A stretch of DNA of 64,000 nt, taken from positions 32,001-96,000 of the IMG/VR virus record IMGVR_UViG_3300045747_000454. One strand, written 5' to 3'. Source of the stretch: a virus. Position numbers and translations under genes: made by a program. Of the stretch, positions 1 through 64,000 are shown in pieces. The notes under the pieces are model-generated. The model saw only the letters and a list, made by a program, of their open reading frames with translations. It searched no databases and was not told the DNA's origin. The first letter of the stretch is position 1, and every line of letters begins with the position of its first letter.

Positions 1-159
1 CCAGACTGGGAGCGCTCCAGCGCCGACGCAGATGTAGACGATGCTATTCACGAAGGCCAGCTGTCCAACAACTGGCGCGTCTGGGAAATTGGTGAGAGTA
101 CTCAGCGCAGCATTCTGCACCTCGTTCTGCTGTAGATTGGCGTGGCCGTAGAACTTCAT
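1..159 (-). CDS. Virion structural protein, 5' part only (runs off the window)
   Basis: ATG at 159 downstream of a late promoter at 195-201; reads MKFYGHANLQQNEVQNAALSTLTNFPDAPVVGQLAF..., similar in style to the N-terminus of the 924-aa neighbour. Confidence 0.7.
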   Translation of the reverse strand, partial: MKFYGHANLQQNEVQNAALSTLTNFPDAPVVGQLAFVNSIVYICVGAGALPVW

Positions 160-194
160 TTGAGTGTCCCTTTACTGTTGTGAGCTGTTGCCTC

Positions 195-202
195 TATTTA
201 TG
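195..202 (-). promoter_or_regulatory. T4-type late promoter (CATAAATA)
   Basis: TAAATA core matching the T4 gp55 consensus TATAAATA, about 35 nt upstream of an ATG. Confidence 0.7.
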
Positions 203-212
203 GGCGGGCAAC

Positions 213-240
213 AAAAAAGGGCGGCTTGCGCCGCCCTTTC
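213..240 (-). terminator. Rho-independent terminator
   Basis: AAAGGGCGGC-GCAA-GCCGCCCTTTTTT just after the stop of the 924-aa gene. Confidence 0.85.
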
Positions 241-261
241 GGGATTTACCTCAGGGAGGTG

Positions 262-3036
262 TTATGCCACGCCCATGACAACAGCCTTGCCAGTGATGGC
301 GGTGTTGAAGGTCACGGTGAGTTGAGTCGTGCTGTCGAACACGATCGACTGTGGGATCACCACGTTGTCGGTAGCGTCAACGATCGTCACGTTGCAGTAC
401 TTGGTGCCGAGGTTGTGCGTGACAACCCATGATGTGGCAGCAGCCGAGATGGTGTCAACGTGGAAGATCTTCTTGGCTTGCCAAGCAGAGCCGTCGCCGA
501 TGAGAGCGTACGTTGCGGTCGGTGCGGCAGAGCCGACGTCTTGCAGATCGCCAAGGTTGACGGAACCAGCAACGTCGACGCGGGACACTGGGACCCAGTC
601 GCCAGCTGACTTCGTGAGCAGCGTGCCAGTAGCAGCGAGGTCGGCAGACGACACGTTGTCCAGATCGTCGAGCGTTGCGAGCAGGCTGACAGCACCAGAC
701 GAGACGCTGAAGTGAGCGCTGTTGAACGAAGCGAGACCCTTGGTGGATACATCAGCATCAGCAACGCTGATCGTCACCGAGTTGGCGGCAGACACGGTCG
801 TGATCGGAGCGGAGCCACCGACGATCGAGAACGATTCGCCAAGTGCCACTGCGTCAGAGCCAGTGGTGCCAGTGACGGTGATCGTGCTGTTGACGAGTTG
901 AGCGTTGTCAACACCAGCAGCCTTGATCGTGACTTCACCAGCAACGTCAACTGCAAAGTCGGCCGTAGCGAACTTGGCGGTACCGCGCTGAGTCGTCGAA
1001 GCGATTTCAGCCGACACTGTGAACGTGCTGCCAGACAGCGCGGTGATGACGCCTGAGGTGGTGTCACCGAAGACCGACAGGGTCGAGCCGAGAGCAACGG
1101 AGCCAGTACCAACGCCGTCACCGTCGAGGGTGAGGGTGCTGTTGACGAGCTGAGTGTTCGTCACGCCAGCAGGCTTGATGAACAGACCAGCAGCGCTTTG
1201 GCCAAGACCACCGGTGGCACCAGAGTCGAGCATCAGGTACAGCTGTGATGGCGAAGACGTGAGACGGTTCGTACCGTTCGAGGTCAGGATCAGGGCGCCA
1301 GTAGCGGAGTCGAACAGGTCGATACCAACTTCGTCAGATGGGAGTTCGGTGATGCCGGCACCAACGTTGATGTTGACCGTGTTGCCAGAAGCAACAAGAC
1401 CGACACCCCAGTTGTAGGTGGACGAACCAGAGAACTGAGCGAAGGCAACAGCGGTGGTGCCAACGGCGACGACTTCAGCGGTTTGTGTCCAGCCGCTGTC
1501 GGCATTCGCGGTGCCTTCAGTGACGAACACGGTAGCGCCAGCGAACTCGGCGGCGAGGTCCATGTCAGTAGCGCGGGTGGCAAGGTTGCCAGTGCTGCTG
1601 TAGACGTAGATACCGTTCTGGGCTGGGAGCGTCTGGTTCTTGACCAGGATGCGATCGCCGTTGGCGAGATTGACGCCGTCGATTGCGGTGAGTGAGCCGC
1701 CGGTGAGGTCAAGGTTGCCAGTAGAGGCGACGCGAACAGCAGTCTTCCACGAGAGACCAGCGGCGATCGAGTCAACGTAAGCCTTGTTGGCTGCGTCGGT
1801 ATCGGCGGTTGGCAGATTCGGGAGGATGAGCTTGGAACCAACACCGGTGAACGTCAGCACAGCGCCGGAGTCCATCGTGTCGCCAGCGGCGTGCACATAG
1901 GTGGTTTCGGCGATAGCTTCGATGTCTGTCAGAAGAACGGCGGTAGTGCCAGTGACGCGACCATAGCCGTCAGTAGCCAGCTTCAGGAACGTACCAGAGG
2001 CGCTGTTGGTGACAGTAGCCAGGTCGATCGTTGGGGCAGCAGCGACGCCATCACCGTTGGTGATGACGACACGGGCAGAAGAGCCTGAAACGAGAGCGCG
2101 GTTGGTCCATGCGCTAGTACCAGTACGGACTGCGAAGCCAGTGCCAGCAAGACCTTCGAGGCCAGCCAGGTCGTCAGCGAGAGCGAACGTGATGTCGCCA
2201 GCAACGCCGTCTGGATTGGTGATGGTGACACCTGCGGCAGGAGCAACGGTCGTACGACCAGCGTACGCGTTGTCAGCGGTCTGAACGATGATGCCATTCG
2301 TGTTGAACACTGCGAGAGCCGTCAGACCAGCGTCGAGACCTTGCTTGCCGTTGAGCTGGGTCTGGATGGCAGACGTGACGCCTGTGACGTAGTTCAGCTC
2401 AGTCGTCGAGAGCGTAGCGCCAGTCAGCTTGTTCAGCTCGACGGCGGACGAAGTGACGGCGTGAAGCTTGACGAAGTCGGCGAGGACTGCACCGCCGGTG
2501 TGGAGCTCATTGAGCTCGGCAACGGTCGTGGTGACATCGGAAACGTCAGCGAGGACCAGGGTGTGGTCAACCCACTGGCCAGCGCCCGTGCCGTGGAACA
2601 GGAACTTCGGACCGGCTGGTGAAAGAGCAGCGCCGCCAGACGACAACGTCACGTCATTCAGTTCGAACAGCGAGTCATTGGCTTGCGCGTAGTTGGCGAT
2701 CTGCTGGATGGCGTTCGTGAACGACGTTGGGCTGGTCAGAGCGTCGGTGTTGGTGAAGCCAGCAGCGTTGAATACGCCTTCGCTGGTGATGCCAGCGCCG
2801 AGAGCGGTTTCGATTGCGTCACCTTCGACTTGGCTGAAAGCGTTGCCACCAGTGGCGAGTGCTTCCCAAGCGGAGGCGGTACCCTTGTAGAGGGTGGTGT
2901 TCGTCGAGATGTAGACGAGACGACCGGCATCTGCAGCGCCAGCGTGAGTTGGCAGCGAACCAAGCTTTTCGACGCGCAGGTTGGTGATTTCTGACGCGGA
3001 GGAAGCGTCAAATACGAGTGAGCCATTGATCTTCAT
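262..3036 (-). CDS. Fibre/decoration-type virion protein (924 aa)
   Basis: G/A/T/S-rich repeats, IDGVNLANGDRILVKNQ...NGIY module, STTQRGTAKF/STKGLASF fibre repeats, C-terminal 'WVVTHNLG' beta domain. Confidence 0.7.
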   Translation of the reverse strand: MKINGSLVFDASSASEITNLRVEKLGSLPTHAGAADAGRLVYISTNTTLYKGTASAWEALATGGNAFSQVEGDAIETALGAGITSEGVFNAAGFTNTDALTSPTSFTNAIQQIANYAQANDSLFELNDVTLSSGGAALSPAGPKFLFHGTGAGQWVDHTLVLADVSDVTTTVAELNELHTGGAVLADFVKLHAVTSSAVELNKLTGATLSTTELNYVTGVTSAIQTQLNGKQGLDAGLTALAVFNTNGIIVQTADNAYAGRTTVAPAAGVTITNPDGVAGDITFALADDLAGLEGLAGTGFAVRTGTSAWTNRALVSGSSARVVITNGDGVAAAPTIDLATVTNSASGTFLKLATDGYGRVTGTTAVLLTDIEAIAETTYVHAAGDTMDSGAVLTFTGVGSKLILPNLPTADTDAANKAYVDSIAAGLSWKTAVRVASTGNLDLTGGSLTAIDGVNLANGDRILVKNQTLPAQNGIYVYSSTGNLATRATDMDLAAEFAGATVFVTEGTANADSGWTQTAEVVAVGTTAVAFAQFSGSSTYNWGVGLVASGNTVNINVGAGITELPSDEVGIDLFDSATGALILTSNGTNRLTSSPSQLYLMLDSGATGGLGQSAAGLFIKPAGVTNTQLVNSTLTLDGDGVGTGSVALGSTLSVFGDTTSGVITALSGSTFTVSAEIASTTQRGTAKFATADFAVDVAGEVTIKAAGVDNAQLVNSTITVTGTTGSDAVALGESFSIVGGSAPITTVSAANSVTISVADADVSTKGLASFNSAHFSVSSGAVSLLATLDDLDNVSSADLAATGTLLTKSAGDWVPVSRVDVAGSVNLGDLQDVGSAAPTATYALIGDGSAWQAKKIFHVDTISAAATSWVVTHNLGTKYCNVTIVDATDNVVIPQSIVFDSTTQLTVTFNTAITGKAVVMGVA

Positions 3037-3063
3037 GGGATTCCCTTTCGATGGGTAGTTGAA

Positions 3064-3294
3064 TTACGTAATACGTCGCGTCGCTGTTGTCAGCGCTTTG
3101 ATCGCATTGTTGAACGAGATTGGCTCAACCAGGCATTTGCCCAAATCGAACTCTGCGAGAACTTCAGTGTCGACGTCAGCGAAGCAGAAGATGCCACGAT
3201 TACCTTGCTTGTCGATTCGGTCAAGCTTGTAGCCCTTTACTTTCAAGGCTGCTGCCAGAACGATGTCCGACGATTCAATGTGTCGTTTTGTCAT
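3064..3294 (-). CDS. Small hypothetical protein (DUF5659-like)
   Basis: SDIVLAAALKVKGYKL...GIFCF pattern; own late promoter at 3326-3332. Confidence 0.55.
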   Translation of the reverse strand: MTKRHIESSDIVLAAALKVKGYKLDRIDKQGNRGIFCFADVDTEVLAEFDLGKCLVEPISFNNAIKALTTATRRIT

Positions 3295-3325
3295 TGCTCT
3301 ACTGTGTGATCTGCTTTTCGAAACC

Positions 3326-3333
3326 TATTTATC
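3326..3333 (-). promoter_or_regulatory. Late promoter (GATAAATA)
   Basis: TAAATA core in the intergenic gap. Confidence 0.65.
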
Positions 3334-3340
3334 AGGATGC

Positions 3341-3748
3341 TCAAAACAGCATCAGAATTGCACGCCCACTTATCGGCGTGTTGAACAGAACCTCGACGTG
3401 ATCGTAGTCCACGATGCGCACGACGTCAGCATAGACCAGCTCGTCGGTGTCATCCCAGATCGTGACCTGCAGCTTGCGAGTGTTCTTTGCGTGTAGAATG
3501 GACCAAGTGGATGCCGCAAGAGCCTGCACGTGCTCGTACGCCATGACATTCTGAATGGTCGTCGTCCCAGTGACGATGACCTGACCAGAACCGTCGGTAG
3601 CTGTACCGTCGGCGAAGATGAGCGCCTTGCCAGCGACGTGAAAGTGCGGACCAGCAATACCACCGGCATTGATGGTCGCACCGTCCGCCAGCAACCCCTG
3701 CTCGCCGAGCTCAGGGATCAGAATGATTGGGACCTTGACGACGCTCAT
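3341..3748 (-). CDS. Small virion structural protein
   Basis: C-terminal domain (ASTWSILHAKNT...VLFNTPISGRAIL) paralogous to the C-terminus of the 924-aa protein. Confidence 0.65.
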   Translation of the reverse strand: MSVVKVPIILIPELGEQGLLADGATINAGGIAGPHFHVAGKALIFADGTATDGSGQVIVTGTTTIQNVMAYEHVQALAASTWSILHAKNTRKLQVTIWDDTDELVYADVVRIVDYDHVEVLFNTPISGRAILMLF

Positions 3749-5391
3749 GGACGAACCTCAACTGACAATGAAGTGGTGTTGTCGCCAATTGTCAGGTCGA
3801 GATCAGGGCTTGAAACAGTGCCTTGAATAGTCAAATGTCCAGTCTTAGACTGTGCTGTGATCGTTACGTAGCTCGGACCAACCTCATTGCCAGACCCAAG
3901 TGTGCTCAGCACCGGCAGGTTCACAATGGTCCGACCGCCTGTTCGAACCACCGTCGAGCCAACGGCAAGACCAGAGACCTGAATCTGCTCATCGTGAATA
4001 TCTGGAATCACGAGGACACGAGTGATGGTGTTGGCTGTGAGCAGACCTTGATTGCGAATCTTGACGCCGATTTGGAACGAGCTGTTGCGCAGCGTAGAGA
4101 CTGGACCAGTGATGCTGATGCCAAGATTGGCTTCGGCTCCACCTGGCAGCCCTTGATTGACTGTGATGACTCCGACCTTGACTTCGTCGTCGAAACCAAA
4201 GTTGTTGATGGCGCGCAGGCGAACCGTGTAGATGCCTGGCGTTGCGAAGGTATAGGATGGGTGTGTTGCTGTAGAGTCGACCACACCGTCATTGGTGAAG
4301 TCCCACTCGTATTGTGTCACCGTGTTCAACGTCATGTTCGTAAAGTTCACGATGAGCGGTGCTGTACCGACCACCGTCGAGACGCTGAAGTCAGCGATTG
4401 GCACGCGCGAATCAACTGGCGGTGGCAACGGCACGAACTGGTCGAGAATGATTGGAGGTTGAACGTCGATGTAGATGGAGTCGGTGTCCCAGACATAGCC
4501 GGCAACCTGCAACACGCCTGTTGTTGGTGGCGTCGTTGTGACCTCGCCAAAGGGACCACTGAACACTGGGCGGTCAATCTGCGCTGCGGTGAACGCCCAC
4601 GATTCGTTTCGAACCAGACCGTCGGTCGTGATGTAGCCAACCTCGTTGTCATCAAGCGTTTCGGTGGCGATGCCAGCGATGCGAGACATGAAGTCGGTGC
4701 TGCGATTCAGCAGAACGCGCCGACCAGCGCCAACGCGAACCAGACTGAAGGCCGGAATCGGCTCATCAGCCATGCCAGACAGCAGGTCGGTTTCAAAGCG
4801 AACTCGACGGGCAGAGTTGTTGACAACGACAAGCCCAGCCGTCGTTGTCACAAAGGTGCCATCTGACTGCCGCAATGGCTTCAGATAGGCGTCGAGAACA
4901 ATGTTGCCGGCATCAAAGTCACCGCTGATGCCGGCTTGTGTGCCGATTGGGAACGTGCGAATGATTGAGCCAGCGGTGAGCCAGCCAGCGAAGACACGAA
5001 TCTTCTCAACCCACTTGCGTCCGTTCCACACGAACATCGTGGTTGACTGCGTGTCGAACCAGTGTTGGTCATCAAGTGGATTGACTGGCGGCGTGCCAGC
5101 AAAGATTGGTGGACGAAGCGTGAGACCACGCGTCAGCTCGCCAGTTAGAAGATTGACGTCCCAGTAGAGGTAAGAGGTAACGCTTGCCGGGATTGGACCC
5201 CACGCCCGAGTGACCGTCCGAATTTCTTCAACGATGTAGTTGGCATCGCGATGCGCGAACACGACGATAGTCGGGTCTGGTTGGACCAGCAAATCGACGA
5301 AGTCACCAACGCTTGACCTCTGAAGAAAAATTGGAGTCGAGAGCGCGTCTGACTGATACCGTGCTAGACCCTGGCGGAAGTTGATTTTCAT
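3745..5391 (-). CDS. PKD/Ig-like domain virion decoration protein
   Basis: PKD motif (PIADFS...GTAPLIVNFTN...YEWDF...HPSYTFATPGIYTVRL), C-terminal DUF11-like Ig domain, central cement-like domain. Confidence 0.75.
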   Translation of the reverse strand: MKINFRQGLARYQSDALSTPIFLQRSSVGDFVDLLVQPDPTIVVFAHRDANYIVEEIRTVTRAWGPIPASVTSYLYWDVNLLTGELTRGLTLRPPIFAGTPPVNPLDDQHWFDTQSTTMFVWNGRKWVEKIRVFAGWLTAGSIIRTFPIGTQAGISGDFDAGNIVLDAYLKPLRQSDGTFVTTTAGLVVVNNSARRVRFETDLLSGMADEPIPAFSLVRVGAGRRVLLNRSTDFMSRIAGIATETLDDNEVGYITTDGLVRNESWAFTAAQIDRPVFSGPFGEVTTTPPTTGVLQVAGYVWDTDSIYIDVQPPIILDQFVPLPPPVDSRVPIADFSVSTVVGTAPLIVNFTNMTLNTVTQYEWDFTNDGVVDSTATHPSYTFATPGIYTVRLRAINNFGFDDEVKVGVITVNQGLPGGAEANLGISITGPVSTLRNSSFQIGVKIRNQGLLTANTITRVLVIPDIHDEQIQVSGLAVGSTVVRTGGRTIVNLPVLSTLGSGNEVGPSYVTITAQSKTGHLTIQGTVSSPDLDLTIGDNTTSLSVEVRP

Positions 5392-5417
5392 CGGCAGTGA
5401 TGGCTAAGTTCAGAGGC

Positions 5418-5424
5418 TATTTAG
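5418..5424 (-). promoter_or_regulatory. Late promoter (CTAAATA)
   Basis: TAAATA core upstream of the 5391 start. Confidence 0.55.
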
Positions 5425-5448
5425 GCATTCCGGCTCGTTTCAACAGGC

Positions 5449-6084
5449 TCAAACATTCTCTTCGACGATGAAGGCGGTCTGACCGTAGCCATCGTAGGTG
5501 TGCGTGCTAGTTTGATTTATATCGAGCATTCCAACGGCGCCAACGGCGACTTCGAGCGTGTACAGCGCTGTGTCTCGAGAGTTTGGATTGTCAACGAACG
5601 AAATCGAAATGTGCTGCGACTTGTGCGCCTCGAGCTGAGACACCACGAAGCCAACTGGACGTTTGTCACGAAACACCGTCGTCAGCATGTGGCAGCTCTT
5701 CTCGTGCTCGACGGTGAAGCTCGCCATGCCTGACATTCCACCACGACGTGTAGCTGGAGCGATAGCCACGCTGCCGAGACAAATGCCAGTCCCAGCAACC
5801 GGAAGTTGTTTGACATCCACGGCCTTCTCAATCTCTCGACGCTGTGGACCGATGCCCTCGGCTTTGCGGGTTCGTGGGTGGTCAATTCGAACCCACAATG
5901 TACCGTCGTTGACGTAGATGCCGGCGGCAAACCATGGGATGGTGTTGGTTGAAAGGTCGGCCAGCAGCACGAACATCTCACCTTGCTTCGGCGCCCGCGG
6001 CATGACATGACCTGTTGGGATGCTGAAGCGTTGAAAGTTCAACCCGACGGTTTCTGGGGCGGTGTAGGTTCCAAGTGAGCGCAT
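5449..6084 (-). CDS. Hypothetical protein, probably structural
   Basis: 211-aa ORF in the late operon with a beta-rich C-terminal domain. Confidence 0.55.
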   Translation of the reverse strand: MRSLGTYTAPETVGLNFQRFSIPTGHVMPRAPKQGEMFVLLADLSTNTIPWFAAGIYVNDGTLWVRIDHPRTRKAEGIGPQRREIEKAVDVKQLPVAGTGICLGSVAIAPATRRGGMSGMASFTVEHEKSCHMLTTVFRDKRPVGFVVSQLEAHKSQHISISFVDNPNSRDTALYTLEVAVGAVGMLDINQTSTHTYDGYGQTAFIVEENV

Positions 6085-6107
6085 ATGAGTATGGGTGTTG
6101 GTTTGTC

Positions 6108-6734
6108 TTAGCTCACCGAGATGGTCAGCGTGTAGGTCATCACGAGCTCACGATTGCCGGTGTGCTCAATCGGTGAGAAGACCAGATGCGACAGCATCAG
6201 CTCACCCGCTGGGTTCAGCGAGAAGGTTCCGGTGCCGTCGGTGTGCTTCGTGAAGAGACCGAGCTCGTCAAAGAAGTATGGACTGACGGAGGCAGCCCCA
6301 TCAATCTGACCAGCGTTGGTGATGTCTGTTGGGTTCGTGAACCCTTCGTTCGCAGAGATGACGCAGGTCACGATGACGCGAGTCATCGTCGTTGCTGGGA
6401 TGTTCGTGAACGTCACGCTGTTGCCAACGCCGACCTCGGCGTCCGAGTCATCCAGCACCTCAACGTAGGTTGGGTTGTAGAGGTCGGCATCGTCGGCGAT
6501 GGTGTTCGGCGGGTTGAACACAATCTGCTGCAGACCGTTGATGTAGGTTCCACGGTTGCCAAACTTAATCTTGAAGACTTGATAGTTGGCGGCGTTCGAC
6601 AGCCCTCGAGCGATTGCCGTTGCCATGTTCTTCGGGTGAATGGCATTCGACTTGTCGAGCAGCACCTCACCAGTGATACGGTCCTTGATGACGACGTGGC
6701 CAGCAACGGTTGTTTTCAGAATTTCTTGAGACAT
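6108..6734 (-). CDS. Probable baseplate/tail structural protein
   Basis: GHVVIKD...GEVLLDKSNAIH...FFDELGLF...HLVFSPIEH...YTLTI pattern typical of large-myovirus baseplate proteins; late promoter at 6763. Confidence 0.6.
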   Translation of the reverse strand: MSQEILKTTVAGHVVIKDRITGEVLLDKSNAIHPKNMATAIARGLSNAANYQVFKIKFGNRGTYINGLQQIVFNPPNTIADDADLYNPTYVEVLDDSDAEVGVGNSVTFTNIPATTMTRVIVTCVISANEGFTNPTDITNAGQIDGAASVSPYFFDELGLFTKHTDGTGTFSLNPAGELMLSHLVFSPIEHTGNRELVMTYTLTISVS

Positions 6735-6762
6735 AGGAGAATCCTCAGGTTTGAGCGTGTTG

Positions 6763-6770
6763 TATTTATC
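6763..6770 (-). promoter_or_regulatory. Late promoter (GATAAATA)
   Basis: TAAATA core upstream of 6734. Confidence 0.65.
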
Positions 6771-9700
6771 ACGGACCAGGCACCAGATAAATCTTGGCTT
6801 CGGTTAGGGATGGTAGCGTGACCTCGATGGCCCAGCTCGCCTCGTGCAGACGATAGTCGACCGGCGCAGCTTCGTGCATCAGCACGCGCGTTGCAGTCAG
6901 CTGAACTGCAGCCGTCGCACCTGGCAGCCAGACCCAGACCTGCGGAATCGGCATCGCCAGAAAGGCAGCGTAGTTCGACTCCGTCCAGAGGAAGCGAATC
7001 TGAACGACGTTGGCCGGCGATGTCACGGTCAGCGGCGTTGAGAAGCCCTCGTATGTCGTGCCGGCAGGTTGAATCAACGGGTTCGGCACGGTCTGTCCGA
7101 TTGGCAGAGTGTTCGAGTGCAGAATGGCTGTCGCCAGTCCGGTGGTGATGTTCGTGGCAACGACGAGCAGAGCGTCGCGCATCACCGAGCCGAAGGCAAC
7201 GCCGCTCTCAGGATAGCCGAAGCCGGTCAGCGATGGCAGCAGCTCTTCAGGATGCGCAGCAATATGCGCCTCAACGAGCCCAAGATAGTCGACCAGCTCA
7301 GTCTGAGCGATGTCATTGTTGACGAGGAAGCCGCTAAGCAGAATCAACGCTTGCTGCAGCTTGACTGTCTGCGCGACCGTCGGCGACGGCAGCACCGACA
7401 GCTCCTTCGCCGTCATGAACGTGCCAGTCAGCGGAACGCCAAGGTCGAAGTAGCCGTTGACGTTGTCCTCTGAGTCGTACGGCAGGTTACCGTGGCCGGC
7501 TAGAAAGCGTCCAGTCTGCGCGTCGCTCACGCCAGTCGCAGCGCTTTCTGGCTGGGCAATGTTGATGACCCAATCGTTCGTTTCAGGCATCGACACCGCT
7601 GCAGTATCGTGCAGCAGATAGTCGGTCGATGTCAGGCCAGCGCTGATGAAGAAGTTGAGCGTCTCGGTGATGTTGGCTCGCACTCTGTCGCCAGAGCCAG
7701 CGTTGTAGATGACAATGTTTGCTTCAGAGTTGAGCGGCAGATATGCAGCCGAGAAGGTCGCATCCCACGTGAAGACCGAGCCAGTCAGCGTTCCAACCAA
7801 GTCGCCAGTGCTGGTGGAGCGAACATCAATCGCCGTCTGGTCGTCAGAGAACACGGCGATTGATGTTGCGCTGTCGCGCGGTGACAGCGTCAGCGGTAGC
7901 CACGTTGTCAGCAGGTCAGTCTCTGGTGAGGTCGTGCTGAGCGCGATTGGGCTGAGACCAGTTGTCGTGTCCGTGTAGTGTGGGTCAATCGAGATTGGCG
8001 CCAGCTGAGTGATTGACGGCACTGACACGCTCAGGTCGTAGTTCAGATTGATGCCAAGCGACTCATTGAGGCGACCATCAACCAGCAGAAAGTCATTGGT
8101 GTTTGGTCGACGGTCCAGCGCATCAGGATTCAGAATGATGACGTCCTGTCCTGCCCAAGTGTCAAAGTCATCTGCCGTGATGACGAGCCGCAGCGAAACT
8201 ACGTCAGCCGCTGTGAAGTTGGCGATGAGCGTGATGTGGTCATCTGTGAAGGTGCCAATCATTGGCAGGCGTCCAACAATGCCACGGTCAGAGGCGTGAA
8301 CCGTCCAGCCGATGTTGACGCTGGCTTGCAGCACTGGCGTCAGCGTGTAGGTGCGGTTCGGCGCGTCGAAGCGCAGGCGAGTCAGGGCAAGCGTGCCAGC
8401 ACCAACAGTCCAGTGATTCAGCGAGGTCGGCTCCAGCATTGCAGAGTTGTGCAGCATCGCCGTTGGCTGCTGAATTGTGAAGCCGATCTTGCCGTTCCAG
8501 TAGGCATCGCCAACCACGGCGTTCGCCTGCCAGCCAGAGGTAGAGCCGTGAACCAGATAGGTAGGCTTGCTCGTGAAGGTCTTGAAGGTGAACTTGTCGC
8601 CAGCACCGAAGCCAGCATCGCCTGGTCGCAGCGTGAAGTGAATGCCAAGCGCCTTGAACGAGTAGCCCTCATTCGCACCAGCGCCCAGCGCGGTGAGCGT
8701 GCAGGTCGTAGTTGGAATGGCTGCGCCACCGTCGGTGCGAATGCACGCCACCGTGTAGGTCGTCGCCGAGGTGAAGGTCACCGTCCAGTTGCCTGCCGGT
8801 GCTTCGTAGAAGCCGTCGCCGTGCGGCATCAACCGTGCGCCGTAGATTGACGAGAGCCCAGCTGGCAGGTCGTCAAGGACAGCGTTCGGATTGCTGATGC
8901 CGAAGGAGAACACATCACCACCAGACACGGCAGGAACGTCGTTGATCACCACGCCGATGAATGGGCGAGTGCCCTCAACTAGCGTGAATGAGATGCCCTG
9001 CGCAGTGTTGTTGAAGGTGGCACCGACGGCAACCGTTCCAAGCGAGGTGCTGGTTGTGAAGTTGTTGTCAGAGTAGGTGACGGCAAAGGTTGATGCGTAG
9101 TAGACTGAGATCTCTGGCGGAATCGGTGCGCCGCCAATCGGCACGTCCGTTGCCACTGGGCGAGCCAGGTCAGGGATTGCTGTGATGCGCCACTTGCGCC
9201 CAGCCACGGCATTCTGCGCCATCTGTAGATTGAACAGCACCATGTCGTAGTCTGTGAAGCGAGTCGCATAGGCAAAGTTGATAGCCGTGGTTGTGCCAGC
9301 GTAGAGCGCGTCCTGATTGTCGAACGAGTCAAGGTCGTAGCCAAAGCCGAGGTCAAGGTCCTCAATCTTGGCTGGGTCGTTCTTGACGTGAATGAAGAAG
9401 CGGTCACCCTCGTGAAACGTATAGGCGGAGCCAGCGTTGATTCTGAAGCCGATGCGTCCGGCGAAGGTGATCTGATTGCCGACCGTCGCGACGCCGGTGA
9501 ACGACGGCATTCTGTCGTGCGTGACATCGAAGGTAGTGCCATCGGCGCGAGCGGTCAGCACCACGTAGCCGGTGTCGAGCAGCTGTCCAGACAGGGCGAC
9601 GTTTGACAGATACCCGTAGCGAGTCGTGGTCAGCGTTGGGCGAGTATAGGACGTTGGTGTCGTCTTGATGACGGTCCAAGTCTCGAGCGGAGCGTCTGGA

Positions 9701-11169
9701 CCAAAGACGATGCGATTGCGATTGCGAATCGTCAGCGTTGTATTCAGCGGTGGCTGTGTCAAATGGGTGATGACGAATGAGAAGTGTGGCGAGGTGAAGG
9801 TTGCACCAGTCGGAGTCGCCACAACCCAACCAATGTATCCCTCCAGCTCGCTGAAAACGGTGTAGTACGGAGCCGCTGCATCAGCGGCGATGATGCGCCA
9901 AACGTCAGCTGGATTGGCGGTCAGCGTAGCGTCGATGTTCGTGATGGTCGCGTAGGCGTTCGCGACGCTGTTGTACTCTGGGTGCCCAGGCTCACGCACA
10001 TCGAACTCGCCGTAGGCGTTGAAGTAGAATGGCGGTGAGAAGGACGCGAAGGCTTCGCTGACGTACTGCGTCGATGCGCCAGCAGAGTCGCCAACCCAGC
10101 CAAGATAGCCAGCCACCACGCTCGTGCCATCGGCAAGCAGCTGATTCAACAATGGCTCGTAGTTGCTTCGAAAGAGTGGCAACGCTGGGTCACCAGACAC
10201 ATTCGACCACGGCAGATGACTGGCGCCAGTCGCATCAACGTCAATGAGACGATGATACAGAGTGTTGTAGGCTGTGAGGCTAGTTGAAGGCAGCAGCGCC
10301 ACTCGGTCCTGCACCCAAGAGATTAGCTTGTAGCCAGTAAGCACCGGCACCGTGAAGCCGTCGGTGATTAGGCGATTGCGAAGTACGGTGTAGTCGGCGA
10401 CGGCCGGCGCAGCGTTGACGGTTGCCAGCAGCCCATTGAGCAGCGTTCGAGCATCAGTCGAGATGGTCAACGCTCCAATCGCCGTGAGCAGCGCCTTGAC
10501 CTTGGAGATGGCAGACTTCGAATTCGTCGTGTCATTGCCACGCAGTCGAGCAATCTCTGACGCGTGAGAGACAATACCGTCCTTGCGAACATCCACCCAC
10601 TGTGGCAAAAAGTGCTCACCAGCGTCGTCCGTCTGACGAACTCGAAACTGAAAGGCACCTTGACTGCGAAAGTAGTCGAGACCTTCGTACAGTGGTTCGG
10701 TGCGAGCGCGAACGCCCTCACGCTCAACCAACACGTCGGCGACACCGTCAAACGTCTGCTTCGAGTAGACGTACGGGACGGTCGACAGCTCGCTGACCTC
10801 GTCTCGACCAACCTTGATTGCGCCGACGCCTGGCAGTAGCGTGAGCGGATCCGTGTTCAGTGGCCAGCCCTTGCCAAACGGCGAGTGCAGCGCCTTCATC
10901 GGCATTGCGAGCGATGAACCAACACCACCAGAGAAGTAGTTGTACAGCCAGGTCGAGCTGACGTGCGTGAAGGTCTTCGTAGCCTCGGTGAGCTTGACGC
11001 TCATCGTGTCAGCGAACTGATACTCCTCGACGACGTCGGTCAGCTTAGAGTGATATGGCTTTGTGTCCTCGATGAAGGAAGCCAGCGCACCAACGTAGCG
11101 GGAGGACCGCGTCAGAAAGTTATTCGACTGAGCGTACCTTGCGCTGCGATTGTGGAAAGTGTTGGCCAT
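6769..11169 (-). CDS. Large baseplate-associated structural protein (1466 aa)
   Basis: N-terminal FIEDTKPYHSKL motif seen in wedge proteins; repeated beta modules ending GDxFxF; directly follows the 2946-aa gene. Confidence 0.65.
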   Translation of the reverse strand: MANTFHNRSARYAQSNNFLTRSSRYVGALASFIEDTKPYHSKLTDVVEEYQFADTMSVKLTEATKTFTHVSSTWLYNYFSGGVGSSLAMPMKALHSPFGKGWPLNTDPLTLLPGVGAIKVGRDEVSELSTVPYVYSKQTFDGVADVLVEREGVRARTEPLYEGLDYFRSQGAFQFRVRQTDDAGEHFLPQWVDVRKDGIVSHASEIARLRGNDTTNSKSAISKVKALLTAIGALTISTDARTLLNGLLATVNAAPAVADYTVLRNRLITDGFTVPVLTGYKLISWVQDRVALLPSTSLTAYNTLYHRLIDVDATGASHLPWSNVSGDPALPLFRSNYEPLLNQLLADGTSVVAGYLGWVGDSAGASTQYVSEAFASFSPPFYFNAYGEFDVREPGHPEYNSVANAYATITNIDATLTANPADVWRIIAADAAAPYYTVFSELEGYIGWVVATPTGATFTSPHFSFVITHLTQPPLNTTLTIRNRNRIVFGPDAPLETWTVIKTTPTSYTRPTLTTTRYGYLSNVALSGQLLDTGYVVLTARADGTTFDVTHDRMPSFTGVATVGNQITFAGRIGFRINAGSAYTFHEGDRFFIHVKNDPAKIEDLDLGFGYDLDSFDNQDALYAGTTTAINFAYATRFTDYDMVLFNLQMAQNAVAGRKWRITAIPDLARPVATDVPIGGAPIPPEISVYYASTFAVTYSDNNFTTSTSLGTVAVGATFNNTAQGISFTLVEGTRPFIGVVINDVPAVSGGDVFSFGISNPNAVLDDLPAGLSSIYGARLMPHGDGFYEAPAGNWTVTFTSATTYTVACIRTDGGAAIPTTTCTLTALGAGANEGYSFKALGIHFTLRPGDAGFGAGDKFTFKTFTSKPTYLVHGSTSGWQANAVVGDAYWNGKIGFTIQQPTAMLHNSAMLEPTSLNHWTVGAGTLALTRLRFDAPNRTYTLTPVLQASVNIGWTVHASDRGIVGRLPMIGTFTDDHITLIANFTAADVVSLRLVITADDFDTWAGQDVIILNPDALDRRPNTNDFLLVDGRLNESLGINLNYDLSVSVPSITQLAPISIDPHYTDTTTGLSPIALSTTSPETDLLTTWLPLTLSPRDSATSIAVFSDDQTAIDVRSTSTGDLVGTLTGSVFTWDATFSAAYLPLNSEANIVIYNAGSGDRVRANITETLNFFISAGLTSTDYLLHDTAAVSMPETNDWVINIAQPESAATGVSDAQTGRFLAGHGNLPYDSEDNVNGYFDLGVPLTGTFMTAKELSVLPSPTVAQTVKLQQALILLSGFLVNNDIAQTELVDYLGLVEAHIAAHPEELLPSLTGFGYPESGVAFGSVMRDALLVVATNITTGLATAILHSNTLPIGQTVPNPLIQPAGTTYEGFSTPLTVTSPANVVQIRFLWTESNYAAFLAMPIPQVWVWLPGATAAVQLTATRVLMHEAAPVDYRLHEASWAIEVTLPSLTEAKIYLVPGP

Positions 11170-11172
11170 TTA

Positions 11173-14100
11173 TTAGTCGTACGTTGATGCGGCTGAGGTG
11201 TCATTGACGACGCGGATTGAGTAGACGGACAGGCGCGACGTCTTGAAGACGTCCGTCAGCTCGAAGTTCGAAGCCAGCAGGTCATTCAGAGCGCCAAAGA
11301 AGACCTCATTGATTTGCATTGGCTTAGCGGCTGTCCAGATTGTCGTCATTGTCTTTCGCGTTGCGGCGGCTGTTTCGAACCACTTGTCCTGGTCGTTGAA
11401 GTCGAGAGCGGTGATGAAGTCGGCAGGATAGGCGCCACTTGCGGATGGCGGGACTGTCTTGTCGACGAGCTGTGTATTTACAATGGTTTTGGTGACGGTG
11501 GAAATCAACAAATCCTTCGGTGCCAGCGTCTGCTCGGGTCCGAACCCAAACTGCGTGCGAGTACCGTTGCGCTCGTCATAGCCGACGCGCCGCAGCGCTG
11601 GCACGGCGTTGCCGGCTGCGTCCTGTCCTGCCAGCGAGTCCGTCAGCTTCAGCCACAGCGCTTCTGGAATCGTCGTGCGCTGTCCAGGACGAATCAGCGT
11701 CCACTCGGTGTGCGTGTCCTTCAGGTCGAGCTGGTTCGGGTCGTCGCGCAGCGTGAAGTTGCGCGTGAAGCGCAGCTTGAACGTGTCGTCCTTGCCAACG
11801 ACGTAGGACAGACCAGAGATCGTGATGGCGTCGTAGCGATAGCTCTGCGAGCCACTTGGCGGCAGCAGATGCTGAAAGGTCAGATAGTTAGCCGGACCAT
11901 CGCGCAGCGCCTGAGCGATTGCGTTGGTCGACAGCTTCTTGTTGCGAGCGGCGATGGTCTTGTTGGTGACCCAGAAGTAGTAGATCGGCGAGGACGGTGC
12001 GCCATCGATGTCGCGCGTCGACAGCACGACGTACTCATAGTCCTTCTTGTACTGATGTTGAAAGGTCAGGTCATCGGCAACATCTGGGTTGAATGCCAGC
12101 TCGGCAGCGCTCGGTTCGTACTTGCGAATGATTGCCACGACGGTCGAGTACGGTTGAACGTTGGCGACGGTGATGGTTGCACCGGTAATGGTGTAGTTCG
12201 CCGTCAGCTGAATCAAACCATCGACGTAGACTGAGGTGCGTGAAGCGTCGATGTCAGTGGTGCTGACCAGCGGAGACGCACCAACGGTGGATAGGCGAAC
12301 TGTGTCAACGACACTCCAGTCGGTCCACGCCGTAGCGTAGCGCTCGATGACCGTGCCGTCGTTCAGCGTCCACGGTGTCTTGGCGTAGGCGACCGCCTCT
12401 TGAACCTGAGTCAGCGTGAAGGCTGGCGCAGAGATGAGCTCACCAAGGTATGGCTTCCAAGCTGAGTTCGGCTGCTTGCCATCGGCATCAAGCTCTGCCT
12501 GCGTTGGCACAGACCAAGCGCGCCACTCGGTGCGACCAGCATCGAGCGTGTCATTGGAGAAGCCGTCAGTTGGAATGGCTGGCCACGGTGTAATTTCAGA
12601 GAGCGTCGCAGCATCGCGAATCGTCACGTTGGCGCCAAGCGCTGCAGCAATCGAGTCGCGCAGCACGGTCACACTCGCCGTGCCGCCAGTCATCGTCGTC
12701 ACGGAGATGCGCAGACCGAAGGTCGGCAGATCGAACAGCTGAACCTCGCCAGTCACGAACTCGACGTTCGGCGCTGGTGGTTCAACGATGCTGGTCGTAG
12801 CGATGGACGATTGCGAGATGGCAAGCAGCTCAACGCGACCGCTGTCGACCTCAGTGACGCGCAGCGAGTGCGTGTAGTCGTAGATGATGACGCCGGTGTT
12901 CGTCTCAAGGCGAGCAGCGACATTGTCGTCCTGCAGCAGGTGCGAGAACAGCATTGGACCGACTACGTCCGTGTAGGTCAGCATCGAAACGGCGACCTTC
13001 AGCGTGATGCCAGCCAGCGTCAGCGTGACTGGCGCCAGAGTAGGCTGCGGCTGCGCCGTCTCGACGAAGCGCTTGGCACCAATGGCAACGACTTGACCCT
13101 CGCTCAGTGGGCGCAGGTCTGTTGCCACATTGTTCCAGGCGCCGATGCGAGAACCGAGCACGATGCCGTAGTCGCTGAACAGACCACGCTCAAGCGAGGC
13201 GGTGGTGCCATTGATGTAGAGGCGAGAGTCGAACGAGTGATTGAAGACTGGGTGAATCTCTGCAAGTGGGCGCGCTGCCTTCGACCAAGCGATTGGACGA
13301 ATGCTCCACTCGCGGTCACGAAGGTAGGTTTGCTGCAGCGCAACCTCACCGGCAGCCTTGGTGTTCGAATCAAGGCTGGCGTTACCAGCCTGCTCAGCGG
13401 CGAGCGCGTTGTACTCGCTTGGTGGCACTGGCGACTGCACCCACTCGTAGATGTCGATGGTCGAATAGTCGGTCAGCGCACCCCAGCGCGAGAGGCGAGC
13501 TGGACGATCTTGAAAGATGACATCGTCGTAGTACGGCAGATAGGCGAGATTTGTCGTATCGAACCAGACACGACCCAGCTCGTTGTCGCCCCATGGGCGC
13601 AGCGGGTCATACGAATTGTTGTTCGCTACCTTCGTGCTGACGTTGTACTTCGCTGGGTTGATCATTGAGGTGACGTTGACTGACTCGAGCGCCGTGGCGT
13701 TGTGCTGACCAGCGGCAGGATGCCAGAATGGAATCTCCTCGATCAGCTCGTTAGCCACGTAGTTGATCAGCTTGATTGGGCTGTACTTCGGCGTGGCGGC
13801 TCCATAGCCGGTGATGGTGATCGAGCCAGCCGTGCCAGCGATCACCGTCGTGGCGTTCAGCTGCGTTGCCAGCGAATCGCTGATGACCAGCTTGTCGGCA
13901 ATGAAGGGCACCGTGATGACCTCACCGACCGTCACGACCTTGGTGTACGAGCCAAGCACGGCAGCCTTGAAGAACGTGTCGAGGTTCAGGTCATCGATCG
14001 AGAACCAACGAGCCTCATCGTAGTTGTAGATTGGCGTGAAGCCCTCGTTCGACAGCGTGCGGCTATCGAATTGCAGCTGCGTGAACTGTTGCACGGTGTC

Positions 14101-17100
14101 GGTCGTCTTCAGCTTCAGCTCTGGGAAGGTGCGCTCACGAGCGTCACCGTACTCGGCAACCTTGTACGCCCAGTACTCGTCGATCTTCGCCTCTTGAAAG
14201 CGATCGTTGTTCAGAAAGGCGGTCACCGACATGTTGGTGCCCTTCATCTGAATCAGACCACGCCAGAAGTTGAACTGCGACTTCTCTTGAATGTCGAGGT
14301 TGTCGAAGTAGTCCTTCGTGTTGAAGCCAAGCAGCGCCAGCGCGTGGCGAGTTGTCTGCACGGTCTCGAAGGCCTTCGACGGATCGTAGTAGGCGGCGAT
14401 GTTGTCGGTCGAAGCCTGCAGATTCTGACGAACCTCATTGCCAACGAGGTAGTGACCACCATACTCTGGTCGCATCGTCTCAGATCCCTGACGACGACCG
14501 TTGAACTTGTAGGTCACGACGCGTGAGCCGGTGAATGGTTGATACAGCACACCGTTGCTGATGCTGCTCTCAACGTAGCGTCCAAAGATGAAGAGGTGTT
14601 CATACTCGTCGAGCTGAGCGTGCGCCGAGTACATTGCCACCGCGCTACCGAAGCGCGACAGCTTGTTGCCGCGAATGGCGTAGATTTCGTCCGAGCGCAT
14701 CTTGCGTCCGCCAAGGTCGAAGACCGCTGGGTGAATGTTGATGTCAAACAGACCAGCATCGGAGAACTCTGACAGCAGCCCAGAGTCCTGTTGAATCCAC
14801 AGCTGCTCTGTGAATGGCGAGACGACGATGCCCTGCTCGACCTCAACACCAAGATACAGCGTGTTCAGGAACTTCTCAATCTCGAGCTGCCACGTGCGAA
14901 GACGATTCGTTTCAGCGTCTGTGTTCGTCTCAAGGTCGAGCGCGAAGCGCCAACCGTCGACAAGCAGCTTCTGCGTGTAACCGAAGAGGAAGTTGACAAC
15001 GTTCTGCGCACCGGTGATTGTCAGCGGGAAGTCGGCAGTCAGCACGCCAGTGTTCTGCGTGTACTGCTTCCAAACGGTGTCCGTCGTTCGCTGGTCGAGA
15101 ACGTTGAACGTCTCGAACGTTCCAGCAGGGTCGACATTGTAGTAGTCGACGCTAGTGTGCAGCGGATTGTAGTTCTCGATACGGAATGTCCAATCGGCAG
15201 CGTCGGTAGCTGGATGAACCAGACCGTCGTCGGTGAGAACGTTGTCGCCGATGATCGTGATCGAGATGCGCAATCCGTAGATCCACAGGTCGCGCGTGAA
15301 GCTGTTCTTCTTGACGATGAGGTCGTAGCTCGACGTCGTCAGAGAGTCTGAGTCGGTGTAGACAACGAGGTCATCAGTCGAAACGAGACCACCAGCACGG
15401 TAGCCCATGTCAACATCCCAATTACGATAGGCGTCGATGGCGTAGGAGCCAGTTGTGTCGATGGCGACTTGTCGAAGAGCGTGCGTGAAGGTCTGACCGA
15501 AGCCATGAAAGATGTGGCGCAGCGCTGGCGCGAACGTGATGGTCGTCGGCGTGAAGGTGAACTTGTCGCCCTTGTGGAATGGTTGTCCAAAATCCTCGAT
15601 GCGCAGCCCAGTGAGCCCTGATAGATTGACCGTGGCACCCTCACGAGCGTAGCCGATGATGACGCCAGCTGAGTTGCGAACCGTAAAGTTCTGATAGCGC
15701 TGATTGCCGGCAACCTCATAGGCGTCATAGGTGATTGTGCCGCTGATGGTCGCGCTCGTGATTGAGCAAGAGCTCGCACGGTCGATTTGACGAATCTCGT
15801 CGCCATGCAGCAGAAAGCGCTTGTGGCCTGGAATGCTGACGTCGTAGCCATCGTAGAGCAGACCATCAACGGACACCCAGTTGTAGCCCCAGCAGTAGCT
15901 GAGGAACAGCAGCGGGTCGTACTTGAACAGAGCGCGCACGAGCGAGTAGCGATACTCGACGGTCGTCTTCCACGCCGTCTCGACTGGACTGTTCTGTCCG
16001 TAGGCGTAGCCGTTCAGCTTGTTCGGTGGACTCTGCGTTGTCAGCGCATTGACTGACTGTGGGTTGGTTGCGCTGACGTACGGCGCGAGCAGCACGTCGC
16101 GAACCGTATCAACGGAGAGGCGCAGCGTCGGACGACGACTTTGAATGTTGGCCCAGAGCGACGCGTTCCAGTAGCGAACCTGCTGAAAGACGACCGAGCT
16201 AACACCAAGGTTGGCAACGCTGTAGCGCAGCACCCACTTGGTGCCAACGTACGAGGTGCCCTCAAGAACGGCAACGTAGCTGTTCTGAATCAGCGAGACG
16301 GCAGCACGAGTCCAACCGCCAGCCGAGGCGGTCCAAATCCCGTTGTTGGCTGCTGTGGTTTCGCTGGTCAGCAGCACGCGGTCTCCAGCGCGCAGAATGA
16401 CTCCATCGATTGTTTGCAACCCTGACAGCACGGTAGAACCAGCCGTGGTCTTGACGGCGCGAACGTAGCCAGCATCGTAGAAGGTGCCGTTGTCAATCGT
16501 GTCTGGCGTGGCGTACGGCTTCGATGCCGCCACGAGCGCGGGCTCTGTCGCATCCCAATCGGCGAACGTAGCGTAGCCGAGCAGGCGCCACGGCTCGATG
16601 TTTGGACGATGCGTGACGAGAACGCCTGACACCGTGCGCTGATGCGCCTCGAGCACGTCGTACCAGCGGGCAGGTGTCGTTGCCACGTTGAGCGTCACGC
16701 CAGGGCTGAGCATGGCGTTCGAGTAGTTCCACGTCAGCGCGTTGGTTGAGACGTAGTCAGAACCCAGCGGGTCGAAGTTGTTGCGTGATGCGAAGAGGAA
16801 CAGCTCCTTCTTGAGCAGGTCTTGATAGTCTGGCGCTGCGAGAATCGCCTGCGCCGCCGATGATCCATCGAAGATGACGCGAGCATTTGGATTGCAGTGG
16901 TCGTACAGGCGCTGTTCAATTTTCAGCAGTACCTGATTGAGCGTGTCAGCGAGGCTGATGACGCGCCAGGCGCCAGCCGAAGCGTCGTAAGCCTCCATGA
17001 TGCTCGTGCCCTGCGTCATGTGAATCCACAGCATGCCATCAAACGGCGCTGGTGGTGGTGTTTGTGCCGTGCCACCAAGCGCTGTTCGGTTGGTACCATT

Positions 17101-20013
17101 CGGCAGCGTGACAACCTTGTCGTACTGAGTGTCGAGAATCTGCTGACGGAAGTCGTTCGAATCAACCCACAGCGACGAGCTGTGCCCATCGTGATGGAAC
17201 AACATCAGCGTGCCAACTATGGTGTTGTAGTCAATGGCTGGGAGAGCTCGTGGTAGCGCGCCAAGCTGCGGCAGCGTGGCTGGGAAGCCAGTGACACCAG
17301 AGGTTGAATCGTACAGCACCTGACGAACGTCATTGTCAGCCGCGCGAATCGACAGAATGTAATCGACGAGAGCGTCAATCTTCGCGTCCTGCGCCGCCGT
17401 ACTATCGTAGTCAACAACGCCGTGCGAGACGAAGTACTGAGCGATGTTCTGCTTGAAGATGTCCTCAACAGCGCCAAGCCCGTTGATGTACTGCTTCTGC
17501 GCTAGGTCGATGATGCTGATTGGAGTCGAATCCTTCTGCATCAGCAGCGCAGCGAGCAGCGAGTGTTGCTCGCTCCAGCTCTTGATGACGCCGCCGAAGG
17601 CTTCATCGAGCGTCGTGCCAGGTGGTTGATTCAGCAGAATGCTGCGAAAGTGTCCATAGAGCGAGCCCTCAAGAATGTCGTCGCTGGCATTGTTGTACGG
17701 GTTGTTGATGAACGACCGCGAGACCTGATAGGCGCCAATCTTGTTGACGTCAGCGGCTTCGCCGCCATAGAGGTCCGCCACGTTGTCAGCAGCATCACGA
17801 TAGACGTAGCGCGGCGACTCGGCGTTGCCGATGCGAATAGTGAAGGTGTCGCCAACGTCGTAGGCAAGCGTGCCATTGGAGATGGTGAAGCTGAGCTCAG
17901 CGCTAGAGTATGGAACGCCGACAGTAGCCGAATTGACTCCGCTTGGAAGAACAACCGTCTTTGAGCCACTGACGCTGAACGTCGTGGGACTAGCTGCTGT
18001 CAGCGTCCACACCTGCTGTTGAGTGGTCGCTGTTGGGATGACAGAAATGATTTGACCCTTGCTAGCGCCAGTGAAGACTGGGGTCGAGGCGACTGGACCA
18101 GCGGAGACCGTGAAGGTGAAGGTTTCACCAACGGCGAACGGAACTTGACCATCGCTGACGAGCAGCGTGAACTGCGTGTTCGAGAAGAGTCCGCCAACGG
18201 TGACAACGCCTGGCGCACCAGCCGGTCCTGAGTTCGAACCTGATGCCAGAAAGGTTGACGGCGATGTTGCAACCAGCGTCCACGTTTGCGGTGTTGCCGA
18301 GTCGAATGGCACCAGGCTGGCGATGACGCCCTTGCCCTTGCCGACGAATGACGTATCAATCAGCGTTGGAACAGAGTAGCCAGCATGCCAGATGCTGTGA
18401 AGCGAACCATTGACCTTGTAGAACAGCGAGTTGCCATTCTCATCTACCAGACCATGATTGAAGATGTAGTCGGCGCTATCGGTCGTGCTTGCCTTGACGC
18501 GCTTCTGCAGCACAGCATCAAGGTCTGCCATCGGATCATCAGCGTAGAAGAAGATGGAGCTGACGCGACCGGCGTGCGTGCCGTCGTACCGATACAGGTC
18601 GAACATCGGCAGCTGATTGAACTCAGTCTTCTGCTGCTCGAACACGTAGCCAGAGTCCGATGGAGCGCCATCAGCATCGACATAGCCATTCAGCTGAAGG
18701 TTGCTATCATACTCGATGATTGGGCGCGATGCCTGAATGATGCCAGCGGTGTCGACGCCAAGCGCTTCAAGCTCAGTGATGCTGTACCAACGATTGCCCT
18801 CACGCCAGTCATTGGTGTTGCTTGGGTCAAGTGAGGCAGACCACGAGTTGCCTGCCGTCGAGGCGAAGAGCTTGTCAGCATTGACCGTACCGCTGCTGCC
18901 GACCCAGACACGAGCGTCAGCTACGATGTAGGCGCCATCGTAGTCTGCAGCGCGCGTCCAAGCGCGAGGACCAACAATGTAGATGCCGTTCTCTGTAGCG
19001 ACGTTATCCTTGACCAGCACGCGCTGTCCGGCTTCGAGAGTGATGCCATCAATCGTCTGATAGGCGTTCAACGTCTCGATGCCGACAATGCGACCCTTGA
19101 GTCCTGACGTAATCGTCTGGGCGATGCTATAGGTGGTGGAGATGAACTGCGTCGAGATGGTGAAGGTGTCGGTGGCAGCGAACTTCTCATTGTCGGACCA
19201 GACGCCAAGCTCGTTGAGAATCGGACTGCGCTGAATTGTCAGCTTGAGCAGCTGAACTGGAGCGCCGGCGCCAAGCTGAACCTTGAAGTAGAACACGTCA
19301 TAGACGACAGATCCAGGCAGCGCAGCATTCACCGTTGGCATCGTCGAGAGCGTGCAGCGCAGCGTTGATGAGTTGATGAGCGTCTGCATTCCGCTGATGA
19401 CCGCCGTGTAGCTGCCAAGCGAGTCGAGAGCCTGCAGCGTGAAGTGCAGTGAATCCGTGAAGGTGATTTTGAAGCGTTGATCAACGAAGCCAGAGCCAGT
19501 GCGAACGACAGATGTTGTGGTGGCAACGACGGCGCTAAGCTTATTCAAGTCAGCGTTGGCTGGGCGAGCAATGGCATAGTACTCTGGGTTTGTCCCAAGC
19601 CAGAAGTAATTGAAGTAGTTGGCGAACTTGTCGATGTTGATTGGTGGCAGGTAGTTGTTTGCCTGCGAGTATAGCCAGCGCTGACCAGCCGTCTTGACGC
19701 CAAGTGTCTCAGCCTTGCGAATGATGTCCTGCACGGTGAAGGCGTGCGTCTCGACGCCCTGCTTGAAGTTCAGCACTGGGATGATGGCGTTGATGTCACG
19801 CTCGACCGTCGACTGTGGAACACGAACCGTCTGGTCATCGAACGACGTTGGCTTGTGGCCGACGTAGCCGTACAGTGGCACGCTCTCGTCGTGCGTCATC
19901 ATTCGATTGAACAGATTGTCGATCAGGCCCGTGATCACAGGGTTCCGAAGGTTGCTCGGGACGTACTGCGTCAGGTCGTTGAACGGAAGGGCAAAGTCGA
20001 TCTTTTGTGCCAT
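11173..20013 (-). CDS. Giant baseplate wedge protein (gp7-like, 2946 aa)
   Basis: Downstream of gp6; PINIDKFANYFNYFW, RPIIEY and IDEYWAYKVAEYG blocks; late promoter at 20039. Confidence 0.65.
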   Translation of the reverse strand: MAQKIDFALPFNDLTQYVPSNLRNPVITGLIDNLFNRMMTHDESVPLYGYVGHKPTSFDDQTVRVPQSTVERDINAIIPVLNFKQGVETHAFTVQDIIRKAETLGVKTAGQRWLYSQANNYLPPINIDKFANYFNYFWLGTNPEYYAIARPANADLNKLSAVVATTTSVVRTGSGFVDQRFKITFTDSLHFTLQALDSLGSYTAVISGMQTLINSSTLRCTLSTMPTVNAALPGSVVYDVFYFKVQLGAGAPVQLLKLTIQRSPILNELGVWSDNEKFAATDTFTISTQFISTTYSIAQTITSGLKGRIVGIETLNAYQTIDGITLEAGQRVLVKDNVATENGIYIVGPRAWTRAADYDGAYIVADARVWVGSSGTVNADKLFASTAGNSWSASLDPSNTNDWREGNRWYSITELEALGVDTAGIIQASRPIIEYDSNLQLNGYVDADGAPSDSGYVFEQQKTEFNQLPMFDLYRYDGTHAGRVSSIFFYADDPMADLDAVLQKRVKASTTDSADYIFNHGLVDENGNSLFYKVNGSLHSIWHAGYSVPTLIDTSFVGKGKGVIASLVPFDSATPQTWTLVATSPSTFLASGSNSGPAGAPGVVTVGGLFSNTQFTLLVSDGQVPFAVGETFTFTVSAGPVASTPVFTGASKGQIISVIPTATTQQQVWTLTAASPTTFSVSGSKTVVLPSGVNSATVGVPYSSAELSFTISNGTLAYDVGDTFTIRIGNAESPRYVYRDAADNVADLYGGEAADVNKIGAYQVSRSFINNPYNNASDDILEGSLYGHFRSILLNQPPGTTLDEAFGGVIKSWSEQHSLLAALLMQKDSTPISIIDLAQKQYINGLGAVEDIFKQNIAQYFVSHGVVDYDSTAAQDAKIDALVDYILSIRAADNDVRQVLYDSTSGVTGFPATLPQLGALPRALPAIDYNTIVGTLMLFHHDGHSSSLWVDSNDFRQQILDTQYDKVVTLPNGTNRTALGGTAQTPPPAPFDGMLWIHMTQGTSIMEAYDASAGAWRVISLADTLNQVLLKIEQRLYDHCNPNARVIFDGSSAAQAILAAPDYQDLLKKELFLFASRNNFDPLGSDYVSTNALTWNYSNAMLSPGVTLNVATTPARWYDVLEAHQRTVSGVLVTHRPNIEPWRLLGYATFADWDATEPALVAASKPYATPDTIDNGTFYDAGYVRAVKTTAGSTVLSGLQTIDGVILRAGDRVLLTSETTAANNGIWTASAGGWTRAAVSLIQNSYVAVLEGTSYVGTKWVLRYSVANLGVSSVVFQQVRYWNASLWANIQSRRPTLRLSVDTVRDVLLAPYVSATNPQSVNALTTQSPPNKLNGYAYGQNSPVETAWKTTVEYRYSLVRALFKYDPLLFLSYCWGYNWVSVDGLLYDGYDVSIPGHKRFLLHGDEIRQIDRASSCSITSATISGTITYDAYEVAGNQRYQNFTVRNSAGVIIGYAREGATVNLSGLTGLRIEDFGQPFHKGDKFTFTPTTITFAPALRHIFHGFGQTFTHALRQVAIDTTGSYAIDAYRNWDVDMGYRAGGLVSTDDLVVYTDSDSLTTSSYDLIVKKNSFTRDLWIYGLRISITIIGDNVLTDDGLVHPATDAADWTFRIENYNPLHTSVDYYNVDPAGTFETFNVLDQRTTDTVWKQYTQNTGVLTADFPLTITGAQNVVNFLFGYTQKLLVDGWRFALDLETNTDAETNRLRTWQLEIEKFLNTLYLGVEVEQGIVVSPFTEQLWIQQDSGLLSEFSDAGLFDINIHPAVFDLGGRKMRSDEIYAIRGNKLSRFGSAVAMYSAHAQLDEYEHLFIFGRYVESSISNGVLYQPFTGSRVVTYKFNGRRQGSETMRPEYGGHYLVGNEVRQNLQASTDNIAAYYDPSKAFETVQTTRHALALLGFNTKDYFDNLDIQEKSQFNFWRGLIQMKGTNMSVTAFLNNDRFQEAKIDEYWAYKVAEYGDARERTFPELKLKTTDTVQQFTQLQFDSRTLSNEGFTPIYNYDEARWFSIDDLNLDTFFKAAVLGSYTKVVTVGEVITVPFIADKLVISDSLATQLNATTVIAGTAGSITITGYGAATPKYSPIKLINYVANELIEEIPFWHPAAGQHNATALESVNVTSMINPAKYNVSTKVANNNSYDPLRPWGDNELGRVWFDTTNLAYLPYYDDVIFQDRPARLSRWGALTDYSTIDIYEWVQSPVPPSEYNALAAEQAGNASLDSNTKAAGEVALQQTYLRDREWSIRPIAWSKAARPLAEIHPVFNHSFDSRLYINGTTASLERGLFSDYGIVLGSRIGAWNNVATDLRPLSEGQVVAIGAKRFVETAQPQPTLAPVTLTLAGITLKVAVSMLTYTDVVGPMLFSHLLQDDNVAARLETNTGVIIYDYTHSLRVTEVDSGRVELLAISQSSIATTSIVEPPAPNVEFVTGEVQLFDLPTFGLRISVTTMTGGTASVTVLRDSIAAALGANVTIRDAATLSEITPWPAIPTDGFSNDTLDAGRTEWRAWSVPTQAELDADGKQPNSAWKPYLGELISAPAFTLTQVQEAVAYAKTPWTLNDGTVIERYATAWTDWSVVDTVRLSTVGASPLVSTTDIDASRTSVYVDGLIQLTANYTITGATITVANVQPYSTVVAIIRKYEPSAAELAFNPDVADDLTFQHQYKKDYEYVVLSTRDIDGAPSSPIYYFWVTNKTIAARNKKLSTNAIAQALRDGPANYLTFQHLLPPSGSQSYRYDAITISGLSYVVGKDDTFKLRFTRNFTLRDDPNQLDLKDTHTEWTLIRPGQRTTIPEALWLKLTDSLAGQDAAGNAVPALRRVGYDERNGTRTQFGFGPEQTLAPKDLLISTVTKTIVNTQLVDKTVPPSASGAYPADFITALDFNDQDKWFETAAATRKTMTTIWTAAKPMQINEVFFGALNDLLASNFELTDVFKTSRLSVYSIRVVNDTSAASTYD

Positions 20014-20038
20014 CTTGCTAGCCAGTGAGAGGATAGGC

Positions 20039-20046
20039 TATTTATG
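20039..20046 (-). promoter_or_regulatory. Late promoter (CATAAATA)
   Basis: TAAATA core 25 nt upstream of the 20013 ATG. Confidence 0.7.
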
Positions 20047-20072
20047 GCATTGCGAGATTTCAAAAAGTTGGG

Positions 20073-20564
20073 TTACGGTAGGACGGCGTCCTTACGAATC
20101 AGCCAGACGCGCGTGACATCCTTACTCCAAGCCTTGATGACATTCTTAGACCAACTGCGAAAGTTGGCGTCGTCAACCTTCTCGAGGTCCGTGACTCGAA
20201 CGTAGCCGAGCTGCGCCGCGTGCCGCCCGACTATAGCATCGTAGAGCTTGACTCGGCTTAGCTCGCTGTTCTTGGAGCTGAAGCCAATGCCAAGTGGCTT
20301 GTTCTCGGCGACGGCTTTCTTCAACACGTCAAAGACCGTGCTGAGAATGCGCAGAGCAACGATCCTGTCGGCTGGACTATCGCCAATCAGATCCCACGTT
20401 CCCTTTCGCTTGAAATCGACGATGTAGGTCTGACCACCCTGCCACCAATCGAGCGTGATAATGACAAGCTCATTCGAGCCATCCAGAAAGTGCGCCTCAA
20501 TGCTCTTGTTGTTCTCTTCAACCTCGTACTTGTACGGAGAGTCAAGCAGCTCTTGCAGAATCAT
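20073..20564 (-). CDS. Putative internal head protein (163 aa, starts MILQELL)
   Basis: True start at 20564 overlaps the gp6 stop (ATGA); N-terminus resembles the capsid-targeting peptides elsewhere in the window. Confidence 0.6.
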   Translation of the reverse strand: MILQELLDSPYKYEVEENNKSIEAHFLDGSNELVIITLDWWQGGQTYIVDFKRKGTWDLIGDSPADRIVALRILSTVFDVLKKAVAENKPLGIGFSSKNSELSRVKLYDAIVGRHAAQLGYVRVTDLEKVDDANFRSWSKNVIKAWSKDVTRVWLIRKDAVLP

Positions 20565-23500
20565 TTGACGGCCTGCCTGATCACGGTTGGCGTCAGAGCG
20601 TCGACGATCTCGATGTCGCCCAACTCTGCTGCGGATTGAAGAATCTCGTCGATGCCTGACTCGACGGTGAACATCGCACCGAATGAGTTCGTGCTGTACG
20701 TTGGCACCAGCACGACCGTCGCCACGTCGGCAGGCAAGCGCTGGTGAATCAGACTGGACAGCTCGGTGGCGTAGAACGTGTCGCCGAAGTCCCAAGTGTC
20801 GATGCTGAAGTACGTGTTGATGACGTTCAGAATCTCTTCCTTGATGCGCTCGTTCGTCAGCGTCGAGGACTGCGCACGAACGACCTTGAACTTGGCGCGC
20901 AGCTGAGGTTCAGCAAGACCACCGAAGAGCAGGCGCAGCTTGCCTGGATGCAGCACGAGCGTGTCGCTCAGCATCTTGTTCTCAAGCAGATAGCCGTAGG
21001 TGTTGCGCAGGTCGAGCGGCGTCGGTGGCGTCGGAGCAGACAGCGAGGTGCCACGCACGTAGCTGATGACGTTGTCGTAGTAGCCGCGCGTCATCAGATA
21101 GGCGTCGTGAATGTTCGTTGGCGACGGATCGATGACGTTCGTGAATGGTGTGAAGTGCTCCCACATGAAGTCGAGGCCCTTGTCGCTGTTCGACACGGAC
21201 GACAGCTTTGGCATACGAAGGTTGCGCCCGTGCGTCAGCGAGTTGTTGATTGTGGCGCCAGCTTGCCAGGATCCAGGCGTCGGGTCAGCGGCAGACAGCA
21301 CGGTTGGCGTTGCCAGCGAGAAGTACTCGTAGCTGTCGGCGGCAAATGTTTCAAACTGCAGCAGGCGATCAGGGATCAGGTCGCCAGAGGTGTCCTCATT
21401 CAGCAGGTCAGACGGCACGATTTCAAGCTGATTGACGTTGATCGATCCGCTTGAATCACGAACAGCACCGACAACGTCGTACAGCTGTGAAGTGCCAAGC
21501 GGCTGTCCAGCCGTGTCGAGATTGGAGCGCAGCACCTTGACATTGTCGAAGACGCGCTTCTTAGTGTCGGTGTCGATGAGAACATCAAGATTGTTGTACC
21601 AAAAGCGAGTCGTTGGCGACTCGACGATGAGCTTGAAGTTGCGATGATTGACCTCGTAGCCAACGACTTGCAGCGTCGAGACGGCGCGAATCTTGCGAAC
21701 GAAGATGACCCAGCTATGCTGCTTCAAACTCGTCGTTGTGGTGAAGACCTGCGGGTCTGCCATTGACGAGGCGAAGTCAACCATGCCTGGCGCTGACGCT
21801 GGCATGATCTGCCACCAACCATTCAGATTGACCTTGCAGGTCCACGTCGGACTGGCGGCACCGCTGGTTGCTGAGCGAAGAGACAGCACACCGGTTGCGC
21901 TGGTGTCGAGAATGAAGGCGTCACCTGCGACGAGCGTCGTCGTGCCCTGCGTCACGGTGAACATCGGAGTGCTGTTCGTGAAGCCAACAGGCTGAATGTC
22001 GTACTCACTGCCAATCTTGCCAGTCGGGAATGTCCCACGCAGATTGGAGCGCACAGCCAGCGTCAAACCATCAGCTTGAACTTCAATCGTCCAAACCTCA
22101 CCAGCTTGCCAGAATCCGCTTGCAACCCAAGTGCCGTTGATTGCAATGGTACCATTGCCGATTGCAGCGAGCGTGCGATTGTAGCGCAGTCCAAAGTAGT
22201 CTTGAGCAGCGACCGATTGAATGCCTGAGCCAGTGTCGCCAGGTGGCGACTTGTTGATGCTGTCGATGGTGCGTGGCAGCGTCGCATCGTAGAGGTTGCC
22301 ATCGTCCTCAGCGTTTGGACCTTGAACTGGAATGACGCCGAGCAGCGTGCCGTTGGCGTCAACAACTCGATTCAGCGGCTCGCCGTACCAGTGACGGTCG
22401 ATGAGGCCCTGCATCGCAGTCTTCTCCTTGAGCGAGCCGTTGCCAGCAAAGCCAAGAACGGTATCGACCTTGGTCGTGGAGCCGACGATGTTGTATGGTC
22501 GAGCGCGATTGTCCTCGATGAACTTGCGGCGGGGCGCCGACACAACACCACGAGTGGCTGGGTCAGTTGCCGAAATGTGCAGCAGCAGGTCAACGACGCC
22601 TGGCTCCTTGAGCAGCGGTTCGATGACGTCATCGATGAGACCCTTGCCAGACACGCTCGTCGTGATCGTGTTCATCGTCATGACGTAGCGCATGACCAGG
22701 TCGTCGCCGAACAGCTTGACATTCTCGTACTGACCTGATGCGTCGTTCCAGTCGATGTACTTTGGCTGTCCAGCGAAGGTGCGATTGATCGTTTTGAGGC
22801 GAAGGATGGTTGGGTCCTTCAGCAGAAACGTGTTGTAGTCCTGCCCATTGACCATGCGGTTCTGAGCGTAGTAGGTTGCCGGCGCTGAGCGACGAACGTG
22901 CTCAATCGACTCGGTGGCTGAACCATTCTGCAGCGTCGAGGTCAGACTGAACGTCATCGTGATCGATTCGGCGTTGCCGAGCGTCGACGTGTAGTTCAGC
23001 GCCATCACCTGATTCGAAATGCGATTCTTCTGAATGACGATGCTGCGGTTCGCTGACTGACGAAGCCAGAAGCGATACGAGCCGATCGGCGCGTCAGAGA
23101 AGTCACCATCGCCAAAGATGACGGTGACCTGATCATTCTCGCGAGTATCGACCTCGAACTTCTTGCGAGTGCTGCGAATGTCGTTGAAGACCAGATTCTG
23201 CTCAGCGACTGTATCAACCTGCTGCCAACGCTCTGCCACGCTGCCATTCAACGCCAGACCTTGAACCCAGACGTCAGTGTGATTGACGTTCTCAGGATCG
23301 AAGTCGAGGCGACGATTTGGAAGGCGCTGCGTGATGTCGTAGTCGATGCGCGTCAGAATGCCCTGCTTCGTGAAGAACAGAAAGCCAGTGTAGTCTGAGC
23401 CGTCGCCAATACCGTCGTTGGCGTACATGATTGAGAGCGGCGCTTGAAGGTCAGGCTCACGCTCGAACGGACCATTGTCGTCGACGTCAGCTGACACGAT

Positions 23501-24127
23501 TTCCATGTTGAACGACTCGAGACCAGTTGACGCCTTGTAGGCGAACACCGCATTACGCAGAGTGGCAGGGTCGTTGCGCAGCGCGTAAAGGTCAAACACG
23601 ACATCGCCAACCGTCTGTGTCTTCTGTGGTTGGCCGAGACGCGAACGAAGAATACGGTTCATGACGAGCGTGAACTGCTCCTTCCAATTCACGTTGTTCG
23701 CATCGTTCCACGTGATGGTTAGACCAGAGAGGTCGACGCCACGACTGTCGATGACGCGCTCGGTCGTCGAGACGGTGGTGACCTTCACCAGACCACGCAC
23801 TGGAATGTTGCGCGTCGCCTTGTAGCTGATGAGCTTGGCGAGCTTGAGAATCGACTGCTTGCGCTGCGCCGTCGTGATGAAGTTCTCGTGCGCAACCATG
23901 TCGACACGGTAGGCGAGCTGCTCGGCGATGTACGCAAACAACTCGAGCATCGCGATGAACTCAGACGACTGAATGTAGTCGTTGAACTGCTCGGGATAGT
24001 ACGTGCGCGTGTAGTCAACCAGCGACTGCTTGATTGTGTCGAAGTCGTACGAAACGAAGGAGACTGCGTTGAAAGCCTGATAGATCTTGTCCCAGGTTTC
24101 AGCGGAGTAGGTTGTGCGAAGCGCCAT
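20561..24127 (-). CDS. Baseplate wedge protein (T4 gp6-like)
   Basis: YDFDTIKQSL...FNDYIQSSEF...ENFITTAQRKQSILKLAKLISY and GSATESIEHVRRSAPATYYAQNRMVNGQDY are gp6/baseplate-J motifs. Confidence 0.9.
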   Translation of the reverse strand: MALRTTYSAETWDKIYQAFNAVSFVSYDFDTIKQSLVDYTRTYYPEQFNDYIQSSEFIAMLELFAYIAEQLAYRVDMVAHENFITTAQRKQSILKLAKLISYKATRNIPVRGLVKVTTVSTTERVIDSRGVDLSGLTITWNDANNVNWKEQFTLVMNRILRSRLGQPQKTQTVGDVVFDLYALRNDPATLRNAVFAYKASTGLESFNMEIVSADVDDNGPFEREPDLQAPLSIMYANDGIGDGSDYTGFLFFTKQGILTRIDYDITQRLPNRRLDFDPENVNHTDVWVQGLALNGSVAERWQQVDTVAEQNLVFNDIRSTRKKFEVDTRENDQVTVIFGDGDFSDAPIGSYRFWLRQSANRSIVIQKNRISNQVMALNYTSTLGNAESITMTFSLTSTLQNGSATESIEHVRRSAPATYYAQNRMVNGQDYNTFLLKDPTILRLKTINRTFAGQPKYIDWNDASGQYENVKLFGDDLVMRYVMTMNTITTSVSGKGLIDDVIEPLLKEPGVVDLLLHISATDPATRGVVSAPRRKFIEDNRARPYNIVGSTTKVDTVLGFAGNGSLKEKTAMQGLIDRHWYGEPLNRVVDANGTLLGVIPVQGPNAEDDGNLYDATLPRTIDSINKSPPGDTGSGIQSVAAQDYFGLRYNRTLAAIGNGTIAINGTWVASGFWQAGEVWTIEVQADGLTLAVRSNLRGTFPTGKIGSEYDIQPVGFTNSTPMFTVTQGTTTLVAGDAFILDTSATGVLSLRSATSGAASPTWTCKVNLNGWWQIMPASAPGMVDFASSMADPQVFTTTTSLKQHSWVIFVRKIRAVSTLQVVGYEVNHRNFKLIVESPTTRFWYNNLDVLIDTDTKKRVFDNVKVLRSNLDTAGQPLGTSQLYDVVGAVRDSSGSINVNQLEIVPSDLLNEDTSGDLIPDRLLQFETFAADSYEYFSLATPTVLSAADPTPGSWQAGATINNSLTHGRNLRMPKLSSVSNSDKGLDFMWEHFTPFTNVIDPSPTNIHDAYLMTRGYYDNVISYVRGTSLSAPTPPTPLDLRNTYGYLLENKMLSDTLVLHPGKLRLLFGGLAEPQLRAKFKVVRAQSSTLTNERIKEEILNVINTYFSIDTWDFGDTFYATELSSLIHQRLPADVATVVLVPTYSTNSFGAMFTVESGIDEILQSAAELGDIEIVDALTPTVIRQAVK

Positions 24128-24153
24128 GAAGAATGTCCTGTGTGAGCGTCAGC

Positions 24154-24161
24154 TATTTATG
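24154..24161 (-). promoter_or_regulatory. Late promoter (CATAAATA)
   Basis: TAAATA overlapping the gp25 stop, upstream of gp6. Confidence 0.6.
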
Positions 24162-24549
24162 ATCCAACGGGGAACGTGAGCTTGAGCGTTTCCTTCGTGT
24201 TCAGGCGAAGGTAGATGACGTCAACAAAGGCGACGATGGCGTTGTTGTCTGGCAGCGCCATGACGGCAATGTCAACCATCTGAAGGCGAGGGTCGTACTC
24301 AATGACCATTCGCAAATCGTCCTCAACGACTTTCAGGCTTCGCTCGTCAAGTGGCTCGAACGCCATCATCGGAATGCGCGTGCCGAAGTTCGGTTGCATG
24401 ACGCGCTCGCCAGGCGTCGTGTAGATATGGTTGAGCAGATCACGCTTCACGGTTTCGAAGTCGGTGGTCGTGAACGGACCACCACGCGTCTCGTAGCTGC
24501 TCGCAGTGGAAAAACCACGGTAGATTGCTGCATTAGGATTGAAGGACAT
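24157..24549 (-). CDS. Baseplate wedge subunit (gp25-like)
   Basis: TTPGERVMQPNFGT...EYDPRL GPW/gp25 motif. Confidence 0.92.
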   Translation of the reverse strand: MSFNPNAAIYRGFSTASSYETRGGPFTTTDFETVKRDLLNHIYTTPGERVMQPNFGTRIPMMAFEPLDERSLKVVEDDLRMVIEYDPRLQMVDIAVMALPDNNAIVAFVDVIYLRLNTKETLKLTFPVGS

Positions 24550-24552
24550 ACG

Positions 24553-25677
24553 TTACGCTTTCCAGTTTGGGCCACGCTTGCCCGTAGTGCCAGGCCTCGG
24601 CCAGGGCTCGTGATCAGGCACGATGGTAGGTTTATCAGCGCACTTCGCCTCGGTGGCCTTGGGACCGTTCAGTTGAATCGCTGTGCCAGTCAGGAACAGA
24701 ATGCCCTTCGACAGAATGTTGAACTTCACGCCAGACGTCAGGTCAAGACCACCGTCACCAGAAAGTGAAACATCCTCGCACGCCGTCATGCGCGCGTGCC
24801 CAGTCGCGTTGAGGTTCAGATTCTTGCCAGCCTGAAGATTGATGTTGCCAAGCGCCGACACGTTGAAGTCACCGCCAGTCGACATGCTGATAGCCTCGGC
24901 TGCGTAGATGTGCACGTGGCCATCAGCGTCGAGCTCGACCCAAGTCTTGCCCTGCGCCGTCGAGACGTAGATGCGCTCGTTGGCGTCGTCGAAGATGACC
25001 TGATGCCCTTCAGCAGTCTTGATGCGAATGCGAGCAAAGCGGGCATCGTCCTGCAGAATGATGGCGTGTCGCCCAGGCGTCGTAATGCAGTAGGTCTGTG
25101 GGTCAAGCCCAGTGCTCTCGGTATCCTTGTCCTTGACCGTGGCAGTGCGCGTCGAGTAGCCCTCTGCGTCAGACTTGTCCGTCAGCGCCTGCGCAGCCTG
25201 TCGCTCGTAGGCGCCACGCGTCTTGGCAATCGAATCACCGAGCTTGCCGTTGAACTGCGCCTTCAGATTTGAGGCGGCTGGTTCAATCGTCTCGAAGGTG
25301 TCTGACACTGGGGCACCACCATCCTTGTTGCGACCGGCAGGCAGCGAGCGATTCGTGTGCACATCGAAGTATGAGCCCATGTAGACGCGCAGGCTCGGGT
25401 CGTCGTAGAGGAAACCGATGATGACGTGAGCGCCGACGCGCGGCACAGCCCACAGTCCGTAGGCGACTGGTCCAGTCGCCTTGGCGCCGCTGCCACCGCC
25501 AGCGTAGTCCTCAGCAGAGCCAGCTAGCTGCGAGGTGTAGAGAACCCACGGCAGCGTGTTGACGTCGAACGAGGTCAGGTCGCCATCGATTGACGGACAC
25601 CAGACCTTGAAGCGACCCATCTCTTGTGGGTCAGCCGTTTCAACAACTACGCCCTCAACTAGTCCTGGCAAATTCAC
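24553..25677 (-). CDS. Baseplate central spike (gp5/VgrG-like, no lysozyme domain)
   Basis: OB-fold DPQEMGRFKVWCP...VPRVGAHVIIGF, beta-helix repeats, C-terminal PDHEPW. Confidence 0.85.
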   Translation of the reverse strand: MNLPGLVEGVVVETADPQEMGRFKVWCPSIDGDLTSFDVNTLPWVLYTSQLAGSAEDYAGGGSGAKATGPVAYGLWAVPRVGAHVIIGFLYDDPSLRVYMGSYFDVHTNRSLPAGRNKDGGAPVSDTFETIEPAASNLKAQFNGKLGDSIAKTRGAYERQAAQALTDKSDAEGYSTRTATVKDKDTESTGLDPQTYCITTPGRHAIILQDDARFARIRIKTAEGHQVIFDDANERIYVSTAQGKTWVELDADGHVHIYAAEAISMSTGGDFNVSALGNINLQAGKNLNLNATGHARMTACEDVSLSGDGGLDLTSGVKFNILSKGILFLTGTAIQLNGPKATEAKCADKPTIVPDHEPWPRPGTTGKRGPNWKA

Positions 25678-27713
25678 TTCGTCTCCTTAGCTGGTGTTCC
25701 TTGAGTCGCTGGACCTGCGGCGGCAATCTTGTTGCCGCCGAAGATGTTGTGCGAGTAGAGCTCGAGCGTCTGCGTGAAATTGTGCCCAGTAAACTCATTC
25801 GACACCTTGAACACCGTATAGTAGCAGTCGGTCAGCACGCTGGTAGCGTAGTCGCCGTCTAGCTCAGTGTTGGTCTTGAAGTCGACGTTCGGACCCATGA
25901 CCTTGACGCGAACGAAGACTGGCGAGGCGATGTAAGAAGCTTCAGACAGCGCAGATTCTTGCATCTTGAACTTGCCATTACCCTTACCCTCAAAGCCGAG
26001 GCGAGCAATGCGAGCGTCGAGGTCAGCACGATACTTCAGCACGCCGTCTGCATCGCCCGCTGGCCTGTGGTCGAGCAGCGTGTCGATGTTGAACTTGTGC
26101 AGAATTTCTGGATTGCCCTTAATGCGCATCGCCACGGTAATTGGCGAGCCAGCGTAGAACTTTGTGAGGTTAGCTGTGTAGCGCTGCGCCTCTTGCTGTT
26201 GCTCTAGCTGCTTGGCGCCAGATGCCATCTCGTCGCTTATCTTCTTGAAGTTCATCTTGACCGCGTCCGTGTCAAGCGGCATCAACAGCGGGTCCTTCGG
26301 ACGAGTGTAGAGCAGGTCCTCAATGGCGCGCTTCACGTCGTCTGATTGCGTCTTGTCGGCAGCAACGCGCAGCGCTCCATCACCCATGCGCAGATTGGAG
26401 GCAAGCAGAAACTGAAAGTCTTGAACCTTCATCTCGAACTCAAGAATGTCCTTGTTCGCGCCGGTGAAGATGTAATCGTATTCGATGAAGTTCTGTGGAA
26501 CGCGCTTCTCGGTGCCAGTCGTACCGTCTGGCACAAGCTTGTACCAACGAGCTTCCTTCTCGCTGACGGTCGTTGGCGTTGACTTCTGATGCAGAAAGAC
26601 GTTCGGCACCTCGAACTCGTAGACGTCAATGTGAACTGTGAGCGTTTCTTCATCGCTTGTGATGCCGACCAAATGCTTGTAGAATTTGATGGAGCCTTCT
26701 TTGATTGAGTCGCGCTGTTGAAAGTTGCCGAGCTTGGCAATCTCTGGGACCTGCACGAAGATGAGGTCGAGCGCCTTAGTCAGCGAGGTCCCTGGTGGTA
26801 CGGCGCTGTACGATGTGGCAACCTTGCCAGCCTTCTCATCTGCCGCCTTCTTGGCGTCAATAGCACGCTGAGCAGCATCACGAATGCGCTCCTCCGCCTT
26901 GCCAGACACGCCGCCCGCAAATGTCATGTCATTCCAGGCGTCTGGAATCGTGATTTGATACTGCACCATTCGTCCAGTCGTCTTCGTACTGCCAGTGCCA
27001 TTCAGCACGCCTTGAACTGCGCCGTAGTACTCTTTTGAGACCGCGTTCAATCGGTCGTTGAGACTTTTGATGGCGCTGCTGAGCTTGTTGTCTTCTGACT
27101 TGTACGACGTTGCCGTTGAGACCGTGAGAAAGCGACCGAAGCGATTGACATTGAAGTTCATGTTTGGCATGAACTCGAGCGTGTAGGTGCCACGCCCAAA
27201 GTCGAGATTGATGTCCATGCGATTCAGATGCATTGGAATCGTTTCAGACTGCACAGTCTCTGATGAGCCGTCTGGATGGTGGCCGACGAAGATGGTGCGC
27301 AGCATGAAGACCATGCCATCGTAGTTTGTCTGCAGCTGCTTGTCCATCAACCACTGCATGAAGTTGCCGAAAGAGATGCCGACGCTGTCGAGAATCTGCA
27401 TCGATAGGTCAGTCGCCAGATTCGACGTTGCCGCACCGGCCTGCAACCCATTGACGTACACATCGTACTTCAGCGATTCAACGGTGAATTGTCCGAAGCG
27501 GCGTGTGTCGAGAACAAGATACACGTCGTCATTGACGCCACCAACGCTGATTGGCGCGCCAAGATAGGTGGCAGCGTCGATAGCTTCAAGCGTGGCTTGC
27601 TTAAAGGATGAGTTCGCAAAGTTGAGTGCAGTCTGCGTCGTTCGGCAGGCCACGAGAATGTAGTGAATCGAGTACGACGAAAAGTCGTCAAGTGGATTTT
27701 TGATGTATGGCAT
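25674..27713 (-). CDS. Baseplate hub protein (gp27-like)
   Basis: Between gp53-like and gp5-like genes; NPLDDFSSYSIHY start, MRIKGNP and YYTVFKVSNEFTGHNFTQTL end. Confidence 0.65.
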   Translation of the reverse strand: MPYIKNPLDDFSSYSIHYILVACRTTQTALNFANSSFKQATLEAIDAATYLGAPISVGGVNDDVYLVLDTRRFGQFTVESLKYDVYVNGLQAGAATSNLATDLSMQILDSVGISFGNFMQWLMDKQLQTNYDGMVFMLRTIFVGHHPDGSSETVQSETIPMHLNRMDINLDFGRGTYTLEFMPNMNFNVNRFGRFLTVSTATSYKSEDNKLSSAIKSLNDRLNAVSKEYYGAVQGVLNGTGSTKTTGRMVQYQITIPDAWNDMTFAGGVSGKAEERIRDAAQRAIDAKKAADEKAGKVATSYSAVPPGTSLTKALDLIFVQVPEIAKLGNFQQRDSIKEGSIKFYKHLVGITSDEETLTVHIDVYEFEVPNVFLHQKSTPTTVSEKEARWYKLVPDGTTGTEKRVPQNFIEYDYIFTGANKDILEFEMKVQDFQFLLASNLRMGDGALRVAADKTQSDDVKRAIEDLLYTRPKDPLLMPLDTDAVKMNFKKISDEMASGAKQLEQQQEAQRYTANLTKFYAGSPITVAMRIKGNPEILHKFNIDTLLDHRPAGDADGVLKYRADLDARIARLGFEGKGNGKFKMQESALSEASYIASPVFVRVKVMGPNVDFKTNTELDGDYATSVLTDCYYTVFKVSNEFTGHNFTQTLELYSHNIFGGNKIAAAGPATQGTPAKETK

Positions 27714-28085
27714 TTAGACGATTGGGAGAATAGCGATTGGAACTTCGCGAGTCGAGGCAACGCCGCCAGGCGTTCCGGCAAGCAGCGCTTGCAAACGAGA
27801 CTTCGACGGCATATTGAGAACGACGCCCTCGGTGATCTCGCCATATGGGTCAAGAATGTTGTTGTACTGAGCGACGACCCACCACACGCGAGGTTCGTTG
27901 TAGAACATGGTTGTGATGAGGTCGAGGCGTCCGACTAGCGCCTTCTCAACGACGTAGGTCGTGTCGTCGATGTTCAACGAGAAGCCGATGCGATCCCACC
28001 ACTCAATGGCGTTGGCATTGACCTCGGTTGTCCCGCCGCTTACGTAACGAGACGTTTTCACTAGAGTGCTATTCTTTTCGGCCAT
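27714..28085 (-). CDS. Baseplate wedge protein (gp53/LysM-like)
   Basis: GRLDLITTMFYNEPRVWWVVAQYNNILDP...GVVLNMPS. Confidence 0.8.
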   Translation of the reverse strand: MAEKNSTLVKTSRYVSGGTTEVNANAIEWWDRIGFSLNIDDTTYVVEKALVGRLDLITTMFYNEPRVWWVVAQYNNILDPYGEITEGVVLNMPSKSRLQALLAGTPGGVASTREVPIAILPIV

Positions 28086-29383
28086 CAATCGCCTCCGTCA
28101 ATTCCAAAGCTACCGGTCTGTTGCAGCGAGCCAATCTTCAGCGTGGTTGGAATCTTAGCTGTAGCGTTTGAAATCAATTCAGACGCCTTGGCTTGCGCCT
28201 GCGCCATGAATGAAGGTCCATTCAGCATCGAGCCGGCGAATGCTGGGTCGATGGCTGGTGTTATTCCAGACAACGTTGCTCCGCTGGTGTCCGTGAGATA
28301 CTTCGGATCCTGCATCAGCTTATTTGGCATAGTCACTGTCTGAGCCTCTTGCTTGTTAGCCGCTGCGTGTGGTGAGGTCGGACCAGCTGTGTCTTCGTTT
28401 GCCGGCGCCTTGAAGGCGTCTGCGTAAAAGCCAAGACGATACCGATCAAGATTGAAGTTGTTGAACTCCGTCGTACTGTAGCTCTCGGTCAGATTGATGG
28501 CCACCGACATCACGGCAGGGAATGGTGTCTTTGGCTCCGATGACGGTTTGTTCAACTTCTGCGGGTCAGTCTCGTTGTCAATGTCGATTGGGTCCCAGGC
28601 AGGAAGATAGTCAACGTCCTTTGGCCAAGTCCAGTTCAGCGTGGTGACAACCACCGGCACCTCACCGACAAGACCGCGTAGACCCTTCAGCTTGAGCACT
28701 GGCGGTGGCGCACCGATCTTGCCCTTGAACTGCGGGTCCTTTGCGGTGGCGGCACCGAAGTACGGCATGACCCAAGCGCGCAGTCGAAAGATATTGCGAA
28801 GATTGATTGATGCCTCAGCCGAGGTGCGCGAGATGAACATGCAGTTCAGATTCCAAGTCGTGCTGTCTGTGCCCTTGTACTTTTGAAAGGCACCTGGAAA
28901 CTGTGGTGGTGCAACTGCGTCATACTGCGCACCGCGATTCTCAACGATGTCAGGCAGCACGACGAACTCCATGACGTAGCCCTCGCTGTCGGTCAGCGAG
29001 ACGATGTGCTCCTTGTCGAGCATCACCACACCAGACAAAGCTTTCGCCTGAGCGGCTGTCGTAGTGGAGGTGCCAATCGCGCTGCTTGGAACTAACGCGC
29101 CAGGATTGGCGCCGCCGAGCGCACCAATCTTCTTCTGCGCATCGCCAATCTTCAAACCAAAGCCAGCTGCGATTGCTGCCGCACCCTCCTTAGCCTTGGT
29201 CGGAAGGTTGCTGAGTGAGAAGCCGCCGACCTGATACTTTGTAGCTTCGTTTGCGAGGCTTGCAAGACGCTGTCCAGCTGACTGCATCTCTGGATTGTCG
29301 CCGCTCTCGGCAATGGCTCGAGCAGCCTTGTCAGCGATTGATTCACCTGCCGCTGGCAGCTTAAATGCTCCGTAGTCTTCCAT
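28085..29383 (-). CDS. Tail tube initiator / baseplate-tube junction protein (gp48/gp54-like)
   Basis: GAPPPVLKLKG...VPVVVTTLNWTWPKDVDY...PAVMSVAINLTESYS tube-fold motif. Confidence 0.75.
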   Translation of the reverse strand: MEDYGAFKLPAAGESIADKAARAIAESGDNPEMQSAGQRLASLANEATKYQVGGFSLSNLPTKAKEGAAAIAAGFGLKIGDAQKKIGALGGANPGALVPSSAIGTSTTTAAQAKALSGVVMLDKEHIVSLTDSEGYVMEFVVLPDIVENRGAQYDAVAPPQFPGAFQKYKGTDSTTWNLNCMFISRTSAEASINLRNIFRLRAWVMPYFGAATAKDPQFKGKIGAPPPVLKLKGLRGLVGEVPVVVTTLNWTWPKDVDYLPAWDPIDIDNETDPQKLNKPSSEPKTPFPAVMSVAINLTESYSTTEFNNFNLDRYRLGFYADAFKAPANEDTAGPTSPHAAANKQEAQTVTMPNKLMQDPKYLTDTSGATLSGITPAIDPAFAGSMLNGPSFMAQAQAKASELISNATAKIPTTLKIGSLQQTGSFGIDGGD

Positions 29384-30172
29384 TTACTTCTTCGCCTTCG
29401 CAGCCTTAGCAGCCGCCTTCGCTGCTTCCTTTGCATCAAGCGCAGCCTGCTTTGCAGCCGCCTTCTCAGCAGCCGCTGCAGCCTTGGCGTCAGCCTCCGC
29501 CTTCTCGGCTGCAGCTGCTGTCGCCAGCGATGCAGCTACCTTCTTGAAGATGATGTCAGACAGCGATTGCTTGACGCCGAGAATCTTGGCGAACGCAACC
29601 TTGTAACCCATCTTCACGGCGAGACGCGCCATCGAACCTGAGATCATGTGAACTGGAATGTCCTCGCCCTTTTCGGCGATGGCGAGAATCTCCTCAGACG
29701 GAGTTCCCTCGTCATCTGGGTCGCTGCGCTCCTCAAGCCCTGGCATCACGACGTGCTCGAGCTTCTCGCCGTTCGGACCGGTGAAGTACTTGTCAAGCAG
29801 CTCGATGTACTTGGACGCCCGGTCTGAACCTGCGGCGATGGCGTAGGGTTCGTAGCCGGCCTTCCGAACCTCCTCGAAGGCAGCCATGGCCGACGGGGCG
29901 GTGATGATCTTGACGCCGTTGGCTCGGCCGGAGGCCGTCATGAACTTGATGCGATCCTCAGCGCTCAGCGGGTTCTTGCTCAGATCCTTTGAGGTTTCGG
30001 CGCCGGCAACGACCACGACGATCGGCACCACGCCCTTGTGCTCACGCTCGAACTTCTTCATTCGGTCGATGACTGTGTAGTGTCCGGCGGTTGGCGGGTT
30101 GAAGCGACCAACGGCGACGACGGCTCGAGTCTTCTGCTGCCCAACCGTGTCCTCAAAAAGGTCTTGATCCAT
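29384..30172 (-). CDS. (T/H)xGH-family nucleotidyltransferase (cytidylyltransferase-like) with Ala/Lys-rich tail
   Basis: VVAVGRFNPPTAGH, KNPLSAEDRIKFM, AGSDR and ISGSMAR motifs; start moved to ATG 30172 because a late promoter lies at 30196-30203. Confidence 0.8.
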   Translation of the reverse strand: MDQDLFEDTVGQQKTRAVVAVGRFNPPTAGHYTVIDRMKKFEREHKGVVPIVVVVAGAETSKDLSKNPLSAEDRIKFMTASGRANGVKIITAPSAMAAFEEVRKAGYEPYAIAAGSDRASKYIELLDKYFTGPNGEKLEHVVMPGLEERSDPDDEGTPSEEILAIAEKGEDIPVHMISGSMARLAVKMGYKVAFAKILGVKQSLSDIIFKKVAASLATAAAAEKAEADAKAAAAAEKAAAKQAALDAKEAAKAAAKAAKAKK

Positions 30173-30195
30173 AAGTAGTCTCCGATGCGGTGGAG

Positions 30196-30203
30196 TATTT
30201 ATC
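30196..30203 (-). promoter_or_regulatory. Late promoter (GATAAATA) for the baseplate operon
   Basis: TAAATA core at the head of the minus-strand operon. Confidence 0.7.
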
Positions 30204-30246
30204 AAGATCAGGCATCCTGATTTTCGTGAGCATTGTCGCTCGCAAA

Positions 30247-30255
30247 TGATACAAT
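30247..30255 (+). promoter_or_regulatory. Extended -10 early/middle promoter (TGATACAAT)
   Basis: TGnTAnAAT; same element at 49144 and 49769, each before non-structural genes. Confidence 0.6.
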
Positions 30256-30303
30256 GTACTCACGCTGTCTCCCACCTAAACTCCCGTAAGAAGGGCAAAA
30301 CTG

Positions 30304-30849
30304 ATGACAGCACCCAAAAAGCACTGTTTCACGATCTATCACATCCCAGGTCTAAAGGTCGGATGTACTTCAAACTTCAAGAAGCGTCAGAAGGCGTATC
30401 CCGAAGGAACGATCTTCGAAGTGATTGAGGTTCTGGAAGGCATCTCAGAAGAAGCCGCAGGCAACCGCGAGTGGGAATGGGCGGATCACTATGGCTATCA
30501 GCGTGGCGGCTTCTACGCCAATCATTGGGGCAACCACATCACCGACGAAATGAAGTCGGTCCTCGGCAAGAAGGGCGGCAACGCCTTGGCAGCTCAAGGT
30601 CGCAAGTGGGGTCCGCAATCCGACGACCATCGCGAGAAGATCGGTGCTCCACAGCGTGGTGTGCCACGCAAGAAACACGATGCGGCATCCAAAGCCAATC
30701 TCGCCGCCAAGCTCAAGGGCGCAACAGTGTGGGTTGTGAAAGATCAATCCCCTGTGAAGGTACGAACTGAGGCTCTTCAAGACTACTTGTCTGCGGGCTA
30801 TCAGCGTGGTCGGAAACTCAAGTCGGGAGGTCATCATGACTGCGCCTAA
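30304..30849 (+). mobile_element. Free-standing homing endonuclease (GIY-YIG-like N-terminus, NUMOD3-like repeats)
   Basis: TIYHIPGLKVGCTSNFKKR...E; QSDDHREKIG and HDAASKANLA repeats; YLSAGYQRGR end. Confidence 0.7.
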
Positions 30850-31309
30850 GAAGATGGTCAAAGTTCGTAAGGAACGTTCGACTTCTACAAGAAATCACTA
30901 CGTCACCAACCAGCAGCTGATCGAGGCAATCGCTGAGGACAAGGCAAACGGCATGAAGCTTTCCAACAAGCTCGCCGGTTACCTGCACATGATCGCCGAG
31001 CGGTACTCATACAGCCCGTCGTTCGCCGGCTACTCCTTTCGCGAGGACATGGTCTCGGTCGCTGTGATGAACCTCGTCGCCAACTGGCACAAGTTCGATC
31101 CGGCAAAGTCCGACAACCCCTTCGCGTTCTACACGACGGCAGCCTATCGTTCGTTTCTGCAGTACCTTGCTGACGAGAAGAAGCATCGCGAGATTCGCGA
31201 CAACCTGCTCGTGAATGCTGGTGCCTCGCCGTCGTTCGCCTATCAGGACAAGACGAAGCCTGGTGCAACCCACGACGAAATGGCGTTCCGTTCCTCCTCG
31301 GAGGACTGA
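30836..31309 (+). CDS. Late-transcription sigma factor (T4 gp55-like)
   Basis: NHYVTNQQL...IAERYS..PSFAGYSFREDM...FDPAKSDNPFAFYTT; GGAGG RBS before ATG 30836; adjacent to gp47/gp46. Confidence 0.9.
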   Translation: MTAPKKMVKVRKERSTSTRNHYVTNQQLIEAIAEDKANGMKLSNKLAGYLHMIAERYSYSPSFAGYSFREDMVSVAVMNLVANWHKFDPAKSDNPFAFYTTAAYRSFLQYLADEKKHREIRDNLLVNAGASPSFAYQDKTKPGATHDEMAFRSSSED

Positions 31310-31314
31310 TCAAC

Positions 31315-32382
31315 ATGGCGAAGATTCACACCGCCCGGGTTAGGGGCGAGATCACCAAGCTGGCGATGTTCACGGACATTCACTGGGGCGCTCGCAACAA
31401 CTCTGACCAGCACAACCTCGACAACCTCGACTACATCGATTGGTTCATCGAGCGCGCCAAGGAGGAGAAGCCGAGCCACATCGCCTTTCTCGGCGACTGG
31501 TTCGAGAATCGCAACGCCATCAACGTGCGCACGCTGAACCACGCCACTGAGGGTGCTCGCCGTCTGAACGCGCTCGGCATTCCAATCATCTTCATCGTCG
31601 GCAATCACGATCTGTACCATCGGTCGAATCGCAAGATCTTCAGCACGAACATGTTCGACGATCTTGAGAACTTCACCGTCATCAGCGAGCCAACTCGCCT
31701 GTCCAAGGACTGGTTCGTCGCACCGTTTCTGTTTCGTGACGAGTACCCAACCTTCACCGAGGATCTGAACAACTCGAAGTTCGTGCTTGGTCACTTCGAG
31801 TTTCGCAACTTCGTCGTGACGGGTGCGACGCGCGTGATGGAGCACGGACCAGACGCTGAGCTGTTCTCAGGTCCCAAGTACATCTTCTCTGGGCACTTTC
31901 ACAAGCGGCAGCACAATCGCAACATCGTCTACATCGGCAACACGTTCCCGACGAACTACGGCGATGCTGGCGACAATCAGCGTGGCTGCGCTGTGTTCGA
32001 CGTCGAGAACGATGACGTCTACTTTCACGACTGGGAGGGTGCACCGCTGTTCTTCAAGACAAAGCTGACGCACATTCTCGCCGGTGAGGTGGAGTGGGCG
32101 CCGAAGTCGCGCGTGCGCTGCACGCTTGACATGGACATCGGCTACAGCGACGTGCAAGCGCTGAAGGAGGAGATGATCAAGACCTACGAGCTGCGCGAGT
32201 TCTCGGTAGAAGAGGACATCATCGCTCGCAAGGGACTGCTCAGCGAGGGTCTCGAGCTCGACACTGAGCTCGACATGTCGTCGCTCGATAGCACGGTTCG
32301 ACAGCTCATCAATGAGGGCGTCGCACCATCACCAACCATCGACCCGCAAGTGCTGGTCAAACTGTATGAGGAGCTAGGATGA
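31315..32382 (+). CDS. Recombination nuclease (gp47/Mre11/SbcD-like)
   Basis: Metallophosphoesterase motifs DIHWG, LGDWF, VGNHD, GHFE, SGHFH. Confidence 0.93.
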   Translation: MAKIHTARVRGEITKLAMFTDIHWGARNNSDQHNLDNLDYIDWFIERAKEEKPSHIAFLGDWFENRNAINVRTLNHATEGARRLNALGIPIIFIVGNHDLYHRSNRKIFSTNMFDDLENFTVISEPTRLSKDWFVAPFLFRDEYPTFTEDLNNSKFVLGHFEFRNFVVTGATRVMEHGPDAELFSGPKYIFSGHFHKRQHNRNIVYIGNTFPTNYGDAGDNQRGCAVFDVENDDVYFHDWEGAPLFFKTKLTHILAGEVEWAPKSRVRCTLDMDIGYSDVQALKEEMIKTYELREFSVEEDIIARKGLLSEGLELDTELDMSSLDSTVRQLINEGVAPSPTIDPQVLVKLYEELG

Positions 32383-32573
32383 TTCGCTCACGCCAACCAA
32401 AGGTCGACCTCACGATCAAGAATCCAATCGAGCAGGCCGTCGTTGACCTGACCTGGGACACTTCACCGAGCCTGTCTATTTCGATCGGTCAGCTCATGTG
32501 GAATGATGAGCTTCAGAGCTTTCACATCTGGATCGGCGACAAGTGGGTGCAGGTCTCTGGACACTCGCTGTGA
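32379..32573 (+). CDS. Hypothetical protein (64 aa)
   Basis: ATGA overlap with the gp47 stop. Confidence 0.55.
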   Translation: MIRSRQPKVDLTIKNPIEQAVVDLTWDTSPSLSISIGQLMWNDELQSFHIWIGDKWVQVSGHSL

Positions 32574-32716
32574 GATTCGACACGGTCTTCTTCATGACGC
32601 TCGGCAATCGGTGGTTCACGCTGACGCTGAGCGTCTCGCGAGCGTGGCGCTCATTGTTTCTGACTCGTGAGCAGAAGCGCCTACAAACCATCGCCGGCAT
32701 TCGGAACAAACAATGA
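32570..32716 (+). CDS. Hypothetical protein (48 aa, not in ORF track)
   Basis: GTG start overlaps the previous stop and its TGA overlaps the gp46 ATG; MRFDTVFFMTLGNRWFTL... Confidence 0.5.
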   Translation: MRFDTVFFMTLGNRWFTLTLSVSRAWRSLFLTREQKRLQTIAGIRNKQ

Positions 32717-34452
32717 CCTCAACGCTCAAGTTCAAAACCATCTCGATCAAGAACTTCATGTCGATGGGCAACAGCCCGTCGGAGATTGATCTTGACGAGC
32801 AGGGCACCGTCACCATCACTGGCGAGAACATCGACCGTGGTGGCAGCAACGGCGCTGGCAAGACGACGATCATCAACGCCCTGTGCTACGCCATCTATAA
32901 CAAGGCGTTCGACAACATCACGCTGCAGCGCCTGATCAACACGACCAACGCGACGAAGAACACGCAGATGGAAGTTCGGCTGACGTTCGAGAAGGACGGC
33001 TTCGACTACGAGGTCTTCCGTGCTCGTGGCTCCGAGTACAAGATCGAGATTCTGCGCGACGGCGAGGACATCACGCCGGGCAAGGGTGCGATCGAGTGCG
33101 ACGCGCTGCTCGTCGACATCATCGGCATCAGCTACGAACTCTTCACCAAGACGATCATCTTCTCTGGCAACTCGCCAGCCTTTCTGCAGCTGCCGCTGTT
33201 CCAGCAGCGCAATCAGATCGAGGAGCTGTTCAACATCACGATGCTGTCCGAGAAGGCAACGCTGCTGAAGGAGCAGATCAAGACAACCGAAGGCGACATT
33301 AAGGTCGCTGAGGCGGTGATCAAGCAGCAGGAGGGTGCCGTTGAGCTGCATCGCAAGCACGTCGCCGAGGCGCACGCGCGAGTCGAGCGATTCGAGCGCA
33401 ATCGCGTTGACACGATTCAGGAGATTGAGGACACGCTGCAGATCGTTGGCAAGGTTGACTTCGACCTTGAGAAGGCGCTGCACGCCGAGCGCAGCTCACT
33501 CAAGCAAGAGGGCGCCTATCTCGCCGCCAAGCTTGCTCCGCTCCGCAAGGACAAGACGCAGCTCGAGAAGGATGTGAACAAGTTGATCGCCGAGCACGAG
33601 CATCTCGCCGACGCGCGCTGCCCGTACTGCACGCAGACGTTCCCAGATGCGCCAGTGAAGCTCGCCAAGGTCGACGCTGACATCACCACGAAGGGCGACA
33701 AGCTGCTCGAGGTCGAGACGAGCGTCGAAGCGCTGACCACCGACTCGACCGAGAAGCAGCGTCGACTGAAGGAGGTCGAGACGCTCATTCAGTATCAGGA
33801 GCTCGATGAGCTGCTCGAAGCTCGTGACAACGCCACTCAGCTGCGCAAGAAGGCGGACGAGCTGCGCACTGCCGTGAACCCACACGTTGAGGCGCACGAG
33901 AAGCTGGCTGCCGAGAAGACCGGCACCGTCGACTATCTGAAGGCCGACGGTCTGCGTCGCAAGCTCGACCATCAGCAGTTCCTGCTGAAGCTGCTCACGG
34001 ACAAGAACTCGTTCCTGCGTCGTCGCATCATCAATCGCTCGATTCCATTCCTCAACAACAGGTTGAACCACTTCACCAACGCGCTGGGTCTGCCACACAT
34101 CGTCAAGTTCGATGCCGACATGTCCTGCACCGTAGCCGAGTTCGGTCGAGAGCTCGACTTCGGCAACCTGTCCGCTGGCGAGAAGAAGCGCCTGAACACG
34201 GCGATGGCGCTCGCCTTCCGTGACGTGCTGCATCATCTGCACGCCAAGACGAACCTGCTGATGATTGACGAGCTCGACGGCGCTCTGGATCAAGAGGGCA
34301 TCGACAGCATCGTGCGCATTTTGAAGGAGAAGAGTCGTGATGAGGAGCTGTCCGTCTTCGTCATCTCACACCACCCAAGCATCGCTGGGCGGTTAGATCA
34401 CAATCTCATTGTCCGTAAGGAGTCTGGGTTCAGCTTCGTAGTACTGGAGTGA
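32713..34452 (+). CDS. Recombination ATPase (gp46/Rad50/SbcC-like)
   Basis: Walker A NGAGKTT, CPYC zinc hook, LSAGEKKR signature, LLMIDELDGALD Walker B, ISH. Confidence 0.95.
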   Translation: MTSTLKFKTISIKNFMSMGNSPSEIDLDEQGTVTITGENIDRGGSNGAGKTTIINALCYAIYNKAFDNITLQRLINTTNATKNTQMEVRLTFEKDGFDYEVFRARGSEYKIEILRDGEDITPGKGAIECDALLVDIIGISYELFTKTIIFSGNSPAFLQLPLFQQRNQIEELFNITMLSEKATLLKEQIKTTEGDIKVAEAVIKQQEGAVELHRKHVAEAHARVERFERNRVDTIQEIEDTLQIVGKVDFDLEKALHAERSSLKQEGAYLAAKLAPLRKDKTQLEKDVNKLIAEHEHLADARCPYCTQTFPDAPVKLAKVDADITTKGDKLLEVETSVEALTTDSTEKQRRLKEVETLIQYQELDELLEARDNATQLRKKADELRTAVNPHVEAHEKLAAEKTGTVDYLKADGLRRKLDHQQFLLKLLTDKNSFLRRRIINRSIPFLNNRLNHFTNALGLPHIVKFDADMSCTVAEFGRELDFGNLSAGEKKRLNTAMALAFRDVLHHLHAKTNLLMIDELDGALDQEGIDSIVRILKEKSRDEELSVFVISHHPSIAGRLDHNLIVRKESGFSFVVLE

Positions 34453-34460
34453 GATAAATA
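34453..34460 (+). promoter_or_regulatory. Late promoter (GATAAATA)
   Basis: TAAATA core before 34483. Confidence 0.65.
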
Positions 34461-34482
34461 GCGCATTGACTCAAGGACTCAC

Positions 34483-34950
34483 ATGAAACTCAACGAACTC
34501 TATGGCACCCGCCTGAATGAAGCTGAAGCGATCGAGGTCAAGAAGGCTGGCGACATCTGGAAGGATGCGTCTGACGGCTCGAAGACCTTCATTGCGAACA
34601 CCGTCTACGATGTTCGCAAGATCGATGGCGGTGCTAAGTACGAGGTCTCCACCGAGGTTGGCACCGAGCGCAAGCCGTTCACGAAGCTTGACAAGGCTGG
34701 GCTCGACGCTGCGTTCACGCCAACGCACCCGAAGCAAACGCCAGACGCAGAAGGCTACACGCAGTACCGCAAGACGGACGAGATCGAAGCGATCAAGTAC
34801 GACCAAGACACGCTCAAGGTCGACCTTGGCGATGGCACCAACGTGCTGCTCAGCAAGGGCGATTACCTGATTCGCAAGGCGACTGGCGACACCTTCACCT
34901 ACGAGGTCAAGAAGGCCAAGGACTTCGAGGTCAACTACGCTGCAAAGTGA
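34483..34950 (+). CDS. Putative internal head protein, PGDYG-like C-terminal half
   Basis: MKLNELY..RLNE N-terminus; YRK..EIEA...KGDYLIR...Y.V....F..NY pattern; own late promoter. Confidence 0.55.
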   Translation: MKLNELYGTRLNEAEAIEVKKAGDIWKDASDGSKTFIANTVYDVRKIDGGAKYEVSTEVGTERKPFTKLDKAGLDAAFTPTHPKQTPDAEGYTQYRKTDEIEAIKYDQDTLKVDLGDGTNVLLSKGDYLIRKATGDTFTYEVKKAKDFEVNYAAK

Positions 34951-34965
34951 GCGCGGTTTAGGACG

Positions 34966-34973
34966 AGTAAATA
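34966..34973 (+). promoter_or_regulatory. Late promoter (AGTAAATA)
   Basis: TAAATA core before the resolvase. Confidence 0.55.
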
Positions 34974-34995
34974 GCTCCATTCACTTGGAGCTACA

Positions 34996-35544
34996 ATGGC
35001 AGAAGAAAAGACAAAGCGCAAGATGCGCCCTGGCGGTGGCAAAGCAAAGGGCGGTGCGTTCGAAGCGCGCATCGCCAAGGCGCTCTCCGCAGCGCTGCCA
35101 CTCAACTTCATCAAGTCGCCTGGTTCAGGCGCTCGCATCGGCGGCAAGAACTTCGCCACCATCGGCAAGCTGATGGGTGAGGAGGCGATGAAGCTGTTCA
35201 ACGCTGACGTCGTGCCAGTCAATGAATCGGCGACTGGCATTCACTTTCGCTTCAGCGTTGAGTGCAAGTGCTACGCCACTCCAGACAACTTCGTGTCGCT
35301 CGTCAGCGGCACGGCGAACGTCTTCAAGTGGTTTGGCGAATCTGTGGTTGACTCGGCAAAGATTGAGCGCCTACCGATTCTGATCTTCAAGTGGAACGCC
35401 ACGAAGGTCTTCGTCGCAGTTCGTCACGACACCTTCACTGGAGTCGAACCGAAGCTGCACCTCTCCAATAGCACCTCCGACCTCGACATCTACGAGTTCG
35501 ACGAGCTGCTCAAGCTTCCAGACCTCTGGATCAACCGAACCTAA
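34996..35544 (+). CDS. Holliday junction resolvase (PD-(D/E)xK family)
   Basis: KAKGGAFEARIAK...PGSGA...ADVV...SVECK. Confidence 0.8.
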   Translation: MAEEKTKRKMRPGGGKAKGGAFEARIAKALSAALPLNFIKSPGSGARIGGKNFATIGKLMGEEAMKLFNADVVPVNESATGIHFRFSVECKCYATPDNFVSLVSGTANVFKWFGESVVDSAKIERLPILIFKWNATKVFVAVRHDTFTGVEPKLHLSNSTSDLDIYEFDELLKLPDLWINRT

Positions 35545-35551
35545 GAACAAC

Positions 35552-36136
35552 ATGACAGAAACAACTCTCCCACGCTGGGACGTAAAACGGGACGCCCATC
35601 GCCCACACGGGTTCAGCGACCTACTGCCAATCATGGCGCACCACTATCGAACCATCGAGGCGCTCCACGCCTTTCTTGGTCCGTACAACGCTCGTCAGCG
35701 CAACTCGAATCGTCCGTACCTACCACCTGACAAGGAGACGCTGAAGCAGCTCGTCAAGCAGGGCGGCATGAACGACTTCTCGTATCAAGCGCTGATCAAC
35801 GGCGTCATTCGGTTCTGCGAGCACACGAAGGGTCGTCGTGGTCTGCCCGAACCGCACCCATCCACGATCCACAGCATTCAGCTTCCACAACCTGCCTTTG
35901 AGCTCACGAACGGTTCGCCGGGGTGTACAATGGTCAACATCGCAGGAGCGGAAGAGCCCATTGAAGTTCAGGCAATCACCGGCGACTTTCGGTTCATCAT
36001 CGTTCGTCCCAAGCTTTCACAGCTCGGCACGGCATCGGCGACGAACTGGGAGGTGCTGTTCTTCCGTCACCCACACGGCTACATTCCCGATTGGGCTGAC
36101 TCAACCCTCAACCCACGCTGGTCAGGCAAGTTCTAA
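35552..36136 (+). CDS. Hypothetical protein (194 aa)
   Basis: ORF with phage-typical codon use, co-oriented in the operon. Confidence 0.6.
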   Translation: MTETTLPRWDVKRDAHRPHGFSDLLPIMAHHYRTIEALHAFLGPYNARQRNSNRPYLPPDKETLKQLVKQGGMNDFSYQALINGVIRFCEHTKGRRGLPEPHPSTIHSIQLPQPAFELTNGSPGCTMVNIAGAEEPIEVQAITGDFRFIIVRPKLSQLGTASATNWEVLFFRHPHGYIPDWADSTLNPRWSGKF

Positions 36137-36145
36137 GGAGATTCC

Positions 36146-36346
36146 ATGCTCGTACAATTCACACCAATCGCACAACTCCCACCCGACGTCGCAGCTCGCC
36201 TTCGGTCGCATCTTGCCTCGCTGCCGCTGCGCATGGACGACTCGCCGCTGCTCTTCGAGGGCTTTCACCTGCTGGCGAGAGACGTCATGTTGGTTCAGCG
36301 CGTCGCGAAGAACGCTTCGTCATCGTCAACCGCACTGTTCGGCTGA
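36146..36346 (+). CDS. Hypothetical protein (66 aa)
   Basis: AAGGAG RBS before the ATG. Confidence 0.55.
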   Translation: MLVQFTPIAQLPPDVAARLRSHLASLPLRMDDSPLLFEGFHLLARDVMLVQRVAKNASSSSTALFG

Positions 36347-36348
36347 TC

Positions 36349-36612
36349 ATGAGCGCCAAGAAAGCAAAGCTGCTTCGCCGAGTGGCGCTCGGACTCGCCG
36401 TGCAGGCTGAGGAAGCTGGTCGCAAGATCGATGCGCGCGGCACCGAGACTGTCGACGTCGGCCCATCCGGCCCATCCAGCATGATCAGCTCGGACCCTGG
36501 CGGCTGGCGCCGGCCAGCAGAGTTCGACCCGTTTCGAGGGCGCGTGATGGTCGTCAATCGGCGCGACACCTACCGTGGCATCGTCCGCGAGCTCAAGAAG
36601 GGCATGAAGTGA
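36349..36612 (+). CDS. Hypothetical basic protein (87 aa)
   Basis: Tightly packed ORF, MSAKKAKLLRR...RELKK. Confidence 0.55.
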   Translation: MSAKKAKLLRRVALGLAVQAEEAGRKIDARGTETVDVGPSGPSSMISSDPGGWRRPAEFDPFRGRVMVVNRRDTYRGIVRELKKGMK

Positions 36613-37844
36613 CGCTCTACAAGGTGGCTTCAACCAAGCCACTTGATCATGACGACCCACTCCACTGGTCTCGCTTCTACCCTGACAAGCAGCGCCATCA
36701 TCACGGCACGATGGCGAGACGGCAGGACCTCATTCTCTATCTCGCCAACCTGCACGCTCGAGCTCTTGACTCTGGTATGCCATTGGGCATGATTCGCATT
36801 CCGATTCGCCTGACCTCGCTGCGTCAGTGGGTGCGAGACTATCGTCCAGTGCTCGACGCCTTCTTTGAGGTCGACCAGCTCGGCTACAATCTCGGCGATG
36901 CTGACTTTGAGCTGAGCACGCTGATACCACGTAACGTCGTCAATGGTAAGCGCAAGGCGTCTGATGCTGCGCGCGAGCTCGTCTACGTTCCGCCAGAGCG
37001 CGTCGAGACCGAAACGGTGACGAAGGTCTTCATTCAACAGCAGAATCGTGACGTCATTCTCAAGACGCTGGCGCTGACGAATCGCCTCGACCTGCGAGCG
37101 CCAGTCGAGTTTCTGCTGAGCGAACCAGAGTTCAACTTTCACTTCATTCGGGCAGGACGCCTTCAACAGCGCGACACGTCCGTCTGGCCAGTCGCGGCTG
37201 TTGAGACGTGGCCATCGTGGCTTCGTGAGTGGCTCTTCGGGCGTGGTGTCGACATCGACGCAGCGTACACGCAGTTTCTGCTCGAGCAGCTCAATCTCGT
37301 CTACGCTGACAAGCCACACCTCGTCAACATGCTGTTCCCAGATATCGTGCAGTCGCTGCACCACAAATCTGAGTGGCGAGCGAAGCTCTGCATGGAGACG
37401 CTTGGATTGCCGTGGAACGATGACAACATCGGCGTGGTCAAGCGAATCTGCATGAGTCTTGCCAACGGCAGTCGCATCAGTCCGGCGATTCTGTCAGGCG
37501 GTCGAGCGTACAGCGTCACCGCTGACATCGTGGTGGCAGCAACCGACGATGTCAGTCTGCTGAACTTCGAGCGCATTGGCACTCGATTGAAGTACATCGC
37601 CGAGCAGTACGCCACAGCGCGCAAGGTTATCTGCACGGGGTTGCAGCATCGACAAGCATCACGCGAGAATCAGAAGGAGATCTTCGGGTCGTACTTCGCG
37701 TGGGAGCGAGACGCTCGCTACAAGATCTGGGAGGAGTGTGGCAAGTGTGGCATCATGGTTCACGATGGGATCGACGGCGTTCCACAAGAGTACCTCGACC
37801 GAATGCCTGAGATCATGCGCAAGCTCGGAATTCTGTTGAGCTAA
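36609..37844 (+). CDS. Divergent family-A polymerase / single-subunit RNA polymerase-like palm protein (411 aa)
   Basis: Motif A-like GVDIDAAYTQ, motif B-like VVKRICMSLANG, motif C-like IMVHDGI in the expected order. Confidence 0.5.
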   Translation: MTLYKVASTKPLDHDDPLHWSRFYPDKQRHHHGTMARRQDLILYLANLHARALDSGMPLGMIRIPIRLTSLRQWVRDYRPVLDAFFEVDQLGYNLGDADFELSTLIPRNVVNGKRKASDAARELVYVPPERVETETVTKVFIQQQNRDVILKTLALTNRLDLRAPVEFLLSEPEFNFHFIRAGRLQQRDTSVWPVAAVETWPSWLREWLFGRGVDIDAAYTQFLLEQLNLVYADKPHLVNMLFPDIVQSLHHKSEWRAKLCMETLGLPWNDDNIGVVKRICMSLANGSRISPAILSGGRAYSVTADIVVAATDDVSLLNFERIGTRLKYIAEQYATARKVICTGLQHRQASRENQKEIFGSYFAWERDARYKIWEECGKCGIMVHDGIDGVPQEYLDRMPEIMRKLGILLS

Positions 37845-37885
37845 CACCAGCCGCGCACATTTAATAGCATTAGTTGCCAAATAAG

Positions 37886-37909
37886 GAATGGGACCGCTCG
37901 GTCCCATTC
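37886..37909 (-). terminator. Hairpin terminator between convergent genes
   Basis: GAATGGGACC-GAGC-GGTCCCATTC perfect 10-bp stem followed by CTTATTT on the minus strand. Confidence 0.7.
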
Positions 37910-37912
37910 GGG

Positions 37913-38137
37913 TCAGTACACCGGATACGGACTCTTCTTCTGACCCTCAAGCCGCTCGTTCACGAATTGAATCGCGATGTCGCGCTCCAACGGCGACATG
38001 TTCAGCGCCGTCTCGTACTGAATCGAACCACGAGAGAACCAAGCGATCTCCACCGCTTGCTTGAGCAGATTACGAACGTCAACACCCATTGAGTTGATCA
38101 TGGCGGCGATTCTGCTCGTATCGCCTGACATGATCAT
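37913..38137 (-). CDS. gp51-like hub/tail assembly chaperone (possibly the -1 frameshift extension of the upstream gene)
   Basis: AWFSRGSIQYETALNMSPLERDIAIQFV resembles gp51/GT-type domains; in the -1 frame relative to the gp26-like gene. Confidence 0.65.
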   Translation of the reverse strand: MIMSGDTSRIAAMINSMGVDVRNLLKQAVEIAWFSRGSIQYETALNMSPLERDIAIQFVNERLEGQKKSPYPVY

Positions 38138-38910
38138 TCGGTGAAAAAAGAGATTGGGTTTAGCGGCAGCTCGACGGTCATGTCGCCGCCGCAGTCCTTG
38201 CACACGAGCGTTGTCGTCTGCGCCGGACCCCAGTCGTTCGTCCGATCAATCGCTTCGGTGATGCGATTGTGAAACGGCCCAGACGCAGCCCGAACCCACT
38301 CTTCGATCAGCTTCTTATCGCTGATGCCGTCGATGTCGCTGATGATAGAGGTCAAGTTGAACACAAGGTTCTTCTTGAGATCATCTGGCGTAAAGTCGGT
38401 CTTGTTGGCGTTCAGATGGAACAGCTTGATCATGTGATCGAATTTGATCGGGTGAACTCGAACGACCTGCCCGTTCGGCATCACGGCGATGAACTTCTCA
38501 TCCGCCACCGTCGGGTCGAGAGTCTTCATGTTCTGAATCGCCGTCTCGATGTTGACCAGGTACGAGTGCTCCTTGGCGCCCTCGCAGGTGTGCGTCACGC
38601 TGATCGCGAACTCAGGACCGTAGGTCACCAACCGCAGAAAGTACATGATGGCGTCGATGTCACGCCCATACAGCTCGGTCGGCTTCTTGATCTCTGGGAT
38701 GCACTCGGCAAACACGGCTTCGATTGCCTTGCCGTTGAACAGCAGATCAGGATTCTTCAGCGTGATCTCAGCGATCGCCGACAGTGGGTGAACGTGAACC
38801 TCGCCCTCAGTGCTTGACAGCTCACCGCTGGTGTAGAGAGCGCCGGCGGATGGCAGCTGAAAGGTTCGACCGGGCAGCTTGAGCTTTGCGAGCAGGGGAT
38901 TGACTTCCAT
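38134..38910 (-). CDS. Baseplate hub / tail assembly chaperone (gp26-like)
   Basis: NPLL...QLPSAG..Y, RLVTYG, HTC, CKDCG and a C-terminal NPISFF; start at ATG 38910. Confidence 0.8.
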   Translation of the reverse strand: MEVNPLLAKLKLPGRTFQLPSAGALYTSGELSSTEGEVHVHPLSAIAEITLKNPDLLFNGKAIEAVFAECIPEIKKPTELYGRDIDAIMYFLRLVTYGPEFAISVTHTCEGAKEHSYLVNIETAIQNMKTLDPTVADEKFIAVMPNGQVVRVHPIKFDHMIKLFHLNANKTDFTPDDLKKNLVFNLTSIISDIDGISDKKLIEEWVRAASGPFHNRITEAIDRTNDWGPAQTTTLVCKDCGGDMTVELPLNPISFFTE

Positions 38911-38925
38911 TGGAACTCCAGGTTG

Positions 38926-38952
38926 GATAAATAGCCTATGCCAGTATTTATC
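38926..38952. promoter_or_regulatory. Pair of opposed late promoters (GATAAATA on + at 38926, GATAAATA on - at 38945-38952)
   Basis: Two TAAATA cores on opposite strands serving the tape measure gene and the gp26-like gene. Confidence 0.65.
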
Positions 38953-38972
38953 GTCTTCGAACCGACACAAAA

Positions 38973-41930
38973 ATGACCAACTCAGAACTAGAACAGTTCT
39001 CGACTGCTATCGTCAATGCTATCAAGAAGTCTGGGCTTGCCGCTTAGGCGCCCCCCAAGCGGCAAGCCACTACTGAAGACCGCAAGGAGCAAGCCGAAAA
39101 GAAGCGTGGTGCTGGTGTCATCTTCTCGACGACTACTTCGATCAAGAGCCTTGGGGCAACGGCTGACCTAGCCGCAGGTGCGCTTCGTGATCTTTCAAAG
39201 ACCGCGCTGCGATCCATCATTGGCCTGTCTCAATTCACCTCAGCGCTTGAGGACTCTTCAAAGAGGACAACGACTAAGGGCAGAATCGCTGGTCGGGTCG
39301 CGGCGAAGCCGGCCAAAGTATCGGCGGATGCTGCCATTGCACGTGCAATGGCATCACTCAAAGACCAGGAGCGTGCCGAAGAGCGTGAACGCAACGGGCG
39401 TGAGAGTCAGCGCATTTTGGCTGAACAAGCCAGAGCGCGAAAGGAAAAGGCTCGCCAAGACCGTGTTCAGAAGGCTCGCGTCACGCCAACTGGAAAGCCA
39501 GAGCGTTCAGAATTTGTCGGGCCAATCAAGCCAGAAGAAATCATTGATACCTCTGACAAGCTCAAGCCCATCGATCTCATCGACACAAAGAAGCAGCTTG
39601 AGTGGAAGACTGGTCCAGAGTTCATCATGGACAAATACCTTAAGCCGATTGCTGTCGACATCGACAAAAAGCTTAAGGCACGAACAGCAGCATTTGCGAA
39701 GTTCGAGGGAGATGAGGATCTAGCCAATGCTCGGCGTCGCGATGCAATTGATCACAACGTCCTGCAAATTGGCGCCTTCGCGACCAAGTCGATGGGCATT
39801 CTTTGGCGCACAACGCTTGATTCACTGAACATTATGTTTGGCACGCTTGCACAGCGTGGCTACGGTACATCAGACTCATTCAGCACTCTTGCCGTGAACT
39901 CAGCACGCGCTGGCATGAGCATTCAAGAGTACACAGAGATGATGGACAGCAGCATGGCTGTTGTCTCGCGCTCGTCAAGCTTCGCTGACTTCGACAGTAA
40001 GCTGAAAGTTGGAACTAACGCGCTGAAGGAGTTCGGCATTGCCGGACCAGAGGCGACCAAGGCCGTTGCTAGCTTGATGACATCATCGACGCAGCTTGGC
40101 ATTCCACAGGACCAGCTGAAGGAGAGTATTGAAGCTCAGATGACGGCGTTCAGACAGCTGCAGAAGACTACTGGCATTACGATCACGGACTTCGCTCGAC
40201 TGTCTGCCGAGGTTAGCTCGTATGAGTCGGTTCAGACGGAGCTTGCCGCCCTTGATCCGGCGCAGCGTGATGCTCGTCGTGCTGCGCTGACTCAGCAGTA
40301 CGCGTACGCCAAGTCGCTTAACATCTCAGAGCGCGCTCAAGCTAGCTTCACACAAGCCATCATTGAGCAGCGCCGCTCAACAGTCAAGACTCGCTACAAT
40401 CAAGCTGGTCGTCTGATGCAAGCCGGCGGTATGGTTGGCATGGGTGCTGATCAGATCGAAGAGATGCGTAAGCTCTCGCTCAATCGTTACAAGAGCGATG
40501 ATGAGCAGAAGCGCTACATGGATTTACTTGGCAAGCTCGGCACTGGCATGGAGCAGGTTCAGCAGCAAGGTGGTCCAGGCTCGCAGTACCAGATGGACAC
40601 AATGAAGGAGCTGCTTGACTCGAACGGCATGACCTCGGCAATGGACGCCGCCATGGCTATCAAGCTTGGCAAGGAATCTGGAAAGACTGGCAATGCCGAC
40701 ATGTCGCGCAGCGTTAGCGAGCTCGATAAGAATCTGTCTGGCTTGTTCACGTGGGTAAAGGGTTGGGGTGCTAACCCCATTGGCGCAGCTGCCATCTCTA
40801 TAACGTCTGCTTTCGTCGCTCTCGCATCGTCAATCAAATTCGGCCTCATTGAAGTGGCGCCGATGCTCGGCACGATAATTGGCGACAGAGCTGGAACAAT
40901 CATTGCGCGAATGATGTCTGGGACGGCGCATGGCTTTGGGTCAGACTCTAAAAATCCTATCCCGTCTGATACTGGCTCAGACCCTACAAAGCCAAAGATG
41001 AGCAAGTGGGTCAAGGGTGCTGCTATTGCTGGCGGCGTTCTTGAAGCCGGCATGGCAGGCTATGGGGCCTACAGCACCTACTCAGACATGAACAAGAAGG
41101 AAGCTGAGGAGGGTGGTCCGACCAAGGAGACGAAGGAGAAGAAGGCTGAGGCTGTAGGCAATGGCGTGCTTGGTGGGCTTGGTGGTGTAGCTCTGGCAAT
41201 AGCACCATTCCTCGGGCCGGCAGCGCCATTCGTAGCTGGATTCGGACTTGTCGCCTCAGCGCTCAATATGTTTGGCGCAGGCGGCGCCGTTGGCAAGCTG
41301 TTCGTCAGTAATGAGACGGCCGTCGAGAAGAACACTCGCGAGACAAACAAGCTGACCAAGGAGATGAACGAGGCTCGTGCGGCTCAAGCGAATGACGATA
41401 ATGTCATGGACGCTTCAGCGCTGGCTGGGTTGCCAACTAGTGCAGTCAGAGCCGGCATTGCAGGTTCAATCGCTTCAGCAGATGAGGTTGCCAAGGCGCG
41501 ACCAGTCGATCCTGCCGTCATAGCTCAGAACCTCAAGGACACACAAGACAATGTAAGCGAGATGCTGGAGGCGCAGGCTCGAGTCGATGCCGCGGCGGCC
41601 TATGGAAAGCCAACCAAGACAACGCCAACGTCGATTGCCGGCTCATCTATCGCTCTGCCAACGAGCGTAGCACCAAATCGCGTCAATCCTACGACCGTAA
41701 ATACAGCTACGGACGAGGCGGCAGAACGGAAGACATCACAACTGCCAGCAGTGCTGAAGCGCGATGCTGTTGATCAGGTGGCGATTCTGCAGAAGCAGAC
41801 TGACATTATGCAGCAGCACACAGATCTTATGCAGAAGAGCATTGATGCGACGAATGATCTTACTCGCACTCTTGCAACACGCTCAACTCAGCCAAGCACT
41901 GAAAACCTCTACCGTCGAGCTACTGGCTAA
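38973..41930 (+). CDS. Tape measure protein (gp29-like) with an in-frame TAG at codon 25 (39045-39047)
   Basis: Long helical Ala/Gly-rich protein with GAAIAGG/GLGGVAL hydrophobic stretches, between chaperone and portal; ATG 38973 follows a late promoter and is in frame (125 codons) with the 860-aa ORF at 39348. Confidence 0.7.
41696..41703 (+). promoter_or_regulatory. Late promoter (CGTAAATA) inside the tape measure gene, likely for portal
   Basis: TAAATA core about 250 nt upstream of the portal start. Confidence 0.45.
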
Positions 41931-41952
41931 CGAATAACGCAGGACAATCACC

Positions 41953-43641
41953 TTGAGCACACTATCAAACTACTGGCGAATCATCACTCCGGCATCGCGC
42001 AAGCAGATGTACACGACGCTCGCCACCGACGCGTACGACCCGAGAACGACTGACGTCTCGTCGCTCTCGTCCGTGCAGTGGTACTCACAGGTTCTGCGTG
42101 GTCCTGGATCGCGCTCGCAGATGTACAAGCAGTACGACGCGATGGACGGCGACATTGACATCTGCCGCAGCCTCGACATCATCGCCGAGGAAATGTCAGG
42201 CAAGAACGACAAGACCGACCTGCCCTTCGAGATCAGCTACGAGAAGGAGGACAATCAAGATGTCTCCGACTCTACGGCAGTCACGCTCCGTCAGGCAGTT
42301 CGTCAGTGGTCAGAGCTGCAGGATTTGAAGCGTCGCATCTACACGATTGGTCGAACGATGATCAAGTACGGCGACTGCTTCTTTCAGAAGATGTCTGACA
42401 CGAAGAAATGGAAGTACATCGACCCGTCGCTCGTCTACGGTATCGAGGTCAACGAGTTCGGCGACAAGATTGCCTATCACGTAAAGCGTCCGCACGCCGG
42501 CATGGGCAGCCCATTCGCTCCTCGTCAGGAGCAGCTCGACGTGATTCCGGCTGACGCCATGATTCACTTCACGATGTGCGACGACATGGGCGACTCCGCT
42601 CCGTTCGGTCAGTCGGTCCTTCGTCCAGTCTTTCGTGTCTATCGTCAGCTGGCGATGATCGAGGACGCCGTCATCATCTACCGTATCGTTCGCGCTCCAG
42701 AGCGCCGCGTCTTCTACGTCGACACCGGCAACATGCCACCACAGCGCGTCAAGCTGTACCTCGAGCAGATCAAGAACGAGATTCGTCAGAAGCGCTCGCC
42801 AACCTCGAATCAAGGCGGCAAGGACACCGTTGACGGTGCCTACGACCCGATGTCGATTCAGGAGGACATGTTCTTCCCTGTCAACGCTGCTGGTCGTAGC
42901 TCACGCGTTGAAACTCTGCCAGGCGGCACCGAAGACTTCGGCACGAACCTGCTCAAGTACTTTCAGGACAAGGTTTTCCGTGGTCTGCGCATTCCAACCT
43001 CCTACATGTCAGGCGGCGACGGGCAGGGCGCTCAGTACAACGACGGCAAGGTCGGCATCGCGTACATCGAAGAAATGCGCTTCGCCAACTTCGTCATGCG
43101 TCTTCAGGATCGTCTTGAGGAGCACTTTGACAGCGAGTTTAAGACCTATCTGAAGGTCGTCGGTCTGAAGATCGACGAGGAGATCTTCAAGCTCAAGCTG
43201 CCTGATCCATCTAACTTTGCGCTGTATCGTCAGGCTGCGCTCGACGCCGACCTGATTGGCTCGTTCAACAACATCGAAGCGACGAAGTATCTGTCGCGTC
43301 GCTTCATTCTCAAGCGCTACCTTGGTCTTAACGACGACGAGATTCAGATGAACGAGGTCATGATCAAGGAAGAGCGTGGCATCACCGAAGCATCAGACAT
43401 TCCGTCCATTCAGCAGATCTATGACCCAACGGTCTACGAGAACCGTGAGAGCCGGACCGTTGATGCTGGTGAGGGTGAAATCGCTGGTGGTCTGGGCGGC
43501 GAGGAGGACATTGGCATGGAGCCAGGCGGCTTCATGCCTGACCCAATGGCAGGCGGCGATCTAGGTGCTGAAGAACCATTGGCTCCTGAAGCTCCAGCCC
43601 CAGCAGGCGGCGCGGAACCGGCCGCAGAACCAGCGGTTTAA
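41953..43641 (+). CDS. Portal protein (T4 gp20-like)
   Basis: QLAMIEDAVIIYRIVRAPERRVFYVDTGNMP, EDMFFP, VETLPGG, YFQDKVFRGLRIPTSY. Confidence 0.96.
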   Translation: MSTLSNYWRIITPASRKQMYTTLATDAYDPRTTDVSSLSSVQWYSQVLRGPGSRSQMYKQYDAMDGDIDICRSLDIIAEEMSGKNDKTDLPFEISYEKEDNQDVSDSTAVTLRQAVRQWSELQDLKRRIYTIGRTMIKYGDCFFQKMSDTKKWKYIDPSLVYGIEVNEFGDKIAYHVKRPHAGMGSPFAPRQEQLDVIPADAMIHFTMCDDMGDSAPFGQSVLRPVFRVYRQLAMIEDAVIIYRIVRAPERRVFYVDTGNMPPQRVKLYLEQIKNEIRQKRSPTSNQGGKDTVDGAYDPMSIQEDMFFPVNAAGRSSRVETLPGGTEDFGTNLLKYFQDKVFRGLRIPTSYMSGGDGQGAQYNDGKVGIAYIEEMRFANFVMRLQDRLEEHFDSEFKTYLKVVGLKIDEEIFKLKLPDPSNFALYRQAALDADLIGSFNNIEATKYLSRRFILKRYLGLNDDEIQMNEVMIKEERGITEASDIPSIQQIYDPTVYENRESRTVDAGEGEIAGGLGGEEDIGMEPGGFMPDPMAGGDLGAEEPLAPEAPAPAGGAEPAAEPAV

Positions 43642-43648
43642 GTAAATA
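43641..43648 (+). promoter_or_regulatory. Late promoter (AGTAAATA)
   Basis: TAAATA core before the protease gene. Confidence 0.65.
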
Positions 43649-43675
43649 GGTTCATCACATTCGAAAGGCTTCATC

Positions 43676-44284
43676 ATGAAAATTCTATCAGAACACCTTG
43701 CACCAGCGCAGTCGAAGCTTACCGAAATGCGCCGCGGCAACGACCTCTACCTGTCTGGCATCATGATGCAGGCTGCGCTGAAGAACGGCAACGGCCGTTG
43801 CTACCCGCTCGAAGAGATCTCGAAGGCCGTTGAGACGGCAAAAACTCGCATCAGCGAGGGCAACTACATCTGCGGTGAGCTCAATCACCCAGACGTGCTG
43901 TCGATCAATCTCGCCAACGTCTCGCACGCCATCGTCGAAGCCAGCATGTCTGGCAATGACGCCATCGGCAAGATGAAGCTCCTCAACACACCGTCTGGCA
44001 ACATCGCCAAGGGTCTGATCGAAGGTGGCGTTCGTCTCGGCGTGTCGTCACGCGGCACCGGCAACGTGAACGAAGGCGGCAACGTCTCTGACTTCTCGTT
44101 CGTCACCGTCGACATCGTCTATCAGCCATCGGCACCAGGCGCCTACCCGAACGTCGTTCACGAAGCGATGGGTTCGAAGAAGGTGATGACCCTCGCCGAA
44201 GCCATGGTCCACGATCCGAAGGCGCAGAAGCACTTCGCCAAGGAAATCAAGACGTTCCTCGAAGCCCTCAAGCTGAACAAGTAA
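43676..44284 (+). CDS. Prohead core protease (T4 gp21-like)
   Basis: KNGNGRCYP, GELNHP, LGVSSRGTG, VDIVYQPSAPGAY. Confidence 0.95.
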   Translation: MKILSEHLAPAQSKLTEMRRGNDLYLSGIMMQAALKNGNGRCYPLEEISKAVETAKTRISEGNYICGELNHPDVLSINLANVSHAIVEASMSGNDAIGKMKLLNTPSGNIAKGLIEGGVRLGVSSRGTGNVNEGGNVSDFSFVTVDIVYQPSAPGAYPNVVHEAMGSKKVMTLAEAMVHDPKAQKHFAKEIKTFLEALKLNK

Positions 44285-44287
44285 GCC

Positions 44288-44557
44288 ATGGAACACTCAC
44301 GTCTCCTCCACCTCGCTGGCGTTCCACTCACGGAAGCCAAGGCCTCATCGCTCAACGACACAGAAAAGAAGTTCGCCGCAGCCGTGCGCGAGTACTTTCT
44401 GAACACGCTGAAGGACCGCATCGGCAATCCAGACAACGGCTCCGACGTGCTCGTACAGTTTGAAGACGAGTGGGGCGACCTGCCACACGCCGTTGACTTC
44501 GTCGTTCGCAGCGTGATGAAGTCTGAAAAGGCCAGCGTTCGCAAAGAACTCAAATAA
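44288..44557 (+). CDS. Small putative internal head protein
   Basis: N-terminal SRLLHLAGVPLTEAK shared with the next gene. Confidence 0.65.
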   Translation: MEHSRLLHLAGVPLTEAKASSLNDTEKKFAAAVREYFLNTLKDRIGNPDNGSDVLVQFEDEWGDLPHAVDFVVRSVMKSEKASVRKELK

Positions 44558-44575
44558 TCCTAACTAGGAATCATC

Positions 44576-44872
44576 ATGAACCAATCCCGCCTCCTCCACC
44601 TCGCTGGCATTCTCACTGAAGCCAAGAAGCCACCGATGGACGTGCCAGACATGGACGGCGATGCTGATGACGCACCCGTCGCCAAGAAGGCACCAAAGGG
44701 CGACAAGGCTGCTCCAGCCAGCGACGCACCGCCGACCAAGGCTGAGATCATTCAGCAGATCTGCGATGACACTGGCCTCGAAGAAACCCTCGAGGGCAAG
44801 GACTGGAAGAAGGCCTGCAGCGCCATCAAGAAGGCGTTCGACGCTGGTGTGAAGAGCTGCTCAGCAAAGTGA
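44576..44872 (+). CDS. Small putative internal head protein
   Basis: N-terminal SRLLHLAGILTEAKK; AGGA RBS. Confidence 0.65.
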   Translation: MNQSRLLHLAGILTEAKKPPMDVPDMDGDADDAPVAKKAPKGDKAAPASDAPPTKAEIIQQICDDTGLEETLEGKDWKKACSAIKKAFDAGVKSCSAK

Positions 44873-44905
44873 GACGAACCTGTGAAAAGTTGGCATCCCT
44901 TGAAC

Positions 44906-44913
44906 CATAAATA
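44906..44913 (+). promoter_or_regulatory. Late promoter (CATAAATA)
   Basis: TAAATA core before 44944. Confidence 0.65.
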
Positions 44914-44943
44914 AGGTTGCCAACACTCAACAGGAGAGCACCT

Positions 44944-45144
44944 ATGTCAGAGCACGCCGAAACACTCAAGTCCATGCTGCAAAGCATCATCAACAATCGT
45001 GAAGAGGACGCCGCCGTTCAGATTCACGACTACTTCGTCGCGAAGACTCGCGAGGTCGCAGGTCTTCAGACTCAAGCACCGACCGACTACTCGGACGTCG
45101 AAGAGCTTGAGGACGTCGTCGACGCCGATGCCACCGACGACTAA
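44944..45144 (+). CDS. Small acidic prohead core protein (gp67-like)
   Basis: AGGAG RBS; helical N-terminus and D/E-rich tail; inside the head gene cluster. Confidence 0.55.
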   Translation: MSEHAETLKSMLQSIINNREEDAAVQIHDYFVAKTREVAGLQTQAPTDYSDVEELEDVVDADATDD

Positions 45145-45166
45145 AAGCCTCACAGGCTTATGTCAG

Positions 45167-45202
45167 GCGGCGGAAAATCAGCGAGATTTCCGCCGCATTT
45201 TT
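45167..45202 (+). terminator. Rho-independent terminator
   Basis: GCGGCGGAAA...TTTCCGCCGC stem followed by ATTTTT. Confidence 0.65.
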
Positions 45203-45212
45203 CTGCAACCTC

Positions 45213-45220
45213 GCTAAATA
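45213..45220 (+). promoter_or_regulatory. Late promoter (GCTAAATA) for scaffold and capsid
   Basis: TAAATA core just after the terminator. Confidence 0.6.
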
Positions 45221-45327
45221 GGATGTGCGCTTAAGGTTCGGGTCCAAAGACCTTGAACTTCGCGAAATCAAAAGAGTAGGACTTGTCAAGTCGACAGCCT
45301 GCGTTCCCGTAACACAAGGAGAAACCA

Positions 45328-46215
45328 ATGGATGAAATCCTGAATAAGTTGCTTCAGTCTGAGCTGCTCAGCGAAGACACGAAGGCTGAAATCTCCGAGC
45401 AGTGGACGGCATCTGTCGAAGCTTACAAGACGCAAGTGCGTGAGGAAGTTTCCGGCCAGGTCCGTCTCGAGCTCGCAGAACAGTGGACCCAAGAGCGTGA
45501 TGAACTCATCGCCAAGGTCGACACCTTCGTCTCTGAAGCGCTGGTCAACGAGCTCAAGGAACTGCACGGCGACATCAGCCGCTTCCGCGACCTCGAAGCC
45601 GAACTGGCCGAGAAGCTGGTCGAAGAGAAGCACGCCCTCGCTGAGCAAGTCGCTGAAGAGCTCGATGCTCTCGTCGACAAGATCGACGCCTTCTTCGAGA
45701 TGCGCCTGAGCGCTGAGCTGGAAGAGCTGAAGGAAGACCTCGACGTGGTCAAGCAGAACGAGTTCGGTCGCAAGATCTTCGAAGCGTTCGCCAAGACCTA
45801 CGGTGAGTCCTACGTGGACGAAGATGCCGTTCAGTCGAAGCTGGCCATCGCTGAAGCCAAGCTGGCCGATGTCGAGTCCACCCTCGTCGAGCGCGAAGCC
45901 AAGATCAATCGCATGGTCCGCGAAGCCAAGATGGAAGAGATCCTCTCTCCGCTGTCTGGCAAGAAGCGCGAGCAGATGGCGATGATTCTCAAGAACGTTG
46001 ACACCAGCCGCCTTGAAGAGTCGTACAAGTATTTCATCGGTCGTGTGCTGAAGGAAGACGAAACGTCAACCGCCAAGCCGCTGACTGAAGGTGCTACTGG
46101 CACCGCAAAGACTACTGTCGTCACTGGCGAGCCAGCCAAGACGATCGTGGAATCCGCACAAGGATCCAAGGGTTCCAACCTGGACAATCTGCGTCGCCTC
46201 GCGGGTATTCGTTAA
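45328..46215 (+). CDS. Prohead scaffolding protein (T4 gp22-like)
   Basis: Glu-rich coiled coil, FGRKIFEAF motif, directly upstream of the capsid gene. Confidence 0.88.
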   Translation: MDEILNKLLQSELLSEDTKAEISEQWTASVEAYKTQVREEVSGQVRLELAEQWTQERDELIAKVDTFVSEALVNELKELHGDISRFRDLEAELAEKLVEEKHALAEQVAEELDALVDKIDAFFEMRLSAELEELKEDLDVVKQNEFGRKIFEAFAKTYGESYVDEDAVQSKLAIAEAKLADVESTLVEREAKINRMVREAKMEEILSPLSGKKREQMAMILKNVDTSRLEESYKYFIGRVLKEDETSTAKPLTEGATGTAKTTVVTGEPAKTIVESAQGSKGSNLDNLRRLAGIR

Positions 46216-46242
46216 TCCTGCCAAACCAAAGGAGAAAATCTC

Positions 46243-47595
46243 ATGCAATTGATTGAAAACTGGCAAGAAACCAAAGAGGCGCTGCTCGAAGGCCTTCAAG
46301 GTTCCAAGAAGTCCGTCATGGACACCCTGCTCGAAAATCAGAAGAACTATCTGATCGAAACAGCAGGCCCACAAGCTGTCGCCACCGGCGCCATCAGCAA
46401 CTTCCAGAAGATCACCATTCCGATGATCCGACGTATCCTCCCAGGTACGATCTCTTCGGACCTGGTTGGTCAACAGCCAATGGCTGGCCCAGTCGGCCTG
46501 GTGTACTCGCTGCGCTTCGCCTACGGTGAAGACGCGACGACTCCGACGACCGGTACTGACATCACTGCTGGCGACGAAATCTACAGCAACAACGTCTCGA
46601 AGTTCAAGCGCTTCTACTCGACGCAAGTCGGCGGCACCACTGGCTACCCGCCAGTCGGCACCACGACCTCTGACGGTCACCCAGTCCCGAACGTTGACAC
46701 CCGTCCTGACGCTTCGATCACCAACACGACCGGCACGTTCAATCCGATGGACAACACGTCGGCCGGTATGGAAGGCTTCGGCGGTCGCTCGCTGCGCCTC
46801 GCTGTTCTGAAGCAGACGATCACGGCCGGTTCACGCAAGCTGCAAGCTCGCTGGACCATGGAAGCTGCTCAAGACCTGAACAGCCAGCACGGCATGGACC
46901 TCGAGTCCGAGCTGACCGCTGCTCTGTCCACCCAGATCGCTCATGAAATCGACAACGAAATCCTGACCGACCTGATGGGTCTCGCTTCGACCGTCGCTAC
47001 GTTCGACTTCGCTGCAATCCCGGCTGGCATCACCGCCAACTACCTCGGCGACCGCTACGCCCACCTCGGCATCCTCATCAACAAGATGGCGAACGAGATC
47101 GGTGTCAAGACCCGTCGTGGCCCAGCAAACTGGCTCGTCGGTGGTCACCTGATCACTTCGATGCTGCAGTCCGCTGCCAAGTCGGTGTTCGCCCCGGCCG
47201 TTCAAGGCTCGTTCGCTGACCCGATCGGCAACAAGCTGGTCGGCACGCTGAATGGCTCGATCAAGGTCTACGCATACAACTGGGGTCTCCAAGACGCCTG
47301 GCAGATGTCGTCGACTGGCTCGCCAACCGGCATGGTCAACGCCATGGGTACCGTCGGTGAAGAAGTTCTGCTCGGCTTCAAGGGCGGTTCGTCCGAACTT
47401 GACACTGGCTACTTCTACTGCCCGTACATCCCGCTGATGAGCACTGGTGTGGTCATGGACGCCAACACGTTCAGCCCAGCCGTCTCGCTCATGACGCGCT
47501 ACGGCAAGTGCACGTTCCTGAACACGAACACGTCGCTCGGGAACTCAGCAGATTACTACGCCAGAATTTTGGTCAAGAACGTCAGTTTTTCCTGA
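46243..47595 (+). CDS. Major capsid protein (T4 gp23-like)
   Basis: LLENQ, DLVGQQPMAGPVGLVYSLR, SRKLQARWTMEAAQDL, GYFYCPYIPL, MTRYG. Confidence 0.97.
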   Translation: MQLIENWQETKEALLEGLQGSKKSVMDTLLENQKNYLIETAGPQAVATGAISNFQKITIPMIRRILPGTISSDLVGQQPMAGPVGLVYSLRFAYGEDATTPTTGTDITAGDEIYSNNVSKFKRFYSTQVGGTTGYPPVGTTTSDGHPVPNVDTRPDASITNTTGTFNPMDNTSAGMEGFGGRSLRLAVLKQTITAGSRKLQARWTMEAAQDLNSQHGMDLESELTAALSTQIAHEIDNEILTDLMGLASTVATFDFAAIPAGITANYLGDRYAHLGILINKMANEIGVKTRRGPANWLVGGHLITSMLQSAAKSVFAPAVQGSFADPIGNKLVGTLNGSIKVYAYNWGLQDAWQMSSTGSPTGMVNAMGTVGEEVLLGFKGGSSELDTGYFYCPYIPLMSTGVVMDANTFSPAVSLMTRYGKCTFLNTNTSLGNSADYYARILVKNVSFS

Positions 47596-47630
47596 GATCA
47601 AGCGCACGGTGCGACGCAAGTCGCACTACC

Positions 47631-48248
47631 TCAAGAGGGCTCCTTCGGGAGCCCTTTTTGTTTATACTGACGCCCACGGTACCAACCTTCGCCTGGACAC
47701 TCGCGCCCCGCCTTGGTGATTACACCGTTGGTCCACCAGAAGGTCCCAGATCTGATGGCGACAAGTTTCGCCTTACATTCATCAGACTTAGGGATGCCTT
47801 TGTGCCCTTCTGAAATAGCCTTGCACTGCGCCTCGCTGAGTTTTCTGCCTGTCATCGTCTTGACTTGCCTCGCAATTGATTCAGGCTTCTTTGGCTTCCC
47901 CTTCTGAGAAGCGCTCATACGCAACTTCGTCTCTTCACTGTGTTTGCGCCCCTGCATAGTTGGCACATTGTCAATGGTCTTGTTCAGAAACAGCGGGTTG
48001 ACATCCGCCTTCATTCGCTTCAGGACTTTGTGTTCCCAATCACGCGCCTTCGCTGGCTCTACAAATGTCTGGCGTATCTGAATGACAGATGGCTCACCGT
48101 GTTCTTGTCTGAACAACTTGACATACTTAGATGATGTGAAGTACTTTGTCCAAAGGTCTGATGGGTCGCAGTTCGGGCGCCAGCGAACCCCGTAGTACCA
48201 CGTGTTGTGTTCGGGCCAGCCAATCAAGTATGTGTAGGGTGTTGTCAT
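47631..48248 (-). mobile_element. Free-standing homing endonuclease (GIY-YIG-like, NUMOD3 repeats)
   Basis: YTYLIGW...WYYGVR...YFTSS...E..VL; HSEETKLRMS and LSEAQCKAIS repeats; GWYRGR end; own late promoter at 48275-48282. Confidence 0.8.
47635..47659 (+). terminator. Rho-independent terminator after the capsid gene
   Basis: AGGGCTCC-TTCG-GGAGCCCT-TTTT (cUUCGg loop); a second hairpin GTGCGAC-GCAA-GTCGCAC at 47609-47626. Confidence 0.9.
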
Positions 48249-48381
48249 AGGGTTTCCTAAAGTTCCAAACGTTCTATTTATCTAATCGGACAGGCGAAAA
48301 CTGCCGGTGCCAGAACCTGACCTTAGGTCGCGCGGCACCGCCGACAGAATACAATAGGAACTTCTAGTTAAAGGAGAGTTC

Positions 48382-48615
48382 ATGCGCGTTGACATCGAAT
48401 CAATAATTCTGGAGTGTGCCGAAACGGTCTCACACTTCCTTGGCGACCCGTCGCTGCAGGACAGCTTCGCCACCATGTGCTTCGACAGCCTCGACATGGT
48501 TGACTTCGTGATGGAGGTCGAGGACGCCTTTGACCTCGAGATCGACGATGACGCTGCCATGAGCTGGGTCACGCTGCAGGACACGGTTGACTATGTCAAG
48601 AGCGTGCTGACATGA
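48382..48615 (+). CDS. Acyl carrier protein 1
   Basis: FDSLDMVDFVMEVEDAFDLEIDDD phosphopantetheine-attachment motif, acidic 77 aa. Confidence 0.85.
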   Translation: MRVDIESIILECAETVSHFLGDPSLQDSFATMCFDSLDMVDFVMEVEDAFDLEIDDDAAMSWVTLQDTVDYVKSVLT

Positions 48616-48842
48616 GCGTCAAACAACGAGTAGAAGAGCTCCTCGCCAAGCTTGGCGATTGGGAGCTAACGAGCCTCAGCGACGACGCGAACATTTTCCT
48701 TGACCTAGGCTTCGATAGTCTTGATTCAATCTCTATGGTGATGGATGCCGAAGAGTGTTTCGAAATCGAGATTCTCGATGAAGAAGCCGGCAAGATTCAA
48801 ACAGTCGGCGACCTCGTTCGCCTGATTGAAAGCAAGCTATGA
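48612..48842 (+). CDS. Acyl carrier protein 2
   Basis: DLGFDSLDSISMVMDAEECFEIEILDEEAGKIQTVGDLV. Confidence 0.88.
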   Translation: MSVKQRVEELLAKLGDWELTSLSDDANIFLDLGFDSLDSISMVMDAEECFEIEILDEEAGKIQTVGDLVRLIESKL

Positions 48843-49111
48843 GCGATCCACTTCGCGACCTTCTCGACGAGCAAGCAGCCATTCGCGCAGAGGCAACGGT
48901 TGTTGAGCTGCGCGCCGCTGGCATTCGCAAGCGCCAGTCAGCAGTGCTCGACAAGATTCGTGCCATCTGTCCGCACGAGACGACGAAGGAAACCTCGAGC
49001 TACTACTCAGGTTCCTACTACGACAAGGCTTCGACGGTCTATCAGGTCCACTGCACGGTGTGCGGACTGAAGGTCGACGAGCACACGGTGATGCACTGCT
49101 ACTACGGCTGA
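48839..49111 (+). CDS. Hypothetical zinc-binding protein
   Basis: CPH...CTVCG. Confidence 0.6.
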   Translation: MSDPLRDLLDEQAAIRAEATVVELRAAGIRKRQSAVLDKIRAICPHETTKETSSYYSGSYYDKASTVYQVHCTVCGLKVDEHTVMHCYYG

Positions 49112-49143
49112 ACTCAAACGTCGGTCGCGTCATCAGCCAGCTT

Positions 49144-49152
49144 TGATACAAT
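49144..49152 (+). promoter_or_regulatory. Extended -10 promoter (TGATACAAT)
   Basis: Identical to the element at 30247; AGGAG RBS downstream. Confidence 0.6.
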
Positions 49153-49178
49153 GAACAACCATCAACTCAGGAGACTAC

Positions 49179-49730
49179 ATGTCCTGTCACACCGATAACT
49201 GCCCAGACTGCGCTGGAACCGACTGCGGTTCACAAGACGACACCGACATCGCCCTCTACGGCGGTGGTGACTGGGTCTTCGACAACGCCGAGATGCACGC
49301 TCAGTTCGGCGTCAACGAAGCCGTCGACAAGCTCGGCCGCCTTCAGCTGCTGACCTTTCTGAAGTTCCGCCTCGACTTTCTGCAAGAGGAGCTGAACGAA
49401 GCTCGCCTCGCCTACGATGTGCTCGCCCTTCTGCCGAACAACCTCAGCAGCAAGGACGATGTTCTGAAGGCCGGCAACACCGCTGCTGAGGACGTCGTCG
49501 ACGCGATGATCGACCTGTGCGTCGTCGCCATCGGCACCCTCGACCTCTTTCAGGTCGACGCCTACGAGGCTTGGGATCGTGTCCACGTCGCCAACATGTC
49601 GAAGGAGGTCGGCATCAAGCCTGGTCGTCCGAACCCGCTCGGTCTGCCTGACCTCATCAAGCCACCAGGCTGGGTTGGTCCGACGCACGCAGACAACGTC
49701 GGCATTTTGCCACGGTTGTACGAGGCGTAA
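49179..49730 (+). CDS. All-alpha NTP pyrophosphohydrolase (MazG/PRA-PH-like)
   Basis: FLQEELNE...EDVVDAMID...VHVANMSK...DLIKPPGW. Confidence 0.85.
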   Translation: MSCHTDNCPDCAGTDCGSQDDTDIALYGGGDWVFDNAEMHAQFGVNEAVDKLGRLQLLTFLKFRLDFLQEELNEARLAYDVLALLPNNLSSKDDVLKAGNTAAEDVVDAMIDLCVVAIGTLDLFQVDAYEAWDRVHVANMSKEVGIKPGRPNPLGLPDLIKPPGWVGPTHADNVGILPRLYEA

Positions 49731-49768
49731 GGCTTTACAGTCGTAACGAGCGCGTGGACGAAAATTTG

Positions 49769-49777
49769 TGATAGAAT
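49769..49777 (+). promoter_or_regulatory. Extended -10 promoter (TGATAGAAT), nearly leaderless transcript
   Basis: -10 element ends 6 nt before ATG 49784. Confidence 0.55.
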
Positions 49778-49783
49778 GCTAGC

Positions 49784-50398
49784 ATGAACATCTTCGTCCT
49801 ACATGATGACCCAGCGCGCGCCGCTCAGCTTCACCTCGACAAGCACGTTGTCAAGATGATCCTCGAGTACGCGCAGCTCCTGTCAACCGCTCATCGGGTG
49901 CTCGACGGCAAGCTGACCACCGTGAACATCACGCGCAACGGCAAGACCAAGCTCAAGCGCGTGCTGCTCCTATCGAGCGAGACCGCCGACTACGCGACTG
50001 GCGAAATTCACGACCCCAAGTGCTACAACGCCACGCACGTCAATCACCCAAGCGCTGTCTGGGCTCGCACCAATCTCGCCAACTATCGCTGGCTCTTCCG
50101 TCTGTTCAGCGCTTGCCTCGACGAGTACACGCACCGCTACGGCAAGGTTCACGCGACGGCTCGGCTGGCGCCGTTCCTCGCAATGCCGCCTACCAACATT
50201 CCATTCAGCGCTGACCGCACACCATTCGCGCTGGCAATGCCGGACGAATACAAGGACGCCGATGCTGTTGTGGCTTACCAAAATTACTACGTGGGCTCGA
50301 AAGCTACGATGGCACGCTGGACCAACCGTTCAGCCCCAGCCTGGTTTGCGGCCCGTACAAAGGACTTCGATGCATCCACTTTCGAACGAACGCGCTGA
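49784..50398 (+). CDS. Pyrimidine dimer DNA glycosylase (DenV-like family)
   Basis: MNIFVL...DKHVVKMILEYAQLLSTAH...THVNHPSAVW...EYTHRYGKVH. Confidence 0.85.
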   Translation: MNIFVLHDDPARAAQLHLDKHVVKMILEYAQLLSTAHRVLDGKLTTVNITRNGKTKLKRVLLLSSETADYATGEIHDPKCYNATHVNHPSAVWARTNLANYRWLFRLFSACLDEYTHRYGKVHATARLAPFLAMPPTNIPFSADRTPFALAMPDEYKDADAVVAYQNYYVGSKATMARWTNRSAPAWFAARTKDFDASTFERTR

Positions 50399-50645
50399 GT
50401 GGCTTCGCGCTCGCCTCTTTCTGCTTGACCGCATGATCCGCGAGTTCAACGAGCACACGCCGCGCTATCAATCCAGTCAAGGCATGGTGCGACAGCACGC
50501 CGCCGTGATGAACCAGCTCGAGGCCGAGCGGCTCACGTTCACCATCGAGCACAACACGCTCACCGAGTATCTCACCGTCGAAGCCGCTGCACGTTTTGCT
50601 CGTGCACAAGCCGAGCTTGACGGCGACCCAGCACTGAACGGCTAA
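50370..50645 (+). CDS. Hypothetical protein (91 aa)
   Basis: AAGGA RBS before ATG 50370. Confidence 0.55.
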   Translation: MHPLSNERAEWLRARLFLLDRMIREFNEHTPRYQSSQGMVRQHAAVMNQLEAERLTFTIEHNTLTEYLTVEAAARFARAQAELDGDPALNG

Positions 50646-50647
50646 TC

Positions 50648-51232
50648 ATGGGCGCTAACCTAACACGAATCCTCGTCGTCGACATCGAGTCGACCTGCTG
50701 GGAAACGCCTGACGAGCAGGGCAACAAGCCGATGGAGGTCATCGAGATCGGCGTCTGCGAGCTGCGCGTCAAGTCGCGTGAGATCGTCAACAAGCAGTCG
50801 TTCCCCGTGCGGCCGCAGTTCACGAGCGTCTCGCCGTTCTGTGAGAAGCTGACTGGCTGGACGCAGGCCGAGGTCGAGAAGGCGCCGCCGATCGACGCCG
50901 TGCTGCTCGAGATTCAGAAGGCCTACGGCATTACCAAGCACCACGTCTGGACGAGCTTCGGCGAGTACGACCGTGTCAAGCTCAGCTCGGACCGTGATCA
51001 AGAGGGTGGTCTCTTCAAGCTCTACAACATCGAGCGCGAGAACAACCCATTCTCGTTCATGCGAGCGCACTACAACATCAAGACGTTGATGGCCCTCAAG
51101 GAAGGTCTCGACCGAGAGCTGGGCATGGCGCGAGCGCTGAACTTCTACGGCGAGAAGCTGGAAGGTCGGCATCACAACGGCGCTGATGACGCCTACAACA
51201 TTGCCAAGATCGTTCGAAGGGTTCTATCGTGA
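50648..51232 (+). CDS. DEDDh 3'-5' exonuclease (ERI-1/KapD-like)
   Basis: VVDIESTC, IEIG, FGEYD, GRHHNGADDAYNIA. Confidence 0.9.
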   Translation: MGANLTRILVVDIESTCWETPDEQGNKPMEVIEIGVCELRVKSREIVNKQSFPVRPQFTSVSPFCEKLTGWTQAEVEKAPPIDAVLLEIQKAYGITKHHVWTSFGEYDRVKLSSDRDQEGGLFKLYNIERENNPFSFMRAHYNIKTLMALKEGLDRELGMARALNFYGEKLEGRHHNGADDAYNIAKIVRRVLS

Positions 51233-51420
51233 AGTGCACTGCCCCATGCGTTCCGCCGTGTGAACACGAAGCCACCACAGAGCTGCTGTCGATGGCCAAC
51301 GCTCACCTCGGCTACAACTGCGATGCACACATCGCTTCGCTGCGCGTGAAGCAAGTCGGCAGCATCGCGCAGGAGTATCGCACGAAGCCGCTGGAGACGA
51401 AGAGTGAACCTGTCGCCTGA
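51229..51420 (+). CDS. Hypothetical protein (63 aa)
   Basis: GTGA overlap with the exonuclease stop. Confidence 0.45.
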   Translation: MKCTAPCVPPCEHEATTELLSMANAHLGYNCDAHIASLRVKQVGSIAQEYRTKPLETKSEPVA

Positions 51421-51682
51421 CACCATCAATGCAGTCTTCGAGCTGTCTGGCGGCTTCTTTCTGCTGAACCACTGCCGAACGCTGTGGGCCTCGAAAGAGG
51501 CGTACGGCGTCTCACTGCTCTCCACAGCGTTCTTTCTGCTTTGGGGCTGTTGGAACATTTTCTACTACCCGCACCTCGGGCAGATGCTCAGCTTCTACGC
51601 TGGGCTGTTCATTATGTTCGCCAACACGCTGTGGGTCGGCATGATCATTTATCTGCGAGCGAAACGAGCGAAGCTGGTGTAG
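51404..51682 (+). CDS. Three-helix membrane protein (PQ-loop/SemiSWEET-like)
   Basis: Three hydrophobic segments; K.A.GVS...F..WG.WNI.YY pattern. Confidence 0.6.
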   Translation: MNLSPDTINAVFELSGGFFLLNHCRTLWASKEAYGVSLLSTAFFLLWGCWNIFYYPHLGQMLSFYAGLFIMFANTLWVGMIIYLRAKRAKLV

Positions 51683-51893
51683 TGTCAACCAGATTCCCGT
51701 AGTCGTCGACGACCTCGAACGGCGCTGGAATCTTGAACATCATTCCAGGGCGCGGGAGCGCCGAGTAGTTCAGCTCGTTGAAGGCGTGGCGCAGATGCGT
51801 CAGCTCAGCGTGCGTGAGGTTGTGACGCCCCTTCAGCCGAAGCACCGCGTCGATTGTCTCCGACGGTCGAAAGGCGTGAAGCACGTAGCGCAT
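51645..51893 (-). CDS. Small late protein, LysM/tail-X-like
   Basis: HAFRPSETIDAV...N....PRPGMMFKIP; minus-strand late promoter at 51926-51932. Confidence 0.5.
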   Translation of the reverse strand: MRYVLHAFRPSETIDAVLRLKGRHNLTHAELTHLRHAFNELNYSALPRPGMMFKIPAPFEVVDDYGNLVDTTPASLVSLADK

Positions 51894-51905
51894 AGCCAGG
51901 AATCC

Positions 51906-51932
51906 CATAAATAGTGAACACCAGCTATTTAG
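51906..51932. promoter_or_regulatory. Pair of opposed late promoters (CATAAATA on +, CTAAATA on -)
   Basis: Same geometry as the pair at 38926-38952. Confidence 0.6.
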
Positions 51933-51939
51933 GATTCCC

Positions 51940-53811
51940 ATGGCAGACATTACCGCAAAGACAACCCATGACCTTTGGGTTGAGTCACGCGAGTTCTCGC
52001 TCAGCATCTCTCGCTCGGCGCCAACCTCCATCACAATCACCGTCACTCGACCGGCTAGTCTAACGGTCGTCGACGGCGCGGTGGTGCTGCTCTCTACGAG
52101 CCCTATTGCTGCTGCGAACTATCCGACCGACGGTCGACAGTACACCCCGTCGGTCGACGAGCTCATTCCAGCCGACCGCATCGTCGGTGTTGACGGCGCG
52201 CACGTCGTTGGCTCCTACTCCGGCGTTCTCGGTAGCCCGATGCCGACAGGTACCCTTGATGCAGCGACTGGCAAGGTGTCGTTTGACATCGTGGTCACCA
52301 ACACTGATGCAACGAAAATCTACTACGCGTCAGTCCACGGCGTGTCGAACGTTCTTCAGTACTACCCAGTCGGCATTCAGTCGTACCCAATCGAAGGCTC
52401 ACGCGTTGAGAAGGGCGTCGAGGGCTTCGCTGGCAACATTCCATCTCTACCAGAGGCGCCAGTCTCACCGACCGAGGGCTTCGTCTATCACGACCAGCAG
52501 CTCAATCTCTTTCAGTACTGGACCGGCACGACTTGGGTCCCAACGCGTGCTGACACCATTCTTACTGGCGACAACTTCCCTGGTGCAATTGGCTACACCT
52601 ACCTGCTGAACGCTGGTCCGCCGCGCATCTTCGACGGCGTCAAGTGGGTCTTCGCCAATGAGACGAACCTTCAGTTTCGCACTGGCGCGACTTGGACTCC
52701 GATTCATGGCTACTCAGCCTACACAAAGCTGCCAGAAGCACCAACCATCGGCGACCTTATCTGGAACTACACGTCACAGCGTGGTCAGTACTGGGATGGC
52801 GCTCAGTGGGTTTACCCAGGTCCGAGCAACTCTCTGTTCGACACTGGGACTGGTCTCATTCCAGCCTTCGTCAATCCACTTGGCATCGAGTTCACGATGC
52901 TGCCAACGCCGTACGTTGGCCTGCTGTTCTACAACACCACGACCAAGGAGCTGAGCGCTTGGACTGGCACTGAGTGGCGTCGCGCCAACACTGATCAGAT
53001 CGGCTCACCAATCAGCGACAAGCTGACGGTTGGTAACGATGGCTCCTACAATGAGCGCATGCGCCTCATCAAGGTGCTGAAGTCGCAGCTCGGCTGGCCG
53101 CAGTCGTGCGTCGAGCTCGAGGAGGAGCAGTTCAACATCGCCATCGACAACGCGCTCGACAACTTCCGCATGTGGTGCGACGGTGCCTATCGCATGAAGT
53201 ACGTGATGTTCAAGCTGTACAATGGGCAGCAAACGTACTATCTGAACAGTCAAGTCGATCAGACCGACAAGATCGTGGATGTCGCCAAGATTCACCGACT
53301 GAACATTCTCGGTATCGAAACGGCGAATGGTAACGACGCCGTCTGGACATCTGGCATTCTGACGTCATACTACAGCGCCGTGTCTGTCGACATTCTGTCG
53401 CTCAACATGCTGTCGATGATGTCGGAAGAGTTTCAGCGGCTGTTCGCTGGTGACCTTACCTTCCTTTGGGATGAGCCGAGTCGTGAGCTGTTCGTCACGC
53501 GCAAGATCTATCGCGACGAGAAGGTCATCGTCGAGTGTCTGATGGAGCGGACGGAGCAGGAGATTCTGGTCGACCGTTGGAGCAAGCAGTTCATTCAGAA
53601 CTGGGCCTTGGCTGAAGCCAAGTATCAGCTCGGCATGATTCGTAGTCGCTTCAGCTCTGGCACGCCAGGTGCTGCCGGCACCATCACGCAGAACGGTGAG
53701 CTGCTCATCACTGAAGCTCGACAGGACATGACTGAGCTGAAGCAATCGGCGCTCGACTTCGAGTGGGGTGGACACGTTGGTCACGGCAACGTCAGCTTCC
53801 TTTTTGGATAG
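51940..53811 (+). CDS. Neck protein (gp13-like) with long N-terminal extension
   Basis: C-terminal third: KSQLGWPQSCVELEEEQFNIAIDNAL...WALAEAKYQLGMIRSRF...PGAAGTITQNGELL. Confidence 0.85.
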   Translation: MADITAKTTHDLWVESREFSLSISRSAPTSITITVTRPASLTVVDGAVVLLSTSPIAAANYPTDGRQYTPSVDELIPADRIVGVDGAHVVGSYSGVLGSPMPTGTLDAATGKVSFDIVVTNTDATKIYYASVHGVSNVLQYYPVGIQSYPIEGSRVEKGVEGFAGNIPSLPEAPVSPTEGFVYHDQQLNLFQYWTGTTWVPTRADTILTGDNFPGAIGYTYLLNAGPPRIFDGVKWVFANETNLQFRTGATWTPIHGYSAYTKLPEAPTIGDLIWNYTSQRGQYWDGAQWVYPGPSNSLFDTGTGLIPAFVNPLGIEFTMLPTPYVGLLFYNTTTKELSAWTGTEWRRANTDQIGSPISDKLTVGNDGSYNERMRLIKVLKSQLGWPQSCVELEEEQFNIAIDNALDNFRMWCDGAYRMKYVMFKLYNGQQTYYLNSQVDQTDKIVDVAKIHRLNILGIETANGNDAVWTSGILTSYYSAVSVDILSLNMLSMMSEEFQRLFAGDLTFLWDEPSRELFVTRKIYRDEKVIVECLMERTEQEILVDRWSKQFIQNWALAEAKYQLGMIRSRFSSGTPGAAGTITQNGELLITEARQDMTELKQSALDFEWGGHVGHGNVSFLFG

Positions 53812-53880
53812 CGAACCTAGGAACATTTTAGCTGCCGTCTGAAAATGGTGTACTATACGCTATTACAGACGGGAGCTAAA

Positions 53881-54696
53881 ATGCGAGCGGACCAACGCCA
53901 ATACCACATCATCTACAAGACCACTTGCCTCACAACAGGCAAGTGGTATCTCGGGATGCATTCAACTGATGACCTCAACGACGGGTATCTTGGTAGCGGG
54001 CAACTTCTCTGGAAGTCGCTCAAGAAGTACGGGAAGGACAATCATCAATACGAGATTCTAGAGTATCTGCCATCTCGAAAAGCGTTGATCCTTCGAGAAG
54101 AGGAGTTGATCACCGACGAAGTCAGAAATCAACCGCAGTGCCTGAATCTTCGCAACGGCGGGACAGGCAATGACCCTGGATTCTGGGAGATGACGGACGA
54201 GGACAAGCGCACCCAAGCTAGCGAGCGTCTATCTGTCAAGAGCAAGAAGATGTGGGCGGAACGCAAAGCGGACCCAATCGCACTTGCTGAGCACATTGCC
54301 AAAGCTATTACGCCTGAAAGCATTGGCAAACGAGCTGCTACTACCAGAGCTAGAGCTCACAAGCGAACACCAGAGCAGCTTGCCAATCTTACTACTGGGC
54401 AACAGAGCTACTACGCTAACGTTGACCCGACGGTGCTAAAGACACGTGGGCAGAAGGCAGCTCAAACACGTCTAGAGCGAGGCACCAACAAAGGCGGACG
54501 ACCGAAAGGTATCCCAGCGACTGAGTCGCAGAAGCAATGCAAGACCTGGATCATTCAGACCGAAGATGGCGCCAAACAAGTCATTCGCAATCTCAAGGCG
54601 TTCTGCGAAGAGCACAACATCAGCAGAACGTCGTTCGTACGTTCTGCCAGTAATGACAAGTTTATGAACGGATTCAGATTGGTTGGACCCACTTGA
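53881..54696 (+). mobile_element. Free-standing GIY-YIG homing endonuclease (Seg-like)
   Basis: YHIIYKTTCLTTGKWYLGMHSTDDLNDGYLGSG...E.EELI..CLNL; C-terminal NLKAFCEEHNI domain; inserted between gp13 and gp14. Confidence 0.85.
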
Positions 54697-54710
54697 TACC
54701 AACCCATTGG

Positions 54711-54718
54711 CATAAATA
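54711..54718 (+). promoter_or_regulatory. Late promoter (CATAAATA)
   Basis: TAAATA core before the gp14-like gene. Confidence 0.7.
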
Positions 54719-54740
54719 ACCCAGCTCAGCTGGACACTAC

Positions 54741-56600
54741 ATGCCAACACCATCTTGCCCCGACTCAGTCGGCAGCGTCAACACACCGAACTCCACGGCG
54801 ATCCCCGTATCGCCAACGAACCCGGCGCGGGCGTACGTCGCTCCAGCGCTGAACATCGGGACCTACTCTCTCACCGACGCCTGCTCGAACCTTGACTCGA
54901 AGTATCAAGAGGACGTCGCAGCAGAGAACCTCAATGTGTCTGGTGCACCGGTCAACGTCTTCAAGCTGCTTGGCATTCACGAGCAGGGCAAGCTCATCGA
55001 CCTCACTGGGACCGGCGCGCCACTCGGCAGCGGTGCTCCAGATCAGGCGTTCGATGCGCTTGCTGGGTCGTGGATCAGCGCTGAGACCGGTGCTGCCGTG
55101 CTTGAAGCGCCAGCCTACATCGGCTACGACTTCGGCGCTCGTCTCACATCATTCGGACAACCAGAGACGGTGCCGGCCCCGAACATTCAGCTGCACGTCA
55201 CGTCCTTTCGCATTCAACAGGGTTCAGACCCAGCCACTCGCGCCCTTCAAGTTCGCATCGACCGAAGCCACGGTGGCTATCGCGTTGACCCACTGAAGGT
55301 CAACTTCACAGGCGTTGGCAATGGTGGCTTCGGCAGCTTCAGCGCTGGCGTTGAGGCGAAGCCTGGCACGCTGATGCTGGCTGCTCTCTCGCCAACGCAG
55401 TTCAGCGTCTTCTTCACGGGCAGCGCTGGCACCGTGGTGCTTGGCGTCGCCACCGTTGGTGTGCGCTTCAACTCAACGATCTGCTCGTTCACTCTCACGA
55501 CTGGGTCAATCCCATACGATGTCAATGACCTCTTCACCGTAGTCATCGAGCTCGAGTGGCTGCGAGTTGACGTCGTCAATCTACCGAACCTCGCTACACC
55601 AGCCCTCATTCGCGTACGTCAATCATCGCAAGCTCGCTACTGGCGCGTTGTGCCGTTGAGCTTCGCTGGCGTGCTGAGCAATCAACCTTGGGTCGTTGAG
55701 AAGCTCGAGCTGTTCGACTTTCAGCAGACGCGCCTCGACGACATTCAAGATAGTCTGTACATGGAAAACCGTGACCGCGACTACGCCAAGGCGTCGATGC
55801 AGCTCAAGGCAGCGTACACACCGTTCGACGCCGTCAGCGACCTGTCGAAGTTCGGCTTCAGCATCGCCGACATCTACACCTTCACCACCAGCTTCGCGCA
55901 GATGGTCGCCACGCTTGGTCGTCCAATCGTTGTTGGCGATGTGCTTGAACTGCCAGGCGAGCTTGGCTTCGACCACAACCTCAAGCCAGTGCGCAAGTTC
56001 CTTGAGGTGTCAGACGTGAGCTGGAGCGCTGAGGGCTTCACCACGAACTGGCGTCCAATCCTCTATCGCTTTCAAGCGCAGAACCTGATCCCGTCGCAGG
56101 AGACACGCGACATTCTCGGCACCGCCGACACGCAGAAGTACATCATCGATGATGGTTCATTCTTCGCTGGCATCGAGCAGATCTCGACGGCCGACCTTAC
56201 TGCCGCCGAGCGTAATCAAGCTGAAGCGGTCGATGCTGTGCCTGAGAAGGGCACGAACGTTCGTGAGGAGGCCTCTGGCACGAATCGCTTCGGGCAGCCT
56301 GGCTCCTATGATGGCGTTGGTGTCTACGTTGAGGATGGTCTGCCGCCAGATGGCAAGCCATACGAGACTGGCTTCAAGCTGCCAGACGTTGGTACCGGTG
56401 TGAACGGATCCTTCTTCCGTCTTGAGTACGATCCGAAGCTCAACATTCCAGCTCGCCTCTACAAGTTCTCGAGCATTAAGGGCAAGTGGATCTTCGTTGA
56501 GACTGACCGTCGCACCGCTCGCTCAGCGCATCGTCCATCGCAGCTTGAGATTCTGAATCGCACGACCACGATGCCGCTCAACACTAAGAAGCCAGTCTGA
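54741..56600 (+). CDS. Neck/head closure protein (gp14-like) with inserted domains
   Basis: IQDSLYMENRDRDY...DLSKFG...LGRPIVVGDVLELP; position between gp13 and gp15. Confidence 0.8.
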   Translation: MPTPSCPDSVGSVNTPNSTAIPVSPTNPARAYVAPALNIGTYSLTDACSNLDSKYQEDVAAENLNVSGAPVNVFKLLGIHEQGKLIDLTGTGAPLGSGAPDQAFDALAGSWISAETGAAVLEAPAYIGYDFGARLTSFGQPETVPAPNIQLHVTSFRIQQGSDPATRALQVRIDRSHGGYRVDPLKVNFTGVGNGGFGSFSAGVEAKPGTLMLAALSPTQFSVFFTGSAGTVVLGVATVGVRFNSTICSFTLTTGSIPYDVNDLFTVVIELEWLRVDVVNLPNLATPALIRVRQSSQARYWRVVPLSFAGVLSNQPWVVEKLELFDFQQTRLDDIQDSLYMENRDRDYAKASMQLKAAYTPFDAVSDLSKFGFSIADIYTFTTSFAQMVATLGRPIVVGDVLELPGELGFDHNLKPVRKFLEVSDVSWSAEGFTTNWRPILYRFQAQNLIPSQETRDILGTADTQKYIIDDGSFFAGIEQISTADLTAAERNQAEAVDAVPEKGTNVREEASGTNRFGQPGSYDGVGVYVEDGLPPDGKPYETGFKLPDVGTGVNGSFFRLEYDPKLNIPARLYKFSSIKGKWIFVETDRRTARSAHRPSQLEILNRTTTMPLNTKKPV

Positions 56601-57256
56601 TGCTCCTACAAGAACTCACAGTCAAAGACACCAAGGATCCAGAGGACATTCTCAAGATCCTTCGGCGAGACTGCAAGCCGTTTCTATCGTCTGGTCTTTC
56701 GCATCCATTCTATCGTGGTCTGCCACGCGCCTTTGCCGGTAAACAAACCCCGATCATCACGCTCGAGTACGATCTGAAGGAAGTGCATCTGATCAAGATG
56801 ACGCGTCAGCACGATCGGTTGCCTACTGGCACGAACCCAGCCGTTCACGACCTGTTCGACACGCTGTTCAACTCAAAGTTCGGTTGGAAGGCTCGATCGT
56901 CTGGCGTCTTCGCCTCTGCCGAGTGGGCTCAAGCCAACGGCTATGGCATGCCATTCGCCTTCTTTCCAATCGGCAACTTTCACTCGCTCTGGTCGCCTGA
57001 GGTCTACGATCTGTTTGCAGCGCTGCCACGCGGGCTCGAGACGATGATCGTCCACGGCAGCTCTAAGGAGAAGGTCGAGGGCAAGCTGCGGTTGCGCCAC
57101 TACTTCGACACGCTCGACTATCATGCGGATGATCTGAAGAGCCTCGGCGACGACCATCGCGAGGTGATGTTTGACTGCGACAGCTACTATCTGGTTGATG
57201 CTCATAGCAAGTGGGACGAGACTGACCATCCAGTGCTCAAGGAACTTTTCAAATGA
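56600..57256 (+). CDS. Putative ADP-ribosyltransferase-fold internal head protein, paralog 1
   Basis: MLLQEL start; FYRG...FGWKAR..GVFAS...ANGYG...WSP...REVM. Confidence 0.6.
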   Translation: MLLQELTVKDTKDPEDILKILRRDCKPFLSSGLSHPFYRGLPRAFAGKQTPIITLEYDLKEVHLIKMTRQHDRLPTGTNPAVHDLFDTLFNSKFGWKARSSGVFASAEWAQANGYGMPFAFFPIGNFHSLWSPEVYDLFAALPRGLETMIVHGSSKEKVEGKLRLRHYFDTLDYHADDLKSLGDDHREVMFDCDSYYLVDAHSKWDETDHPVLKELFK

Positions 57257-57912
57257 TGACCTTCAAGGACTTTATCGCCGAGGACATAGTGCCGAACATG
57301 CCGCTGGCGCAGTATGTCAAGATGCGCTGCGCACCGTACCTCAAGCTGCCGGGCGCTACGTCTGGTCTGCTGTTTCGTGGTCTTGGGCCGTTTGGCACCT
57401 CGTCTAAGGAGAAGATCAACGGCACCGATGTCAAGTGGAAGGTCGTCACCGCTCGCAAGAACCGTCCGGCAGGCGACACGCCGCAGGAGTTCTCAGACGA
57501 AGCAGACAAGTACTTTCAAGAGATGTTTGGTTGGAAGGCTCGTGGCGACGCGACGTTCGTATCTGGCAACATGTTTCAAGCCGGCAACTACGGCGACGTT
57601 CACATCGTCATTCCAATGGGCGAGACGAAGTTCGTTTGGTCGCCAAAGCTCGTAGACCTGTACACCGAAGTCTTCATAAAGCTCTTTGGGCGCTATGGTC
57701 CAAAGAGCAACAAGGACCCAGAAGAGCATGCCAAGTTCATTGAGGCAATCAAGAAGGCGAACTACATCGACACCGATCTGACGAAGGCTATTAAGTCTAA
57801 GCACGAGATCGCGCTGAACTGTCAGCGCTACGTCGCCATCGACATATCAAAGGTGCCAGCGCACGGTCGCTGGGACATCGCTGGCGCAATCGGAATCAAG
57901 AATCAAACATGA
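57253..57912 (+). CDS. Putative ADP-ribosyltransferase-fold internal head protein, paralog 2
   Basis: MTFKDFIAE start; LFRG...TFVSG...AGNYG...WSP...HEIA. Confidence 0.6.
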   Translation: MMTFKDFIAEDIVPNMPLAQYVKMRCAPYLKLPGATSGLLFRGLGPFGTSSKEKINGTDVKWKVVTARKNRPAGDTPQEFSDEADKYFQEMFGWKARGDATFVSGNMFQAGNYGDVHIVIPMGETKFVWSPKLVDLYTEVFIKLFGRYGPKSNKDPEEHAKFIEAIKKANYIDTDLTKAIKSKHEIALNCQRYVAIDISKVPAHGRWDIAGAIGIKNQT

Positions 57913-58547
57913 AGCTGCGCGACCTCTTCGAGGACCAACAGACTCTTGAGCAAGCTCTCAAGGACTGCGAGCCATATCTCAATCTGCCTGGCGCTAAGAA
58001 CGGCATGCTGTTTCGTGGCATGCGCAACCTCAGCTTCGACGACTACAATCGTGATATGGCGACTGGCACTCGCTGGTTGAACTTCAAATCTCGGCGTAAT
58101 CGTCTGCCATCTGACACGCCATCTGAGTACGCAACTCTCGCTGACGACGTGTTTCACGAGAAGTTCGATTGGTACCCACGGACCAACGGCACGTTCGTCA
58201 CCGGCAATCTCAAGGATTCTCGTGAGTACGGGATTCCGCACGTCGTCATTCCAATCGGGCCGACGCGCTACGTCTGGTCGCCGAAGGTCAAGGATCTGTT
58301 CCTTTGGCTCACTCAAGGGCTAGGGCTGTACACCGCGATGGCGGAGATGGCAGAGGACGAGCGGCACGCCTTCTTCACAGCCGAGCTCAAGAAAGCCGGC
58401 TACAAGGACACCGATCTTGGAGCTGGCATCCCAAGTGGTCACGAGATCATGCTCAGCTGCGATAGATACATAGCCGTCCGCTGTGATGGCGGCGAGTCTG
58501 GCATCATGGCTGCCGTCTACGAGCTAACCGACATCGAACCGGACTGA
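57909..58547 (+). CDS. Putative ADP-ribosyltransferase-fold internal head protein, paralog 3
   Basis: MKLRDLFE; LFRG...TFVTG...EYG...WSP...HEIM. Confidence 0.6.
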   Translation: MKLRDLFEDQQTLEQALKDCEPYLNLPGAKNGMLFRGMRNLSFDDYNRDMATGTRWLNFKSRRNRLPSDTPSEYATLADDVFHEKFDWYPRTNGTFVTGNLKDSREYGIPHVVIPIGPTRYVWSPKVKDLFLWLTQGLGLYTAMAEMAEDERHAFFTAELKKAGYKDTDLGAGIPSGHEIMLSCDRYIAVRCDGGESGIMAAVYELTDIEPD

Positions 58548-58549
58548 GC

Positions 58550-59200
58550 ATGAAACTACAAGATCTCTTTGAATGGCAAGAAACGCTTGGATCGGCGCTG
58601 AGGTCTAACTGTGGCGCCTATCTCAAGGCGCCAGGCGCTCACGCCGGCTTTCTGTTTCGTGGCATGCGCGCCAATCAGCTCGCACGGTACAACGAGGACA
58701 ATGAAACTGATCTGAAGTGGACCATTCTTCAGACTCGCAAGAATCGCCAGCCGTCGGATACGCCAGACGAGTTTCACGAGCTGGCAAACGAGTTCCTTCT
58801 TCAGAAGTTTGGTTGGAAGCCACGCACTGATGGTGTCTTTGCGACGAGCAGTCACAAGGAGGCTAATGGCTACGGTTTGCAGCACGTCTTCTTTCCAATC
58901 GGTCCTGTCGACTACATCTGGTCGCCGCACGCCCATGATCTGTACGTCAACATCTACCACGACATCCTGGCGCATGGTCCGAACAGCGCGCTTGATGATG
59001 ACGAGCAGCACAAGATCTTTCTGAAGGCGCTTGAGAACGCGGAGTATCAAGACTGGGGTCTGAGCTACGCAATTGAGAAGGGTCATGAGATCATGTTCAA
59101 CTGCGACCGTTATCTCGTTGTTCGCTGTGGTTCCAACGAGAAGGATGAAGTGCTTGAAAAGCTCGCCGAGCTAACTGGGATCGACCATGAAGCTGAGTGA
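58550..59200 (+). CDS. Putative ADP-ribosyltransferase-fold internal head protein, paralog 4
   Basis: MKLQDLFE; LFRG...VFATSS..EANGYG...WSP...HEIM. Confidence 0.6.
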   Translation: MKLQDLFEWQETLGSALRSNCGAYLKAPGAHAGFLFRGMRANQLARYNEDNETDLKWTILQTRKNRQPSDTPDEFHELANEFLLQKFGWKPRTDGVFATSSHKEANGYGLQHVFFPIGPVDYIWSPHAHDLYVNIYHDILAHGPNSALDDDEQHKIFLKALENAEYQDWGLSYAIEKGHEIMFNCDRYLVVRCGSNEKDEVLEKLAELTGIDHEAE

Positions 59201-59786
59201 CCTCTTTGAAGATGACAGCGAATCGCTTGAGGACGCCATCAAGCTCTGTCAACCGTACCTCTCAATGCCTGGCGCCAAGACCGGCTTGCTCTGGCGTGGC
59301 GTCAACACAGAGGACGATCGCTTTCAGCGAGATGAGCAGGACGACGGCACGGTTATCTCGTGGGGCATCTTCAACCGTCGAAACTATCGTCAGCCGAAGT
59401 CAACACCACTCGAGTACTCTGAGGCTATGGACGAGGTCTTCAAGAAGGAGTTTGGTTGGAAGCCTCGTCAGCAGGGCGTCTTCGTCACTGGCTCGCGTGG
59501 GCACGCATCTGGCTACGGCAAGGAGTACGTCTGCGTTCCTATTGGTCCGACGCGCTTCGTGTGGTCTGGCAATGTTGAAGACCTGTTCATCATTTGCCAG
59601 AACTTTCGCGAGCGACAGGGCGACTCCGTTGAGAAGTTCAAGAAGTTCCTCCTGACGCTTGATTACATCGACACTGATCTATCGCGCGCCATCAAGTCGC
59701 ATCACGAGATCATGCTCGACTGCGATAGCTATCTGCTGCTGTACACCAACGATCGTAGCAAGATCAAAACGCTACTAGGCATGTAA
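59187..59786 (+). CDS. Putative ADP-ribosyltransferase-fold internal head protein, paralog 5
   Basis: MKLSDLFE; LWRG...VFVTG...ASGYG...WSG...HEIM. Confidence 0.6.
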   Translation: MKLSDLFEDDSESLEDAIKLCQPYLSMPGAKTGLLWRGVNTEDDRFQRDEQDDGTVISWGIFNRRNYRQPKSTPLEYSEAMDEVFKKEFGWKPRQQGVFVTGSRGHASGYGKEYVCVPIGPTRFVWSGNVEDLFIICQNFRERQGDSVEKFKKFLLTLDYIDTDLSRAIKSHHEIMLDCDSYLLLYTNDRSKIKTLLGM

Positions 59787-60448
59787 TGATTCTACAAGAC
59801 CTCTTCGAAGCAAAGGCGACCATCGCCTCAACCATCGCTCGCTGCAAGCCATACCTCAGCATGCCTGGCGCCAAGACCGGCTTGCTGTATCGTGGCATCG
59901 AGCTGTCGTGGAAGGACTATCGCCACGAGGAGGTGACGCTGCCAAGTGGTGAGGTCATCGCCATTGACTGGACGATTCTGAAGCGTCGAGTCGGTCGTGA
60001 GCCGACCGCAACGCCACACGCGTACGCTTCTGCGGCTGATGACTTCTTCAACGAGAAGTTTGGTTGGCGCTGTCGGTCGGCTGGTACGTTTGCAACTGGG
60101 TACGAGCTTGAGACCGGCATCTACGGCGACACGCACATTTTTCTGCCGATCGGCAAGACCCGCTTCGTGTGGTCAGACTTCGTTCGCGACATGTACGAGC
60201 TGGTGAACAAGATTCGAATGTCGCCAAAATTTAGCAACCTCAATGATGACGAGCGCATGAAGGCTCTCGTCGAAAAGCTTGAGAGCTCTGACTACGTCAG
60301 CAGCGGTCTGGGTGATGCTATTCGTTCGCGCAAGGAGATCATGGTCGACTGCGGCAGCTACATTGCTGTTCTGGTTGACCGAAACAGCACTACCGTGAAC
60401 GATGTGGCAACCCGTAAATACATCAAAGACCTGACTGGCATCTCATGA
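59786..60448 (+). CDS. Putative ADP-ribosyltransferase-fold internal head protein, paralog 6
   Basis: MILQDLFE; LYRG...TFATG...IYG...WSD...KEIM. Confidence 0.6.
   Translation: MILQDLFEAKATIASTIARCKPYLSMPGAKTGLLYRGIELSWKDYRHEEVTLPSGEVIAIDWTILKRRVGREPTATPHAYASAADDFFNEKFGWRCRSAGTFATGYELETGIYGDTHIFLPIGKTRFVWSDFVRDMYELVNKIRMSPKFSNLNDDERMKALVEKLESSDYVSSGLGDAIRSRKEIMVDCGSYIAVLVDRNSTTVNDVATRKYIKDLTGIS
60413..60420 (+). promoter_or_regulatory. Late promoter (CGTAAATA) inside paralog 6
   Basis: TAAATA core 25 nt upstream of paralog 7, which is coupled to gp15. Confidence 0.5.
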
Positions 60449-61125
60449 ACCTACGAGACCTCTTCGAAGTTAAGAAGCCTGCGCTTCATCCATCTGAGCT
60501 CGGCGACCTACTTGCCGCCGATGCTGGGAAGTATCTCAACACTGCTGGCGTGAAGACAAGCTTTCTGTACCGTGGTCTGACCGTCCCGCTTCAGAGCTAC
60601 ACGACCGAGGAGATCGACGGTAGCGAGGTGTCGTGGATCATCATGGACGCACGCCGTGATCGCGAACCCGTGAGCACGCCGAAGGCGTTCTCTAACGCCG
60701 CTGACGCCTACTTCAATCAGCACTTTCGTTGGACGCCACGCCGCGATGGCACCTTCGCCGTCAAGAACCTCAGTCTCGCTCGCGACTACGGCGAGGGTAA
60801 CATCTTCATTCCGCTCGGCGACTTTCGCTTCATCTGGTCTGAGGACATTGCCGACCTCTACATCGCCTACGATGAGATCAAAGAGGACTGGTATGAAGCC
60901 AACCTGTCGAGAGACGAGATGATTGAGAAGTGGGTCGAGTATCTTGACACAGCTGGCTACACCAATCAAGACCTTGGGCGCGCTATTGCATCTGATCATG
61001 AGATCATGTTCGACTGCAATCAGTATCTGCTCGTTCATCTTCCGCTGTCTCGTGGTCCGAACGGTGGCACTGCTGTCGCTAAGGTCATGACCGCCCTCAC
61101 CGGCATCAAGTACGGATACAAATGA
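60445..61125 (+). CDS. Putative ADP-ribosyltransferase-fold internal head protein, paralog 7
   Basis: MNLRDLFE; LYRG...TFAVK...ARDYG...WSE...HEIM. Confidence 0.6.
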   Translation: MNLRDLFEVKKPALHPSELGDLLAADAGKYLNTAGVKTSFLYRGLTVPLQSYTTEEIDGSEVSWIIMDARRDREPVSTPKAFSNAADAYFNQHFRWTPRRDGTFAVKNLSLARDYGEGNIFIPLGDFRFIWSEDIADLYIAYDEIKEDWYEANLSRDEMIEKWVEYLDTAGYTNQDLGRAIASDHEIMFDCNQYLLVHLPLSRGPNGGTAVAKVMTALTGIKYGYK

Positions 61126-61910
61126 TCTCTAACTACCACTTTGACAATCAGCTGCGCGCTTACATGCTGCAGTTCGTCAGCATCTTCTACGGACTGCAGG
61201 TGCAGACTGGCAAGGGCGAGTGCGATGAACCTGAGTTCATTCAAGTGCCAGTCGTCATCGGCAACAAGGACAAGGTCGTTGCTGCCATCATGACTGGCAA
61301 CACCAACAATCGGTCGTTCGCGCTGCCGCTGATGTCTGCTCACCTCGTCTCACTTGCACAGGCGCCAGAGCGCCGCAAGGTGCAGGCGTACGTCGACCAG
61401 CGCGTCACGATGAAGGCTGGTGGTGTGTTCCCAGATGACCTGACGGTTGTCAAGCGCGCCATGCCAATCCCATACAACATGACGCTCGAGCTGTCCATCT
61501 ACGCCTCGAACATGCAGCAGCGCGATCAGATTCTCGAGCAGCTGCTGGTGCTGTTCAACCCAGACCTGCAGATTCAAAAGAGCGATGGACCATTCGACTG
61601 GACGAAGTTGACGAAGGTCGAGCTGACCGACATCAGCAACGAGGAGAATTATCCGACTGGCACTGACAAGCGGATAATCACCTGGACTCTAATGTTCGAG
61701 GTTCCAATCTATCTGAGCATTCCAATGGGCGTCAAGGACGATCTGGTGCGCCGCATCACGATTCGCATCGGCGACCTTGACAGCATGCAGATTGGCGTCG
61801 TTGATGAGAACGGTGAGATTCTGCCGTTCGGCACCGTGCTGACCACGCTTGACATCACGACTCGCGACCCGTCTGGTCCGACACCATTCCCACCGACGCC
61901 ACTGCCATGA
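61122..61910 (+). CDS. Tail sheath stabiliser / tail completion protein (gp15-like)
   Basis: YHFDNQLRAYMLQFVSIF...VPVVIG...PIPYNMTLELSIYASN...QILEQLLVLFNP. Confidence 0.88.
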   Translation: MISNYHFDNQLRAYMLQFVSIFYGLQVQTGKGECDEPEFIQVPVVIGNKDKVVAAIMTGNTNNRSFALPLMSAHLVSLAQAPERRKVQAYVDQRVTMKAGGVFPDDLTVVKRAMPIPYNMTLELSIYASNMQQRDQILEQLLVLFNPDLQIQKSDGPFDWTKLTKVELTDISNEENYPTGTDKRIITWTLMFEVPIYLSIPMGVKDDLVRRITIRIGDLDSMQIGVVDENGEILPFGTVLTTLDITTRDPSGPTPFPPTPLP

Positions 61911-63454
61911 TCACCTTTCGTCAGTATCTAGAAGAGCGCTCGATGAGCGCAACTGAGCTTGAGAAGGTCGCGACTCGGCACGCCAACACTGCGAAGATCG
62001 GCTTCGAGTTCGAGTTCGCCCTGCCGCCTGGACATCGCCTCATCTCCGCCGAGAGCAACGAGATGCGCGACACGGCAACGCTCGACGAGTTCGATGACAT
62101 GGAGGAGCTGCTGCACGCTCTTGGTGCTGCTCGCCGAGACTTCAGCAGCTTCAACAGCGCCTACAACGATTGGAAGGAAGAAGCTCAGAACCTCTGGGTT
62201 GATGAGAACTGGAACGCCTATAACGAGAATGATGAAGATGAGGGGCGCAGCGAAGCGTTGGATTACTACGAACGCAGAGAAGCTGAAGGCATGACCGAGC
62301 TCGAGTTCGTCAAGAGCGAGTATGGCAGTCGCCTTGAGATGCTGGCTCACTTTGGCGTGTCGCCAGACCACGGCTGGAGCGACGAGCGCAACAACGACCG
62401 ATCAGCCTTCTACACCTCGCAAGCATCTGAGGACGATGAGAAGTTCACGCACGAGCTTGTCGCCAAGGAGCTGCACAGCGACCTCGGCGTTGACATCGTT
62501 GTCCCAGCAATTGAACCACACGAACCGTCGACGCAGTGGATGGTGGTGCCAGATGGTTCAATCAGCGGTGGCAGCGGCGTCGAGGTCGTTTCACCACCGT
62601 TGCCGCTGAAGGAAGGTCTTGAGAAGCTTGCTGAGATGTTCGCGTGGATGAAGAGCCAGTACGTCATCACCAACGCGAGCACGGGCTTTCACATCAACGT
62701 CAGCACGCCAAATCTTTCGAACCTCGACCCAGTCAAGCTCATCGTCTTTCTCGGTGAGAAGCACGTGTTGACACAGTTCAATCGGGTGCTGAACACCTAC
62801 ACATCGCAGCAGTCTGAGCGCATCATCAACTCAGTCGGCTCATCAGGCAAAATGCCGAAGGAGGCGCAAGCGCTCATCGACCTGGCAAAGTCGGTGCTGT
62901 CCAATCAGAAGTACTCGTCGGTCAATCTGAGCAAGCTGGCGCACGGCTATCTTGAGTTTCGCATCGTCGGCAACGAGAACTATCACAAGCGCCTGAACGA
63001 GGTTCGCTCAGCCTCGCTGCGCTTCGTCTCAGCGCTTGAGGTCGCCTGCGACCCTGACGCCGAGCGCAAGCTGTACCTGAAGAAGCTGGCAGCGATGATG
63101 GACCTCGGTACGACGCGCGACCACAACGATGACTTCGACAATCGCCCAATCACCGACATTCTCGACATGGCGAGCGAGAACAATCTACCGTATGACCAAA
63201 TGATGGAGATGGCGAAGAAGGGCAACGTCACGGCAGTGCAGCGCGGCAAGGCGGTGAACTTCATCATCAACATTCTGATGGAGCAGCTTCACTCTTCATT
63301 TGTCTCACTCGGCATCAAGCATCCAAGCGCGCGCCACCGTGCTGAGCTGAAGCTGCTGCTGAAGCGCCTTGGAGTGACAACGGATGACCTTCACGCGGTG
63401 GCAGACAGACCTGAAAGTACCCTCAACCTTCGTTGGTTCTTCGCCGAAAAGTGA
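61907..63454 (+). CDS. Putative amidoligase (COOH-NH2 ligase type 2) with capsid-targeting-like N-terminus
   Basis: KIGFEFEF, WMVVPDGSI, GVEVVSPPL, NASTGFHINVS, KYSSVNL, YLEFR; starts MITFRQYLEE. Confidence 0.82.
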   Translation: MITFRQYLEERSMSATELEKVATRHANTAKIGFEFEFALPPGHRLISAESNEMRDTATLDEFDDMEELLHALGAARRDFSSFNSAYNDWKEEAQNLWVDENWNAYNENDEDEGRSEALDYYERREAEGMTELEFVKSEYGSRLEMLAHFGVSPDHGWSDERNNDRSAFYTSQASEDDEKFTHELVAKELHSDLGVDIVVPAIEPHEPSTQWMVVPDGSISGGSGVEVVSPPLPLKEGLEKLAEMFAWMKSQYVITNASTGFHINVSTPNLSNLDPVKLIVFLGEKHVLTQFNRVLNTYTSQQSERIINSVGSSGKMPKEAQALIDLAKSVLSNQKYSSVNLSKLAHGYLEFRIVGNENYHKRLNEVRSASLRFVSALEVACDPDAERKLYLKKLAAMMDLGTTRDHNDDFDNRPITDILDMASENNLPYDQMMEMAKKGNVTAVQRGKAVNFIINILMEQLHSSFVSLGIKHPSARHRAELKLLLKRLGVTTDDLHAVADRPESTLNLRWFFAEK

Positions 63455-63485
63455 GTCGAAAACGATGGCGTGAAATCGTCATCGC

Positions 63486-63493
63486 CATAAATA
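63486..63493 (+). promoter_or_regulatory. Late promoter (CATAAATA)
   Basis: TAAATA core before the sheath gene. Confidence 0.7.
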
Positions 63494-63547
63494 CTCCCAT
63501 GAACAATCAGAACGGTCGTTGACCGTCTACTCAGGAGAAAATCAAAC

Positions 63548-64000
63548 ATGGCAGCTCTCATTTCACCGGGCGTAAGCGTAACGGTCACCGACCAAAGCTT
63601 CTTCTTCCCGACCGCTGCGGCGACAGTCCCGCTCATCTTCCTGGCAACTCGCGCCAACAAGCGTCAGGCTGACGGCGTCTCGACGGCGTCTGGCACGCTT
63701 GAAAGTGGCGTCGTTCGCACCATCACCTCAGTGACGCAGTCGCTGCAGCTGTATGGCGTGCCGTACTTCCACACCGACATCTCTGGTCAGGGTCTGCACG
63801 GCGATGCTCGCAATGAGTACGGTCTGTTCACGCTGAACAACTTCCTCGGCATCGGCAACCGTGCCTTCGTCGTTCGCGCCAACATCGACCTGAATGACCA
63901 GACCGACACCTTCATGTCGCTCGGCACTCCAGTCGCTGAGAACCTTCAGTTCGTTGGTCTCGGCACTGGCACTTGCACTGGCATCAGCGCTGCATCAAGC
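63548..64000 (+). CDS. Tail sheath protein (gp18-like), 5' part only
   Basis: AGGAG RBS; MAALISPGVSVTVTDQS...NEYGL...FLGIGNRAFVVRA. Confidence 0.9.
   Translation, partial: MAALISPGVSVTVTDQSFFFPTAAATVPLIFLATRANKRQADGVSTASGTLESGVVRTITSVTQSLQLYGVPYFHTDISGQGLHGDARNEYGLFTLNNFLGIGNRAFVVRANIDLNDQTDTFMSLGTPVAENLQFVGLGTGTCTGISAASS

Follow-up and report, generated by a model that had tools for sequence, protein, structure and literature searches.

An in-frame amber codon at a perfect hairpin interrupts the tape-measure-like gene of a T4-like jumbo phage

A tape-measure-like gene of a phage known from metagenomic DNA carries an in-frame TAG as its 25th codon, and the TAG overlaps a perfect hairpin. Is the stop passed during translation, does the protein begin further downstream, or is the stop a recent lesion or a sequence error? 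The window analyzed is the whole 64,000-nucleotide stretch (positions 32,001 to 96,000 of IMG/VR record IMGVR_UViG_3300045747_000454), and all coordinates refer to it unless stated otherwise. It belongs to a contig of 116 kb with a GC content of 57%, which represents approximately 32% of the genome of a giant or jumbo T4-like phage.

The reading frame starts at ATG 38973-38975 and runs through 24 sense codons (38973 to 39044, plus strand) to the TAG at 39045-39047. Past the TAG the same frame is open from 39048 to a stop codon at 41928-41930. Its first 100 codons (39048 to 39347, plus strand) contain no ATG, GTG or TTG and are continuous with an 860-amino acid ORF (39348 to 41930, plus strand), which is the gene called by JGI/IMG. 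Two Ala codons (GCC GCT) precede the stop and another (GCG) follows it, while an in-frame GCC (39066-39068) closes the 3' arm of the hairpin. This layout, Ala codons included, had been described in a first-pass annotation of the sequence and was reproduced in every part. The coding score of the first 24 codons was positive in this frame alone. The coding score of the 100 codons after the stop was also positive, and no other region of the contig combines coding character with the lack of a start codon and an interrupting stop. The TAG at 39045-39047 interrupts the only such coding region among 113 ORFs; the remaining 112, among them ORFs of 2,946 and 1,466 amino acids, are intact.

Both sides of the stop aligned to the same protein family. 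The 860-amino acid ORF matched 202 relatives at E ≤ 0.001, within a family of approximately 200 tape-measure-like proteins. The 24 codons before the stop encode a conserved N-terminal helix; over 22 residues, 11 are identical in P0003, the family member most similar at the N-terminus. Against a hidden Markov model of 105 family N-termini this segment scored 10.0 bits, a value reached by one of 2,000 shuffled sequences. The peptide encoded by 39048-39347 is homologous to family residues of approximately 30 to 130. It gave local matches to another member (P0001; E values of 9e-06 and 4e-05) and scored 25.6 bits against the family model, compared to 10.7 bits for the best of 1,000 shuffles. The TAG itself aligns at or beside a Gly-Gly linker motif of the family. 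Because both flanks of the TAG are homologous to family N-termini, the region from 38973 to 41930 is one late gene of approximately 985 codons with a single in-frame amber codon, and the source gene call is short by 125 codons. Homology on both sides thus bears out the first-pass proposal that the 24 codons, the 100 codons and the 860-amino acid ORF form one gene of a tape-measure-like family.

The protein itself had no Pfam or PHROG family match. Among 28 aligned family members, 13 matched a tail-associated lysin PHROG and seven tape-measure PHROGs were matched, each by one or two members. Glycine-zipper Pfam matches were found. In the body of the protein there were matches to coiled coils, and one solved tape measure protein (9ki1_g, E = 0.0046) was weakly matched. 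The gene is located between a baseplate hub gene and a T4-type portal (gp20) gene, the latter directly 3' of it (41953 to 43641, plus strand; PF07230, E = 2.8e-89). Identity to the closest homologue is 38-46%; there is no near relative.

Transcription from a late promoter is indicated by the T4-type core ATAAATA at 38927-38933 (plus strand), 40 nt 5' of ATG 38973. The window contains 14 copies of the motif where 0.5 would be expected, and those sites that were checked are 5' of ORFs with the matching orientation. In the relatives it is located 35-60 nt 5' of the start codons. The late promoter assigned here by the first-pass annotation therefore holds. AUG 38973 is the first usable start codon after it.

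Could the tail protein instead begin 3' of the stop? Translation would then reinitiate at a non-canonical codon or at Met 39348, and the 24-codon ORF would be a leader whose hairpin stop couples or throttles translation. The source gene caller did choose Met 39348, and some family members have a shorter N-terminal region ahead of the conserved domain. An in-frame ATC at 39120 also has weak Shine-Dalgarno-like GGTG motifs 6 and 12 nt upstream. These points are set against a region of 100 codons which contains no ATG, GTG or TTG and is nevertheless homologous to the family and coding by score. In every relative examined, the counterpart of the 24-residue segment forms part of the protein. Met 39348 is disfavored as a natural start because it has no Shine-Dalgarno sequence and is buried in a 9-bp palindromic hairpin (39332 to 39353, plus strand), and no near-cognate start codon with a good Shine-Dalgarno sequence was found after the TAG. 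A downstream start is considered improbable.

The hairpin was the second feature noted in the first reading of the sequence, as a perfect 12-bp inverted repeat overlapped by the TAG at the end of its 5' arm, and it proved to be both real and beyond chance. The arms (39034-39045 and 39057-39068, plus strand) are complementary without a mismatch or a G-U pair and enclose a loop of 11 nt (39046-39056). T39045 is at once the final base of the stem and the first base of the TAG; without it the stem would be 11 bp long instead of 12. The local fold has a predicted energy of -30.8 kcal/mol (z = -2.6). Three distinct perfect hairpins of at least 12 bp were present in the contig compared to 0-1 per shuffle (10 shuffles). 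When codons were sampled for the encoded peptide at the codon usage of the contig, a 12-bp stem was obtained once in 20,000 samplings. The hairpin depends on rare codons and is not a by-product of the encoded peptide. The need for rare codons, together with this sampling frequency, argues that the nucleotide sequence itself was either selected or newly made.

Codon usage is also abnormal in the loop. Two CCC Pro codons (39051 to 39056, plus strand) form the only run of six C residues in the contig, which has no run of six G residues. CCC accounts for 5% of the Pro codons of the contig, and none of the 58 other Pro-Pro pairs is encoded by CCC CCC. Ranked by codon adaptation, the six codons 3' of the TAG are in the bottom 0.6% of windows. 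An exact search of IMG/VR for the same hairpin gave no match, and a mobile repeated palindrome was ruled out as no similar hairpin occurs elsewhere in the contig or in IMG/VR. An intrinsic terminator and a known RNA family were each checked at the hairpin and rejected.

If stop and hairpin formed a programmed signal, conservation of the TAG and of the stem might be expected, and a comparison of relatives had been proposed. Neither was found in relatives of which the closest is only 38-46% identical, an outcome that the first-pass annotation had listed among those refuting its proposal. The 17 relatives compared as DNA all have an uninterrupted N-terminus, and so do the 38 homologues whose N-termini were listed; the relatives examined have a sense codon at the TAG position, usually inside the Gly-Gly motif. 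This motif is missing across the hairpin in the present phage. No hairpin is present at the TAG position in the loci of the 17 relatives, and a conserved 5' hairpin in the family was rejected since only one relative (L005) has one, of 11 bp and at a different position. Among the relatives examined, stop and hairpin thus appear specific to this phage lineage. The sequence is known from a single metagenome assembly, and no second copy was found in the databases searched. These were GenBank phages (BLASTn and tBLASTn), IMG/VR (with the single protein), JGI metagenomes (with the N-terminal 125 residues) and GTDB genomes (with the back-translated N-terminus); each search returned no match.

These results would fit a TAG that arose very recently as a nonsense mutation, or a mistake in the consensus or base calling at a hairpin difficult to sequence. 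There would then be no recoding and no functional tape measure protein from this genotype. The change could be a point mutation on top of an existing 11-bp stem, or a short template-switch (quasi-palindrome) event which perfected the repeat and replaced the ancestral Gly-Gly codons. Quasi-palindromes are known hotspots of mutation by template switching, and inverted repeats and GGC motifs are places where sequence-specific Illumina errors accumulate. The absence of the stop and hairpin from the relatives, the single assembly and the lack of an independent copy all favor this account. A stem without G-U pairs or mismatches is expected of a fresh templated event, and the twelfth base pair of this stem is supplied by the T of the TAG itself. 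The abnormal codon usage and the missing Gly-Gly motif are expected if the segment was overwritten. Frame and homology are intact on both sides, so the lesion would be young.

Quasi-palindrome template-switch mutations are said to have been modeled by Ripley and studied by the Lovett laboratory. The present locus is similar in its perfect short inverted repeat, its clustered changes of a non-coding character and a stop that would be accidental. It differs in that an ancestral imperfect repeat is required and is not visible here, at the level of identity of the closest homologue. Templated copying of an arm also leaves the rare CCC CCC codons of the loop unexplained. In a lytic phage population, an allele that inactivates an essential tail gene would not be expected to become frequent enough to be the assembled consensus. 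The lack of any other stop-interrupted coding region indicates a low general error rate. An error or a dominant lethal allele is thus not the default reading, because the other 112 ORFs are intact and the contig looks like a clean consensus. This account is nonetheless a substantial possibility, if short of probable, and ranks only slightly below low-level decoding of the stop. If it is correct the locus warns that a stop enclosed by a perfect hairpin need not mark a recoding signal, since the hairpin can be a scar left by the very mutation that created the stop.

One kind of error can be set aside. A run of seven C residues in place of six would join the ORF from ATG 39016 to the downstream frame. 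Such an indel or frameshift was rejected because the peptide encoded before the TAG in the zero frame is homologous to the family and both sides of the stop lie in one frame.

The reading that is tentatively favored, at somewhat less than even confidence, is that of a genuine stop tolerated by low-level decoding. The base call would be correct and the phage viable. Translation of the late transcript would start at AUG 38973. Most ribosomes would terminate after 24 residues, with a small fraction decoding the UAG to give the full-length protein. Three routes may be envisaged: a suppressor tRNA whose gene would lie in the two thirds of this tRNA-rich jumbo phage that are outside the contig, near-cognate readthrough of the UAG, or a one-codon hop in which peptidyl-tRNA-Ala moves from GCU to the GCG just 3' of the stop. 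Tape measure proteins are needed in few copies per tail (T4 gp29, lambda gpH), so a low efficiency of passing the stop would be sufficient. No plausible start codon was predicted after the TAG, which also argues for decoding. On the other side are the 17 loci and the listed homologue N-termini, which suggest no conservation, and the single assembly from which the sequence is known.

The tRNA evidence also counts against low-level decoding. The first-pass annotation had proposed a search for a tRNA with a CUA anticodon, but the contig, at approximately 32% of the genome, yielded none and indeed contains no tRNA genes. None was present among the tRNAs scanned in three relatives. A suppressor tRNA may be encoded in the missing part of the genome, since the contig is only this fraction of the whole and 20-44 tRNA genes are present in relatives of the clade. 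Elsewhere in the contig TAG acts as an ordinary stop and ends seven of 92 long ORFs, for example just before the next gene start at genome position 18411. Genome-wide reassignment of TAG was therefore rejected, given these ordinary gene ends and the absence of a second interrupted gene in the contig. A pyrrolysine or PYLIS-like element was considered and nothing supports it.

Recoding of late phage genes by suppressor tRNAs offers a close comparison. In-frame stops are proposed to appear once a suppressor has been acquired (bioRxiv 10.1101/2021.08.26.457843). The present phage resembles that system in that it is large, belongs to a tRNA-rich clade and has an in-frame TAG in a late structural gene. 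Many in-frame stops, enriched in late genes, are recoded in that system and the stop no longer ends genes, whereas here one TAG was found in 113 ORFs and TAG still ends genes. The GC content here is 57% and not low, and the sequenced part of the genome encodes no suppressor tRNA.

The hop between Ala codons also has a precedent. Weiss, Dunn, Atkins and Gesteland reportedly observed in 1987 low-level +6 hops in Escherichia coli between synonymous codons flanking a stop, in reporter constructs. The arrangement GCU UAG GCG is the same: a sense codon, UAG and a codon for the same tRNA. Both GCU and GCG are readable by tRNA-Ala(UGC), of which the relatives encode two copies. Such a hop would remain in frame and give a product one residue shorter than readthrough. 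Those cases were reporter constructs and not natural essential genes, they had no hairpin, and a hop here is only formally possible. The hairpin would not act as a classical downstream stimulator of readthrough either. Such a structure starts a few nucleotides past the stop; here the stop is inside the hairpin and, from the geometry of the ribosome footprint, the 5' arm would be within the ribosome when UAG occupies the A site.

The earlier proposal that the tape measure gene may be recoded was upheld in part. The single gene and the late promoter stand, and the codons GCU UAG GCG with the GCC further on formally allow a hop; nothing shows a programmed event. A bolder version, which is possible but on the unlikely side, has the amber real and passed by an undescribed device. 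The stop, atop a perfect hairpin and between synonymous Ala codons, would throttle an abundant late mRNA to the few copies of tape measure protein needed. It would be passed by an Ala hop or short bypass, or would be the first codon recoded after fresh acquisition of an amber suppressor, an incipient code change in a GC-rich non-gut phage. Any real and decoded stop at this position would mean that a natural, essential structural gene of a T4-like jumbo phage is dosed by the passing of a stop. Such a stop would provide a new natural signal for hopping or bypassing apart from gene 60, or else would capture the very first step toward stop codon recoding.

Bypassing of the kind known from T4 gene 60 had been put forward as a model. 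Peptidyl-tRNA-Ala would leave GCU 39042-39044 beside the UAG, the hairpin would fold, and translation would resume at the in-frame GCC 39066-39068 with 21 nt skipped. As in gene 60 and its homologous cassettes (bioRxiv 10.1101/2022.08.31.505936; PMC5462505), a T4-like phage has a UAG directly after a potential take-off codon in a stem-loop, with a matching landing codon downstream. The take-off GCU can be paired with this GCC or with GCG 39048-39050, and GCU and GCC are readable by one tRNA-Ala(GGC). The skipped codons are the poorly adapted ones containing the C6 run, as is expected of untranslated sequence.

Several mismatches weaken the likeness. The gap is in frame and 21 nt long compared to 50 nt in gene 60 (bioRxiv 10.1101/2022.08.31.505936; PMC5462505), and with only one stop in it nothing requires a bypass. 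None of the triplets GAG, GGA, AGG and GGG occurs in 39057-39065, so a mini-Shine-Dalgarno 5-7 nt ahead of the landing codon is absent, and an out-of-frame GCC at 39050-39052 would act as a premature landing site. The stem geometry differs from that of gene 60: the take-off codon is within the 5' arm, which begins 8 nt upstream of it and would lie inside the ribosome with UAG in the A site, and the stop is at the junction of stem and loop. The AU-rich 3' gap and the mobile-element context of gene 60 are lacking. At 24 residues the nascent chain is short, and nothing in it corresponds to the peptide signal of gene 60. No homing endonuclease gene adjoins the locus, the neighbors being the hub and portal genes. 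There is no homology to gene 60 and the arrangement is not conserved in the relatives. A bypass of this type is judged very unlikely.

A further comparison is with the terminase inserts of Streptomyces phage Hau3, which are 10 nt long, break the reading frame and open with UUA, a rare sense codon (PMC10732093). Both cases have a short lineage-specific block in an essential late gene, with local RNA structure bringing the resume site close. The block here is in frame and begins with a stop, unlike those of Hau3.

The gene 5' of the tape-measure-like gene is divergent (38134 to 38910, minus strand) and resembles the T4 gp26 baseplate hub gene. It matched PF12322 with an E value of 2.5e-05 (24.5 bits, exactly at the cut-off) and the baseplate hub family phrog_150 with an E value of 1.4e-07. 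A divergent late promoter core for it was found by motif search at 38945-38951 (minus strand). In three relatives (L001, L002 and L009) the two divergent promoter cores make a 9-bp inverted repeat.

The tape-measure-like tail gene begins at ATG 38973 and, after 24 sense codons, is interrupted by an in-frame amber codon, TAG 39045-47. The frame downstream of the TAG stays open to a stop at 41928-30. A frame scan found no ATG, GTG or TTG across the 100 codons from 39048 to 39347. The TAG lies at a hairpin with an 11-nt loop and arms at 39034-45 and 39057-68 that are perfectly complementary over 12 bp, nine of them G-C. T39045 is both the final base of the stem and the first base of the TAG. The codons around the amber read GCC GCT TAG GCG. 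The 3' arm is closed by a further GCC in the same frame (39066-68). When the sequence was re-read, the start, TAG, open frame, hairpin and alanine codons were exactly as described in the first-pass annotation.

Sequence comparison shows that the codons before the TAG, those after it and the 860-aa ORF starting at ATG 39348 in the source record belong to a single gene. The read-through translation, used as query in an exhaustive HMMER search, returned 202 relatives, mostly of 900-1100 aa. Among the 38 full-length N-termini printed, 35 had a Met start and a common pattern in which a short amphipathic helix is followed by a Gly-rich linker and then by an I-x-A-T-x-x-x-L segment. The 24 residues ahead of the TAG fit this pattern, with 11/22 identical to the homologous protein P0003. 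Against an HMM of 105 N-termini they scored 10.0 bits, which was reached by 1 of 2000 shuffles. In the same test the 100 residues after the TAG scored 25.6 bits compared to 10.7 for the best shuffle, and BLASTP aligned them locally with the N-terminus of P0001, another homologue. On either side of the TAG, the gene's own frame alone had a positive codon-usage score. The start in the gene model should be moved upstream to 38973. Restart of translation downstream of the TAG is improbable. ATG 39348 has no Shine-Dalgarno sequence and is buried in a perfect 9-bp palindrome (39332-39353, centre CACGTG).

The gene had been named as a tape measure gene, an identity which is plausible but indirectly supported. 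The window protein itself matched no Pfam or PHROG family. A tail-associated-lysin PHROG was matched by 13/28 aligned family members and seven tape-measure PHROGs by 1-2 of the 28 each. Glycine-zipper Pfam matches were also found, along with coiled-coil matches and weak similarity to a tape measure protein of solved structure. A divergent T4-type gp26-like baseplate hub gene (38134-38910, minus strand) is the neighbour on one side, and T4-type gp20 portal and prohead protease genes lie downstream.

The T4 late promoter core ATAAATA occurs 14 times in the window compared to 0.5 expected. The sites checked against the ORF list were upstream of ORFs in matching orientation. A plus-strand core at 38927-33 bears out the late promoter previously placed 40 nt ahead of ATG 38973. 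It is 11 nt from a divergent minus-strand core at 38945-51 (pair 38927-38951). The same pair is found at the equivalent place in relatives, and across the clade the hub and tape-measure-like genes share a bidirectional late control region lying between them. In three relatives' loci (L001, L002 and L009) the two cores make a 9-bp inverted repeat at about -62 to -35 of the start codons.

The source is a single JGI/IMG virus contig of 116,033 bp (window: bases 32001-96000) with 57% GC and no end repeats. CheckV completeness was 32%, and the phage is therefore probably a jumbo phage whose genome would measure roughly 350 kb. GC3 is 70%. Among 92 long ORFs the stop codons include TGA (58), TAA (25) and TAG (7), and TAG acts as a normal stop. 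Only this gene among 113 ORFs has a long start-less coding region behind an in-frame stop.

Relatives' DNA comprised 17 distinct loci, seven found via the protein itself and the others via the adjacent portal gene (63-76% identical). The N-terminus is uninterrupted in 17/17, behind the same promoter pair. Conservation of the TAG and hairpin in homologous 5' ends had been suggested as a check, and both are absent at the equivalent place in all 17. Locus L005, which encodes P0001, has a hairpin of its own, with a perfect 11-bp stem and a 16-nt loop, 57 nt further 3' (L005:4806-4843, +118 to +155 of the gene). It differs in position, includes no stop and was not taken as conservation. Such hairpins near the 5' end were seen in 2 of 8 homologous 5' regions, more than had been anticipated. 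The TAG aligns at or beside the family's Gly-Gly motif. The tape-measure-like protein evolves fast. Identity to its best homologue is 38-46%, even in a case where the portals share 75%, so the ancestral state is not visible from any near relative. JGI metagenomes, IMG/VR and GTDB genomes yielded no second copy of this phage's N-terminal region.

The encoded peptide does not account for the hairpin. Among the hairpin's codons are GGG (8% of Gly), CCC CCC (CCC being 5% of Pro), CGG (8% of Arg) and CTT (17% of Leu). When synonymous codons were sampled with the peptide kept constant, 1 of 20,000 trials produced a 12-bp stem. The loop holds the sole C6 or G6 run in 116 kb, and the 58 other Pro-Pro pairs all avoid CCC CCC. 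For codon adaptation, the six codons following the TAG rank among the lowest 0.6% of six-codon windows. It follows that the nucleotide sequence was either selected for its own sake or recently made by a process outside ordinary coding evolution. An intrinsic terminator at the hairpin was ruled out, no Rfam family matched, and a repeated element was rejected as no other copy occurs in the contig or IMG/VR.

A defective allele or an error is a possibility only slightly less probable than low-level decoding through a real stop. The stop and hairpin are confined to this contig, the sequence rests on a single unverified metagenome assembly, and the stem is perfect, the T of TAG lengthening it from 11 to 12 bp. 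Loss of the Gly-Gly motif and the abnormal codon usage would fit a fresh quasi-palindrome template switch or inverted-repeat error. On the other side, a lethal allele of this essential gene would not be expected to dominate the consensus of an assembly. This favours a real, tolerated stop, as do the intact, homologous flanks and the lack of interrupted genes in the rest of the contig, ORFs of 2946 and 1466 aa included. Few copies of a tape measure per tail suffice, which also counts for tolerance. A real amber stop passed by low-level decoding is tentatively preferred.

While UAG occupies the A site, the 5' arm would be inside the ribosome, so the hairpin would be unable to serve as a classical downstream readthrough stimulator. 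At GCU UAG GCG, peptidyl-tRNA-Ala could hop one codon and re-pair with the GCG, and a landing on GCC 39066-68 would bypass 21 nt. Bypass like that programmed in T4 gene 60 is very unlikely. Matched codons and an adjacent UAG are shared with gene 60. The take-off codon lies in a stem, whose 5' arm starts 8 nt upstream of it and whose junction with the loop holds the stop, but a mini-SD, an untranslatable gap, a nascent-peptide signal, mobile-element context and conservation are missing. An out-of-frame GCC lies within the putative gap. The recoding proposed in the first-pass annotation is possible but unproven, gaining no support from the 17 relatives, and the case is a moderately interesting lead.

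No tRNA genes were found in the contig, which covers about a third of the genome. Clade relatives have 20-44 tRNAs each, including two tRNA-Ala(UGC), and no CUA anticodon was present among those scanned. Three relatives' records, G003, G004 and G005 (records of L019, L018 and L016; loci L040, L045 and L050), have portals 65-70% identical and are jumbo phages with contigs of 183-332 kb and 20-44 tRNA genes in clusters. In G003 and G004 ARAGORN predicted one tRNA with a two-base anticodon ('tg'), an odd anticodon loop.

The contig's longest perfect hairpin (7822-7867, 15-bp stem, 16-nt loop) is within a 1466-aa minus-strand ORF (6769-11169). Another perfect hairpin, with a 13-bp stem and a 5-nt loop, is located at C1:18752-18782 in genome coordinates, 13,219-13,249 bases ahead of the window's first base. 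It directly follows a small ORF behind a TAG-terminated gene (17038-18411, genome coordinates) and is probably a terminator.

Follow-up and report, generated by a model that had tools for sequence, protein, structure and literature searches.

A tandem array of seven diverged ADP-ribosyltransferase-fold-like proteins with predicted head-targeting leaders in a phage neck–tail gene block

Introduction

Packaged ADP-ribosyltransferases (ARTs) and leader-directed head cargo are already known, each from one model phage. T4 Alt is an ART that is built into the prohead core, undergoes N-terminal trimming by gp21 and leaves the head together with the DNA (PMC9026906). [quoted passage not shown] Iyer et al. 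(2021; PMC7824862) state that several ARTs are found in jumbo phages from each of the three groups they define, groups 2 and 3 above all, and that ART domains are among the products injected by some phages; a leader-tagged, tandemly expanded ART family is not described in the main text of that work.

The locus considered here appears to join both features in one family of thousands of clusters, which has neither a Pfam model nor a functional annotation, is expanded in most of the jumbo phages searched, whose hosts are plant pathogens and environmental bacteria, and has virion members that were already contained, unrecognized at the time, in a published proteome. It lies in a window of 64 000 nucleotides of DNA from a T4-like jumbo phage (IMGVR_UViG_3300045747_000454:32001–96000), and all positions are counted from the first letter of this stretch. 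The proteins resemble T4 Alt in their predicted ART fold and in the early role in host takeover that is proposed for them. Alt is a single-copy protein of about 76 kDa from the R-S-E clade, whereas the array proteins are of about 24 kDa, lack the S-T-S and [QE]-x-E motifs, carry a leader of the ipIII type and occur in 15 copies in the 116-kb fragment (seven in this array and eight others, with a second array located elsewhere). The leader design is shared with the T4 internal proteins; those are small, mostly basic and non-enzymatic, whereas the proteins tagged here resemble enzymes (ART fold, kinase and amidoligase), and a second, shorter leader type (MKLxDLFE) predominates.

Gene organization and sequence conservation

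The array consists of exactly seven plus-strand open reading frames (ORFs) of 199–226 residues spanning positions 56600–61125; the tight packing and mostly overlapping arrangement reported in a first-pass annotation were confirmed by the ORF listing. Paralogues 1 (56600–57256, 218 residues), 2 (57253–57912, 219 residues), 3 (57909–58547, 212 residues), 4 (58550–59200, 216 residues; used as the reference for residue numbers), 5 (59187–59786, 199 residues), 6 (59786–60448, 220 residues) and 7 (60445–61125, 226 residues) are joined by overlaps of 1–14 bases, apart from one gap of 2 bases. Minus-strand ORFs of 176 residues within the array were rejected as shadows, since the plus-strand proteins have thousands of homologues.

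The neck–tail block opens with the gene for a head–tail adaptor (neck) protein (51940–53811, plus strand; phrog_211, E = 1e-44). The start of paralogue 1 overlaps the stop of a plus-strand gene for a 619-residue protein (54741–56600), and the end of paralogue 7 overlaps the start of, and is coupled to, the gene for a homologue of the T4 tail sheath stabilizer gp15 (61122–61910, plus strand; PF16724, E = 3.5e-36). The array had been placed between gp14 and gp15: the gp15 assignment is sound, whereas the label gp14 is not borne out, the sole match of the 619-residue protein being to a PHROG termed 'virion structural protein'. A search of this gene with the Pfam T4_neck-protein model gave no match and was uninformative, as all of the control genomes were silent too. 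A homologue of the 619-residue protein, gp402, occupies the equivalent position in RsoM2USA. The T4 late promoter TATAAATA was not found in the window.

Pairwise identities among the seven paralogues range from 23 to 43%, and even the most divergent pair is matched by BLASTP with E = 1e-16. A MAFFT alignment contains 22 invariant columns, which reproduce the common skeleton noted at first pass: aromatic-R-G; R.P..T; F.W..R...F; Y-G; P.G; W-S...D; E..C..Y. Over 137 family sequences, R37, R66, R92, G109, P116, D130 and E180 are invariant. R37 (137/137) and G38 (136/137) lie inside the predicted strand 36–39 and are preceded by an aromatic residue; F97 (136/137) lies within strand 96–99, Y108-G109 follows 11 residues further on, and E180 (137/137) is the first residue of strand 180–184. 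The segments that vary between paralogues comprise approximately residues 41–60, 131–160 and 191 to the end. Six of the seven proteins are acidic to near-neutral (pI 4.9–6.8), on which ground a role as basic internal proteins that condense DNA was set aside; paralogue 2 is the sole basic copy (pI 9.2). Paralogue 7 is without the conserved N-terminal Cys.

Fold and family assignment

The AF2 model of paralogue 4 was obtained with a pLDDT of 93 and a pTM of 0.88. When this model was compared with 48 161 chains using VIA-align, the best match was BC2332 from Bacillus cereus (PDB entry 2AUA; Z = 5.7 over 133 aligned residues), followed among others by Arr (4.8), cholix (4.4), AvrPphF (4.2), exotoxin A (4.1), diphtheria toxin (4.0) and DarT (3.8); many PARPs were also among the best 50 matches, about half of which were ART folds by manual count. 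Within the top 1000 chains from Foldseek, 17 reached Z ≥ 2 and all 15 of the entries listed at this level were ARTs, BC2332 scoring Z = 6.6. The model of paralogue 1, obtained independently (pLDDT 77), likewise matched ART folds. The Z scores of 4–6.6 lie below the range of 7–8 that the tool's note calls common for unmatched models, so that the fold assignment is carried by the agreement among the listed matches and not by an individual score. Foldseek itself returned nothing from the PDB at E ≤ 0.001 for either model (2AUA appeared only at E of about 0.2).

The first structural neighbour outside the family in the ESM Atlas is a PARP cluster, and the nearest cluster with a Pfam family is DUF2441, of which we take 2AUA to be the representative. 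BC2332 is the best structural neighbour (Z 5.7–6.6, 130–133 residues aligned), but it is non-viral, has no known function and carries no leader. It is classed in SCOP d.166.1.6, the ADP-ribosylation superfamily (PMC3000352), and combines the ART fold with a site resembling that of diphtheria toxin (PMC3024214); DUF2441 belongs to the Pfam ART clan (PMC7955679). Sequence comparisons did not connect the family with a characterized ART. The DUF2441 HMM matched none of the 137 members and gave no match to this genome or to those of four phages, and HMMER profiles of the paralogues and of the family gave only chance matches to PDB sequences (E > 0.2). Among the best 50 rows of a Foldseek search of BFVD there were uncharacterized homologues only and no Alt or Mod entry. 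On the evidence of the models, the seven genes are diverged members of one uncharacterized family within the ART-fold superfamily, albeit with weak fold matches.

The first-pass annotation had gone further and placed the family in the R-S-E clade. The ART-like fold is upheld in two models; the clade is not supported, because Ser or Thr at position 99, which had been read as the R-S-E serine, is kept in only 91 of the 137 family sequences (66%), because no [QE]-x-E is present (position 178, two residues before the Glu, is mostly Gly, Lys, Arg or His) and because hhalign of the family alignment against a ModA/ModB alignment gave a probability of 1.8%, with E180 aligned to the glutamate of the Mod E-Q-E. 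The replacement of Ser/Thr by Val in paralogue 7 was seen in the alignment as had been noted, and members of the second array have C-S-T-S in this region. Against T4 ModB alone the hhalign probability was about 2%, and a Mod-family profile matched T4 modA and modB only and nothing in the jumbo phages searched; in these comparisons with the Alt-related ModA and ModB, no sequence similarity to the array proteins was detectable. The sole structural match from the R-S-E clade within the top 1000 Foldseek chains was pertussis toxin S1 (Z 2.1–2.4).

The fold matches to the H-Y-E clade, i.e. the diphtheria-toxin group and the PARPs, were at Z 3–4.4 over about 90–130 residues. The spacing of residues that we take to be Y470, Y481 and E553 in exotoxin A equals that from F97 to Y108 (11) and from Y108 to E180 (72). 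The array family differs from this clade in having Arg for the first His and Phe for the first Tyr, and there is no significant sequence similarity between the two.

Leader peptide and packaging

A leader is present at the N-terminus throughout the family. Two types can be distinguished: type A, with an aromatic residue at positions 4 and 7, Ile or Leu at position 8 and Glu at position 10, and the shorter and commoner type B, MKLxDLFE, in which L-x-E ends at residue 8. A capsid-targeting peptide had been proposed for every paralogue; it is clear, at T4-like positions, in six of the seven, namely paralogue 2 (type A, MMTFKDFIAE) and paralogues 3–7 (type B), and is degenerate in paralogue 1, which has only L-Q-E at residues 3–5. 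T4 ipII and ipIII start with MKTYQEFIAE, to which the leader of paralogue 2 is identical at six of ten residues.

Leader matches were found at 18 of 274 first-ATG ORFs, compared with one of 647 internal Met positions; the single internal match is probably a true start. Carriers outside the family include the Amidoligase_2 protein encoded directly downstream of gp15 (61907–63454, plus strand; type A leader MITFRQYLEE), a zeta/AAA_33 kinase and at least five other ORFs, some of them small and unrelated, and an L-I-E site also precedes the Gp23 domain of the major capsid protein. Judged by the sequences, the leader is portable between unrelated proteins of this phage, and its pattern supports the prediction that it acts as a T4-type capsid-targeting and cleavage peptide. 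A candidate for the cutting enzyme is a gp21-type prohead serine protease encoded at 43676–44284 on the plus strand (PF03420, E = 5.8e-24). Because each copy carries a T4-style head-targeting leader, packaging of the array proteins in the capsid and their injection together with the DNA are probable.

That family members are packaged in virions, as proposed at first pass, agrees with published mass spectrometry of a relative. Proteins gp54–63 of Agrobacterium phage Atu_ph07 are members of the array family with the leader MRWEQLTE; all ten were detected in virions with 3–15 unique peptides each (PMC6102473, Table S5), in a preparation purified by PEG only in which some non-structural proteins were present too (PMC6102473). 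The published proteome of RsoM2USA, which covers the ten strongest bands only, does not mention proteins of the array family.

Proposed mechanism and alternatives

The array would be transcribed and translated together with the late neck and tail genes. The leader of 8–10 residues at the N-terminus would dock each protein on the prohead scaffolding core and, we infer, be cut after the Glu by the gp21-type protease of the phage; the mature proteins of ~22–24 kDa, mostly acidic, would remain in the head among the packaged DNA and pass into the cell together with the genome. A pocket formed by R37-G38, R66, R92, F97, Y108-G109, D130 and E180 may then bind NAD+ and transfer ADP-ribose, and the three variable segments may direct each paralogue to a separate target. 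The array would thus be an injected set of enzymes for host takeover or counter-defence, analogous to T4 Alt but derived from another ART family, and would be delivered together with the leader-tagged amidoligase and zeta-toxin-like kinase. Taken as a whole, we regard this explanation as somewhat probable.

The best of the alternatives, although improbable, is that the packaged ART-fold enzymes act on a substrate other than protein, whether by modification of DNA or RNA (as DarT, or as T4 ModB in RNAylation), by removal of an RNA 2'-phosphate (as Tpt1/KptA), by modification of a small molecule (as Arr) or by simple hydrolysis of NAD+ or of defence signals derived from NAD. Arr, DarT and a Tpt1-like entry are among the nearest folds, the cholera-toxin-type protein ARTs are not, and the invariant R37, R66 and R92 would suit a phosphate-rich substrate. 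The co-tagged kinase points the same way, the zeta-toxin family being one that phosphorylates nucleotide-sugar or NAD-type substrates. However, the protein-modifying enzymes of the diphtheria-toxin group and the PARPs score equally well, and for a nucleic acid substrate in particular most copies are acidic, with no hint of nucleic acid binding.

It is less likely still that the proteins are packaged internal head proteins which have lost catalysis and serve, in the manner of T4 IPI*, as binders or decoys against host restriction or defence, with the ART fold as a diversifying scaffold. Most T4 proteins with such a leader are not enzymes, and their diversity has been tied to anti-restriction (PMC3012670); the surface segments of the paralogues are highly variable, and the canonical motifs, S-T-S and [QE]-x-E, are both missing. 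Against this, seven polar or charged residues are invariant in 137 sequences of about 30% identity, all seven paralogues included, and as such invariance is typical of an active site, an active site is favoured over a binding scaffold shaped by an arms race. That the proteins have a structural role in the neck, collar, whiskers or hair-like fibres, their shared N-terminus being an assembly or translation feature, is very unlikely: although the array sits between neck genes and gp15, and Atu_ph07 virions bear hair-like fibres and contain many proteins without an assignment (PMC6102473), the Atu_ph07 array adjoins a primase/helicase gene away from the neck genes, the second array here and that of L016 likewise sit elsewhere, the same leader is found on the amidoligase and the kinase and fits the mapped T4 targeting positions, and the array proteins are modelled as globular 22 kDa proteins with enzyme-like folds.

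If the proposed injected enzymes are active, the family would be a large and so far untapped source of injected effectors that use NAD+, the targets of which would show what a phage must disable first, and the leader would allow the injected proteome of T4-like phages to be predicted from the sequence alone by a simple rule. A broader proposal, put forward tentatively and with rather more doubt than belief, is that one short leader is the general loading tag of T4-like jumbo phages, by which tens of diversified ART-fold enzymes from a family not recognized before, together with a zeta-toxin-like kinase and an amidoligase, are injected; within seconds of the start of infection, each paralogue would modify a target of its own in the host or its defences, be it a protein, a nucleic acid or a signal derived from NAD. 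Such arrays might then be, in enzymatic form, what the hypervariable internal-protein loci are in T-even phages.

Family size and distribution

At E ≤ 1e-3 the family comprises 5548 representatives of clusters formed at 50% identity; where a taxon is given, nearly all are viral. Neither the seven paralogues nor the 137 family members have a Pfam family, the only database name of members is 'hypothetical protein' and the PHROGs matched by the paralogues are without assigned function. A megablast search of the array against phage records gave no match, and T4 has no member of the family. The first-pass view of an expanded family, for which a copy-number survey of related phages had been suggested, was confirmed in the jumbo phages searched, which infect plant pathogens or environmental bacteria: these have 4–18 profile matches each (about 4–15 genes), apart from XacN1, which has one member only. 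In RsoM2USA, leader-bearing members occupy the equivalent slot before gp15. The search for homologous proteins gave no longer fused forms; one multi-domain protein of 2645 residues is present among the matched family representatives.

Array and genomic setting

The array (56600–61125) comprises seven consecutive ORFs on the + strand (56600–57256, 57253–57912, 57909–58547, 58550–59200, 59187–59786, 59786–60448 and 60445–61125), which encode proteins of 199–226 aa. Adjacent ORFs overlap by 1–14 bases, the single exception being a 2-base gap. Both ends of the array are likewise joined to their neighbours, with the start of paralogue 1 overlapping the stop of the gene before it and the stop of paralogue 7 overlapping the start of the downstream gene; the whole forms one translationally coupled block. 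The paralogues share 23–43% pairwise identity (BLASTP E = 1e-16 for the most distant pair), and their MAFFT alignment contains 22 invariant columns, matching the skeleton that the first-pass annotation had described for the seven copies. The array is real and far beyond chance.

The window covers bases 32001–96000 of an IMG/VR record that spans 116 kb at an estimated completeness of 32%, which implies a jumbo phage. Upstream of the array lie a T4-type portal (41953–43641), a gp21-type prohead protease (PF03420; 43676–44284), the gp23 major capsid protein (46243–47595) and a head–tail adaptor (51940–53811), followed by a homing endonuclease (53845–54696) and, directly adjoining the array, a 619-aa 'virion structural protein' (54741–56600). 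The first-pass annotation took this last gene for gp14, but its match was to a PHROG of that description only, and a Pfam T4_neck-protein search gave no hit here or in the control genomes. Downstream are gp15 (61122–61910; PF16724, E 3.5e-36), a 515-aa Amidoligase_2 protein coupled to it (61907–63454) and the tail sheath (63548 onward). The best relatives of the 619-aa protein are found in RsoM2USA (43% identity), XacN1, Xoo-sp13 and Stenotrophomonas jumbo phages. In RsoM2USA three leader-bearing genes, two of them detectable family members, fill the same slot between gp402 (the homologue of the 619-aa protein) and gp15 (gp406; PF16724, E 1.2e-40), so the placement of the array is conserved in a cultured phage.

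Family size and distribution

Searched with a profile of the seven paralogues, the library of cluster representatives (50% identity) yielded 5548 matches at E ≤ 1e-3, of which 357 reached E ≤ 1e-30. None of 137 aligned family members matched Pfam, the PHROGs families matched by the array proteins are of unknown function and the public names of family members are all 'hypothetical protein'. Among ESM Atlas neighbours with recorded taxa, 94–100% were viral. Members were counted per genome as matches to the 137-member profile: this 116-kb fragment contains 15 (the seven of the array and eight longer ones at genome 105.5–113 kb), Atu_ph07 gave 18 matches (several genes matched twice; gp54–63 form an array of ten genes), SCTP-2 gave 13, RsoM2USA has four members, XacN1 one and T4 none. 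A near relative (88% identity) carries four copies on its 5.5-kb contig, corresponding to paralogues 1–4 in the same order. On the T4-like contig L016, 3+1 copies, a kinase and further leader-bearing ORFs lie between tail genes and a terminase-like gene, with the neighbouring genes identified solely by their N-terminal sequences. Each paralogue is conserved, and the set is old rather than the product of recent duplication.

Predicted fold and conserved residues

Paralogue 4 was modelled with AlphaFold2 from the 137-sequence alignment (pLDDT 93, pTM 0.88). Foldseek gave no significant match for this model in the PDB. In a VIA-align comparison with 48 161 representative chains, ADP-ribosyltransferase (ART) folds dominated the list, headed by BC2332 (Z 5.7 over 133 residues) and including Arr (4.8), cholix toxin (4.4), AvrPphF ORF2 (4.2), exotoxin A (4.1), diphtheria toxin (4.0), DarT (3.8) and many PARPs. 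The same list of ART folds came from a second, independent model, built for paralogue 1 (pLDDT 77). Within the top 1000 chains from Foldseek, each of the 15 listed entries with Z ≥ 2 was an ART, again with BC2332 first (Z 6.6). For the ESM Atlas's own model the first non-family neighbour was a PARP cluster, and DUF2441 was the nearest cluster by features among those carrying a Pfam family. SCOP lists BC2332 as a family of its ADP-ribosylation superfamily (PMC3000352), and the site of BC2332 resembles that of diphtheria toxin (PMC3024214); DUF2441 belongs to the Pfam ART clan (PMC7955679). Because these individually modest scores agree with one another, the models support the ART-like fold that had been proposed from sequence.

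Seven residues (paralogue 4 numbering) are invariant in all 137 sequences (R37, R66, R92, G109, P116, D130 and E180), and conservation is 93% or higher at G38, F97, Y108, W124, S125, Y166, C21, C185 and Y188. In the paralogue 4 model the first core strand contains R37–G38 and the next one F97, after which Y108–G109 come at a helix end and E180 opens the penultimate strand; the residue order is that of the ART triad. The spacing of F97, Y108 and E180 (11 and 72 residues) presumably equals that of Y470, Y481 and E553 in exotoxin A, which would fit the diphtheria-toxin-like neighbours. Assignment to the R-S-E clade, as first suggested, was not supported: the Ser/Thr taken for the clade serine occurs in only 66% of members, the [QE]-x-E motif is absent from the 137 sequences and hhalign of their alignment against a ModA/ModB alignment was not significant. 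We accordingly assign the family to the ART superfamily, with BC2332 as its nearest neighbour, and do not assign it to the R-S-E clade. C21 and C185 (58610–58612 and 59102–59104), which are 93–95% conserved in the 137 members, may pair with each other or bind a metal; paralogue 7 is without the first.

Second array and a possible fusion

The eight longer members (about 250–290 aa, two subtypes) form a second array outside the window (genome 105.6–113 kb; L017:9640–16948 on the downstream part of the same genome). Subtype A has C-S-T-S where the first array has F-x-[ST]. This array is interrupted by a zeta-toxin/AAA_33 P-loop kinase with a type A leader (L017:13053–13817, genome 109053–109817); such kinases lie inside or adjoining ART-like arrays in three different phages, the others being L016:7431–8162 and RsoM2USA gp254 (L012:7651–8394). 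The predicted structure (BFVD) of a 778-aa 'Zeta toxin domain-containing protein' of Atu_ph07 matches the ART-like model, which suggests a kinase and ART-like fusion. A protein with a TnsA-like endonuclease N-terminal domain (PF08722, E 3e-19) is encoded directly upstream of the second array (L017:8350–8802).

N-terminal leader

Family N-termini are of two types, M-[IKLT]-T-F-[KR]-Q-[FY]-[LI]-x-E (type A) and M-K-[LV]-x-[DE]-L-[FY]-E (type B). The annotated internal virion proteins ipII and ipIII of T4 both begin MKTYQEFIAE. These ten residues are enough for head targeting in T4, where targeting depends on positions 4 and 7 and processing on positions 8 and 10 (PMC9026906). All four positions are retained in type A, and paralogue 2 is identical to T4 at 6/10 residues, in agreement with the capsid-targeting peptide claimed initially. 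Leaders were found at 18 of 274 first-ATG ORFs in this genome versus one of 647 internal Met positions, and the latter is probably a true start.

Unrelated proteins also carry leaders: the amidoligase adjoining gp15, the zeta-toxin-like kinase and several small ORFs. Atu_ph07 family members have their own variant, MRWEQLTE, and in RsoM2USA a leader heads both a family member and the kinase encoded next to it. P0001, a predicted 2645-aa protein of the representative library, contains five tandem family domains that are not separated by leaders. Either it is a genuine polyvalent protein, or the gene caller has read through an array (perhaps one in another genetic code). Judged by these unrelated carriers, phage-own variants and leaderless domain junctions, the leader is a module of its own, portable and phage-specific, as would be expected of a tag for scaffold docking and protease recognition. 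The Amidoligase_2 protein, whose N-terminus is the type A leader also seen on ART-like proteins, is probably another packaged enzyme.

Virion evidence and proposed function

Presence in virions, also part of the first-pass annotation, has support from homologues: the published virion proteome of Atu_ph07, from a phage preparation that was PEG-purified only, includes all of gp54–gp63 (3–15 unique peptides, 12–46% coverage; PMC6102473 Table S5), compared with 10 peptides for the major capsid protein. These were mapped to the ten array genes matching the family profile via gp70 (primase/helicase) and the listed masses. The authors' only remark on the cluster is that it contains unexplained virion proteins (PMC6102473).

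We propose that the ART-fold enzymes would be expressed late, each with its leader tag, enter the core of the prohead, be trimmed there by the gp21-type protease and reach the cell together with the DNA; three variable segments (about residues 41–60, 131–160 and the C-terminus) would set their targets. T4 offers a likeness, as both packaged ARTs and internal proteins with a leader tag are known from it. It is possible, if rather unlikely, that the packaged enzymes have non-protein substrates. A non-catalytic, IPI*-like binding role is less probable still, and the invariance of the polar residues speaks against pure binding. A role as neck or fibre parts is very improbable; the varying genomic positions and the enzyme cargo with the same tag speak against a neck part.

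Jumbo phages encode several ARTs according to the main text of Iyer et al. (PMC7824862). Relative to T4 and to that text, the novelty lies in an ART-fold family, very large and unannotated, in which packaged ARTs and leader tags are combined, and which is tandemly expanded and shares its tag with other enzymes.

Small non-family ORFs with a type B leader (genome 97484–98466, L017:1484–2466; genome 104799–105086; window 20073–20564, − strand) are further candidate head cargo. In the major capsid protein, the Gp23 domain is directly preceded by an N-terminal extension of ~40 residues (within 46243–46500) that ends in L-I-E; this is likely a site for gp21-type cleavage, with the L/I-x-E form also found in the leaders.
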